Assembly: GCF_964204645.1 (NCBI RefSeq)
Contig: NC_134027.1
Coordinates: forward strand, 12,990,485 to 13,054,484
DNA: 64,000 bases
Direction of reading: 5' to 3'
Source: Tubulanus polymorphus
Taxonomy: Eukaryota > Animalia > Nemertea
Shown here one piece after another: positions 1-64,000 of the stretch. The notes beneath the pieces were generated by a model, which made no database searches, was not told the origin of the DNA, and saw nothing but the letters and a program-made list of their open reading frames with translations. How positions within the stretch are numbered: the first letter of the stretch is position 1; each line of letters begins with the position of its first letter. A program made the position numbers and the translations under genes.

Positions 1-656
1 TTAGTTACTGTGTCATATTCTAAACATATATTTGATAATTTATAACCCATATCTTTAACAACGCTAGATGATACAATTTCATTTACAGGAGCAAATGTTA
101 TCTCAAATATAATATCTTCTTGAATTGCGTATTTATATAAAGGCGCATTATTATTTATCAATTCAAAGTCTAATGGAATTTTATATTTGCTTCCATAAAT
201 CTTTTTAATCAAATTATCTGCGGCACGAGATACTATTGCGTCATTAGCTCCTGATCTTAATTTATTATGGTTTTCCGATTGAATATCCTGAAATATCATA
301 TTATTTCTATTTTCTTTAGTTAACCATAAATCTTTATAATGCATAAATAAATTATAATCATCTAATGAGAAAACTGTTTCTGGACCAATCTTTATTGTTA
401 ACTTTTTAATCAAATACCTTCCAACATTATCAACAACATAATTGTTATCATGGCCAGTTACTTTTATATCAGCTGACAAATAAATACTATTTGGAACATA
501 AAAAGTATTTTGTGTTAATCGAGGAATTCTAACATATAAAGTTTCATCGGGATTAATATTTGAAGGATTATGAGTAATTATATGATGTGATCTTTCTGCT
601 TTAATAGCATTAGATATTCTAGAAATCTTAGAAGGACTTATATAACTCCCACTCAT
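1..656 (-). CDS. Polinton major capsid protein, N-terminal part (runs off window)
   Basis: ATG at 656 in TAAATG context. Reads MSGSYISPSKISRISNAIKAERSHHIITHNPSNINPDETLYVRIPRL...VVDNVGRYLIKKL...YKDLWL...IPLDFEL...ICLEYDTV, motifs of invertebrate Polinton double-jelly-roll MCPs. Homologous to 32346..33454. Confidence 0.8.
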   Translation of the reverse strand, partial: MSGSYISPSKISRISNAIKAERSHHIITHNPSNINPDETLYVRIPRLTQNTFYVPNSIYLSADIKVTGHDNNYVVDNVGRYLIKKLTIKIGPETVFSLDDYNLFMHYKDLWLTKENRNNMIFQDIQSENHNKLRSGANDAIVSRAADNLIKKIYGSKYKIPLDFELINNNAPLYKYAIQEDIIFEITFAPVNEIVSSSVVKDMGYKLSNICLEYDTVT

Positions 657-677
657 TTATTTAACAAAAAAAGTTAA

Positions 678-2143
678 TTATTTATTTTTAATCATATTCA
701 CTAACCCAAAAATAATAGCACTTACAACTGTAATTAAAAATAAAATAATATGTTCAGCAGCAAAGTTAAGAATATTCCCAGCAGATTTCAATATAAAACC
801 AACAATTGATGCAATAATTCCTGGTAACGCTGCAGCAGATTTTTTAGATAGTTCCCATAAATATTTTGCTAATTTCTTTAAACCATGTTTAACTTTATCT
901 TGTATAGAATTATTATCATTCGGGTGTTTATCCGGTTTATTGGGAGTAGGAGTAGATTTCAAAGCATTTGATATTGCTAAACCAATTGTTGTAAATAACA
1001 TAGTTACAGCTGTTAGAATTGAAAGAATTGTTATTCCTTCTAATTTAAATAATAACTTTATTCTATCTTTCAATGATATTTCAGAATTTGGTTTTATCAA
1101 TAAATCTTTGAAAATAACTTTTAATCTATTAATATTATAATCATATGATTTTAATAATAATTTAATTTCTTCTTTTTGTAATTCTATGTTATATCCTAAA
1201 TAATCTTTTTCTTTTTCTAAACGTAATTCTTTTTGCCTATATTCTTTACTATTTATTTCATCAATTACTTGATGATCTAAATCAGACTTTAATTGTTCTA
1301 TTTCTTTATTTTTATCAGTTAATTCTTTTTCTAAAGTTCTAATTTTAAAATCTCTTATACTTTTATCATGCGCAATTTTATCAGATGCAAGTCTTATACT
1401 TTTAATTTCTCTAATTGCTTCAACAGAAAATATATTATTTAAATCTTCTAATTGTTGATCTGTTGCATCAATTAATCCATTCGGTAAAAGTTTTTCAATT
1501 GGAACTTTATTTGATTTAAGTTTACTAGTTTTGGAAGTTATATTCTGTTCAGAAGTAGTTTCTGTTTCTGATTTCTTTTTGATTATTTCAAATAATTCAT
1601 TAATTCTTTGTTTAAATACGTCTATATCATTATTAGTTAATTCTTGTTTTATAACATCAGTTATTACATTACTATTACTAATTCTTTTAATTCTATCTGG
1701 ATCTAATTTTCTCAAAGTTAATTTTGTTATTATTTTTTTTAATAAGTGATATCAATATAATAATCATCTTTCAAACGATAATAACATTTACCATTATCTA
1801 AAAATTTTAATCGATCTGCTAAAAGTCCAACGTCTTCATCATTTATGTTAAGTTTAGATTTTTCAATTAAATCTTCTAATTTAGTTATTTTGTTTAAATT
1901 ATCTAAATTTTCTCTTTCTAAACCTGGGTCTAAATTTTCAGGATTTATTCTCGATCTCTTTCTTCTATCAAATTCATCTGTTGATAGGCCTTTAGAACCA
2001 CTATCTGCTAAATTAGAATTATATGCTGATTCATCATCATTATCAATATTAGTTTCTGCATCATTATAATCATCATCAATATATCCTTCATTATTATTTC
2101 CCATGCCGTCCATTTCATAATCTTCTCCACCTTCTACATCCAT
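678..2143 (-). pseudogene. Polinton coiled-coil protein with acidic N-terminus and C-terminal transmembrane helices (frameshifted near 1720-1740)
   Basis: ORFs 1739..2143 and 678..1715 are continuous with homologue 30889..32322. Hydrophobic segments ITILSILTAVTMLFTTIGLAI, LPGIIASIVGFIL and IILFLITVVSAIIFGLV. Confidence 0.7.
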
Positions 2144-2159
2144 TTATATAATAGAAAAA

Positions 2160-3548
2160 TTAAAATTTAAAATATAATATTCCTCCTATAACAATTCCTA
2201 TACAAGTTAAAGCTAATTTAGTATTTTCATGGGATTTATTATCATCATTTAGTTTAATTATATCATGTTGAATATTATCAGTTTTAATATTTTCTGTAGT
2301 ATTGTAATCTTTTATTTTAGAATCATTATTTAATTTAATATTCTTAGTTTTAGTTTCTGTTGATTGAATGTGTTTTTAATTTTTTTCACCTTCCATTAAT
2401 TTTGGAGCAGTAATAATCTTTTTATTTATATCATTCAATCCAAATGAATTATTTATTGTTGCAGTTTTAATTAGATTATTATAACCAATTATGTTTCCCA
2501 TCTTTAATACTAAATCATTAGAAATAATTAATAGATTAGGTCCTATACAATAATTTAATCTAATATGTGATTTATCTAAATAATTTTGATATCTTACAAT
2601 GTTTTCTGGAATCGATCTATTTTTATCATTATGAATAGAATCTTCAAATAATACTTTGAATTGTTTCTGTGTATCAAATGATGTATTTAAATTTCCAATT
2701 ATTGGGGATCTTGTTTCAACTTGCGAACCTAAAATACATATCAAATAAGTTCTAATAGATTGATTTATTCTTTGTATAACTGATTTTGTAAAACCTTCAT
2801 TATTTTCTAAAATGAAATAAACCCAACCATTATTGTTTTCTTGTTTTGAATTATCATAACATTTCGGTAATTTATTGAAATTTAATGTTTCTAAATCCTT
2901 AGTTTCTATTTTACCATAACCTAATTTATTACTATAGATATTATAAAAACTATTAGATGGAATGGGAAGTGCACAATATTCTGCAATCTTTTTAGGGCAA
3001 GGAAGTGATCTTATTGTTCCAATTTTTGTTCTAAAATCAGAATTATTTATATCTATATTAAATTCATTACAAATTTTATAAAACTTTGATAAATTGATAT
3101 TATTATCTAATTCTTTAAAATACCTAGATCCTGGTAAAGCGCACTCTAATTCATTTAATATTATTCTGATTTGAAAGTATGCATGAAATCTAAATAAACT
3201 TTGAATCAATTTATATTTAGAATTATTCAAATGATCATTCCAACTAATTCCCCAACCTGTTGTTGCACAATAAACAGCAAAATTTAATTGGTTCTGCCAA
3301 TACTTCATATTAGATTTTAATAACCATTGTTTTTCATCTTTCAATTTTTTAAAATTGATTAAATATACATGAAATATATTTTCCATCTTTGCATTAAAAT
3401 TATTAGTTTCAGTAACATAAATTTCTAAATTAGTTAATGAATCTAAAACTTCATTTCTATATGTAATATCTTTATTAAAATCTATTGCTGGAATATTATA
3501 TTTAATTGATTTATTATATTGGAAAGCTTTTGGAAAACCATCTACCAT
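2160..3548 (-). CDS. Conserved Polinton protein of unknown function, with frameshifted hydrophobic C-terminal tail
   Basis: 390-aa ORF 2376..3548 with WQNQLNFAVYCATTG motif. Homologue at 29511..30871. Tail LALTCIGIVIGGILYFKF lies at ~2165-2220. Confidence 0.7.
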
Positions 3549-3980
3549 TTATTTTATTAATTCTTTTAATAATTTATCTTGTTCTTCAACTGTTATATGA
3601 CCATTTAAACTTATTATATAATCTAGTGTATTCTTCAATTTATTAATTTCTTTTATATTAGTTTTAATTTTTTCTTTATTACTTTTTATATTTAATTTTG
3701 AACTTATACCAGTTATAACACTTGAACTTAATCCTAATACACCAATTGAAATAGCTAAAGGTGTTAATGGACTGAATATTGCTAGAAATGTTATTACAGA
3801 ACTAATTGTAACCGAACCACTTATAATCAAATAATATATAATTTTACTTTTTTAATATTTTTTCTTTTTTATCTTTAGGTCACTTTCAAATTCTAATATT
3901 TGTTTTTCTAAATATATTTTTAATTTAAGTTTATTTATATCATGAGGAATAATATCAATACTATCAACTTTATCTTCCAT
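3549..3980 (-). CDS. Small Polinton membrane protein
   Basis: ATG at 3980, matching MDDKVD... at 29142. Hydrophobic hairpin ISSVITFLAIFSPLTPLAISIGVLGLSSSVITG flanked by Lys-rich coils. Confidence 0.65.
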
Positions 3981-3999
3981 TCATTTAGAAAAAAAATTA

Positions 4000-4422
4000 C
4001 TAATTAGTAAATTTATATGCTACAAATATAACAATAACAGTTCCACCTAAAATCCATATTATTTCATATTTCTTCTGTTCATTACTTGGGGTATAATAAT
4101 CTGATAATTTAGGTTTGTATAGATGTAATTTTTCTTTATTTGTTACTGCGTTATGTAAACTCATTGCATCATCAACTGATTGAAAATCTCTATGTGAAAT
4201 CTTCTGATCATATAATTCCTTGTTAATATAATCCATATAGTTTTGCCTCTTTTCTCTATATTCTTCTGCTGCTTTATTATATTTTTCTAATGCTAAGTTA
4301 TGTCTTCTTTGTTCTCCTAATGAACTATTTTTATCAATATGCTTAAATAAATAACCGCCACCAGTAAATGCTAAAGCGTTAACAATTGCTGATCCTATAA
4401 TAGTTATAATTGCAGAAGCCAT
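4000..4422 (-). CDS. Small Polinton protein with N- and C-terminal hydrophobic segments
   Basis: Intact 140-aa ORF MASAIITIIGSAIVNALAFTGGG...EQRRHNLALEKY...IIWILGGTVIVIFVAY with TAAATG start. Homologue at 28707..29122. Confidence 0.75.
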   Translation of the reverse strand: MASAIITIIGSAIVNALAFTGGGYLFKHIDKNSSLGEQRRHNLALEKYNKAAEEYREKRQNYMDYINKELYDQKISHRDFQSVDDAMSLHNAVTNKEKLHLYKPKLSDYYTPSNEQKKYEIIWILGGTVIVIFVAYKFTN

Positions 4423-4446
4423 TTATTTAGTAAAATAATTACGCAT

Positions 4447-4668
4447 TTATATGGGAGGAATATATTTTTGTTTTTCTAAATAATCAATAGTTAAATTAGA
4501 TAAAGTAACTGCTAATGTTAATTTTAAAATATCATTTATATCAAATCTATCAACATTAACACTTCCCATTTTGAATACCTTTTTTAATACCATTGAATAA
4601 TCAACAGTTCCAACTGATAGTAATGCTCCATTATATAATCCAGTTATTATCCACTTATTATCACTCAT
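4447..4668 (-). CDS. Small hydrophobic Polinton protein (73 aa)
   Basis: Intact and same length in both copies (28462..28683); TAAATG start. Confidence 0.75.
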   Translation of the reverse strand: MSDNKWIITGLYNGALLSVGTVDYSMVLKKVFKMGSVNVDRFDINDILKLTLAVTLSNLTIDYLEKQKYIPPI

Positions 4669-5010
4669 TTATTTATCAAAAAAATTACTATCATCAAAAT
4701 ATTTAGTTATCTTAGTGATGATTAATTCAACATTTATTTCATTGCTACTTTTATGATTATCATATATTTTGGTTAATATGTTTTTAATATCATCAATAAT
4801 TCCATCTTCATTTAATTCATAATATTCTAAAGGTGATTTAATTAAATCAATTACTTTTTCTATATTATAATTTTCTTTATTAATCATTGATGCATTGTTA
4901 AATGATTTACTTTTTATATCAGTAATTACATCATTTAGTTTAATTCTCATTTCTTTACCATGTTTAAAATCAAAACCAAAACATATACTCGGGCCAACAG
5001 TTATATTCAT
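4669..5010 (-). CDS. Polinton hypothetical protein (113 aa)
   Basis: TAAATG start. Homologue at 28110..28460 has conserved N-terminus MNITVGPSIxFGFDFK and C-terminus IITKITKYF. Confidence 0.65.
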   Translation of the reverse strand: MNITVGPSICFGFDFKHGKEMRIKLNDVITDIKSKSFNNASMINKENYNIEKVIDLIKSPLEYYELNEDGIIDDIKNILTKIYDNHKSSNEINVELIITKITKYFDDSNFFDK

Positions 5011-5026
5011 TTATATAGTGAAAAAA

Positions 5027-5793
5027 TTACTCTCTACACCTTATAACTAATTCATAAATTACAGGGAAATTATTTAAATCAATTAAGTATCCATTATGAT
5101 TTCTAATTTCTAATCTAAAATTATTAAAACGAGGAATGCATGGTTTGAAATCACATTCTGTTAAATTATAATTTATTTGCGTTCCAAATTCTTTAACATT
5201 CTTCAATGGTAAAATGTTTAGTAAACCAGAATTACAAGTTATATCTTTAGTTGCTTCGAATGTTTTTGTAGGATCGATTAAATTGCAATAAATATAAAAA
5301 TGTGAGTAAGGTATTAAGTTTGGTGTAACAGCATCAATATTTGTAAAAGATTTATCTGGAGGAATTCCTAACAGTTTAGCTATAGGTTTTTTTTAACCAT
5401 AAATGCATGTTTTTCACTATTAGACAACCTTATCTTTATTTTGTCAGTACTCTCACTTTTTAAAAATCTAATATTAAACCCGGAATTATTACCTGACTTG
5501 TGCCAGGCTTTTCTATTAATTTCTTGTGCCAATGTATCTAAATTATATAACCCCGGTTTTAAATATATATAAGCCCATTCATTTTTATTTTTATTAAAAA
5601 TTAAAAAAGCTCTATGTTCAATAGTTTTATCCGATATATTATAAAAAGAATTACATAAACTTATATTTACTAATTTTAAATCAACACAATTCTTAAATTC
5701 TCTATCTAATTGTACTAGTAAATTATGTGATTTATAATTTGTAAGTTTTCTAGAATCAACAATTATTCTGTATTCTTTTAATTCTACCATCAT
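5027..5793 (-). pseudogene. Polinton minor capsid (penton) protein, frameshifted near 5385
   Basis: Motifs NSFYNIS, KPGLYNLDTL, LAKLLGI, FYIYCNLID, LLNILPL and LEIRNHNGYLIDLNNFPVIYELVI are typical of Polinton single-jelly-roll minor capsid proteins. Confidence 0.75.
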
Positions 5794-5858
5794 TTATAAC
5801 ATAAAAAAATTACCGCTCATCACTAAAAATTAATTTTAATAAATTTTTTCCTAAATAA
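5794..5858. promoter_or_regulatory. Divergent intergenic promoter region between penton and Zn-finger genes
   Basis: 65 bp with a TAAATG initiator on each strand. Core TCACTAAAAATTAATTTTAAT is conserved in copy B (26994..27057). Confidence 0.55.
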
Positions 5859-7188
5859 ATGGATGAGAAGATAGAATGCGAAATTTGTGGTGAACTTCTA
5901 AAAAAGTAATATGGCTCGACATATGAAAAAACATGAAGAAAATTATAAACCCCCCAAACTAAACTGCCCAAAATGTAATAAATTATTCTCAAGAAATTAT
6001 GTTAAAAAATATTCGGAGAAGTGTAAAATTAATGGCGCAACGGTTAATGTTGATAGTAACGAAAGTAATAGTAATTCTGTTGAAGTTGAACCTGAAATTA
6101 TTTGGAAAAGACCTTTCTTATTCTATGATAAGGATAATATAAAAGATCATTTCTGTGAGCCTTGTCGAATAAAATATAGCCCTAAAAATTTAGAAGATTG
6201 GGAGAATCATCAATTTCGTAAAGTACATATAGATAAAATTTCTAATAAATTTGAAAGTGAATTCAATGAAAGAAAAAATAATTTATTAGAAAAAATAAAA
6301 TATGAGAAAACGTTACCAGATAATAAAGAAACAGTTGAAAAGTTAGAAAAACAATGTAATGAATTAACAAGAAAAACATATTATTGTAAATATTGTAAAT
6401 TGATTATTACAACAAGTAATTCAAATCTACATAATAGAACAAAAAAACATAAAGAAAACGTAAGAAAATACCAAGAGCTTAATGAAGATCTATTACCAAT
6501 ATATTATAAACGAAAATGTCCACAATGTAATTACGCGACCTTAAGACAAGAAGGTACTGTGTTATTTTGTGTTGATTGTGGATGGCAAAAGAATTTATGG
6601 GGTGAAGAAAAAACTAGAAATTTTCTCATAGAACCAAAATTAAATTATCTAGATGAAATTTTTAAAATATTTTCTATAGAAGATCATACACCAGAATATA
6701 TGCAATGGCTTGAAAAAATGAAAATAATAGAAAATAAAAATGGTGAAATAACTAAAAAAGATATTATAAAAACAATTATTCCGTCAACATTTGATACAAA
6801 ACAAAAGAAAATGTATTTATATTTATTATTCAACGATTATTATGAAAAACCTAAATTAACAGAAAAAGATATGGAAAATAAAAAAAAAATATTTAAACAA
6901 ATATTAATGTGTTATTTGGAAAATAGAATAACAGATTCAATAAATTATGAATTCTTTTTAAATAAGATTGTAAATTATTTAAACATCGATATTATAATTC
7001 CATTTGACGAATTAACGAACAAAAACAAACAAAGAGAGCGAGATGAAATGCGGAACAAGATAGAACTTTATTTAAATGAGAAAAATGAAATGGAAGAAGA
7101 AGCTAAACAAATTATACAAGAACAATTAAATGAAAATGAAGAAGCCAATAGTGATTTCGAGTATGATGATATTGATTTTATGTTTTAA
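5859..7188 (+). CDS. Multi-C2H2/C4 zinc-finger protein of the Polinton (frameshift near 5900)
   Basis: CEICGE..MARHMKKH, CPKCNK, CEPC..HQFRKVH, CKYC..HNRTKKH and CPQC..CVDC. Convergent with pPolB. Homologue at 25452..26993. Confidence 0.8.
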
Positions 7189-10100
7189 TGGCCATAAGGT
7201 AATGTATTTATACCATCATCTGAAATATGTCTTTTATCATCAAATGGATTTAAACTAGTTTTTTCAACTTCATTAATGTACATCTCGTGATCTTCTGATC
7301 TTAAACAATTCATTTTATGTTTCATTACAATTGAGTTATATAAACACATTATATAATCTTGAAATTCTATATGTTTATCAGCCACATATTTTGTTATTCC
7401 TTTTAACTTTTTAGCTTCATGATCTTTTGTCCTATATCTATACATTTTACTTCTTATCCCAACAAATTCAATCATTTCATCACCCCCTAATTCATCTTTA
7501 AACTTACCAGGAATCTGTTTATTATCATTGCTAAATAGTTCATGATCTTTGGGATAATTGCTAAAATCAAAATGATGTTTTAATCTTTTTAAGTCTTTTG
7601 TTATGTCATTTGTCTTGATTTTTAGTATGTACGCATCGGTATTTTTTTGGATTAATGGGAACCCAGAATTGAATGTTCCATCATCTGTTGATGAATCATA
7701 AACATAGTCAGTTGGGTTATATATTTCAAATAAATCTTTAACTTCTTCAGTTAAATCTTTTTCTACATGCCTTAAATTAAAACAATTTGGTTTAGATTTA
7801 ATTAATTCTATATTCATATTAAATCCTAATGAACTGCATAATATATTCAATCCTGATATAGCAACTTTTCCTTTTTGAGCAAAGGGTATTGTTTTGCGGT
7901 TTTGGAAACTTTTTGAACCATCTGCAGCATAGAATCCAATGAAGAACCATTTTCTTAAATTATTTTTTGCATTTAATATATAATCTGGCACTATCTTTTC
8001 TTTTGTTGAAGTATTACTTTTAACTATTGCATGAATATAGAATTCATCATTATATTTTATAGCAAAATCTTTAGGATTATTTACAAGTATTCTATAAACT
8101 GCTGTTGATTTCATAACATCCATGACTTTAAATGTTTTATTTGGATAAACTTCTTCACAGAATTTCTTAATTCTTTCTAATAATTTTAAGTCTTGATTGC
8201 ATAAATACCAACAATATTTATTACCCCAAACATAATTATACACACCTGCTGAACCATCACCCATGAAAAATCCTTTGATAAAATATTCTTTTTCTTCTAA
8301 TGTTTCGGGTTCTATATTATAAATATTATCAATAATTTCGTCGAATGGCATATGATTCATTCTTTGGAAAAATCTTTTATGTAATAATTCATCTCCAATT
8401 TTTATATCAGTTCAGTTATTTCATCGCCATTTCGTTCAATTAAACTATGATCTTCTGTAACATCTACAAATCCTAATTTAGTTCTAACTCTATAGATTTT
8501 CTTATTTGTTTCATGTCTAATAATATTCTTTAATTTTTTCCATCCATTTCTTGTCCAAACATCCATTAATCCATTTATTTGTATTAATTCTTTTTCACCA
8601 TACGAAATATAACATTCATTTTGTTTTGGAATTATTTCTGAAATTCTTCTTATCAATATTTTATCATTACATTTTAATAATATTGGGGTGTCAGCTGTTA
8701 CAGAATCAAAATATAATATTTCAATATGCTTTTCCCCAAAAAGTGGTTGTAAAACATTATAATAAAAATCATACATTAATAATTTTGATACTTCTAAAAC
8801 AGTTGAACCAATGAATATAGGTTTATTAAATTTCATTGACGTTCTTTTTAATTTAACTGCTGTTAAATAATCTTCAAATCTTTATTTCCTAAATGTCTAG
8901 GACTTGATTGTAAATGTCTTAATCTTTCAGAATTATTTACTAATTCAATATCATTTCTATTTCTAATATTTTCACATGTTTTACCATAAAAACTATTGTT
9001 CATTAATTTAAAAAAATCTTTTTCAAAATCTGTTTTTGATATGGTCCTCTGTTGAGTATTAAAATCTATATATTTTTCTAACCACTTCGATTGATTAAAT
9101 TCAATATATCTATGTACTTTCTTTAATTTCATTCCTTGTTTTAGATAAAATTTTAACATTCTATAATGAACGATATAATTGTATTTATTATTTTGAGTAA
9201 GTATTAATTTTTCTGTAAAAACATGATCTTTCGGTTTTATTTTCTTCTGGTATTCACTTAAATAACTATCATCTACAGTTAAATGTTCTGGGCAATAAGG
9301 TAAGTTTCTTGTTTTAAACTTTATATTTTCAGGATATTCTAAATCAACTACAAAGAAATAACCAATTGGTGCTTCATCTTTTAAACTCGCAATTGCGCTT
9401 TTTCATCATTTTCAACTTCTGTTAATATAAAATTTTTATGTGGTTGAGGTTGCATCATTGCCCAACCATATAAATTATTGGCGTCAATATATAATAATTT
9501 ATATTCATCATTTGCTTTAAAATACCTATCTCCCATAACACCACTAATTCCACCTCTAATTGATTTTTCAAATAATAAAACCATATCTGGTTCTTTTAAT
9601 AAATCTAATTCTACATTTGTATATTTTAAACCACATTGCCAGGTTAAACCAGGACTAGAGTAGCAATAACAAGGATCAACATTAAAATGATTCAAATTAA
9701 CTTCTCTAAATTTTTCAAATATGTCAGCCAATATCATAACATCTGATTTTAAATATAAATCAACTAATTCACCATGATTTTTCATCTTAAAATGGTTCCA
9801 AATATTTAATGTTCTATTAAACACTTCGTCTTTCACATACTCCTCTTTTAATTGATCATAAAATTGATCTTTTAGTAATTCTGTTACATTAAAATCATTG
9901 TGTGTTTTATAAAATGAATAAGGAATTGCGCCTTTATATCTCAATAATTTAAAATCTTGGTCATTTGGATAATAATATCGAGTTATTATAAAATCATTAT
10001 CAACTAAACTGTTTGATAAATTATCTAATGAACTTGCTAGAAATCTATAAGAATCTAAAAATCTAATGCAACCAAATTGAAATGAAATATAATTTTCAGA

Positions 10101-11860
10101 TGTTTTAGCTAATAGTTTAAAATCATATTTTCTTACATTTACACCATTCATAGCATTATATTCTTCTATTTCTTGATTAATTGTGCCCAATTTCCCTGAT
10201 AATTGTTTTATAAATAGATGGGTATCATAGCCTGATAGATTATGAAATAATATTGGTACGAAATTAACTTTCTTAGCTTGTAAATTGCAATCTTCATGAG
10301 CAGCTCCACGATATTTTGAATTTAAATGATCATGATCTCTAACTTTTTTATCAAATGAATAAAAACGTTTTTCACAATAACAACAATGAGTTGCATAATT
10401 AAAATCAATTTCATCTTCTTTTGTCATAACTATTCTTTTATTTTTGTTTAATAATTTTACAAAATCACTTTCTAATTCAATCATTTTATCACAAAAAAAT
10501 CATTAACTACATTTTCACCTCTAAAAGAAATATATTGATTTCATATAATTCAGGATAATTTGATTTTATATAAATTCCATAAGCAGCAGCTCTTTGATGA
10601 ACTTTTTTAATTGTATTTATAATTGGCGGGTCTTGTATTGTGTCTTCATTTAATTCATTTCCTTTATCCATTGATTTTAATAATTGCTTTTTGTTATATA
10701 TTTCTTTTCTATCTTGATCAGTTAATTCTTTATTCAACGATTCAAAATCCCCATAAATTACAAATGGAACAATATTCTTAAATTTATGATTTGTAAATTT
10801 CAATTTATTATCTTTTTCTGTTGGCATTATTAATTTACAAAAATCTTTGTTATCACATAATTCTTTATGCTTTAGTAACGCATTCGCAGTTCTAAATTTA
10901 GATAAACATTTTCTACATAGATAAATTTTATGACTGTTAAAATAACTTTCTGTTCTAAAGAATAAATCAATTTGTTTTAACCACATTTAATGTTCATTTT
11001 CATCTTTTTTTGTAATATAACAAATCTATAGCATTTTCATCATCATAATATTCTGTTAAATATAGAGCTTCCAATGTATAATCTTTAATATTTTCACCTT
11101 TTGTCTTTGGTAATTGCATTAATTCGAATATATTTATTTTTAAATTATTAATTTTTTCTATGTTGGGTATCATTTTTATAGTTACTGGATATTGATCAAT
11201 TTTATATAATGTTTCATATTTCCGGTAATTTGTTATTCTAAAACTATGTGTAATATCTTCTGTTGGGTGTAAGCAACTAATAATTGACCATAGAAAACAT
11301 TTATTATCTTCATTTTGAACATTTATTACTGCTTTTGTTGTAAATGGTAATTTAATATAACTTGATGCTTTAATATCCTTTTCTGTTGTAAAGTTTGAGT
11401 CATTTTCAAACATTGTTTTACTTTTTGATGTTTTATTCTTTTTTGTATTATAAACATTTAAATCTAAAAATATAATTCCATTCAATGTTAAACCAGAACC
11501 CTCAAAATATCTCTCTTCAATATGACGTTTAAATTCATTAAATATTTTTTCTAACTTCTCTTTTATTTGCGTTTTTGAAATTATTTCTTCAGAGAGTGTT
11601 TGAATATTATAATCCATTTTATCTTCTGACTTTATAAAACTTACTTTCCCAGAGATACTAATTTTTGGATATTCAACATCTGTTATCAAATGTAGTATTT
11701 TTTCTATTATTTCATTAAATTTACTATAATCTTCTATTGTTGTTCCTTTAAAGAATCTAAATATAATAGCCGCAGGACTAATTTTACTATGTAATGTTTC
11801 TAAAATTTCAATTGTATCTTTTATTTCTAGTGAATCAATATAATTTCTAACATTTTCCAT
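7185..11860 (-). pseudogene. polB: Protein-primed family B DNA polymerase (pPolB), several frameshifts, intein-containing
   Basis: N-terminal SSYIKLP..VINVQNEDNKCFLWSI region; ExoI YGDFES; endonuclease-VII-like insert CCYC..DHDHLNSKYRGAAHEDCN; ExoII FHNLSGYD; ExoIII YLKSDV; motif A YIDANNLYG; motif B KLMNNSFYGK; split motif C YFD|TD; C-terminal GKFKDE, GIRSKMY, KLKGI and DDKR. Confidence 0.95.
7641..8704 (-). mobile_element. Intein with LAGLIDADG homing endonuclease inserted in pPolB motif C
   Basis: Block A SVTADTPILL starts at 8704; block B VDVTEDHSLI; LAGLIDADG motifs FIKGFFMGDGS and FFIGFYAADGS; block F YVYDSSTDDGTF; ends QKN (7641), followed by +1 Thr (TDA). One frameshift near 8410. 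Confidence 0.92.
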
Positions 11861-11875
11861 GTAAGGTAAATGGAT

Positions 11876-12232
11876 TTAATTTTTGAAGTTGGTTTTTTTT
11901 ACTTCTTGAGGTTTATCATCAAAATAATCTTTTCCTAAAACATTATTACTCAAATTTTGATGGTGTTTTTGTGATTCGAGATGTCTATTATAATTCCTTT
12001 TTACTAAAAATTCATTACAAACTTCACGTTTTATTTCATCCACATTCATATTTTCTAATCGTTCTTTTCTTTCATTGGAATTTTCTGGAGTTTCAAAATC
12101 TATTACATTTTTTATATGATTTGCAGATTTTTCATGTTTAGATTTATTAGATTTATCAATGTATTTTTTACAATATGGACAATGATATTGATTTTCATTA
12201 ACATCAATTTGTTCTGTCTTATTCTCTCCCAT
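11876..12232 (-). CDS. Small C2H2 zinc-finger ORF, possibly the frameshifted N-terminus of pPolB
   Basis: YHCPYCKKYIDKSNKSKHEKSANH and VCNEF..RHLESQKH; TAAATG start just inside the terminus. Confidence 0.6.
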   Translation of the reverse strand: MGENKTEQIDVNENQYHCPYCKKYIDKSNKSKHEKSANHIKNVIDFETPENSNERKERLENMNVDEIKREVCNEFLVKRNYNRHLESQKHHQNLSNNVLGKDYFDDKPQEVKKTNFKN

Positions 12233-12246
12233 TTATAAGGAAAACA

Positions 12247-12572
12247 AATTACTTGTGGTGATGAGTGGGGATTACTTCCCCCTGTATATAACAAACACGC
12301 TATTAACCGTTCTCACCCAAGCCTCACAGCATCTATTTATCCGGGTACAGTTGACACGCAATCACTGTACTACTACAGTAATAGCACACGCGTTAATAAC
12401 CGTTCTCAGTAGATACTCACTGTATCGATCTATCCACGCGCAGATGTTGTTACGCGCACTCACTGTATATATGTATCACAGAGCAATCGTCCGTTCTCAC
12501 TAGAGCCTAGCTGTGATGAGTGGTGTCTCGTACTCTCGTACTCTGGTATGAAAACGCCATTTCCTAATTACT
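12247..12572. repeat. Terminal inverted repeat of Polinton A (PolB-side end), with an extra 244-bp segment
   Basis: AAATTACTTGTGGTGATGAGTGG...CTAATTACT matches 37908..37979. The extra segment 12269..12512 is flanked by the direct repeat GTGATGAGTGG. Confidence 0.75.
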
Positions 12573-14094
12573 AATATCTGAATGTTTGGAATTTGTGGCA
12601 TTTGAACTAGACCCAATTTCACAAGCCTCAGATCTTAGAGTGCTGGTGCTACCGTCTTTATTTCCCGCAGTGAATTTACTTCGATCAAATTGAACACGCT
12701 GGTTGGACTTGCCAGGACAAATACTTGTATGATGCTTTTTATCGCATAATTTACATCTGAAACGAGAACGACACTGACTCACTATATGATAACCAAAGCA
12801 ATTGAAACAACGGCCAGATTGTTTTAACAAAATTCTACGTTTTTCAACGTCAGAAACCACTTTACAATCAGTTGGGTGTGTAAATTCTTACAATAAACAC
12901 ATGGACGACTTTTTATATTCGAATGTAGCGCTGATGCTGATCCGTACTCGTATGTTTGCGTATGATCATCTGGTCTACTACAAGAATCCATAACGTTTAA
13001 TTCAGTTGTAAGAAAAGAAAGCAAACATGTAAGGGTCATCTCTACCGTTCCTCCATTTAATCGCGCAATATTTCTTACTGTCGGAGCAGGTAACTTACTT
13101 ATAATAACGGGCGTGAGTAAATCACCATACGAGTCAGAGCTTTTACCCAACGTTTCAAGTCCTCTAACCGCAGATTCTATAGAATCCGAAAATTCACGTA
13201 ATTCTCGGAGATTTTCCTTGGGGGCTTTCAAATCTAACATCAATTGCATGTAAGCAATCACAACTCTTGAATCCTGAGCAAAACGCTTATTTAGTATTTC
13301 TACGGCAGCTATATAATTATCAGCCGTCAACGAGAGTCCAGCAATAGCCCGCGCAGCCTCACCCTCGAGTTGCGCTCTCAAATAAGTAAACTTCTGAACA
13401 TCACTTAAATGTATATCATCGTGTATTGCCGCTTTAAAACTATCCCAAAAGGGCCGGAAGTCTAGTTAATAGTTTACCGGAAAATTTAGGCAAGTCAAGT
13501 TTCGGCAAACGACTACTATGTTGCATTTTTGTTTTCGATTTTCCATTTTCGTGAAATTGTGTAGCATACTTTTGAATGGACTTACCAATCAAAAATCTCT
13601 TCTTCTCAAGCTCTTCCAGATATGAGTCGAACTCAATCTTCATCATCAGCTCTAATATTTCTAGATCCAAATGTCGAATAACAGCAATCTTCCGACTCAA
13701 CGATTCCATCGCGGATTCCAATTCCAGCACGTTAGCTTCGCTACTTGTGCTGAGATCCAAACCTTCTAATTGTTTCGTTACTACACCCTTATTTGCAGAC
13801 CGTCTGGCTCTCAGACGTCTCTCAGTTTCGTCTCCTACCTTCGGCGGCATTTTCTCGAATTTCGCTGGTCACGGCACCAAAATGTAGTATTAGACGAGAG
13901 AGACGACCAGAGAACAAGAACTCAGCACGACGAACAGTGTGATCTTACAAAAATGCCTCCTGATTTATTCATACACAGATATTTATATGCAGCAAATATG
14001 ACGGTCACAGACCGTGAATAACAAAAAGTATTGAATTCGGAAATATACAGTTTACAGTTTACTAGACAGTTCAGTCACATTCGAAACAACAACA
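12573..14094 (-). mobile_element. BEL/Pao LTR retrotransposon remnant (5' LTR, PBS, gag), interrupted by Polinton A
   Basis: LTR from 13883 (TG...) to ~14070-14094 with AATAAA on minus. PBS TGGTGCCGTGACCAG (tRNA-His-like) at ~13865-13879. Gag has LPKLDLPKFSG, LRAQLEGEAARAIAGL (DUF1759-like) and knuckles CFNC..H..C and CKLCDKKHHTSIC. Confidence 0.85.
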
Positions 14095-14447
14095 GAGTTG
14101 ACAGAGTTGAGTCACTCCATAGGACCGAGTCCCGACACGAGTACCGTACTCGGTGAATCGCTCAAGGGGGAAGTGGTACCGTAACAAAATGAAATTAATT
14201 GAATTAGGGCTAGAGTTTAGGAATTCAACCTCTCGAGGGTCCAGAGGGTTAGATGGTCTAGGGGTTGGGGTTATAATAGGGTAGGTAGGGCTAGGCTATA
14301 TCTAGTAAACATTGACCCATATGGTTTTAGTGGTTAGCTGGTTGCTGGTTGAATTCCATTGTATGCATCTAGAGCTATAAATGGTTTTTAATCAAATCAA
14401 TACGTTTTTCTATCATTAACTGGTTTGCATCATTAACTGATAATCAA

Positions 14448-16205
14448 TTGAAGAATTTCGTACCTGCATTCGGTGATAGGATCAGCATATTTAATTACTG
14501 CAAAAGACATGATACTCGTGGACCTCAATTGAAAAGTAAAAGTAAAGCGGGAATTTTTGACATTCTGAGACGAAGAATGAATTTGTCAAAAGATAGCGAT
14601 GACACCGAGGAAACCAGTGATATCCAATTAAAACCAGCTAAGCGAGGCAGACCTAAATCATCAATAAGAAAAGTCGAGATTGGTTGGATAAATAAGTCCG
14701 TTCTTGTGCGCCGTAAGTTAGGGGAGGTACCAGGAGAATCGACGTAGCTGCATCTGATAAACCAGAAGACATCATAACCAAAGCAAAATCTCTTTTTCCC
14801 ATCCGGGGTTTCTCCAGTCGGAAAGCTTGACGATTTTATTTGCAGTTTGGTTGATTATAAGTCCAACAAAATTGATTGCTCTCTTTCCGTCGCTGAAATG
14901 TATGAGGTTACTGGATTTCCGATGCTAAGGCTATATTTGGCTACTACGCCAGTTGATGATACGTGTACTGAAAATGAGTGCACTTCTACCGAAGGCTGTA
15001 CTGAGCAATCTCCAGAAGACAGCGTGGATAGCGGAGTCATAAGTTTCAAAACTGAAGTCGATCAAGTTTTTGATCTAGATTTTGACATGATGTACGCGAG
15101 TGATATCATCGGCCAATTTTCTTCCCATCGACGAATTACCGGACATTCGGCCTACTACAACTGCAACTGAACCTGTCGATATCACAACAAATGTATTCCC
15201 ATCCACTAGCACCTCTGCAAACACTTCACTCCATAATGAAATAGATATGAAAGAAGTTCTTGTCATTCACAATGTGAATATTGTGAAAGAAATGTTAGAC
15301 ATATTTAGCAACTCAGATATTCTTCACCGCTCTTTTGAAATAAAACGGATTTTAGATAACGGAAAGGAAGAGGTTGGCACAGGAACGGGAGTAATCCGCG
15401 ACACGTTAAGCGCGTTTTGGGAAAGGTTTTATATGCAGAACACTGTCGGTGACGAAGTTCGAGTGCCTTTTATACGCCACGATTTTGACGAGAAAAAATG
15501 GATGGCTCTTGCACGAATAATAATAAAGGGCTATGAAGAAAGTGGATATTGGCCGGTAAAATTGGCTCTGCCATTTCGTGAAAGTTTCATGTATGGCTGC
15601 TCTATGTCTAACTTCGAGGACTCGTTCTTTGGTTATGTAAACGTATCTGAGAGGGAAACTCAGAAGTTTGGAAATAATGCAATGTTATGGTTGTAAAAGG
15701 CTTCCCACACCAGAAAATATCAAACGGATTGTTTCTGAATTAGCTCATCAAGAATAATTCAGTGACCGGCATTTATTGCCGAATGTATGAAAGGTGTCTT
15801 CTGCAATAGACAGATCATCGACCCTGACGTACTTAAAAGCCTATATACCTCATTAACCCCTACGAATAAAGCCGTAGTAAAGAAATTAAAGTTCCCAAAA
15901 ACCATGAGCATAAAGGAGAGGGAAGTAGAACAACATGTCAAAAGATATGTGAAAGGACTCAACAAGAAACACCTTGCCTATTTCCTACGGTTTTGCACTG
16001 GAAGTGATATTCTAAGCGAGGGAAGCATTTCAGTCACTTTTAGTCACATGGTCGAGTTTGCAAAACGACCAATCGGCCATACATGCGGTAAAACTCTGGA
16101 ACTTCCAGACGAATTTTGAACACTTCGCTGAATTGAATGAAATGTTTAACGAACTTTTTTCTGGTGGATTCAAAGCCCAGTTATGGGATATGGACATGGT
16201 GTAGA
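14448..16205 (+). pseudogene. G2E3-like HECT-domain E3 ligase pseudogene, probably transposon cargo
   Basis: Frameshifted ORFs with EVGTGTGVIRDTLSAFWE, VPFIRHD, FLRFCTGSD and RPIGHTCGKTLELP (catalytic Cys motif of HECT). Confidence 0.7.
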
Positions 16206-16252
16206 TATGGACATGGTGTATACGTATGATATATAGCAATAAAACGAAAGCG

Positions 16253-16790
16253 ACATTTAAGAACTAGACTTAGAAAATTTGAATAATTCAATTTCAACTT
16301 CTCCGTATCTCATCATTATCTTTTAAAGTTTATGTCGAAAAGTTTTTTATGCTTTATGTTTTTGGTAAAGATACTCGCCAAAAACGGAAACGCTTTATTT
16401 TCAAAAGGCCTGCCTCTACGTTTTCTATGCTTGGCGGTCATAGAATATCTTGTTATATGCATGTAATATGTTTTTGATTCGTTATTTTTAGATTTTCTAT
16501 TTAGATTCTAGTTCAGCAAGAATCCATTTAATTTTCCGATAATGAAACGCATTCAACGTTAAGAATTAGACTTCGAGAAAAATCTGAATATTTCAATTTC
16601 AAATTTCTCCGAAATTGTATCATTATGCATTTTAAGAGTTCGAAAAGTTCGAAAAGTTATTTCTGGTTCATTTTTTTGTAAAGATACTCGCCATATAGGC
16701 CTTCTTGGTATCTCATACAGAAACGCTCTATTCTCGCACGTTTTATTTGATTGGCGGTCATGAAATAAAAATGTCTTTTCATGGTACTTA
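16253..16790. repeat. Degenerate ~300-bp direct duplication
   Basis: TTAAGAAxTAGACTT..TTCAATTTCAA..TTCTCCG..AAAGATACTCGCCA..TTGGCGGTCAT recurs at ~16255 and ~16558. Confidence 0.6.
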
Positions 16791-17759
16791 AAAGAAAATT
16801 ATTATTTCTGAAATTAAACAATTAAAAATCGAATTTCAAGTGAAATCTTTAGTTGGTTTGGTTTTTGGGAGGACGTCACTTGCAACACGGAAAGTTTATC
16901 TTTGGTTGAGTGAAATAGCTTTTCTCGACTCAGTGCCAAGGCATATGCTTGGATTGCAAATTCATCTAAATTCAATTCAGTATAAACCTCCAATCAGCCA
17001 AAAACCTTTGAATCCAATTCAATCCAATTATATTCAGCAAAAGTCTCCAAATCCAATGCACTTGAATTTTATTCACCACCAAATGTACAATTCAATTCTA
17101 ATTCGGCTGGATGATAATTTCGAAAATTTGCACTCCTTGCAATGAATTAAAACCTGCCAACTGCATCACATAAGCACTAGAGGAGGTACTCTCCCTCCCC
17201 GCCCCTACTTGGAGTGTTCTAGTCAACCAAAGATAAAATTGAGTCTATACGGGGCTGAAGTGACCTATGCTCACGCTGATCATTAACCCAAAGCTATCTT
17301 TTAGACAACTAACATAGTGGGTCCAACACTTTTCTCCAAATCCAAGATAAATTTGGATAACCAAGGTTGCCCCCCCCTCACTTAAGGTCTAGCTCCCCCA
17401 TTAAGATGTCCTCCATCCGCCCTTGTTTGATCCAAGAGTTCTCGTTGTAATACGTTATATGAGTTACGTTTTTGTGCATAATGACAACAAATACTTTGTT
17501 ACTTTGTTTATCAGCCACCGGAAGTCCCAAGGGATTCTTGTTGGACAACTTAGTATGGGACGTAATGATTTATTCCTATTTCATCCCGTTAGATAATTAA
17601 CCTCGCCTAAGTCGTCAGCATTATGGTTTCCTCCACTGGATCAATTATGGTCATCACCCAGTTTGAGAGTCAGGAAAAAATTACTGAACTCTATTACTGG
17701 AACAATTTTATTGTTAAATCCTATGGATTTGAATCATAACATACATTCCTTTTTGGTAT

Positions 17760-19146
17760 CTACAGAGACGTATGAATAATATGTCGCAATCGGAAGTACA
17801 ATTGAACTGCATCGAGTGGGTCATTTGTAACACTTAAGTCATACTCGTCGATCAGCAAACAACACAGATCATAAATGTCACTTTGACACGGCTGTTCCTT
17901 GAAGAGGCAAAGATTTTCGACACGCATCAAATCATTAATTTCAAAAGGTTGCAAATAGTCATTGGCACCATATAAATTAGGTAAAATATATATAATTTTT
18001 TGTCGACCGATGGCTAGATGAGTGGCCGATCTGCTTTTTCTAATTCTATGGAAATTCCAGTGTTGAATTATATCATCTAATTCCTCCTGTAAAAAATAAA
18101 TAAAAGAGGTTAGTAATTGGCATTAAAAGGAATAAATCATAGAATAAAGTACTTAAAGGTTTATTTCTGTTTGCAGTAACGATTGGTCCGCCGTCCAAGG
18201 CACTTTTCATATCTAAAGTGAACTCGTTTACTTCAAACATGACCGAAAAAGCATCAATGAAACTTGCTACAGGTTCGATCGGGTGTGAAGGCACTAACAA
18301 CACGTACCTGTATTATATGTTAAAAACAGAACTGCAAAAGAGACTTATCAAGGGCATCTCCAATGAAAAAGCCATCACTTTGAATCTTTTGAATATGTCA
18401 ATCCATTGGTGTATGCCTTGTTGCTTAAGCTGTCCCCAGAATGCTTCAATGCGTTAATTGACGGTGCTCCTTCCATATATAAAGCATTGGTCTGCATTAA
18501 CGTCGGCATGAGCTTGACGCAAAAATATTTGCATATCCCTGACGTTGCAATTCTCTGTACCATGGTCTGCCCTCACCTTCTCTGGACATCCATTAAGACG
18601 TGCTATAGCATTGAAATAATACCTTGCTATTATCCGAGGATCGTTATTGGTATGGTACGCTTCTAACCATATAAGCTTAAGACTGTACCCGTCTATACAT
18701 CCGTGGATGCATATGCCATATGGCTTGAGTTTATCGTATCCATCGTTATGCCACGACATATTTGGGCCTTTGTTGATATACATTCGCCTCTGCAGTTTGC
18801 CTTTAGATCGAACAAGGACACCTTCAGGATCAAGAATAGTCAAAAGCTGACGAACAGTTTCATGACTTACGACGTACCCTGCCTGAATTGCCTTGAGATA
18901 GTGCCATCTATAGCCATTAAGGTTTCCATAGTTGGATATCTGATCGAACAAAAAGTCGACAATATCTAATACGTCAGAAAAGTAAATTTTTCTGTATAAA
19001 CCTCCGGAACGGAGTATTCGTTGTAATGTTCTATAACTGAAAACGATACGATACCGGTGAGCCAGAACATGTAATATCTCCTTATAATTCAATCCCAACT
19101 TGAATAGTCCTGTAACAATATCTCGAGTTCGTTGATTTCCATTCAT
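17760..19146 (-). pseudogene. Spliced DDE integrase-core transposase (IS3/IS481-like, IS3EU-type)
   Basis: N-terminal HTH; WHNDGYDKLKPYGICIHGCIDGYS; VRADHGTEN; GRSTVN*RIE with a premature stop. GT donor at 18307, AG acceptor at 18087; exon 2 begins EELDDIIQHWNFHRIR. Confidence 0.8.
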
Positions 19147-19204
19147 ATTCGACGTGGAGTAGATAAGCGACGCGACACAGTTCTCGTAAGCTAGTGATGA
19201 ATAC

Positions 19205-20145
19205 TTTGGAAATGGCTGCCATCACAAAAAGTGACACTCATAAATATAAGTTATTTTTCTGTGTGATTTTTTCACACAGAAAAATGGCCGCCCTCGAGAA
19301 AAATGATAAATATAAATATGAATTATTTTTCTGTGTGATTTTTTCACACAGAAAAATGGCCGCCATCGAGAAAAATGATAAATATAAATATAAGTTATTT
19401 TTCTGTGTGATTTATTGACACAGAAAAATGGCCGCCATCGAGAAAAATGATAAATATAAATATAAATTATTTTTCTGTGTGATTTATTGACACAGAAAAA
19501 TGGCCGCCATCGAGAAAAATGATAAATATAAATATAAATTATTTTTCTGTGTGATTTTTTGACACAGAAAAATGGCCGCCATCGAGAAAAAAGATAAATA
19601 TAAATATAAGTTATTTTTCTGTGTGATTTATTGACACAGAAAAATGGCCGCCATCAAGAAAAATGATAAATATAAATATAAATTATTTTTCTGTGTGATT
19701 TTTTCGCACAGAAAAATGGCCGCCATTGTGAAAAATGATAAATATAAATATAAGTTATTTTTCTGTGTGATTTTTTGACACAGAAAAATGGCCGCCATCG
19801 AGAAAAATGATAAATATAAATATAAATTATTTTTCTGTGTGATTTTTTCACACAGAAAAATGGCCGCCATCGAGATAAATGGTATATATAAATGTAAATT
19901 ATTTTTCTGTGTGAATTTTTCACATAGAAAATTAACTTAATTTTAAATAATTTTGTTTCTGGGAGCTACTAAAAGATAATTATAACTTATTATTTTTCGG
20001 TGTGATCTCACACAGAAAAATGGCCGCCGTCGAGAAAAATGATAAATATAATTATAAATTATTTTTCTGTGTGATTTTTTCACACAGAAAATTAATTTAA
20101 TTTGAAATAATTATGTTTTTGGGAGCTACAAAAAAGGATAAATAT
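19205..20145. repeat. 72-bp subterminal tandem array (~10 good copies plus 1-2 degenerate)
   Basis: AAAATGGCCGCCATCGAGAAAAATGATAAATATAAATATAAATTATTTTTCTGTGTGATTTTTTCACACAG at 19281, 19353, 19425 and onward. Followed by a putative element terminus ...GCTGCCGTA (5'-TACGG on minus) at 20169. Confidence 0.9.
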
Positions 20146-20899
20146 AATTGTCGCCAGGATGCTGCCGTAGAAAGATGAAGTGTTTAATAGAACATTAAAT
20201 ATTTGGAATCATTTTAAGATAAAAAATCGTGGTGAATTAGTAGATTTATATTTAAAAACAGATGTTATGATATTGGCCGATATATTTGAAAAATTTTGAG
20301 AAGTTAATTTGAATCATTTTAATGTTGATCCCTGTTATTGTTATTCAAGTCCTGGTTTAACCTGGCAATGTGGTTTAAAATATACAAATGTAGAATCAGA
20401 TTTATGAAAAGAACCAGACAAGGTTTTATTATTTGAAAAATCAATTAGAGGTGGAATAAGTGGTGTTATGGGAAATACAATTATATTGTTCATTATAGAA
20501 TGTTAAAATTTTATCTAAAACAAGGAATGAAATTAAAGAAAGTACATAGATATATTGAATTTAATCAATCGAAGTGGTTAGAAAAATATATAGATTTTAA
20601 TACTCAACAGAGAACCATTTCAAAAACAGATTTTGAAGAGATTTCTTCAAATTAATGAATAATAGTTTTTATGGAAAAACATGTGAAAATATTAGAAATA
20701 GAAATGATATTGAATTAGTAAATAATTCTGAACGATTGAGACATTTACAATCAAGTCCTAGACATTTAGGAGATAAAAGATTTGAAGATTATTTAACAGC
20801 AGTAAAATTAAAAAGAACGTCAATGAAATTTAATAAACCTACATTCATTGGTTCAACTGTTTTAGAAATATCAAAATTATTAATGTATGATTTTTATTA

Positions 20900-23868
20900 T
20901 ATTAGGTTGGGGGAAAGTGGTACACGGGGGAATGTGGGACAGGTTCACTTTGAGACTAGCTGGTGCTGACATCTTGAAGCAGTTAGTATAACTAACACAC
21001 AGAATGTACTTGTGCAACACCGTAAGCGTGTTACAAGTTGAAAACTTTTTGCTGTACACGAAAAAAAATCATTTTAGTCGATTTACACCACATAGCCTCA
21101 TTTTAGGACCCTGGAAATTGTACCTATAGTAAGTATAACATCTTTAGAAAAATATTACACGTACATTACAATGATTTTAAATTTCAAATGTGCTTTATAA
21201 GCATTGTAATACATGTCAACTGTATACCACAGCACTCTAGTACTGATTATCTATGCATGGCTCTTCTACAGCATGGGTTGCATATGTACGGTGTCCTGTG
21301 AGGGCCAAATTCTCAAATATGGGGGGGGGGGGGGGTACAGTGTTTAATTGAAAAAAAACTTGTCAGGAAATGCTTCTTATCCACATTCAATGTTTATAAT
21401 AAAGCAAAACAAAGTTTTCAACATGAATCAGTTAATGAATCGTATATTTTTGAAATAGGCAATTAATAGAAATAAATTATTTGATGGATATTTTTTAGGT
21501 GTCCCACATTCCCCCATTACCATATTTCTGATAAAATTCGTATTTTATTTCAGCAAAGATGCCTAGAAATTATAAACGGAAGACAGAACAAGTTAACTGG
21601 GATGATGATGATATGAAAATAGCCATTGTCAGTTGTAAAGATGGGCAGATGTCATACAGCGAGGCTGCAGACATTTTCAAGGTCCCGCGTTCTACATTGC
21701 AGCGTCATGCAACAGGAAATGTGAAGAAAGTAGCTGGATCTAAAAAACTTGGAAGAGATTGATTATTGACAATACAACAAGAGAATGATTTAGTGAAGTA
21801 CATATTTGAGTTTGAGGAGCGCGGTTTTCCTCTAACCAAAAAAAAAAATGTTCAGGTTTTGTCAATTGCAAGGGCAATACATATGAATAAGCCCCTTGTA
21901 GAACAGTTCTTTAAGCTTCAGGACACTGTTTATGCTCAAGCTAAGGTTTTTGGGAATCCAAGTAGGGTATATAACACAGATGAGTCTGGTTCAAGTCTTG
22001 TACCGGGGGTCAAAAAATTGTAGGTAAGAAGGGTAAGAAGGATTCTAACCAAATAACTTCGGATGAAAGAGGCACACTGATAACAATAATGATTTGCTGC
22101 AATGCAGCTGGGGACTTTGTCCCACCTACTGTTATTTATTAGGGTAAAAGGCTTCCACCCCATCTTGTTGAAAATTTGCCGCCGTACACATTAGTTCTTA
22201 TGTCGGAAACGGGATATATGAACAAAGACCTGTTTCTGAAATGGTTAGAACATTTTAATACACATAAGAAAGACAAAGATGGCAAATCTGTTTTAATTAT
22301 AGATGGTCACAAATCGCATACTATGTCAATGGATGTAATCGACTATGCTAGCACCAACAATGTCGAACTTGTCAGTTTCCCACCCCACACCTCACATGTT
22401 CTCCAGCCTATGGACATCGTATTTTATAAACCAGTAAAAGAATACTTCAGAGACAATGTGAGAAAATATCTTAGAAATAATCCTGGTCAACGTTTACGCG
22501 AAACAATTTTCCACAAGTCTTCCAGGACACATACATTAAAGTTGCAACGATGGAAAATGCTGTCACCTCATTCGGAAAGACAGGATTATACCCTTTGAAG
22601 ATTGATGAAATACCTTAAATCTGCATGCCTACAGAAACTACAGCTATTCCAACAGAGGTATTGGAAGATCAAGAGGTTGTAGAAAACCAAATGAATGTTG
22701 ATGTTAACATGAATGAAATTCCACTGGCAAAACCTACTAATGAAAATGTGAGTGAAGAAAATGAGATTTAAACTGAGGATGGTGAGACCGTTCAAACTGG
22801 AGAACCAAATGTTTCTGGTGATCTAACTGCTTCAGTGGAGGCAGTGGCTGACAAAAGTCTGACAGAGTCAGCTAGTGAGGCATCATTCCATGATATACTA
22901 CCCTTACCAAAAAGGATTGTGAAAGAAAAGTCCACTCGGAACACTTTCAAAGCAGGGTCAAAACTCTTCCCAAGTCCCAAGTATAAAGCAGATCTACAGA
23001 ATTTTAGGGATTTACAGAAAAAGAAAGAAGAAACAAAAATAAATAAAGCTAAGGAAAGGAAAGAAAGGAAATAAACAGCAAAGGAAAGGAAAGGGTGTGG
23101 CCAAAAAGGTGGGTTGGCCAAAAAAGCAATAAAAGCCAGTTGTCGGCACAAGCAGCGGTTGGTAGTGCAATAGCCTCAGGTTCTGGAGTTCAGGGGAAGA
23201 AAAAGAAAAAGCAGATAACATCAGATGACATTGACAGAGATAACCCAGAAAATATATGTGGTCCTTGTCAAGGAAATTACTTTGAGGATGACTCCGACGA
23301 CACAGAGGGGTGGATCAAGTGTCCCAGCTGCGATATTTGGTTCCATGAAACGTGTGCAGGGGTTTTTGGTAAATCTATGTATGATCTGTGAAGAGTGTGC
23401 TGGGTAGTTATAAATGTGTAATCTTACAATTTAAAGGCACTATTAAGATTATGTAATATGGAATTCTCTTTACAAACCTAAAATCATAGAATTATTAATC
23501 GTGGGGTAATGTGGGACAAGATGGGGTAATGTGGGACACCTCTTAAAGATAAAGATTGGTATGATTTTGTCAAGTCAATTATTGTTTTCTGTCAAAATAA
23601 AAGCAGTTTAACCAACATTTTATAGTTGTTTATGAATCTATAGACCTGTCCCACTTTCCCCCAAGTGGGGTAAAGTGGGACAATCTGGGTACTCTACTCC
23701 AGGGGGACCTGGTTGCTAGGGTATACTAGATGTTTGACCTTGTTGCATTTCAAAGTTTAAGAATATTGAATAGCATCGTCCTCAGCAAAACTCGCCATAA
23801 TATCTCATGCGGTGTTGCCACCATATTTGAATATCTAGTTAGCTGTCCCACTTCCCGCCACCCTACTA
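20900..23868 (+). mobile_element. pogo/Tc1-mariner-superfamily DNA transposon (HTH-psq, DDE_1, PHD), defective
   Basis: TIRs TATTAGGTTGGGGGAAAGTGG / CCACTTCCCGCCACCCTACTA. Removing the element and one TA restores the pPolB DFYYNV codons. Protein motifs MPRNYKRK, YNTDESG, LIIDGHKSH, PPHTSHVLQPMD, and PHD CGPC..WIKCPSCDIWFHETC. Confidence 0.9.
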
Positions 23869-23925
23869 TATAATGTTTCACAACCACTTTTTGGGGAAAA
23901 ACATATTGAAATATTATATTTTCAT

Positions 23926-24998
23926 TCTATAAGAGCTATTACCCCAATATTATTAAAATACAATAACCAAATATTAATTCGAAGAATTACAGAAATAATT
24001 CCAAAACAAAATGAACTTTATATTTCATATGGTGAAAAAGAATTGATACAAACAAATGGATTAATGGATGTTATGTCAAGAAATGGATGGAAAAAATTTA
24101 AGAGTATTATTATATTATTAGGCATAAAACAAATAAGAAAATCTATAGAGTTAGACCTAAATTAGGATTCGTTGATGTTACTGAAGATCACAGTTTAATT
24201 AAACAAAATGGTGATGAAATAAAACCAACTGATATAAAAATTGGAGAAGAATTATTACATAAAAGATTTTACCCAAGAATGGATCATATGTCATTTGATG
24301 AAATAATTCATAATATTTATAATAGAGAACCTGAAACATTAGAAGAAAAAGAATATTTTATTAAAGGATTTTTTATGGGTGATGGTTCAGCAGGTGTGTA
24401 TAAGTATGTTAATCACACTCAATATCGTTGGTGTTTATGCAATCAAGATTTGAAATTATTAGAAAGAATAAAGAAATACTGTGAAGAAGTTTATCCAAAT
24501 AAAACATTTAAAATCATAGATGTTATGAAATCATCAGCAGTTTATAGAATACATGTAAATAATCCTAAAGATTTTGCAATTAAATATAATGATGAATTCT
24601 ATATTCACGCAATAGTTAAAAGTAATACTTCAACTAAAGAAAAGATAGTACCAGATTATGTATTAAATGCAAAAGATAATTTAAGAAAATGGTTCTTCAT
24701 TGGATTCTATGCTGCAGATGGCACTAAAAAATTTACAAAACAGAAAACTATATCTTTGACACAAAAAGGAAAAGTTGCTATATCAGGATTAAATATATTA
24801 TGCAATTCATTAGGATTTTATATATTAGTTAATATTAGAAAGGATAAACCAAATGTATTTCAATTAACGCATGTAGAAAAAGAATAAACAGAAGAAGTTA
24901 GAGATTCATTTGAAATATATAACCCAACAGATTATGTTTATGATTTATCAACTGAAGATGGTACATTTAATGGTAGATTTCCATTAATCCTAAAGAAT
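23926..24998 (+). mobile_element. Orthologous LAGLIDADG intein in pPolB of copy B (degenerate)
   Basis: SIRAITPILLK...VDVTEDHSLI...FIKGFFMGDGS...FFIGFYAADGT...YVYDLSTEDGTFNGRFPLILKN|TDS; same insertion site as in A. Confidence 0.9.
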
Positions 24999-25451
24999 AC
25001 TGACAGTTACATACTAAAAATCAAGACAAATGACATAACAAAAGACTTAAAAACATAAACATCATTTTGACTTTAGCAATTATACAAAAGATCATGAATT
25101 ATTTAGCAATGATAATAAGAAAATTCCAGGTAAATTCAAAGATGAACTGGGGGTGATGAAATGATTGAATTTGTTGGGATAAGAAGCAAAATGTATAGTT
25201 ATAGAACAAAAGATCATGAGGCTAATAAGTTAAAAGGAATAAAAAAGCATGTGGTTGATAAACATATAGAATTTCAAGATTATATGAAGTGTTTTTATAA
25301 CTCAATTGTAATGAAACAAAAAATGAATTATTTAAGATCAGAAGATCACGAGATGTACATTAATGAAGTCAAAAAAACTAGCTTAAATCCATTCGACGAT
25401 AAAAGATATATTTTGGGTGATGGAATAAAAACATTACCTTATGGCCATTAA

Positions 25452-26993
25452 AAAAGAAAATCAATATCATCATACTCGAAATCACTATTGGCTTCTTCAT
25501 TTTCATTTAATTGTTTAGGTTCCTTCATTTCATTTTTCTCATTTAAATAAAGTAAAGTTCTATATTATTCCACATTTCATCTAGCTCTCTTTTGTTTCTT
25601 TTTGTTCGTTAATTCATCAAATGCAATTATAATATCGATGTTTAAAAAATTTAAGATCTTTTTTAAACAGAATTCATAATTAATTGAATCTGTTATTTTA
25701 TTATCCACATAATAATTTAATTTTAATAGTTTGTGGATTTTCTTTTATATTTTCCATATCTTCTTCTGTTAATTTAGGTTTTTTATAATAATCGTTAAAT
25801 AATAAATATAAATACATTTTCTTTTCTTTTGTGTTAAATGTTGATGGAATGATTGTTTTTATTATATCTTTCTTAGTTATTTCACCATTCTTATTTTCTA
25901 TCATTTTCATTTTTTCAAGCCATTGCTTATATTCTGGTGTATGATCTTCCATAGAAAATATCTTTAAAAATTTCATCTAGATATTTTTATTTTGGTTCTA
26001 TAAGAATATCTCTAGTTTTTTTCATCACCCCATAAATTTCTTTGGCATCCACATTCAAATATCACAGAATCTTCTTGTCTTAAGTACACATAAATACATT
26101 GTGGGCATTTTTTTCTATCATATCTTGGCAATAGATCTTCATTAAGTTCTTGGTATTTTCTTACATTTTCTTTATGTTTTATCGTTTTATTTTGTAGATT
26201 TGAATTACTTAATGTAATAATCAATTATCAATAATCAATATCTCTAGTTTTTTCATCACCCCATAAATCTCTTAGCCATCCACATTCATTACAAAATATC
26301 ACAGAATCTTCTTGTCTTAAGTACACATAAATACATTGTGGGCATTTTTTTCCATCATATCTTGGCAATAGATCTCCATTAAAGTTCTTGGTATTTTCTT
26401 ACGTTTTCTTTATGTTTTATTGTTTTATTATGTAGATTTGAATTACTTGTTGTAATAATCAATTCACAATATTTACAATAATATGTTTTTCTTACTAATT
26501 CATTATATTGTTTTTCTAACTTTTCAAGTGTTTCTTCATTATCTGGTAACGTTTTCTGGCATCTTATTTTTTCTAATATTTCATTTTTTCTTTCATTGAA
26601 TTCTGTTTCAAATTTATTAGAAATTTTATCTATATGTGCTTTACGAAATTGATGATTTTCCCAATCTTCTATATTTTCAGGGCTATATTTTATTCGACAA
26701 GGCTCTTTCATATTAATCTTTTCATAGAATAAGAAAGGTCTTTTCCAAATAATTTCAGGTTCAGTTTCAACAGAATTAATATAACTTTCGTTACTATCAA
26801 CATTAACCGTTGAGTAATTAATTTTACACTTCTCTGAATGTTTTGTAACATAATTTCTTGAGAATAATCTATTACAATTTGGGCAGTTTATTTTAGGGGG
26901 TTTGTAATTTTTATCATGTTTTTTCATATGTCGAGCCATATTACTTTTTCTTTGAAGTTCACCACAAATTTCACATGGTATCTTCTTTTCCAT
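25452..26993 (-). pseudogene. Zn-finger gene of copy B, with a ~232-bp internal tandem duplication
   Basis: MEKKIPCEICGELQRKSNMARHMKKH. AATATCTCTAGTTTTTCATCACCCC recurs at ~26005 and ~26237. Confidence 0.8.
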
Positions 26994-27057
26994 TTATTAA
27001 GGAACAATTTAATTAAAATTAATTTTTAGTGATTCGAGGTAATTTTTTGTGTTATAA

Positions 27058-28093
27058 ATGATAGTTGAATTAAAAGAATATAGAATATTTGTTGATTCCA
27101 GAAAACTCACAAATTCAAAATCACATAATTTACTAGTACAATTAGATAGAGAATTTAAAAATTGTGTAGATTTGAAATTAGTAAATGTAAGTTTATGTAA
27201 CTCTTTTTATAATGTATCAGATAAAACTGATGAACATAGAGCCTTTTTAATTTTTACAGATCTAAATTCGAGCACATTATACCTATATTGCGTGAGCTGC
27301 ACTGGCTACCAGTCGACGCCAGGATTAAGTACAAGGTTATGTTGCTGACCTGCAAAGCTCTCACTGGCTCCACCCCTGTATATATCAGTGAACTTATTCA
27401 AGTCTACATCCCTGCTCTTACATTACGTTCGGCTAATCAGCACAAGTTAGTTGAACCCACATACCGTTTGTGTAATTTTGGAGGAAGAAAATTTTCACGG
27501 TGTACACCCAGACTCTGGAACCAATTCATTGACTCTCATCGAAAGGTTCTTGATATGTCGCCGGTCCAATTCAAGTCTCCCCTCAAAACAGTACTTTTCC
27601 GTGCATTCTATGACACTCCAGGGGAGCGCTTTTGAACTTTGCCTTTTTGACATGGAATTACAGCGCTTTAAAAGTGTTATTATTATTATTATTTAGGGAT
27701 AAAAAAAAGTATGCTTTCGGGGTAAAAAAACCATTAGCTAAACTGTTAGGAATTCCTCCAGATAAAATTATTGTCAGAGGAAACATAGAAGGTAGATCAA
27801 ATTTAATGCATTTTACACACTTTTATATTTATTGCAATTTAATTGATCCTACAAAAACATTTGAAGCAACTAAAGATTCAACTTGTAATTCCAGTATAAT
27901 AAATATTTTACCATTGAAAAATGTTAAACAATTTGGAACACAAATAAACTATAATTTAACTGAATGTGATTTCAAGCCTTGTATTTCAAAATCTAATAAT
28001 TTTAAATTAGAAATAAGAAATCATTATGGTTACTTAATTGATTTAAATAATTTTCCTGTAATTTATGAATTAGTTTTAAGATGTAAAGCGTAA
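27058..28093 (+). pseudogene. Minor capsid gene of copy B, interrupted by a LINE fragment
   Basis: Homologous to 5027..5793. The central part (including the PGLY region) is lost at the LINE insertion. Confidence 0.75.
27258..27693 (+). mobile_element. 5'-truncated LINE 3' end (CR1/L2/Crack group)
   Basis: GC-richer island encoding EHIIPILRELHWLPVDARIKYKV...RKFSRCTPRLWN..FKSPLKT, ending in a (TAT)n tail. Confidence 0.85.
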
Positions 28094-28109
28094 TTTTCGC
28101 ACTTAATAA

Positions 28110-31100
28110 ATGAATATAACTGTTGGGCCGAGCATCTTTTTTGGATTTGATTTTAAACGTGAGAAAAAAATGAAATTTAACATTAATGATGTAATTACGC
28201 ATATCAAAATATCGCGTTTTCTAATGAAACAACATTTGAGTATGAAAAAAACAATAGATAAAGAAACTTTTTATGTAGAAAAGATTACCGAATTAATTAG
28301 AGAATCTTTAAGATTTCGTGAGATGAAGATTTTATCATTGATGATATTAAAAGAATAATAACTGAAATATATAAAAATGAAACTAATAATATTATGAATG
28401 TTGAAATAATTATAACTAAGATAACTAAATATTTTGAAGATAGTAATTTTTTTCTAAATAAATGGCGGATCAGAAGTGGATAATAACTGGTTTATATAAT
28501 GGAGCATTATTATCAGTTGGAACTGTTGGTTATACAATGATATTAAAAAAAGTATTTAGAATGGGAAGTATTAATGTTGATAGATTTGATATTAATGATA
28601 TTTTAGAATTAACGTTAGCAGTTACTTTATCTAATTTAACCATTGATTATTTGGAAAAACAAAAATATATTCCTCCTATATGAATGCATAATTTTTTGCT
28701 AAATAAATGGCATCTGTAATTATAACTATTATAGGATCGGCAATCGTTAACGCTTTGGCATTTACTGGTGGTGGATATTTATGTAAACATATTGATAGAA
28801 ATAGTTCATTAGGAGAAGACATAACTAAGCATTAGAGAAATACAATAAAGCTGCAGAAGAATATACAGAAAAGAGGCAAAACTATATGGATTACATCAAT
28901 AAAGAATTATATAATCAGAAAATTACACATAGAGATTTTCAATCAGTCGATGAAGCTATGAGTTTATATAACGCAGTAACAAATCGTGAAAAATTACATC
29001 TATATAAACCTAAATTATCAGATTATTATCCCCCAATTAGTGAACAGAAGAAATATGAAATAATTTGGATTTTAGGTGGAACAGTTATTGCATTATTTAT
29101 GGCTTATAAATTTCCTAATTAGTAATTTCTTTTCTAAATAAATGGATGATAAAGTTGATAATATTGGTATTATTCCTCATGATATAAATAAAACTCAATT
29201 AAAATTATATTTGGAAAAACAAATATTAAAATTTGAAAATGATTTAAAAATTAAAAAGAAAAAATATTTAAAAAGTAAAATTATATATTATTTTATTATT
29301 AGTAGTTTAGCTACAATTAGTTCTGTAATAACATTTCTAGCAATATTTTCACCATTAACACCTTTATCTATCTCAATTGGAGCTTTAGGTTTAAGTTCAA
29401 GTGTATTAACAGGCATAAGTTCAAAATTAAATATAAAAAGTTATAAAGAAAAAATAAAATCTAATATAAAAGAAATTAATAAATTAAAAAATACATTATT
29501 CATTATACAAATGGTAGATAGTTTTCCAAAAGCTTTCCAATATAATATTCCTGCAATAGATTTTAATAAAGATATTTCATATAGAAATGAAGTTTTAAAT
29601 TCATTAATTAATTTAGATATTTATGTTACTGAAACTGATAATTTTAATGCAAAGATCGAAAATATATTTCATGTACATTAAATAATTTTAAAAAATTGAA
29701 AGATGAAAAACAATGGTTCTTAAAATCTAATATGAAATATTGGCAGAACCAATTAAATTTTGCAGTTTATTGTGTAAAAACAGGATGTGGAATTAGTTGG
29801 AATGATCATTTAAATAATTCAAAATACAAATTAGTTCAACGTTTATTTAGATTCCATACATACTTTCAAATAAGATTAATAATAAATGAATTAAAGTGTC
29901 CTTTACCAGGATATAGGTATTTGAAAGAATTAGATAATAATATTAATTTGTCAAAGTTTTATAAAATTTGTAATGAATTTGATGTAGATATAAATAATTC
30001 TGATTTTAGAAGAAAGCTTTGAACAATAAGATCACTTCCTTGCCCTAAAAAGATTGCACAATTGTGCACTTCCCATACCAACTAATAGTTTTTATAATAT
30101 CTATAATAATAAATTAGGTTATGGTAAAATAGAAACTAAGGATTTAGAAACATTAAATTTCAATAAATTACCGAAATGTTATGATAATTTAAAACAAGAA
30201 AACAATAATGGTTGGGTTTATTTCATTTTAGAAAATAATGAAGGTTTTACAAAATCAGTTATACAAAGAATAAATCAATCAATTAGAACTTATTTGATAT
30301 GTATTCTAGGATCACAAGTTGAAACAAGATCCCCAAGAATTGGAAATCTAAATACATCATTTGATACACAGAAACAATTCAAAGTATTATTTGAAGATTC
30401 AATTCATAATGATAAAAATAGATCGATTCCAGAAAATATTGTAAGATATCAAAATTATTTAGATTAATCACATGTAAGAGTAAATTATTGTATAGGCCCT
30501 AATTTGTTAACTAATTTAAATGATTTAATAATAAAAATGGGATATATTATTGGTTATAATAATCTAATTAAAACTGCAACAATAAATAATAAGTTTGGAT
30601 TAAATGATATATATAAAAAGATTATTACTGCTCCAAAACTAATGGAAGGTTAAAAAATTAAAAAACATATTCAATCAACAGAAACTAAAACTATTAAATT
30701 GGATAATAATTCTAGAATAAAAGATTACAATACTACAGAAAATATTAAAACTGATAATATTCAACATGAAATAATTAAAACTAATAATGATAATAATTGC
30801 CATGAAAATACTTAATTTGCTATTACTTGTATAGGAATTGTAATAGGAGGAATATTTTATTTTAAATTTTAATTTTTGTATTATATAAATGGATGTAGAA
30901 GGTGGAGACGATATTGGAATGGATACTTTTGATGAACCCGGCATAACTGAAGAACAACCGCCTGATTTTAGTGAAACAAGTTTTAATGACGGTAATGAAC
31001 CGGAATATAACAATAATTTATATATGCATTATTATATTAAAAATGCAGAATCACAATTAAATCCTGAAAATTTAGATCCAGATTTAGTAAAACAAGATTT

Positions 31101-32322
31101 AGATAATTTAAACAAAATACCTAAATTAGAACGTATAATTGAAAATTCTAAACTTAACATAAATGATGAAGACGTTGGACCTTTAGCAGATCAATTCAAA
31201 TTTTAAGATAATGGTAAATGGTATTACCATTTGAAAGGTGATTATTATATTGATATCACTTATAAAAATAATAAAAATAAAATATTAACAAAATCAACTT
31301 TTGAGTGATTTAGATCCAGATAGAATTTAAAGAATTAGTAATAGTAATGTAATAACTGATGTTTTAAAACAAGAATTAACTGATAATGATAAAGACGTAT
31401 TTAAACAAAGAATTAATGAATTATTTGAAATAATCAAAAAGAAATCAGAAACAGAAACAACTTCTGAACAGAAAATAACTTCCAAAACTAGTAAACTTAA
31501 ATCAAATAAAGTTCCAATTGAAAAACTTTTACCGAATGGATTAATCGATGCAACAGATCAACAATTAGAAGATTTAAATATATTTTCTGATAAAGCAATT
31601 AGAGAAATTATTAGTATAAGAAATAAAGCTGATAAATTTGCACATGATAAAAGTATAAGAAATTTTTAAATTAGAACTTTAGAAAAAGATAGCACTGATA
31701 AAATTAAAGAAATAGAACAATTAAAATTAGATAGAGATGATAAAGTTATTGAAGAAATTGAATTTAAAAAAAGAAATGCATATTTAGAAAAAAAAAGATG
31801 ATTTAGAATATAACACAGAATTACAGAAAGAAGAAATTAAATTATTATTAAAATCATATGATTATAATATTAATAGATTAAAAGTTATTTCTAATGATTT
31901 GTTGATAAAACCAAATCCTGAAATATCATTGAAAGATAGTATAAAATTATTATTTAAACTAGAAGGTAACACAATTCCTTCGATTCTAACAGCTGTAACT
32001 ATGTTATTTACAACAATTGGTTAAGCAATATCAAATTCTTTAAAATCTACGCCTACACCCACTAAACCGGATAAACCACCAAATAATGATAATTCTATAC
32101 AAGATAAAGTTAAAGATGGTTTAAAGAAATTAGCAAAATATCTTTGGGAACTATCTAAAAAATCTACTGCAGCTTTACCCGGAATTATTGCATCAATTGT
32201 TGGTTTTGTTTTAAAATTTGCTGGGAATATTCTTAACTCTGCTGCTGAACATATTATTTTATTTCTAATTACAATTGTCAGTGCTATTATTTCTGGGTTA
32301 GTGAATATGATAAAAAATAAAT
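28110..32322 (+). pseudogene. Copy B cluster of small, membrane and conserved Polinton genes (homologues of 678..5010)
   Basis: Starts at 28110, 28462 (intact 73 aa), 28707, 29142, 29511 and 30889. Multiple stops and frameshifts, plus a deletion fusing the 29142 gene to the next. Confidence 0.8.
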
Positions 32323-32345
32323 AATTAATTTTTTTTGTTAAATAT

Positions 32346-33454
32346 ATGAGTGGGAGTTATATAAATTCTTCTAAGAATTCTAGAATATCTAATGCTATTA
32401 AAGCAGAGAGATCTCATCATATAATTACTCATAATCCTTCTTATATTAATCCTGATGAAACTTTATATGTTAGAATCCCGAGATTAAATCAAAATACTTT
32501 TTATGTTCCAAATAGTATTTATTTATCGGCTGACATAAATGTAACTGGTAATGATAATAATTATGTTGTAGATAATGTTGGGAGATATTTGATTAAAAGA
32601 TTAATAAAAGATTAATGATTATAATTTATTTTTGCATTGACGCAATAGTAACTCGTGCCGCAGATAATTTGATAAAAAAGATTTATGGAAGTAAATATAA
32701 AATTCCATTAGATTTTGAATTGTTGAATAATAATGCGCCTTAATATAAATACGCAATTCAAGAAGATATTATATTCGAGATAACATTTGCTCCTGTTAAT
32801 GAAATTGTATTATGAAGTGAAGTTAAAGATATGGGTTATAAATTATCGAATATATGTTTAGAATATGATACAGTAACTGATGAAAATATTTCAAGCATAA
32901 TTCAAACTCAATACAATCAAGGATTTGCATTTTTTTATGATTATATTGATAAATTTAAAACTGTAACTATTAATGCAAATGATGAAATAATTAATGAGAA
33001 TATTAACTTCCCAAGAAGATCTATTAAAGGTATATTAATATTTTTTACCATTGCAACATATTCTAATGGTGCAATAAATGTTGATAATTATTATAATCCA
33101 GAAATATCAAAGGTAGAAATAACTATTGAAGGTATAGCAAATAAAATATTTTGTCAAGGAATGAGAATGATAGATCAGTGGCCAGAAATTAGAAAACATT
33201 TTATGAATGAAAAAGTTAAATCATCTGAAAATTGTAATATTAATAAAATTGATTATTATACCGGCAATAAATATGCATTATGGTTAGATTTTAGAACAAC
33301 AGAGGATATTTCATTACATGGTTCTGGGAAGAAATTACAGAACACTAAAGATGCAACACAATTATTCATGAAAAAGAAAAAAGGAGACAAAAAGTTCAAA
33401 ATGCACATTTATATTATATCTGACGCGCAATTAAATATTATAAATTCTCAATAA
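32346..33454 (+). pseudogene. Major capsid protein gene of copy B (internal deletions, stops)
   Basis: N-terminus matches 1..656. C-terminal part has INENINFPRRSIKGILIFF, YYNPEISKVEITIEGIANKIF, KYALWLDFRT..LHGSG and HIYIISDAQLNI. Confidence 0.8.
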
Positions 33455-33502
33455 CATAGTATTCAATATTAGAAATATAAAGTTAAAATTAACGATATAT
33501 AA

Positions 33503-34630
33503 ATGGGGGGGAACTCCTAATACTAAAGAACAATATTTAAGAAATTTATATTACAACCCTGAGGGTTCGGTTGCTTATTCTTCTACCAAAAATATATGGC
33601 GTCAAGTAAAACAAGATGATGAATTAGATAAGATAATCCCACAAAATTTAGTTGAATATAAAGATATAAATGAATTTATGTTAGAACAACCAACATATAC
33701 AACACATAAAAAAATTGTTAGAAAATATAAAACCCGTAGAACTATCGTAAGTTATGTAGATCAACAGTGGCAAGGAGATTTAATTGATATGAAAAATGTT
33801 AAGAAAGATAATGATGATTATTGGTGGATCTTAAACATAATTGATATTTTTAGTCGTTATGTATTGAGCTTCCCACTTTATAGAAAAGATGCTGCACAAA
33901 CATTAGTTTAAAAAAAATTTCTTTCAGGTGGTAAAATAAAGCCAGAAAAAATACAATTTGATGATGGAAAAGAATTTGATTATTCAGTAGTTCATGAACT
34001 CTTAGATACTCATAATATTTAATATTTTTCAACAAAATCGGATAGAAAAGCGGCAGTTGTTTAACGATTAAATGAAACATTAAGAACAAGAATGTGGAAG
34101 TATTTTACAGCAAATAATACTTTTAAATGGATTGATGTTTTACCAAAATTGATAGAAGGTTATAATAATTCTTATTATTTTTCTATTGGAATGATACCTA
34201 TCGACGCTAGAAAACCTGAAAATGCTGAAATTGTTTGGAATAATTTATATGGAGCATTTCGTGTAGATTATTTTGGTGAACCTAAATTAAAAGTTGGTCA
34301 AAATTTTAGAATTTCTAAGTATTAAAAGATATTTGACAAAGGATACGATCGTAATTTTACTAGAGAAATATATAAAATAAAAAAAGTAATAACAACAAAA
34401 CCATATGTCTATAAATTAGAAGATTTGGATGGTGAAGAAGTTGATGGGTATTTTTATGAAGAGGAATTTAAACTACAGTTTAACTACTGAAAATCTAGAA
34501 CAAATGTAAAATTAAAAAAATTTTAAAAACAAAAACTGTTAATAGGAAAAAATATTCTTTAGTAAAATTGGTTGGATGGCCAGATATTTTTAATGAATGG
34601 ATATTATCAAGTCAAATTAAAAATATATAA
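33503..34630 (+). pseudogene. Polinton retroviral-like (rve) integrase with C-terminal chromodomain
   Basis: LYYNPEGSVAYSS, QWQGDLIDM, IIDIFSRY, IQFDDGKEF, KAAVV*RLNETLR, WIDVLPKLIEGYNNS, FDKGY, and chromodomain-like LVKLVGWPDIFNEWI. Confidence 0.9.
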
Positions 34631-35430
34631 ATGAATAAGGAATTATTTATATTTGAGCCTCATAATATGTTAATTTCTGGTGTAACAAATTGTGGAAAAA
34701 CTTATTTTATATTAAATTCATTAGAAACTATTTATAAAAACTATTTTGATAATATAGTATTATTTTGTCCAACATATGAATTCAATCAAACTTATAATAG
34801 AAATATAACTAGAAATAATAAATTTATTATATTAGATCCTAAAACAGTTAGAGAAAATTTAGATAATAGTATTAAAATAGCAATTGATATATATAAAGGA
34901 TCTAATACATTATTTATCATAGATGATTGTGCTAATCTACATGATTCAAAAGTTAGAGAAAGTGAGTTATGCTATCTAGCTTTCTCTGTGAGACATGTTC
35001 CAATTGAAAAAAGTTTGGATGATTTAGGAATAACAGAAACAAAATTAACTCCAGATGATCGTGCTTTAAATGATGTTACAACAAATAATAATTATGAATA
35101 TTATCTTTATTGCAAACATCAATTAGACATATTAATAGCATCTGGAAAATGTAAAACTTTTATTGGTAAAAATTTATCTTATAATGAATTGATACAATGA
35201 AACCTAATCAAATTATTAAATTATTTAAGATTTACGAAACTGCAAGAATAGCTAGAATTAATGATGCGATATCAGAAAATGTAGTAAAAGGTTATAGTAA
35301 ATTATGTAAATATATGCTACCAATTGAAGATGAAAATAGATTATATTCCGATTTAAAAAATGATTATTTAGTTATGACTGAATTAAATAAATGGATTGGA
35401 TATTTATCATTTCAATTAGGTGGATTTTAA
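34631..35430 (+). pseudogene. A32/FtsK-like packaging ATPase, truncated after Walker B and fused by deletion to the next Polinton gene
   Basis: Walker A LISGVTNCGKT, Walker B LFIIDD, then LAFSVRH (the GRH motif position), then an abrupt switch at ~34995 to unrelated sequence. Confidence 0.85.
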
Positions 35431-35986
35431 GACATTATCATCAACTGGGGTTATAACATTTTCAAATATTGAAAGTAAAAGTTTTCTATGATAAATGAGC
35501 GAAGTGCGAGAGGTGAAAGAATTAACTGTGAAGAAAAAACCGGGATTACCGAAACAAATTGAAAGGTCTCGGCAATTAGGAATTAAATTACAAGAATTTA
35601 AAAAAGCTATAAAAGAAAAAATAAATAATGAAAATGTTAATGATAATGGTGAAAATATTGTTATTTCTACATATTTCTATATTTGATATTAATAATTCTG
35701 AAACTACTACTGTTGAAATTCCAAAGTTCACTATAAAAAATGGACTAATATTTTAGAAAAAAAGAAAAAAGAATAATTTCATTTTTAATTGATTGAATAT
35801 CTCACTACTTTTGTCTATCTACGCGGAGCAATTAAATTGTCCAGATAAGTCATTTCGGATTCTAGATATTCATTATTTTTATTATCAATTTATTTTTTTA
35901 AATCCTTCTATTACAGTAGCTTAAATTTGCTGATATTTTATCTCCATATTTAGTTTTTATCTTTTCTAATTTTAATATTTTATATT

Positions 35987-37787
35987 TGTTGACAATTGAC
36001 TGAACAATTGTGTTTAGGGATTTGTACTGGTATACGGTTTCTGTAATATCTAGTTATTATGTCACGCTGGTAGAGCATAAAATTTAGTCTGCAATCCTAG
36101 CAGTATAAAGGTTCAACACATAGCATTTTCTGGGCAGTTCACATATATCCTTCTAGTGACTGGTTTGAAGGGAAACAAAATTGTAAGTTTGAATTGTGAA
36201 TCTATGTAACTTTATAGCTGAGAAATTAATTGTCGAGATATATAATTAGACTATTGGCTAAAATGTGTGTTTATATATTTTTGTTACAGCAAACGATTAT
36301 GTTAAGAATAGAATAAATCCGTTTGAAAGTTTCCTGAAGAATTTGTTCGTTCGTGGTTTGGTGGTTTTTCTGGTGGACTGCAACATAGTTTGAATTTTGT
36401 GCCAGAATTATACGTCACTTAAAACCACCAGTACCATGAGTATGGAATCGAAAAGTTCTGAGAAGCTGAAGAGCAGTCGTGGTAGCCTCGCTGGGTGGCT
36501 GACAAGAGCCGTGGACCAGGTAGAGAGTGTTTTAGGGATGCACTCACTTGCTCAAAGAAACGCTTTGAGCGACAAAATAGCCGGACGTTTGAAATCGTTA
36601 CAAGCTGCACATTATAGATACGTAGCTTCACTAGAGGACAGCGACGTAATTACCGAAGCCCACGAATGGATGGATTCGTATTACAATACCGCTACAAACG
36701 CGATTGGCCGCCTCGAAACATCGGTATTAGCACCAAAACCGTCACAAGAAATGCCGCAAGAAATGCAGCATCAACCGTCAACCGTGATACCACCATCATC
36801 AGCGACACCGGAGTTCGCATTGAATCCTAATGTACCCGGTTTCGTTCCGCAAACCAATTTTCAGGAACCGGCAATGCTTGGATCCGTTGATGCGTGGATC
36901 GACGACTTGCAGCCCGCAATGGAAACAATCGTCCCAGACCAAGACGACCAAGCGTCTGTAGAGCAACTTATGGCAAGGTTGTCAACTGATCGTGATTTGC
37001 CGAAAGTAGAGCTACCGGTATTTGATGGTTCTCCACTAGATTGGCCTCGATTTGTAGAGCAGTTCTACTCACAGGTTCATCTCAGATCCGAGATTAAAGA
37101 CATTCGTCGCATGGACATTCTTCAGTCACACGTACGAGGTGAGGCGAAAAAATTAATTCAAGGTCTAGGGTACTCTGCCAAGTTAGAGTTCGTATGGCAA
37201 AGGTTAAAACGGCGTATAGTGAATATTTACGTCCAGTTGCGAAACTATGTGTATTGGAAGAATCTGTTGGAAATTGATTTGTTTGTAAACTATGTATCTA
37301 TATTGATGTATTGTTTGAAATTAATATAGATTATAGGTTTGATAATTCTTAGTTTGACACCTAGTTTGTTAGGCGTCAAGGGGGCGCTATGTTGACAATT
37401 GACTGAACAATTGTGTTCAGGGATTTGTACTGGTATACGGTTTCTGTAATGTCTAGTTATTATGTCACGCTCGTAGAGCATAAAATTTAGTCTGCAATCC
37501 TAGCAGTATGAAGGTTCAACACATAGCATTTTCTGGGCAGTTCACATATATCCTTCGAGTGACTGGTTTGAAGGGAAACAAAATTGTAAGTTTGAATTGT
37601 GAATCTATGTAATTTATAGCTGAGAAATTAATTGTCGAGATATATAATTAGACTATTGGCTAAAATGTGTGTTTATATATTTTTGTTACAGCAAACGATT
37701 ATGTTAAGAATAGAATAAATCCGTTTGTAAGTTTCCTGAAGAATTTGTTCGTTCGTGGTTTGGTGGTTTTTCTGGTGGACTGCAACA
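35987..37787 (+). mobile_element. Internally deleted BEL/Pao LTR retrotransposon with both LTRs and a TSD
   Basis: LTRs 35987..36385 and 37390..37787 (TGTTG...CAACA) are near identical. Perfect 5-bp TSD ATATT; purine-rich PPT AAGGGGGCG before the 3' LTR; gag fragment LPKVELPVFDGSPLDWPRF..LQSHVRGEAKKLIQGLG. Confidence 0.95.
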
Positions 37788-37907
37788 ATATTCAATTTCT
37801 TTTGTAACATCAACTAACTTTTTTATTTCAAATTGTTTTTTTTGTTGGTTTTATTCTGTTATTTATTCTTGCTAAGAATGCTTTTCTATCTCCCATTTAT
37901 TAGGGAA

Positions 37908-37979
37908 AAATTACTTGTGGTGATGAGTGGTGTGTCGGCCTCTCGCCCTCTGATCTGAAACCCCACTTTTCTAATTACT
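37908..37979. repeat. Right terminal inverted repeat of Polinton B
   Basis: AAATTACTTGTGGTGATGAGTGGTGTGTCGG...CTGAAACCCCACTTTTCTAATTACT aligns with the A terminus. An inward-reading ATAAATG gene start lies just inside, as in A. Confidence 0.8.
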
Positions 37980-38240
37980 GATTTCTATATGCTTTTCTCC
38001 AAAATGAGGTTGTTATACGTTATAGTAAAATTCATACATTAATAATTTTGATATTTCTAAAACTGATGCTCCAACATAAATTGGTTTATTAAATTTCATA
38101 AAAGTTCTCTTCATTTTAACCGCAGCTAAATTTTCATCAAATCTTCTGTTACCAATAAATTTAGGATGTGTTTGTAAATGTCTAATTCTTTTACCATTAC
38201 TAACTAACTCAATATCATTTCTATTTCTTATATTTTTTTT
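37980..38240 (-). pseudogene. polB: Fragment of a third, more divergent Polinton pPolB
   Basis: Reverse strand reads NIRNRNDIELVSNGKRIRHLQTHPKFIGNRRFDENLAAVKMKRTFMKFNKPIYVGASVLEISKLLMYEFYYNV*QPHFGEKHIEI, ending at the B terminus. Confidence 0.85.
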
Positions 38241-39213
38241 GGGAAGATTTTCTGTCGAAATATATATTCAAAGAATCGCTCGATCGTAATCAATGATGAA
38301 TATTGTGCGTGTGTTTTCTTCTGGAGAACCATGAGTTACATAGTTATACCATACATCAATACAAGCGCCTCGGCTGTCATGAACAACTTTCGTGCTCGCC
38401 TGAAGCTGAAAAGTCTTAAGACAAAATTTTTCTCACACAGCACAGAACTGATGCTCCAACATAAATTGGTTTATTAAATTTCATAAAAGTTCTCTTCATT
38501 TTAACCACAGCTAAATTTTCATCAAATCTTCTGTTACCAATAAATTTAGGATGTGTTTGTAAATGTCTAATTCTTTTACCATTACTAACTAACTCAATAT
38601 CATTTCTATTTCTTATATTTTTTTTGGGAAGATTTTCTGTCGAAATATATATTCAAAGAATCGCTCGATCGTAATCAATGATGAATATTGTGCGTGTGTT
38701 TTCTTCTGGAGAACCATGAGTTACATAGTTATACCATACATCAATACAAGCGCCTCGGCTGTCATGAACAACTTTCGTGCTCGCCTGAAGCTGAAAAGTC
38801 TTAAGACAAAATTTTTCTCACACAGCACAGAACTGATGCTCCAACATAAATTGGTTTATTAAATTTCATAAAAGTTCTCTTCATTTTAACCACAGCTAAA
38901 TTTTCATCAAATCTTCTGTTACCAATAAATTTAGGATGTGTTTGTAAATGTCTAATTCTTTTACCATTACTAACTAACTCAATATCATTTCTATTTCTTA
39001 TATTTTTTTTGGGAAGATTTTCTGTCGAAATATATATTCAAAGAATCGCTCGATCGTAATCAATGATGAATATTGTGCGTGTGTTTTCTTCTGGAGAACC
39101 ATGAGTTACATAGTTATACCATACATCAATACAAGCGCCTCGGCTGTCATGAACAACTTTCGTGCTCGCCTGAAGCTGAAAAGTCTTAAGACAAAATTTT
39201 TCTCACACAGCAC
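38061..39213. repeat. Three near-identical tandem copies of a 385-bp chimeric unit (pPolB fragment plus unrelated DNA)
   Basis: AACTGATGCTCCAAC at 38061, 38446 and 38831. Confidence 0.92.
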
Positions 39214-41264
39214 TTTTTCGACGTCACAATTTTCAAAAGTAAAAAACCCCCTGGTGGATGAACGGGACCCCAGTCAAAAATCCAAGACACCTACCTCATT
39301 GTACGTACATTTTGTATACAACACGTTAGTTTCAAGTAATCCGTCGAGGAATATTGTAATGCTAGCAGAATATAGAGTCATCCACGCTCTCGCGTATAGA
39401 TAAATAAATAGATAGCTGGATTAAAAATTCATCAGCTCTATTCAGTAGGTGATGACCTCAATTACTGCTATAAATACCAGCTGTATGTAGGGTGCCTTAA
39501 CATTGTGTTTACCACAGATGCACTGCTTTGTATAGAACATATATAGCACAGTACAGCGAGTGATATAACGCTCATGATCGTATTACACGCATGACACCAC
39601 AGAGCCGTCGGAAGGAATTTTTCAGTGGCGAGGCTTATTTCTGGAGGGGGTTTGGTGGCCCTCCCCTTGATAAAATTTTAAAATTCAATCGCCAGAGATG
39701 CGTTTTGGGGCCATTTCACGGTCTCAATCACAGAAGCATAAGAAGTCGTGAGCCGACCACCTAGTACGGGGAACGAGCTGCTACGCGGTACAGCGTGCTT
39801 TTGAAAAAATTTTGTTAAGCAACAAAGTGGGGCCGCCCCTGTTCCGACGGTCCTGCACCAACCCAAAATTGTTCCCAGACTTCTAATTAGTTGATTTTTT
39901 TTTGTTGAGTTCAGCGCTAGGCCCAAAAGTGCATACGAAACCCTCACAAGCTATTCTAGTAATTATAGCTTTTTCTCAAATTGGATGGATGACATGGATA
40001 TAGCGACAATGGAGAACAAGAGGGCTATGGGCTTTGAAACTTCGATTATCAGGGATTATGAAAAACGGTTGTTTCCGTTCCAGATGGCAGCACGAACTAG
40101 TTATTTTTTCACAGTAGTTTATATTGGAAATACCAGATGGCAGCACATAACGTTTGTCAGTTACATCATAATGCCATACAGAGCAAACCTTCCGACCCCC
40201 CCCCCCCCACCAATTTCTCAACGGATCTGGGCAATTTGGAAAGCTGTTTCTTTTAAATTTCTCATCACAAAAAAAACGGGAACCCGCCAAAAAAACGGAA
40301 AATAAAGAATGTCAAGCATAAAATAAGTTTTATTTTTATAGTTATACATTCCAAAATTGAAAAAGCCATTTCAAAATACATTCCAAAATCGGTAAATGTT
40401 ATTAAAAAATTAAGTTGCTTCTAACAGACATATTCATTTCGATAATACAGTTGACTAACTTAAGTTTTCTAACACAGTAGACTCTGTCCAAACCGGTAAA
40501 GGTTTATCCGATAATCTGTTCAATTCGGTAAAATAAGAATACGTTTTCCGTTTGCTACATTGAATTTCACACTTCTATTAACCGAAAACCGCCTAATTCG
40601 GTGGAAAAATGAAGGTCAACTATACCGGGGTTCAGAGCTAAAACACGACTAAGGGTCGTTGAAGGTTAAAAAATTGAGTACAAATATTAACATTATATTC
40701 GAACTTTTACAGAAGTCCAATTTAATCAAAGCGGTAACACGGCGGTTTCACTTTAATCGATCTAACAATACAGAGACCAGGTGAGGAGCTTACAAAAAGA
40801 ATGAAAGGTAAACCGTGTCAACAATCTGACAATTACAACATCTAACAGCCCTGGGGGGGGGGGGGGCATATACAAGAAACTATATACGGTAGACTCTGCT
40901 TAGCCAGAAACAAGGGATCCACGAATCTTTACATCTCAGGCGCAGTAAGTCAATTGAAGAAATTGTGGGACCATTGAGACATTGGATTAATGAGATGCAG
41001 GACTAATGGGATGTGGAATGAATTGTGGGTCTAATGAGTATCATCAGTACTCTACGTTATAAATACTTCTTTAGATACACGCTAAAGCGAAAGAAAATCT
41101 AACAGCGATCTAATGTCAATCGGCGCGGCGCCGGGCTTGGGCCAATTTGATTGTGCCCCTATCGATGATGTAGCATATTGATTGAATCTTCTATTTTTGC
41201 ATAATAAAATAGTTTTGGGGAGATGGAATCAATACGTACGACAACTATCAAATTTAAAATACAC

Positions 41265-44046
41265 ATATGAAAGGCTGAATCCAAGAACATGGTCTATTGC
41301 ACTTCTGATCTCAAACGTCTACTTTTACTTAGCCACTTGAGAACAATAAGCAATTAACAATACCGGCTACTTTTCCAGTAGTATACATTCAAAAACAGTG
41401 ATTCAGTTAAGATCTGAAGATTCTGCCGATACTCTATGGGGATGTGAAATGTAATGAGTGATTCTCTACTCTAACCAATAACAATCGGGACTGGAGTTAA
41501 ATTGGCTTACCAATTGTCATTACTAAAGTTTTAAGAAACCGAAATTTCCTTCTTTTCATGGCGATATTAATGAAATGAAGAATTCATTTTTAACAAATGC
41601 AGCTACTTTTAAGCATAGGTCTGCATTCATTTTTATTTAAATTCTTAAATTAGAAGCACAATCATAAATTCAGGCTAACCTCTCATTATTAAAATGGTGG
41701 TTTATTTTAACGGGGGAGGGGGTCTGGATTTCTTTACATCTTAAATTAAGATGTGAATTTTGGAGTGTTCGAACTTCCCTGAATTTCATATTAATTTCAC
41801 TAAATCATTGATTTAAAAAAAATAGAATATGCTATATCCATGTGGATTTTAAACATTTTAAAGAAATCTCCCAAAATTGTAACAAGAGGCCCATGGGCCT
41901 TGAGGCATGGTGGATTATACTGTGGTAAGGTATTAAGTGGTTAATGTCTTACATCTGCTGGCAAATTTTCTATGGCGATGTTCATTGGGAGGATCACAGA
42001 CTTAAGGTCTTAATGTACGATTTGCTGAAAATGAATTTCATTTTTTGCTGAACGATTTAGTCTACGCTATTTGTATTGTTACATCTCATTAATGCGATTC
42101 TGTTAAAGACGAAACTAGTTTATTCTGATGTTTTCCATCATATCCCAGCCAAGAGATTTATATCAATCAAGATTATTTCGGCCATTTCGCCTACACAAGA
42201 TTAGTATAAACGAAGTACAACTGTAAGGGCAATCTCGACTGACTGTGGTTTTTCTTGCATGAACTGTTAGGCCCTATTGCTGAATAATGAAAAAAAAACA
42301 GAACGATTTTTCTGAATGAAAAATCCTCAGATGCGTAATAGTAAATAGATCAATCGGACAAACGTATGCACATCAAAACGTTGCACAGAGAGAAATGCCG
42401 GCATTGTTGTCACTGAGGCCGGCTGATGATTGCTTGTTTGCCTTTTTGGTTTTTTACGTCGTTCGGATCTTGGTTTCCCATCTTCATTTAACCTCATGAC
42501 GGAACGGCCTTTGAAGTGTTGTCTGCACACTGTAAGCAGCCAGCAGGACTCGAACCCACTTGTCACCCAGCATTGATAGCGGGTGCAACAACAAGGCCTT
42601 ATCTCACTGAGCAACAAAGGCCGCTCGATTCAATTCCAAAATAAATTGCCCATGGGCAAAGTGTGGTTTACTTTGAAAAAGCTAGAGGTTGTTTGGAGCA
42701 AGGGCATTACTTACAAAAAATCTTTTTAATTCATGACTTCAAAGTTCGATAAGTTAATATTGTATTTTATCTTTCTCAAAGAATTATTTTGTAGTCAAAT
42801 AAGACAAAAGATATACATTGTTTACGGTCCACGTACGACATTTCGTAGGGTAAGCCTACATGTAGGCGCGGCAGGGAAACTATTTTTTGAAAAAATATTT
42901 TTCACAATACGAGAAAATATTAAAATGAAATTCATATCAGAGGGTGGATGAATATTGAGTCTTGGAAACCTCTTCCCATGTATGGCCGCGGAAGCTAAAA
43001 TACCGGTGCCGTAAAAAAGTATGTAAGTAGATCGTTATAAACCACTAAAATAGTCACACCTAGACCTATAGTTTGCTGGTGGTCTTGTTGGTGGTCAGTG
43101 CAGCTTGTTCACTCGTTCATCAATCACTGTCTAAAGTAGTTAGTTAGTGTAATTCAACCGCTGAACGAGAACTGCAGCTGGCCTTTGATGATCTATATAA
43201 ACAATTCACTCAAGCAGGAAAGCATGTGAAACTAAAATTACAGCCTATTGCATTTCTTTTACTTAGGCCAAAAGAAGATTCCTCTATCAAATGGATTACT
43301 GATTTAAAAATTACGTGAACATCTCAATTGAAATTATAACAGCATTTAATCAATCAATAATAATAATTGTTAGGCTTATTCTCACAGCATATGCTTAGTG
43401 AGTAATGGGTATTCGATTACAAAAGGATGCAATATGATACGCTAAGCTTATGATCTTATATTTGAAGTTGGTAATCTCATTTCAACCAAACTGTATAACT
43501 GTGAAATGAAATTTAGAGTAAGTTATCAATTCGAACAAGCATAAAAGGGTTAAATATTCATTAACAAACAAGCGGAGAACAGTGTCTAATGTATTACTTA
43601 ATCCATCACATGGATTACTTAAACATCGATTGTATCGAAACAAACAATAATTATAGGTTAATTCTACGTATTTTAGATACACTTGTTTGGAATATTTTTT
43701 GTAGTCTTTCATCCAGATAATGAGATAAATAGGACATAATTCATGAACACATGATTCAACGCTGTTAACGATCAGGTGGTTTTACAGTTACCCCTACTGC
43801 TAGTGTGCACTATCCAAACCAAATGTTTTAAAACGGTCACTTTTCAATAGTAGACTCTTTAAAACAGCTACTTTAGAAAACCAACCAATTAATTGAAAGT
43901 AGACTATTTCAGAGTGATTGTTTTTGAACGTATACTGCTGGAAAAGTAGCCGGTATTGTTGCTTATTGTTCTCAAGTGGCTAAGTAAAAGTACACGTTTG
44001 AGCTCAAAAGTGCGATAGACATGTTCTTGGATTCAGACTTTCATAT
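41265..44046. repeat. Pair of ~130-bp inverted repeats, possibly the TIRs of an old non-autonomous DNA transposon
   Basis: 41265..41398 (TATGAAAGGCTGAATCCAAGAAC...) is the reverse complement of ~43919..44046 (...GTTCTTGGATTCAGACTTTCATA). Confidence 0.65.
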
Positions 44047-44414
44047 AATAAGACTGTCCAATGACTGGGAAATGAGAAAGTAAATCCTACACAAAAATGA
44101 AATTCTTGATATGGACTTTCCAAAATTTACATGAGTATGTTTAATCAGCATCAACATTAAACATTGGTAGTCTAGATTAGAGACTATAAGCAGAACAAAT
44201 GAAAAATAGTGAAAACTGTTGAATTGATTCAAACAATGGGAGAAGACTGACTTTTTACAGACGATTAGATCGAAAATAAGGACGGAAACTATCAAGAAAA
44301 AAATGTCTTTTTCAAATTATGAATTGAAACGCATACCTATCTTCGGAATGAAGTTTTTGGGAGAATTTCAGAGAATCCGTGCTCCAAGTAATCAAAAAAG
44401 CCTAAGATGTCCCC

Positions 44415-44705
44415 CTTGATTGAATACAGAAAGTTTCATGAAAATCTGTCAATTGATACGATCTCCATCACACACAACAGCATGCCGATTCATCAAACAT
44501 GGTACTGGGTTTCCCCACTGACTCAAATAGACACGTTCATCGTGTGACGATTTCTTGATTGAATCCAGAAGTTTTCATGAAAATCAGTCTATTGATAAGA
44601 TCTCCATTACACACAACAGCATGCCTGCCGACTCATCATGGATATACATGGTAGTTTGTTTTCCCCACTAACTCAAATAGATACGTTCACGGTGTAACGA
44701 TTTCT
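44415..44705. repeat. Two-copy ~140-bp tandem duplication
   Basis: CTTGATTGAATxCAGAA..TTTCATGAAAATC..ATCTCCAT..CACACAACAGCATGCC at ~44415 and ~44554. Confidence 0.7.
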
Positions 44706-47665
44706 ATACACTTTGTACGAAGTTTGTCAGACAATTCATTTTCGTAAATTGAACAATTTCCAAGATTCACTTCCCCTATCCAATTCTACTGCTCTAAAAA
44801 GGGGTAATTCATTTATTACGTACACATTAGGGGAGGGGTCAATTCAAAATTCAAAATTTTATGCGTACGTGATAAATGAATGTTCCCTTATAAAATTCAC
44901 TGCATTTCACGACCGTTGGCAGTTGAATCATTTGCAGTTTCCAAAAAAACTTTAACTAGGCCTTAGCGAGGCGCGCTTTTCATATATATGCACGGATCAA
45001 TACACCGTATAGCAGCGAGTATGTGTCAGCACATGTGTGAAGCATGAATGAAACAAAATGTAGTACCAGGGAAGTGTGATGAGTCTCATCACACTTCCCT
45101 GGTAGTACCAACAACAAATAAATAACTAATTTGATAAATAAGCAACAGATTCCGATGAAATTCAATAGGGTTAGAGCTTTTATTACTGCATTGAATGTTT
45201 TAAAAGTTCCAAAGAAAAACTAAGCCTCGATTGGAAATTATTTTGTACCAAAGGAAGAAAGTTTCATATGAGATAACAAAATGGACTATTTGCACGAATA
45301 TTCGAGCAGATTAAAGTTTGCCTGCGTCTTATAATCAAATATGCCCTTTCATTGTTTGGCTGCTAGAGATCAGCCAACTGCAGGGAGCATTTATTTTACA
45401 TCAATTTAACGAAACAACATGCTCCTCGGAATTTTCTTTAAAATCGCCACAAATTCGTCGATTGCTCTTAAAATGGACGCGAAATTCAAAATTCTATTTC
45501 CAACAGATTTTGGCTGCACGATCGAGCTACATTTTGCACATGTATATATTGGATTGCATGTGTAAAAGTTACAACCTCATTTGTAAGCAAAAATTTGATT
45601 GGATCTATTACAAAATCTCGGGCCCCGAGATAAAAAATCAACTAGTTAAGCGGAATTTGAGTAAGTGAAATATTTTGGCGCAAGACAAAACGAAGGCAAC
45701 CACATGTTGACATTCGATAGAATATCAATAAGCATGTGTACAGGCAACAGGCTGCTAATTTTCGGTTTTTAGGATCGCTAGCCATGCTGGAGACTAATAA
45801 CTGAATATGTACTAAAAACTGAATATGTACCAGTCTTGCATTATTATATTGTCAGAAAACACGTAGTGTTTTCAATTGATACTTGTGTTTACTGCCGGGA
45901 GATCGTTCAGATATTCAAGTTGAGAGGAATTTGAACGTGATTGTGGTCAGAAATAGGTAGAGTTGACCAAATATTCCAGCTTTGTGAATTTAAATGTATG
46001 GTTTAACATAGGAGATTTGTTAATTTCAACATTTGCAGAGTTGAAGAAACTTGCCACAAACAAAAGTCATGTCATAAGCAACTTTGCAATTGTTACATTG
46101 TGGTACATTTTTATAATTCCACGTCCCCGGTGAAGTATTGCAAAAGCCAATAACCTTGGCAATCAATACATAAGAAATTGCCATGATCTCCAACTTTGCC
46201 AGATTGTGATTCCAAAATGTACATGTAGGTAGTTACCAATATATATTGAAATACTCAACTCCCCTGATTTTGGGAACAATACTATACTTTGGCATTCCTA
46301 ATTCTACAATAGAGAACTGATGAAACTGACATGGCTGCAGACTGTAACATTTGACTAATTAAAACCTGTCTCTGATAGGTTAAAAAATTTCAAGGTAATA
46401 TGACTAATCATTAAGAAGCTAAAAGCTAAGACCCAAAATGACCTTTTTTGAACAAAAAAGGTCGCAAGAGGGCTATCTTGAATCAAATCAACCAAAATTT
46501 TCTTGTGATGCTAGGCCACAGGGAGATGCACATACATTCCAAATCTCTAAGCAATTGATTGAGGCTAAAAAAGTTGATACCTTGTTTTTCCGCTCTGCTG
46601 AGCTTAAAAGTTGACCCGGCCTTTCTGCCCTGTACATTACTTTTTCTAAAATCGAGATCAATTCTACCATAAACATCCTCGCTTGCCAGGGGTCCGGTAT
46701 CGCTCCCAAACTCACTTCCACCAGCCCCCTGGCCTCACGAAGCGTGATTTCATTACTGGCGCTGTTGCGCATGACGTCATATATCAACACGCGACAATAC
46801 TTCCGCGTTCACTACGTGTTCGCTGATTGGTCCATTTACCGGGAAATTCCATAGATGCCTAATGTCGTTTGTACCAAGCGCTGTGATTGGCCCGACCTGA
46901 TTCTGGTCGGCTCGTAACGACTCCAACGACTCGTGAGGTCAAGGGGTTCGTGGAACGGCTTTAGCAGAGTGGGTTCGAATCCCTTGACGGGTGAAGATGA
47001 CCATAACAGACTCAGCAGCTATATAAATGAACTGATTACAAATTCCATTATATTTTATGGTTTTGTTTGGCCCTAAGGGTCAAGAACTTACCAAAAATTC
47101 CAAAATTCTAAAATGTGGTATAGTCCTGATTTTGCCAAAGAACATTGGCCATAAGTCAGTCATTTTGATTGGGACATTTTGTGGAAGCAGATATCAAAGC
47201 GCATTAAAAAACTCTAGTAATCCAGTGACACCAATGAAATTTTTTACGATCAGACGGATTCAATATTCAATGCCATGGGTGAATTAGTACAGTAATCAAT
47301 GAAACTCATTACACAATCACAATCATAGAGCTTGTAATAAGCTACAATTCTGCAAATGATTGCGGTCACAAAATATGCAGAGCTACCAGATACTGCAATA
47401 CCATGTTATTCTGCTATTCAACACCCCCAAGTGAAAATACAAAAAAATCATTTACCTTGAATCATAGAGCATGTCATGAGCACAAAAAAGGTCATTGAAG
47501 ATATTGAAACAAAAATAGGCACCAGCCTGGTCTGTTTAATGTAGGAAAGAGAGGAACAAGGTATCATATTACCTGTATGGGGCCCAAAAGAGCATAATTC
47601 GGTTAAACGTCTTGGTGGAAGTTCATGTGCGCCTCCTGTCGCCCATCTATTACAAAGATTTAATC

Positions 47666-48642
47666 TCATATCTGTTGACCTTGGCCTGTACCATGCTTAC
47701 TTTCCATTTCTACTGCATCACCTTTAGGCCTATTAGGCCTTACATCTAAGGGCTCCATTTCAATACTTTCAGTCTCTTTTGATTCTGCTTTTAATTCCAT
47801 GAACAGTTGAATAGCTTCCCGTAAGCCAATACCAATTATTATCAAATTTTTCACAACAAATGAAGAAATGTCTGAAATCAGGACATGCCATATGTACATT
47901 CTTATCCCGAAAAAAGGTACATTCACTAGAAAGGTAAATGCTAAAACATGAACTATCTGCACTTTAATAGAATATGGTTTTTTTCCAAGTGGCGTATGGC
48001 TAAGAACGAGCAAGGGAAATACTGGCAATATGAAGCTAATCAACCCAAATGACAGAATAATGTTTTCGAGGTTGAATGTTAACATAACTCTTGATTCTTG
48101 TACAAAAAGCACCTCCATGAATTCTACACTGTCTATTATGTCAAATGTAACTGAAGTTGACCATGCATTCATTATTCTTTTTCGATCTGAATTAAGAGGT
48201 GCATTACTATGACTATTGAATAATAGCAGGAACATGATTGATGACAATGCAAGGCTTGCTTTCAGTGTATTAGGTCCAAACACATAAGATTCCTTCAGCT
48301 GATTTGCGATGTGCTTAAATATTATAGCTGCTTTTGCCAGCAAGATGACAACATAAAATAACCAAGCGATGTATCCAAAGGGAAGCTCCCCAGAATACTT
48401 GTCGGTTTCCCTAGGTCGTTTATGCGGATAAAATATGTAGATGTATGACTGGGCAAGGGCCCAAGCCAACACTCCAATAACGATAACATCGGCTACGATC
48501 CAAGAGTACCATCTGGTATTGAAATACATCACGAGGTAAGCATTCAAAAGAACACTCTGGAGTACAGCAACAAGGATGCAGCCAATACGAGTTACAAGTC
48601 CTAGCAACTTCTCACAGCAGCTTTGAGTACTACCAACATCAG
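47666..48642 (-). CDS. TMEM121: Host TMEM121/CECR6-family multipass membrane protein, large coding exon; start is in an upstream exon
   Basis: Intact ORF with several TM helices and motifs WIVADV, GELPFGYIAWLFY, FGPNTLKASLALS, DIIDSVEF, LVNVPFFGIR and KN. Pyrimidine-rich acceptor TTCTCTTCTCTCATTTAG at 48643. Confidence 0.8.
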
Positions 48643-49659
48643 CTAAATGAGAGAAGAGAATTAGTTAATTTTCCTTAGAAAACTTTTCAATCCGGCAATG
48701 AAAGATCCCACTGGGGTTATACCCAAAAGGCTGAAGTGGTTTTAGTTAGGAAGAATATCAACAATTTAATAATTGTGTCAGTTAGAATAACTGTCTAATT
48801 CTTTCTTTTTTTTATCATGAAATAGGGATTGCTTCTTTCTTACCCCCACTCCACCCTCAAACTCTAATAGCCTTAATAAGAAAAATTTAAAAAATCTAAA
48901 ATACCAACATCATCTGATGCAGCTGTCAATTAGAACTTTGTACCTTTCTCGACAGTCAATTGACACTTCTTTCCTATCATCCGGGAATCTTATCACCCAG
49001 GTTTAACACCACTGAACCCCAGGATTCAAAGTATTTCACTACTTTATAGATGTTAGGCCTGCCCTAGATGGCCACCAATTGCGTAACAATTGGCTGATCA
49101 AAAATGCCTGTCACAGGTATTAAAGATAAAGATCCCTTTCCATAGAATAGCCACTGCAAATTTCAATGAAAAATGGCAAACCAGTAGGAAGCAACAGGAC
49201 TCTGAATTCGGGCCAAAATTGGCATTTTTGGGCACAAAAAAAGTCACAGGGCAGCCATCTTGTGTTCGATCGACCTAATTCCCTTATGCTGATAGGCCCT
49301 TGGGGGATACAAATACATACGAAAGTTTAAGATAATTGATCTAAGTGTCTTCAAATTATCCCTCGAAAACTTGAAAAATGTGCAAAAAGTGCTGAATTTG
49401 GCGAACAATGGCTGCCAGTCAACCATCTTGAAACTGAGTTTTCGGGCTGAAGATGTGTCTAGGGTTAATCCATGTGTAACCCAAATATTAAGACATGAGA
49501 TTGCAGTGTCTTCAAAACTTCCGAAAAGACGGACGAAAAGAGAACGCAATAACCCGCCGGAACTTAAGTCCCAAATGGGCTAAAAAGGTATCCCAGAATT
49601 TTAGGTTATTTTAAGAATTATAGGAGCTGTAGGAACCAGGGTGTATATGAAGACTGATT

Positions 49660-49722
49660 CCATTTCAATATGAAGGGTGATGATCACAAGACTTCTGATC
49701 ATCACCCTTCATATTGAAATGG
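49660..49722. repeat. Perfect 27-bp-stem hairpin with 9-nt loop
   Basis: CCATTTCAATATGAAGGGTGATGATCA caagacttc TGATCATCACCCTTCATATTGAAATGG. Confidence 0.9.
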
Positions 49723-50002
49723 TGAGCAGGTAGTTCCAGGCTTGCAGATGGATACCGGCAATTAAGCCTAACACAATCCAACCTTTTCGTTAGGTATTCC
49801 TACTTACTATTTTCATTGTTTGAAGCCATATGCTGCTCTTGCATGATATTAACAGCACAGAAGCTAATATACACATGTATATACTGTAGGCTTAAGTATC
49901 TTCTTTCTTGTCTTCAAATACTATTCTATTGGAAAAAAAGTTGTGAATTAACTTGGATGTTGATTATGGTAGCTTCATCCGATGGCTCTATTAGCTAATT
50001 TA

Positions 50003-50784
50003 TAGTCAACCTCGGTTAATCCATATCACTAGGGACTGAGCTTTTTAGTACGGAATAAGTGATATACAGATAAAAGATAATTCGTCATTGATACGAATTA
50101 ACTATTACCTGTATATTACCCGTATGATTTAAGTGCACAATCCGTATAATAGCTGGTTTAGTTATCACTCAAACCGTGGACGACTACTACAGTAGAACCA
50201 CATTCTAACGATCCGGGGGGGGGGGGGAGAATAAAAAGTTTATAGTATCCAATGGTTCATTAGATCCATTTGATATCATTTATACATAAGAAAACACCCC
50301 CTGGTGTGATAAAAACACAAACCAACTGGTTTCAGTAGAGTAGGACTATTTGAAGCCATAGTATGTCTAAATACAGATAAGTCACAGGCCATGTACTTGA
50401 GGGCAATTCATCAAAGGACTTTCGCTGATTGACAGATAATAGCATCTGTGTTGAATATTTAGTGAAGCTTGAGACTATGACATTGATGGATTTACTTCAG
50501 TGTTTTCTGGAGTTTCTCATATTTCCTACTTACCACATAAACCTCATTAGATTACAGATGTTTATACTTTTTTCACTTCAAGTGTATGTTCCTGATACGG
50601 ATTACACATTAGGATTTACATATGAATTGGACAACGGGACCAAGCATTTGTCTACGGAATAAGTGAAAATACGGATTATGGAGTACGAATTAGACAGAAT
50701 TTTTAAGGGAATACCGTTACTGAAAAATGGGACGGATTTATTTATACGGAATAAGCACTTAGACGGATTAACCAAGGTTGACTG
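50003..50784. mobile_element. Tc1/mariner-type MITE
   Basis: TIRs TAGTCAACCTCGGTTAATCC / GGATTAACCAAGGTTGACTG; internal repeats of TACGGAATAAG. Confidence 0.6.
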
Positions 50785-51143
50785 TTTACATATTATATGT
50801 ATAAAAATCTATATACATATTATATGTATATAAATTAGCTTATAGTGTCATATGTATACATAAATATATATAAAATATAAAGTAAAACCTCCCTATACTG
50901 AAATGGTAAACACCTTTTCTGGTACAGAAGGTTCGTAATAGCTCCCTATAGTGAACAATAATGAATAGTAGGTGGGTTATGTGCAGTGCTTCATCTAGCA
51001 TTAAAAAAGGGCAGGGTGCTGATTTCAAATAAGAGCATTTTTGCGTGTGATTCCATTGGAGCAAGGGCACATAATAACGCACTCATGTCTGTTTTAGGGG
51101 CAACCTGCAATGTTCCCTATTGCTTAGAATCGAGGTACCTGGC

Positions 51144-52130
51144 AGTAATTGGGGAATAGTTGTTTCAGATCAAAGGTCGAAGGGTCGAGCTCGTAAAAAA
51201 TAAAAATAAATTCTCGCACTCGAATTTATTTTTAATTTTTTACTCACTCGCCCCTCCAACCTTTAACCTGAAACAACTATTCCCCAATTACTCTTAAAAT
51301 TTCATGTTTTAAAAGTGAGAGTAAAATGTTAGCATAATAATCTAGAAAAATAAGATAAAATATAGATTTCGACTAAAAAAACAATTTTCAATATAAAAAG
51401 TAACGAGTAATTAACGAGTGAAATAATTTATATTTAAATCATTGAATATTTATATTTATATGTGTTAAATTCTTATTTTCAATATAAAAAGTGTGAGTAA
51501 AGTGTGAGTGAAATAATTCATATTTAAAACATTGAATATTTATATTTAAAATGAGTTTTAATAAAAGTTTTGTTATAAAAATGAAGAAAGAAGAAGAACC
51601 AAAATTCAAAATCGAAATAAAAAAAACTAATAAATTATTTTCACAATTTAACATTAAAAATTATATCTCAGCAACAAATCTAGTGCATGAGAGGCATTAT
51701 AAAATCGATAATATTACTTAGATTACTATGATTAATAAAATATTATATTATAAATATTCAAATAAGATATTTCTAATTACTTTTAATTTTCTTTCTTTAA
51801 ATAAATGGATGGTTTCATTCCAACTGGGAAAAGTGATTTAACACATTATCTTGTAGCAGGAGGATTAATTTTGGTCGCGCTTTTCTTTTACTATGAAAAT
51901 ATCATTAAAGATATGATGAATGAAAACGTAAAATTGAGTAAAAAGTTAAAGAAGTTAAATGGAAACAATCACAATAAAAAAGTTAATGATTTAAAAGAAT
52001 TAGAGGATTATAACAGCATCTTTTAATTTAATTTATTTTACATATTTTAACTATAAAAATGAGTGAGAGTAAGGTATTAGAAATATTACATGTAATATAT
52101 AAAAATCAACAGAATATTAAATCAATTATT
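51144..52130 (+). mobile_element. Hairpin-terminated AT-rich element, copy C (truncated), with a Polinton-like terminus
   Basis: 149-bp palindrome 51144..51292 (AGTAATTGGGGAATAGTTGTTTCAG...CTGAAACAACTATTCCCCAATTACT), subterminal repeats, and ORFs at 51581, 51805 and 52059. Homologous in inverted orientation to 55649..58155. Confidence 0.75.
51805..52026 (+). CDS. Small TM plus coiled-coil protein of the hairpin element
   Basis: MDGFIPTGKSDLTHYLVAGGLILVALFFYY...; intact homologue at 55985..56218; TAATTTTCTTTCTTTAAATAAATG start. Confidence 0.65.
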   Translation: MDGFIPTGKSDLTHYLVAGGLILVALFFYYENIIKDMMNENVKLSKKLKKLNGNNHNKKVNDLKELEDYNSIF

Positions 52131-53064
52131 AGTGTACGAGTGTACGAATGGTACGAATTGGAAGACTCGTACCATTCGTACACTGGTACACTTATACACA
52201 TTCAAAATTCTATAATAATTAGGGTTTTCTGTTTCTTCACAGAAAACCCTATTGAAATTTGCGTGATTATTATCTTTTTTTTCCCTTTTCCACACAGTTT
52301 TTGTTAAAAGTGTAAAGGCTTCCTTACCTTACCGCTGTCGCCGATACAATCCGTATGATATCCTTCAGCTCACTTCAATCTCCAGATACTGCATGGATAT
52401 TTTGATAAATCCACGTCATAAAGGCACTGTCGAGCCGTAAACATCGGAAATTTGGCTCCGTTCAATTAGTAGCCATGTTGTGTTTTCTTTCCGAAATTTC
52501 TCTCATCTTTATGAGGAAGAGCTATCGAATTATTCCCTCTCTTCTCCACAATCAATTTCTAAGTCAATTTTATGAATTTATTGCTCAGCGGGTCCGAGTC
52601 CAATAGTTTACGAGTCCGGCGTTCGCGTGTCTGACAGGTTTACGGGCATTTGTTTGTTACCTCTTTAATATTTTTGATTTCTTGTTATTCCGGTTATTTC
52701 ATTTAAGTATATTGCTGATCAGTTCATGTAACCAAAAGCGTCAATAAACAGATTTTGAATTGATCAAGTTTAAATCAAGGTCGTTGAGTCGTGGAGGGCT
52801 ACTAGAATTACGGTGCAGAATTACGTTCGTCTCAGAGAGAAAACAAACGACAGAAAAGTATCAGGTGATTATCGATAGCCTACTACAGTACACACAGTTG
52901 ACAAACAGTGTTAGGCCTGTGCCGGTTGGTGCGTACTGGGAATAAATATACTGGTTGGTCAGTTGGTTCGGTTGTGAAGTGTGGAAGCTAAGAAGAAAGC
53001 CTACCGGTATCTATTTGTCTATAGGCCTATTATATAGTAGCCAAAACCATCTTTTAAGTACGAA

Positions 53065-53387
53065 GTTGTTACGCGTACGTGACTGTATGGTGATCTCCAC
53101 AGGTTAACCGTACGTGAGTTCCCTAAAAATGCCGTACGTGAGTTCCTATAATCTGCAAACGCGCATGCGTGAAAGAATAGTTTGGGTTAGGTGAGGCTAG
53201 GCTATTTGTAAATCAAATTTCATCCACCCTGCAGTTACGTTCTGTGGCACCTTGGGTAAATCACTGGACTACAACTGGATTTTTTTTCGTTTGGTTTCGA
53301 ATCCCAATATTGCAAGTCTGAGCGTCAACGTACTCACATACGGCTAACCTGTAGAAATCACCGTACAATCACGTACAGGTAACAACA
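53065..53387. mobile_element. MITE-like element with long imperfect TIRs
   Basis: GTTGTTAC..GTACGTGACTGTATGGTGATCTCCACAGGTTAACCGTACGTGAGT pairs with ACTCACATACGGCTAACCTGTAGAAATCACCGTACAATCACGTAC..GTAACAAC. Confidence 0.6.
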
Positions 53388-55648
53388 GCATTTTAAGTAT
53401 TAAGTGAGTACGACAAGCCTACCATGTACTTTTTTTTTTGTACAAATTAATTTTATTAAACAAGTCAATGATATACAAAATAAATACATGCTAAGGTCCA
53501 GAGAACATTACAAGCAATTATGCCTATGTACTACAAACACAACTTTTTTCCTCTCGTCGGCCCTACAGTGATGTTACTATAACTGGTGCAATTATAACAT
53601 GGATTGGATTTGGTCAGGACTAGCCTAAAGTCTAATTCAGTCTTTGTACTAATTCACTCGATAGGCCTATTTTTAAAACAATACAGTGAAGCATTCACAC
53701 GCAGAAAGGCGAATTGATTTGAGCCATGTGATTAAATTTGGCCAGGCCTTCTCTGACCTGCTGACATTAATAGTCAAACCAAAACGTTCATGTGGTCACG
53801 GCTTGTATACCAGAAATCGTTGTAGGCCTGTACATTTTGCTGTTCGTAGGTTTAGTATACCGATTTCTCCATACTTGACTGATAAGTGCTGCTGTACGCA
53901 TTATACAATTGTTCCAATGGGAATAGGGCCTATTTATTGGGCTTATTATTTCCTGCTTTAGAATACTGAAATAAGCCCAACGTTCAATGAATGAATATTT
54001 TGCAGTTCAAATGGGTATGATGCTGATTCCAATGTCAAAAACATGAAGTTAGATGGTCAAGGACAGTCAACACCAAGATATCTCTCTTCGACCGATGTTG
54101 CACCATAGAAAATCTGATTCTTTCAACTCAAGGAAAGTGATTCAATACAATCGACATAACACTGGATTAGGTTTGCAGTAACTAACGGTTCATTTCATTT
54201 AGTCCTATGTACTTTTTAGCCAATTTGGATTTGATTGTAATTGAAACTCTGGAACTGTTAACAAAAGACAAGTTGAAAAAACACAAGTTATGCTTGATTC
54301 TCATGTTCAAATTTAATTCAAATTCAAATTTATTTTATTACATCATATTTACAAAGCATATACGCATTGGTTCATACAGTAATACAAATTAGGACAGAAC
54401 AAATATTATTACAGAATTTCCAAAAGGCAATGAATTTCTATAACTAAATGAACATTATTTTTCTAATAACTCGGATCAAGAGTGACTCTACCGTTTATTA
54501 GGAAACACACGCAACTAGTGGAATAGGTTTGATTTACACACATGTTGCAGGTATCAATTGTTTATCACTATAGAATTTGTAATCCATAAAAGCCAAAATC
54601 AACATCAGCCGGAAACCCAGACCAGATCAATTCATAATTTATTGATTGAACCTACACTACAATATATGTATTTATTCAAATATTTCAATAAAAACATTAA
54701 CTTCTTAAATCTATTTTAAATCATAGTACTTTCTAATCTGTAAATTCACTCAATCTATTGACTCAGCAGGTGCTTAAGATGAGTTCTTAATAGGGCAGAT
54801 CCATTTTTAAGCATGGTGATAATACAGTATCATGATGTTTGAATGCCAAAATAAATGCCTGGTCAAATAAATTAATATTTGTGATTGTACGTCCGCGTAT
54901 GTTCGGTTTCAAAGCTGAATCATATTTGACGTTTACACAGCATATTAGGTTCGAATCTGTCAATGCATTTTATTCTATGTATCGATATTTCAATTTACTA
55001 CAATTACCATCTTTCTGAATGGCTTTGCAGAAAACCTGTCATCGCTGCTTGGCAGCTATATTTCAAATTATGATTTTATTTTATAAATTTATATTCATAT
55101 ATGATATATTAATTCTTTACATAAACTAGAATAATTCAAGAGTGATACTAAGTTAGTTGGTTTATTGTTTTTCTAGTCAAATGTAAAGAAATTTTAAGTA
55201 AACAAGAATTGAATAAAAAACAATAAAAAAAACAATAGGTTTTTTTTATCTAATACTAACTTGTTTGAGCTATCGTTTTTCTAGTTGAATTTATTCAAAA
55301 TATTATTTAATCCTGTGAGCAAATAGAAACAATAACTAGTCTTAATTTAAAGATAAATATCATAATCTAGTGCTGCGTAAAGAATAAAAATATCCATCTG
55401 ATAGTTTTTATATATCACTATAAAAATAAATATATATTTGAATATAATTTGTACCTTTCCAGTGTTGAAATATATAATATATTAGCTGAAAATATAAAAT
55501 ATATAAGCTGAAAATATAAATTATATTAGTTAAAAATATGAATATGATAAATCTGTGAAGACATAGGGGTTATTTGAATATAAGACCCCCCTGTCGTACC
55601 CTCGTCCATCAATATGAAAATAGAAATTAATCTTTTTCATTTTCCAAC

Positions 55649-55951
55649 TTAATTTGAATTATGTAATTTATCATTTAGCTCATGAATATATTTATGATTC
55701 CTTAATTTTTTATTTTTATATCTTTTATTACAAATTTCACAACACTTAATATTATTAATTCTATCTGATAGATAATTCATGTTATCTTTTAATTCAGCGT
55801 ATCTAATTTTACAATTATCATAGAATTCTAATAACTGTTTTATACAATAAAATGAAAAAGAAACTAATCCTGTAAGCATAATAATTGATTTAATATTCTG
55901 TTGATTATTATATGTAAGGTGTAATATTTTTAATACCTTACTCCCACTCAT
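55649..55951 (-). CDS. Small TM plus C2H2-like Zn-finger protein of the hairpin element
   Basis: MSGSKVLKILHLTYNNQQNIKSIIMLTGLVSFSFYCI...CEICNKRYKNKKLRNHKYIH. The N-terminus matches the ORF at 52059. Confidence 0.6.
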   Translation of the reverse strand: MSGSKVLKILHLTYNNQQNIKSIIMLTGLVSFSFYCIKQLLEFYDNCKIRYAELKDNMNYLSDRINNIKCCEICNKRYKNKKLRNHKYIHELNDKLHNSN

Positions 55952-55984
55952 TTTTTATAGTTAAAATATATAAAATAAATTAAA

Positions 55985-56218
55985 TTAAAAAATGCTGTCT
56001 TGATCCTCTAATTCTTTTAAATCATTAACTTTTTTATTGTTATTTTTTCTGTAATTGTTTCCATTTAACTTCTTTAACTTTTTACTTAATTTCATATTTT
56101 CATTCATCAGATCTTTACTGATATTTTCATAGTAAAAGTAAAGTGCAGCTAATATTAAACCTCCAGCAACTAAATAATGTTTCAAATCACTTTTTCCAAT
56201 TGGAATGAAACCATCCAT
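55985..56218 (-). CDS. Small TM plus coiled-coil protein of the hairpin element (copy D)
   Basis: Intact homologue of 51805..52026; TAAATG start. Confidence 0.65.
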   Translation of the reverse strand: MDGFIPIGKSDLKHYLVAGGLILAALYFYYENISKDLMNENMKLSKKLKKLNGNNYRKNNNKKVNDLKELEDQDSIF

Positions 56219-56288
56219 TTATTTAAAGAAGAAAATTAAAAGTAATTTCAAATATCTTATTATATATTTGAAACATACAGCTTAATCT

Positions 56289-56900
56289 TATTTCAATATA
56301 TATTTATTATTCTTTTCATAATTGGTATGTTTAATTGTCTGATAATGCTTTGATTTATGTGATTTTAAATATTTACCTCCGCAATATCAATACACTTTCT
56401 CATTAGGATTGAATTTTCTTAATTCATCATCTAAATTACATTGAACTGCAACATCTTTATATGAATTATCATTAACTGATTCACTTTGAATTCCCATAGT
56501 TTCAATAGGAATGTCAGGGATATATCTTTTTTCTTCTACTCTGAAAAACATTACATAGCATTCTCTGAAAGGGCATTAACGAAAGTGTAAAAATAATGTT
56601 TTATGTGAATTTTCATTATTAAAAAGTGATTGCATTTCATCTGTAATTATTAAATGTTGATCTATTTCTTCAAATGTTGTGAATTTTGGAATTATTGTAT
56701 TGAATACGATTTCATCTTTTTCATTCGATAACTCTATCATTAGATAATGATTTTTAAATATTTATTCAGTAATATTATTCACTTGAAAACGAAAACGTCC
56801 AATTTTAATCAAATCTTTAATAGGAACAAAATTTCTAATTGTAAAATATTTTTCTAATTCATTTAAATCGATATCTTTGAACTGTTGTATCTGTTCATTC
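56289..56900 (-). pseudogene. ~200-codon pseudogene with a C-terminal viral-type C2H2 finger
   Basis: Manual translation: QQFKDIDLNELEKYFTIRNFVPIKDLIKIGRFRFQVNNITE*...KVY*YCGGKYLKSHKSKHYQTIKH, three in-frame stops. A divergent homologous start lies at 51581 (FSQFNIKNYISATNL..YKIDNIT). Confidence 0.55.
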
Positions 56901-57063
56901 AGTTATTAGTCACTTTTTTATTAAAATTTATATTTTCATCAACTCATCAATTACTCGTTACTTTATATGTTTAAAAATAAGAATTTAACACATATAAATA
57001 TTCATTTTTTAAATATGAATTATTTCACTCACACTTTACTCCCACTTTTTATGTTTAAAATTA

Positions 57064-57939
57064 CAGAGATGCTAGGGCCAAAGTACCAAAATTCCGGAAT
57101 TTAGAACGGGGGTCAGAAAAATTCTCCCCCAGGAAAAATTTTGCGTTTTTGCATCACCGGAGATGCAGTTTCACGATCGGCATCTTTCATCTGAAAATAC
57201 GACGGCAGGCATTCGTTGTGCTTCACATCCCTCGCTGCCTTCTTATGCCGCGCGCTATCCGGGTGACGAAGAATATCTTTTTTCCCGCCACTACCGTATT
57301 TGACCTGGTCTTTACAAACGACGCAGTACGCCATGCCTGCTAAGTCTAACTTACGAATGTAGTTCGATAAGTAGTCCCCGTTACTGTCCTTACACTCTAG
57401 CCAGTGCCAGTTAAATTTATTTTTTATACCGCTGTCAATTGCCTTTATATCGGCAGACTCCCAACTGACAATCTTTCCGTGCGTGCTCATTTTGCAGACC
57501 GTCCCGCTTGACAGCTGCAGGCAAAAAGAAAGTTACAAATCTGCGTGCCTCAGGACATAGCACGCGCATGGTTAAGATGATATTTATTAAATATCATCTT
57601 AATTATTACCACGTGCATCTTCACATTGTTGGCCGTCAGCGGGACGATGTACAACGGCGCGTAAAGATAATTTGAAATGGCGTCACAACAGTGGCGCTCC
57701 ACCTACGCATGCACAGATACCACCACAAGCACACATATATACATTGTAGCAGAACATCCTCGGAAACGGAGACCAAGATAAAATAACACAGAAGCGACGA
57801 CGAGTACAAGCAAACGAATGCTTTTACGGTCCGTGCCATTACTGGTCGCCGCGAGGAATTCTCACCAAATTTCCGGAATTGACATCGGCGATCCTAAATT
57901 TCCGGAATTCCGGATATTTCCGGAAAACTAGCATCTCTG
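57064..57939 (-). mobile_element. Internally deleted hAT-type transposon inserted in copy D
   Basis: TIRs CAGAGATGCTAG / CTAGCATCTCTG; imperfect 6-bp flank AAATTA/AAATTG; ORF 57113..57490 has KNKFNWHWLE and BED-like CVVC..H..H. Confidence 0.8.
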
Positions 57940-60765
57940 AAATTGATTTTTTATTGCTGAAATCTATATTTGATCTTATTTTTCTAGATAATTATGCTAA
58001 CATTTCACTCTCACTTTTAAAACATGAATATTTTAAGAGTAATAGGGAACAAGTTGTTTCAGGTTAAAGGTTGAGAGGGTGAGTTCATAAAAAAAGAAAA
58101 ATTTCATTTTTTATGAACTCGACCTTTGATCTGAAACAACTTATTCCCCATTACTTACCCCCTACTACAATTGAGGAATAGAAACTATGTTTAACTCTGA
58201 TTTTGCCATGAGTGACACACTTGACCACAGTACATCCTTACACCTATGCCTGTCAATGAACAAAACTTAATCTGATAGATAGGGCTTTCAAAATTATTTG
58301 GAAAACCAGTTGCAGACAAAAAATGGCAGAAAAAAAGCAATCTCAAAAAGCAAATGATACAGCGAAAAAAGCCAGCAATAATGTATAGGCCTACATGAAA
58401 TTGCATATTCTTAATCTTAGAAATATCAAATTAATTGATTTAAATTGATAGTGTTAGTGATTGGCAAGTAACTGTTGATAATTGGTAAGCAGCCAGCTTA
58501 AGAACACATAATTGCTATTAGGCTACTCAAACTAATTGTCTCTGCAAGTCTCTCTGTGAGTTCACCGAACAAAGTTTTTCACCTTGTGTATATAAAATTT
58601 TCTAATAGTCTAGATAAAAAGATCCAGAGCATCGCGATGTGCTCAAAACGAAACAATCCATCGAATAAACACTACCAGCTTCAAAACGGCAGTCGCTAGA
58701 ATGATTGGCAGTAGTTTGGAAGGCAGCCAATTTCCTGGAAACTAAAACTAGTTTTCACACGATGCACACTGACTGCAGTACATTTAAATATAACCACTGA
58801 TCAAATGAGCCACTATCATTGATATCATATGAGATATTTCATAGCCGTCGGAGGATTCTTACTAACAGTCGGATGCGACGGCTTATTTTGAAAGCCCTGA
58901 CTCATTACTCGAGGGCAGGAGGGCGGACCTACGGCAAGTGATGAGGGCACAAGGGCGGCTATTTAGGGGGGCAGGGTGGACCGCCCCTCCATTTTTGGCT
59001 AGATGAAGCACATAATGTGCCAATCTGGCTAATGAGTAAATTGTAGTTGATTGAATAACACACTCTGCACAGGTATTGTTCAAAATTAACTCTCATAAGT
59101 ACCCGTGAACACTAATTAAAATAGGAAGAAACCTGTGTTGCCCAATGACACATCATGACCTGACCCTCCCTATTGTAAACACCTATAGTTCAAAGGTCAA
59201 GCCACATTATTAGAGAGTTAGGCCTAGGTATGGGACCCCTCGGTTTTGAAAGGACAGGGAATAAATTTATTTCCTTAAAATATTTTTAGCGAAAATTATG
59301 CGAAAATGTATGAACAACACCCAAAAATAATATAGTACTGGGTAGGATATACTTGTCGTGAGCTTGGATTTACCATTGATGATTTTCATATCACATCATC
59401 AAAAATATACTAGTTAGTTCTCGTCTGGAATGGATTTAAAGAGACATTCACTGCTTAGCTATTTATATATCTACTGTTTACTTCTGAGAATGAGGCCAAC
59501 ACTGTAGCTCTAATGCATAATACAGATAGGATTTGTCGTGGTAAATTCTCATTAAGCACCCATTAAAAAGGAATTCAGCTAAACGAGGGAGGTAAGAATC
59601 CCCTCAGTAAAATTCCACTCCAAGAACATTTCAAAGCAAGATATTTCTCAAATTCTATTCATTCGCAATAAAACTATACATATATATATATAATATATAT
59701 TTGAACTCTGCAATAAAATCTTTCGTAATGAATTTGTAATGAATTCTTAGAATTGAATAGAAATAATGAATTTTTCATTTGTAATGTTTAAAATACTGGA
59801 ATATTTATGAACTGTGAACTCTTATTAACATGTGGTATATTTCACCGTGAGATTATTACAAATAATGAAGTTAGTGATGAATTTAACTGCGATATATTTG
59901 AGCTGCGCCATAACTTAAAGTAGGCCTATTAATTCAGTATGAATGAAAGTTAGTTTGTAGTATTTCTTAATTCAAATTGTACAATAATTTGTACTCTCAT
60001 CTTATTCTGATATCATACCGTAGGCCTACAGTAAAATATGAATAAATTGACCTGAAGATTTACTACACTCCATTCAAAAGGTGGATGATTTTTTATTAAT
60101 TTTAGAGTTGCAGGCACAGATCACGAGGAGGGGTTTCAGGGGTCTTGCCCCCCTGCTCAGCTACCAAAAAATTTAAGCCATTTTCCTGAAGGAATGTACT
60201 CAAGACAAAGCAGGCGCACAGTACTGGCACATTATTGGTAGGCCTACCATATCATCTTATGATTCGAACAATATGCCGTATAGACCCTATCAGAGATTTT
60301 ATCAGCGGTTTAACATTAACATTCCTTATGAACTCCCTCCTGGAAAAAATCCTGGATCTTCGTCTGAGTTGGGGATTATTACCAAGTAGTCAGGGATATG
60401 GAAGGTCAAAATTTTATATTCGTTTTCTTCGTCTGTTATATGGGCAAATTATACATCCACGGTAAAAAGTAACATCGACAGTCATCACTGAGTATGTTGT
60501 CACCCTTGACAACTGGTGCAATTTTGCACAATGCTGTTACCCAGGTTACAATTGACTAAAATGACGATTATTTCATCACTTTTTCTGGAAATTATTTCCT
60601 TCATAACTCAAAACCAGATTGAGATAATGTTTCAATTCCAATGGTTAGCGACAGCTTACCTATTGTTCTTTTGTTTGATGACCAAAAATATATCATCTAA
60701 CACACTTGGATGCCTTTATATTTAAGATTTAGTCAGTTTTCCCCATTTTTACTCATAATGGCCAA

Positions 60766-62240
60766 ATGGTGAGTTCCGGAAAATCCATCAGTCACCCTTA
60801 GCAACCGAGCAATGAGAACTTGACATGAAGCAAGGAGTTACTCTGCCACGTTCATATATGAATGATAAATCCTGTGTTCACTTCATTCAACGCATTGCTG
60901 ATGTGATGGTGGACAAGTTAAAACAATCAATTGCAGAAAAAGTGCCGGGATCATATATTTCTGTTATGTTTGATGGATGCAGTGATAAATCTTTGGCCGA
61001 GCGTGAAATAGTTTGTATAAAGTATCTAGATAAGACTGGAACTCCTACAACAAAGATTATTTGGTAAGTACAATGAATAATTTGTAATCATGGTTCTATT
61101 ACAGACATGAAAATTTATTGTTTAAGACAGTCTTAAATTTTTGTTATTCACATTTCTTAATTGTGATTAAATTAGTAGAAAGGCAAATTCTAGAACAAAT
61201 GTGTACAAATTGCTTACTCACACTAGTAGGCCTAATTAATATTTAATTACTATCATGGATCAATTGCATCTTTGGTGTTAGTTAAAGTCTTTTATTATCT
61301 TTAGTATGGTCTACTAAATCAAAGGGTCTAATTAACTGTTTGCCAATTTATTTTCACTAATCAGTTCTTGTATGAATAATACACCGATAAAAATAATCAG
61401 TATTCTCTAAAAAATAATCGGGGTGGACAGTACTTTAATTTTTTATTCCTATCATTATTGTCCCTTTAATTTCTTTCAGTGTCCAGCAGCCAGAAACCAG
61501 TACAGCTATGGGTGTTAAACAAGTTATCGATATAGCATTTGAAAAACTGAACATTGACCCAACCAAGCAACTTGTTGGTGCATCAGCTGATGGTGCTGCA
61601 GTGAACTTAGGAAGTGTGAATGGCGTTCTAACTTTGTATACAAATAACTTAGAGTGGCTGATATTCATTCACTTCGCTGCACACAGGTTAGAATTGGCGA
61701 TAAAAGATGCTTTCAAGGCAACATACTTCCAGGAGGTGAGACATTCCATAAGCTTCTTTATTTAAACAATAATAAAGAAACCAGTAAGGTCCTCCTTCTG
61801 TCTAGCAGTGACTTTAACAATATCAACATTTTTCAACACCCGTTCCCCAAGTATGTCATCCATCTGCACATTTGAATGAAAAGCCATTTAACTTTTTAAC
61901 ATAGGCCTATCAACTTGTTGCAGAGAATCTAATCTAAATGTTCATCTGTGGCCGCGTCAGAGCAACACTGCCCTGGGTGCATATGCAAACAAGGAGATTA
62001 CGGCTGTGTACATTTTGCTGAAATCCTGAAAAGTAATGGATGCGCTACCGAGAGAGTTTTAACAGAATGGGTTAAACTAAAAGATTTTATTCGCAGAAAC
62101 TGGCTATCGCGCTTCAGTGATAAAAAAACAGGTGTAGCATCACTCTGGAAAATGGTAATTCAAAGCCAGTTATCTGATACAAGTATTGAATATATTAATG
62201 TGCTGCATGTGATACAAATTCTCCTAGTTTTACCCGTTGC
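60766..62240 (+). pseudogene. Spliced hAT (ZNF862-like) transposase remnants
   Basis: YMNDKSC..FI, YISVMFDGCSDKS..E, GASADGAAVNLG, IHFAAHRLELAIKDA (CxxH position), and EWVKLK...ILLVLPV, separated by GT..AG introns. Confidence 0.75.
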
Positions 62241-64000
62241 GGTGGGTGTCCGAAATGTGGTGTCCGAAACTTACGACATTCTGATGTCCGGAAAAACATA
62301 TTTACAATACCGATTGTCCGGGGACACGCCTGCACGGACAATCGGTTTCCCGAGGACGATGATATTTACAAATTAATCTGGTGTCCGGAACCTTCGACAT
62401 TCTGATGTCCGGAAAAACATATTTACAATACCAATTGTCCGGGGACACGCCCGCAGGGACAATCGGTTTCCCGAGGATGACGATTTTTACATATATACAA
62501 TTAGACTTAGTGTCCGGAACATACAAACGACTGTCCGGGCACGGACAGTCAGCAAAACGTTTAGGTTCTTACATTTTTAAATCTTGGATCGTGTCTAGAG
62601 CGGTTAGTATATGCTAGCACCGCAGAGCGACTTTTTAAGTTCCGCGGACGAGCCGAGGGCTTTCTACCCGAATTCACGTACGCCGGCTAAAAAAGGTCAC
62701 TGCGAACGGATATAAATAATAACATCACCGAATAAGGTAACATACAATTTAAGCAAATTAGACATATAAGTAATGGAGTTATAAGGAATTTGAACCCTAC
62801 GCGCGCGACAAGGATGATAAAATAATATTCAATACGATTAAAAAAAGGGGTTAATAATATTCGGGAAACCCGGAAATAACGGAGCCGCTGCCGGAACATC
62901 AACCAAAACGGGTTAAACAGCAGAACCGGACGCTCCCGATCTAATAAAATGTACAGTTATATAATAGTATACAGTCTTAAAAATAGATAATAGAAATAGT
63001 GGGGCAGTGAAATCCGGGAGAAAGGTGATTCAAAAATTAGCGCCAAATTTTGGCGAAACTGGAAATTTTCACTACATCACCCCCTCCCAGCTTTCACGCG
63101 CCCCCGGGGGAAATTTAATCTTCGGTCTTCTCGCGATCTTCGATCTTCTTAGCGTTCTTCGATCTTCTTAGCGTTCTTCGATCAAACAGGCGATGCAGTC
63201 TACAGGGGCATCATCAAAACCAAATACACGCATGTCACCCGTCTCCAGTGGGTGTACATGAACTTCCCTGAACGGTTCTGACGACTTCCTGACCGGCAGC
63301 GACCAAACTATTCCAGCGGCGCGTGCCATCTTTACACAGAACGGACATTTGGCTGGAAATCCTGGAATTCCGACCTCCTCCACCCGCGGCTTCTCTTCTT
63401 TGTTCTGTATTTGGCTTAGAACGCCCCCGATTGCGTACGCACTGGCTTCGCAATCTAGGACATAAAGGTCGTCGGTGTTTGGATAGGCCAGGAGTGGCGC
63501 GCTCATTAGTTTGTCTTTTAACGTTTGGAAAGCTGTTGTGTGCTCTTCAGTCTACAGGAAATTTTGATCCTTAGCTGTAAGGTTGTGGAGAAGACTGGCA
63601 ATATTTGCGAAGCCTGGAACGAATCGGCGGTAATACGTGGCGAGTCCAAGAAAATTCCTAACTTCCTTCACGTTAGTCGGTGCGGACCAGTTGTTAATGC
63701 ACTCTACCTTGGATGGATCATGCCTTCTATGGTGTCGCTAAATATCAAAATGTCATCTAAATAGATCAAACAGATCTCCCACTGCAGTCCCGCTAATACC
63801 ATCTCCATTAAGCGTTCAAACGTGCCACGTGCCGGGGACCCGGACATCCCGAACGGAAGTACCGTGAATTGCCACAGACCACTCTCTGTGGTGAAGGCCA
63901 ACTTTTGTTTTGCGTCGTCGCTTAGGGCCACTTGCCGATAACCAGAGTTTAAATCGAGTGTGCTGAACCACGTCGCTCCCCTGAGAGACTCCAAAGATCT
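62240..64000 (-). mobile_element. Gypsy/Ty3 LTR retrotransposon remnant (RT, RNase H start, integrase deleted, PPT, 3' LTR)
   Basis: FSTLDLNSGYRQV, FTVLPFGM, YLDD and LDCEASAYAIGGVLSQ. PPT GGGAGGGGGTGA is followed by TGTAGT at 63076 (minus). Left LTR boundary uncertain. Confidence 0.85.
62259..62545. repeat. 121-bp tandem repeat (2+ copies), probably within the Gypsy LTR
   Basis: GGTGTCCG.AAC.T.CGACATTCTGATGTCCGGAAAAACATATTTACAATACC at 62259 and 62380. Confidence 0.75.

Follow-up and report, generated by a model that had tools for sequence, protein, structure and literature searches.

A pol-c-type intein in the protein-primed DNA polymerase of a Polinton from the ribbon worm Tubulanus polymorphus

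Catalytic motif C of a Polinton protein-primed B-family DNA polymerase (pPolB) is interrupted by an insert in Tubulanus polymorphus, and the locus raises the question of what this insert is, whether it lies in animal DNA and how it came there. The insert was evaluated within the window, i.e., the whole stretch of 64,000 nucleotides that was analysed. An earlier note had claimed a full LAGLIDADG intein that jumped from a virus into the Polinton of an animal. The insert in the first Polinton of the window (copy A) is almost certainly a real intein in an animal-integrated Polinton.

The insert and the Polinton copies of the window

The borders of the copy A insert were defined by translation of the minus strand. 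The insert comprised 1064 nt, or about 355 codons with one frameshift near 8405-8415, and split motif C as ILYFD/SVTADTPILL from 8704 and PLIQKN/TDAY with the Asn ending at 7641. According to the profile searches, the N-terminal piece matched TIGR01445 (intein_Nterm) at 35.3 bits against a curated cut-off of 24.5, and the C-terminal piece matched PF14528 (LAGLIDADG_3) at 29.2 bits against 22.5. The N-terminal Hint region was aligned to the intein alignment A7 with an hhalign probability of 99.9. Pfam Intein_splicing gave no match on the separate pieces of copy A and a weak match on the second Polinton, copy B (E 0.0047); the relative P0002, taken whole, matched this profile (PF14890) at 42.4 against a cut-off of 35.8. 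Hence, the profile search proposed by the earlier note bore out the full intein, and its TEDH block B, two LAGLIDADG motifs and block F were all located in the translated insert. The coordinates are summarized in the table.

Table. Features of the window, with the evidence on which each was placed.
Feature	Position	Strand	Evidence
Full pol-c-type intein (Hint and two-motif LAGLIDADG) of Polinton copy A, Ser1 to Asn	7641..8704	-	translation, profiles
N-terminal Hint region: block A SVTADTP and block B VTEDH (8447-8458)	8420..8704	-	TIGR01445, hhalign
LAGLIDADG motif 1 FIKGFFMGDGS, acidic residue retained	8250..8282	-	translation, alignment
LAGLIDADG motif 2 FFIGFYAADGS, acidic residue retained	7914..7946	-	PF14528, alignment
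C-terminal Hint region: block F DYVYD (from 7709) and block G PLIQKN	7641..7709	-	translation, alignment
End of N-extein, first half of motif C (LYFD)	8705..8716	-	translation, colinear with P0001
C-extein from Thr+1 (TDAY) to polymerase stop	7185..7640	-	58% identical to P0001
Polinton copy A, continuing past the left end of the window; capsid-like gene at 3-656	1..12300	-	ORFs, profiles
Protein-primed PolB gene of copy A, broken into seven open pieces	7185..12232	-	PF03175; colinear with P0001
TAAATG start with T-rich run upstream, before copy A pPolB; poxvirus-late-like look	12230..12252	-	motif scan
Polinton copy B, inverted relative to copy A: pPolB, capsid-like gene, candidate rve integrase, A32 ATPase	20170..35990	+	profiles
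Intein at the matching site of copy B, ending PLILKN/TDSY	23926..24998	+	translation
TMEM121 gene of the host, which ties the window to the worm genome; single-copy depth reference	47666..48664	-	profile, identity

The class-1 splice residues were all present in copy A (Ser1, the TxxH motif TEDH, the Asp of block F, the terminal Asn and Thr+1), and the two LAGLIDADG helices carried their acidic catalytic residues (MGDG and AADG). The penultimate residue was Lys, which replaced His; the ends of 96 extracted inteins of the family were HN in 60, KN in 31 and SN in 5. A Hedgehog-type Hint domain was rejected for the insert because both a nuclease and a C-extein nucleophile were found.

The seven polymerase pieces of copy A were colinear with P0001, an intact relative of 1693 aa, and the piece at 9381-10499 matched PF03175 (E 2.8e-13). 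The same reading frame contained an HNH/endonuclease-VII-like zinc domain at about 10280-10410 on the minus strand (PF02945, E 0.0052, below the cut-off). The pPolB of copy B was broken by a 3-kb insertion at 20901-23869. The second insert that had been claimed at the equal site of copy B (KN/TDS) was recovered there, with a decayed N-junction, its own frameshift and a stop. Neither window copy can splice now because both are broken. Among the other genes of the element, the A32-like packaging ATPase of copy B matched PF04665 at 29.6 bits against a cut-off of 22.8, and matches below the cut-offs were obtained for the retroviral-type integrase (rve, E 8.7e-4, on a broken gene) and the capsid-like gene (Capsid_N, E 0.0013). 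An adenain-like protease gave no match among the ORFs scanned in the window. Terminal inverted repeats or a 6-bp target duplication were absent from the listed repeats of the window, which copy A leaves and in which copy B is rearranged.

Further repeats and remnants were observed around the two copies. A more distant Polinton polymerase fragment at 37980-39006 on the minus strand (78-80% DNA identity) was cut just before motif C and was caught in a near-perfect tandem triplication of 385 nt at 38061-39213. A tandem array of about ten 72-nt units at 19138-20131 adjoined the left end of the copy B polymerase fragment. The 399-nt direct repeats (98%) at 35987-37787 surrounded a DUF1759 gag-like ORF (36394-37329), which fits a small LTR retroelement, and a further DUF1759 ORF was located at 12824-13465. 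The inverted AT-rich remnants at 51144-52131 and 55000-58155, with small ORFs starting TAAATAAATGG, are probably parts of a third Polinton family.

Relatives, alleles and divergence of the intein

The relatives of the intein were collected by two protein searches, which returned nine proteins. P0001 (JGI, 13-kb contig) contained a 354-aa intein (residues 1184-1537) at YGD/SVT...SN/TDS. P0002 (ENA), which was part of a pPolB from a second lineage, contained a 347-aa intein, and the insert was in frame in both. P0005, assigned to this second lineage as well, headed an ENA cluster of 55 members; the 15 members listed included many fragments and lay on contigs of at most 825 kb, and this cluster looks like a second multi-copy family in a genome. 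Mini-inteins were absent among the pPolB hits of the protein searches. The AlphaFold model of the intact relative P0005 had a pLDDT of 93.5 with an alignment of 70 sequences (51 with a seven-sequence version), and a complete nuclease-bearing Hint fold is predicted from it. The best PDB matches of the model were TliVMA, PhoVMA, PI-PfuI, PI-SceI and I-DmoI, the last with an rmsd of about 2.5 Å over about 176 columns, and its best named BFVD matches were giant-virus DNA polymerases. A sequence search of the PDB gave weak intein matches (best E 0.0034).

An exhaustive search with P0005 gave 2118 proteins at E 0.001, the best 150 of which were compared. Among these best 150, the pPolB N-extein matched none and the C-extein matched one, and 12 short homologues (56-89% identity) appear to be additional fragments from the pPolB group. 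The 27 homologues that were checked with Pfam carried PF00136 in 19 cases, topoisomerase II in three, Xrn in one, a PolB exonuclease only in one and intein domains only in three; PF03175 was carried by none of them. Intein homologues inside type II topoisomerase and Xrn-like genes (P0036, P0098, P0131, P0163, L013 and L024) indicate that the family jumps between sites, i.e., by non-allelic spread. In IMG/VR, the family was found at 17 and 7 loci with 25-51% identity, several of which were labelled GVMAG. Shorter pol-c inteins of 188-257 aa, likely with a reduced nuclease, were observed in four IMG/VR virus polymerases (L001, L002, L004 and L016). Pattern scans of viral_contigs, metagenome_contigs and genome_contigs yielded no Polinton-type relative; these blanks are weak because the scans require exact short words.

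The window is ribbon-worm DNA since its TMEM121 gene was 100% identical to LOC141901917 of T. polymorphus on a 27.8-Mb contig. Run X6, which came from a different sample under the same species label, supplied the raw reads for a rough estimate of the copy number. The single-copy depth of 7.5 was the median of nine hand-picked low-depth bins, and the mean depth at 85% likeness was 206 for the intein and 359 for the flanks (seven bins each). The estimate was about 27 intein-filled copies and about 48 copies overall per genome, figures that are inflated by partial matches and for which the thresholds differed between the two read mappings. The estimate rests on X6; X5 (small share) and the summed contig depths of X1 and X2, which do not represent copy numbers, were left out, and X1, possibly the source of the assembly, was not counted as an independent sample. 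At least 33 X6 reads (24 + 9) joined the flanks without the insert and left precisely 9 letters between 7631 and 8705, the spacing of an in-frame empty motif C. Hence, filled and exact empty alleles coexist in the species, and the survey of intein-plus and intein-minus alleles that the earlier note had called for found both types, the natural empty alleles giving the colinear, in-frame motif C expected once the insert is removed. The break of copy A was missing from most X6 reads.

The divergence between copies A and B was evaluated over 253 comparable codons of the C-terminal piece, in which 50 of 99 differences were at third positions. The dN/dS value was 0.36, and that for the first 200 codons of the piece, mostly nuclease, was 0.38. 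A neutral control, in which the same substitutions were placed at random, gave a mean dN/dS of 1.06, and none of 2000 draws was as low as 0.36. Judged by these codons, the intein including its nuclease was under purifying selection while the lineages of the two copies replicated. Between P0001 and P0002, the identity was 47% for the intein and 48% and 50% for the flanks; between the window and P0001, it was 61-68% for the intein and 58-69% for the flanks. Moreover, GC3 was 0.12-0.16 in the intein and 0.12-0.19 in the flanks. The similar identities of intein and flanks, together with the level GC3, indicate that the capture was single and old. The equal identities between lineages fit long co-descent, with no sign of recent homing. 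Furthermore, the capture is common to the wider polymerase lineage (P0001, P0002 and P0005), which argues against a recent event in this worm. A recent jump into T. polymorphus was thus rejected, the divergence of intein and flanks being about equal across lineages.

Mechanism, donor and alternative readings

The observations are probably explained as a whole by a pol-c intein in a Polinton pPolB that would splice and home when intact and that likely descends from one old capture from a large DNA virus. In standard class-1 intein chemistry, an acyl shift at Ser1 is followed by transfer to Thr+1 and by cyclisation of the Asn. In an intact precursor, the intein would be spliced out and the catalytic Asp pair of the polymerase would be restored. 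Empty motif-C sites would be cleaved by the LAGLIDADG nuclease and then mended on the template of a filled Polinton genome, so that the intein would be copied by double-strand-break gene conversion. Its position in the active site blocks imprecise loss. Both window copies are fossils of this cycle and are dead now.

The same single entry may have been followed by inheritance with the polymerase alone, the intein being kept for splicing and the nuclease no longer homing. This reading would account for the matching divergence of intein and flanks across lineages, the level GC3 and the persistence of empty alleles beside filled ones. It is nevertheless unlikely, although it carries some weight, because the acidic residues of both LAGLIDADG motifs were kept in all pPolB rows shown, the mostly nuclease codons had the low dN/dS given above and the pPolB hits included no mini-intein. 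A cycle of splicing and homing in intact copies is therefore preferred.

The donor was explored with trees of inteins cut out by motif, in subsets chosen by hand; the trees were unrooted and had no named archaeal or Mimivirus sequences. The pPolB inteins formed one clade in every whole-intein tree (14 of 107, 12 of 75 and 8 of 61 rows, with support of 100/99 for the last). In the careful tree of 61 rows, this clade was joined by the asfarvirus-like P0054 (99/89) and then by P0070 and P0172 (94/90). P0054 was long-branched and compositionally odd, and the link of the clade to P0070 and P0172 stayed at 93 in a tree without it. The best match of the P0054, P0070 and P0172 polymerases was PDB 8ywg (E 1e-76 to 1e-115), an entry tied to the African swine fever virus polymerase in the available part of PMC11417396. 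A one-residue gap in block G followed by Pro was common to the pPolB, Pol-delta-like and T4/RB69-like PolB inteins, and AU tests rejected neither the asfarvirus-like nor the block-G-type grouping (p 0.92 and 0.81). Twelve asfarvirus-like PolBs with pol-c inteins were observed (P0054, P0058, P0070, P0071, P0082, P0095, P0096, P0107, P0137, P0138, P0141 and P0172), which scattered over the tree and did not form one clade. A firm asfarvirus donor was not adopted in view of the block-G gap and Pro, the scattered inteins and the AU tests. The intein probably derived from a large eukaryotic DNA virus, with asfarvirus-like viruses nearest and several donor families remaining. In this respect, the phylogeny that the earlier note had proposed placed one pPolB clade among the pol-c inteins of large DNA viruses but did not single out the donor family.

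A phage or prokaryotic polymerase of the T4/RB69 type, met for example in a bacterivorous protist before Polintons reached animals, was considered as the donor. Two polymerases with the same pol-c intein family were observed, P0034 and P0038; the latter was most like RB69/T4 gp43, so the family also reaches phage-type PolBs. The inteins of both end in G-x-P-L-I-V-K-N, as do the pPolB inteins, and a Hint-only tree placed P0034 beside the pPolB inteins, weakly (50). Against this, the whole-intein and nuclease-only trees favoured asfarvirus-like neighbours, and the same end was found in the Pol-delta-like virus PolBs P0035, P0039 and P0040. Moreover, only one of 50,697 phage records matched (27%), no plasmid record did, and a pattern scan of GTDB genomes, which had low sensitivity, was empty. 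A phage donor is hence rather improbable, and a large eukaryotic DNA virus is retained.

In the preferred reading, a single ancient capture would have brought the intein over from a large DNA virus that shared the cell and carried it in its polymerase. The capture may have taken place in a cytoplasmic virus factory, where helper replication would bring donor and recipient DNA together, as suggested by the TAAATG gene starts and the asfarvirus-like nearest relatives. TAAATG began 9 of 17 Met-started ORFs of at least 60 aa in one copy and 8 of 23 in the other; elsewhere, it was found at 2 of 28 ORFs in the window at 40-64 kb and at 7-8% of all ATGs. The pattern TAAATAAATGG occurred 8 times versus 0.22 expected and a longer promoter pattern 10 times versus 0.75 expected, for patterns written after seeing the data and with the chance figure taken from the whole, less AT-rich window. 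At many Polinton gene starts (1-12300 and 23860-35990), TAAATG followed a TAAT-T-run at a distance of about 14-18 nt, an arrangement that resembles poxvirus late promoters. According to the accessible text of PMC4542343, late and intermediate genes of poxviruses use TAAAT, placed at the start codon, as their initiator. These starts hint, at the level of sequence motifs, at a helper-virus route for the capture. Since donor and recipient DNA must meet for homing to occur, the intein is a sign that an animal Polinton and a large DNA virus came into contact; this sign is relevant to whether the Polintons of animals are viruses that depend on a helper. The jump from virus to Polinton and into an animal that the earlier note had proposed stands insofar as the nearest inteins are viral and the element lies in a worm chromosome, but the capture is old and shared by the wider lineage.

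That the insert is a nuclease domain which was domesticated and does not splice, comparable to the HNH and VSR inserts of Polinton polymerases, is very improbable; such inserts are known (Jeong 2023, in the part available) and the penultimate His of copy A is replaced by Lys, but the insert parts the halves of catalytic motif C with all splice-junction residues present, the complete Hint fold is predicted for P0005, exact empty alleles exist and 31 of the 96 ends are KN. Contaminating DNA, or free virus DNA joined in by misassembly, would fit the Polinton being far more AT-rich than the surrounding DNA but has a negligible chance, and contamination, the subject of a check raised by the earlier note, was rejected because the window contains a worm gene, host transposons are nested in copy B, the copies have decayed and have retrotransposon and DDE pieces within or beside them, and the separate sample X6 has both the intein and the worm gene; the window DNA is animal chromosome.

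Comparison with known systems

The literature on inteins and Polintons was compared with the present case. Inteins are absent from metazoan genomes and those of viruses occur in Nucleocytoviricota according to the available part of Green 2018 (PMC5784728), in agreement with the near-absence in metazoan genes that had been claimed; inteins of free animal-infecting iridoviruses are known (PMC549080, in part). Searches of the main texts of openly accessible papers found no Polinton and no protein-primed polymerase described as having an intein, and the claimed lack of a described case thus held there. The word 'intein' did not occur in the available portions of Starrett 2021 (PMC8502044), bioRxiv 10.1101/2023.10.16.562556, PMC13215967, PMC11131425 and bioRxiv 2026.10.13.758929, and those of PMC12220804 and PMC3671162 contained general mentions alone. 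The case may tentatively be the first of a homing intein in the nuclear genome of an animal and in any protein-primed polymerase, with some copies still competent for splicing and cutting and the Polinton a virophage in the factories of a pox- or asfar-type virus of marine invertebrates, whose polymerase would have supplied the intein, although this fuller claim is doubtful. Splicing and homing can be tested directly on the natural intact alleles and the exact empty sites.

The HNH and VSR nuclease inserts of Polinton pPolB2 (Jeong 2023) resemble the worm polymerase, which also has an HNH-type insert (PF02945, below the cut-off). In the available text of that work, these inserts have no described Hint domain ('intein' and 'Hint' occur 0 times), whereas the worm insert is a complete intein in the active site. 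Nuclease inserts of Polinton polymerases were speculated to be perhaps intein relics in the part at hand of Krupovic 2024 (PMC11071308), and the worm intein is the Hint-bearing case that was missing from this idea of intein invasion. Gallot-Lavallee 2023 (PMC10710043), in its accessible sections, describes intein-carrying endogenous viral DNA polymerases from Klebsormidium, Tetrabaena and a labyrinthulomycete. Those cases and the worm Polinton are intein-bearing viral polymerase genes on eukaryotic nuclear DNA; the hosts there were algae or a protist, with polymerases termed viral-like in view of giant-virus integrations, whereas the host here is an animal, with a self-copying Polinton and both filled and empty alleles. 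Here, the chromosomes of an animal contain a full intein, with the copy number put at two to three dozen, although its carrier is a virus-like element rather than a host gene.

The worm element is like Polintons/Mavericks (adintoviruses; Starrett 2021, in part) in its pPolB, A32 ATPase and chromosomal integration, and putatively in its rve integrase and capsid-like gene, for which the matches were below the cut-offs. The Polinton-like viruses in entomopoxvirus occlusion bodies, which swap genes with their helper according to the available part of bioRxiv 10.1101/2023.10.16.562556, show by precedent that genes can pass between a helper poxvirus and a Polinton-like element in animals. The pol-c site is YGD/TDS of PolB in the portion at hand of Ogata 2005 (PMC549080), and the YFD/TD of the worm fits it as claimed, with homologues at YGD/TDS and the nearest inteins in Nucleocytoviricota-type PolBs. 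The pol-c intein of Mimivirus R322, as described in that portion, occupies the same site (YxD/TDS) and has 351 aa compared with 347-355 aa for the pPolB inteins. The pol-c inteins of Nucleocytoviricota and archaeal PolBs, like the pPolB inteins, have Ser1, Asn and Thr+1, the TxxH motif and a LAGLIDADG nuclease, and the pPolB inteins were 30-44% identical to metagenomic giant-virus-type inteins. The pol-c references lie in primer-dependent PolB (PF00136), whereas the worm intein lies in protein-primed PolB (PF03175) with many copies on animal chromosomes; the pol-c allele now extends over the deep divide that separates primer-dependent from protein-primed B polymerases.
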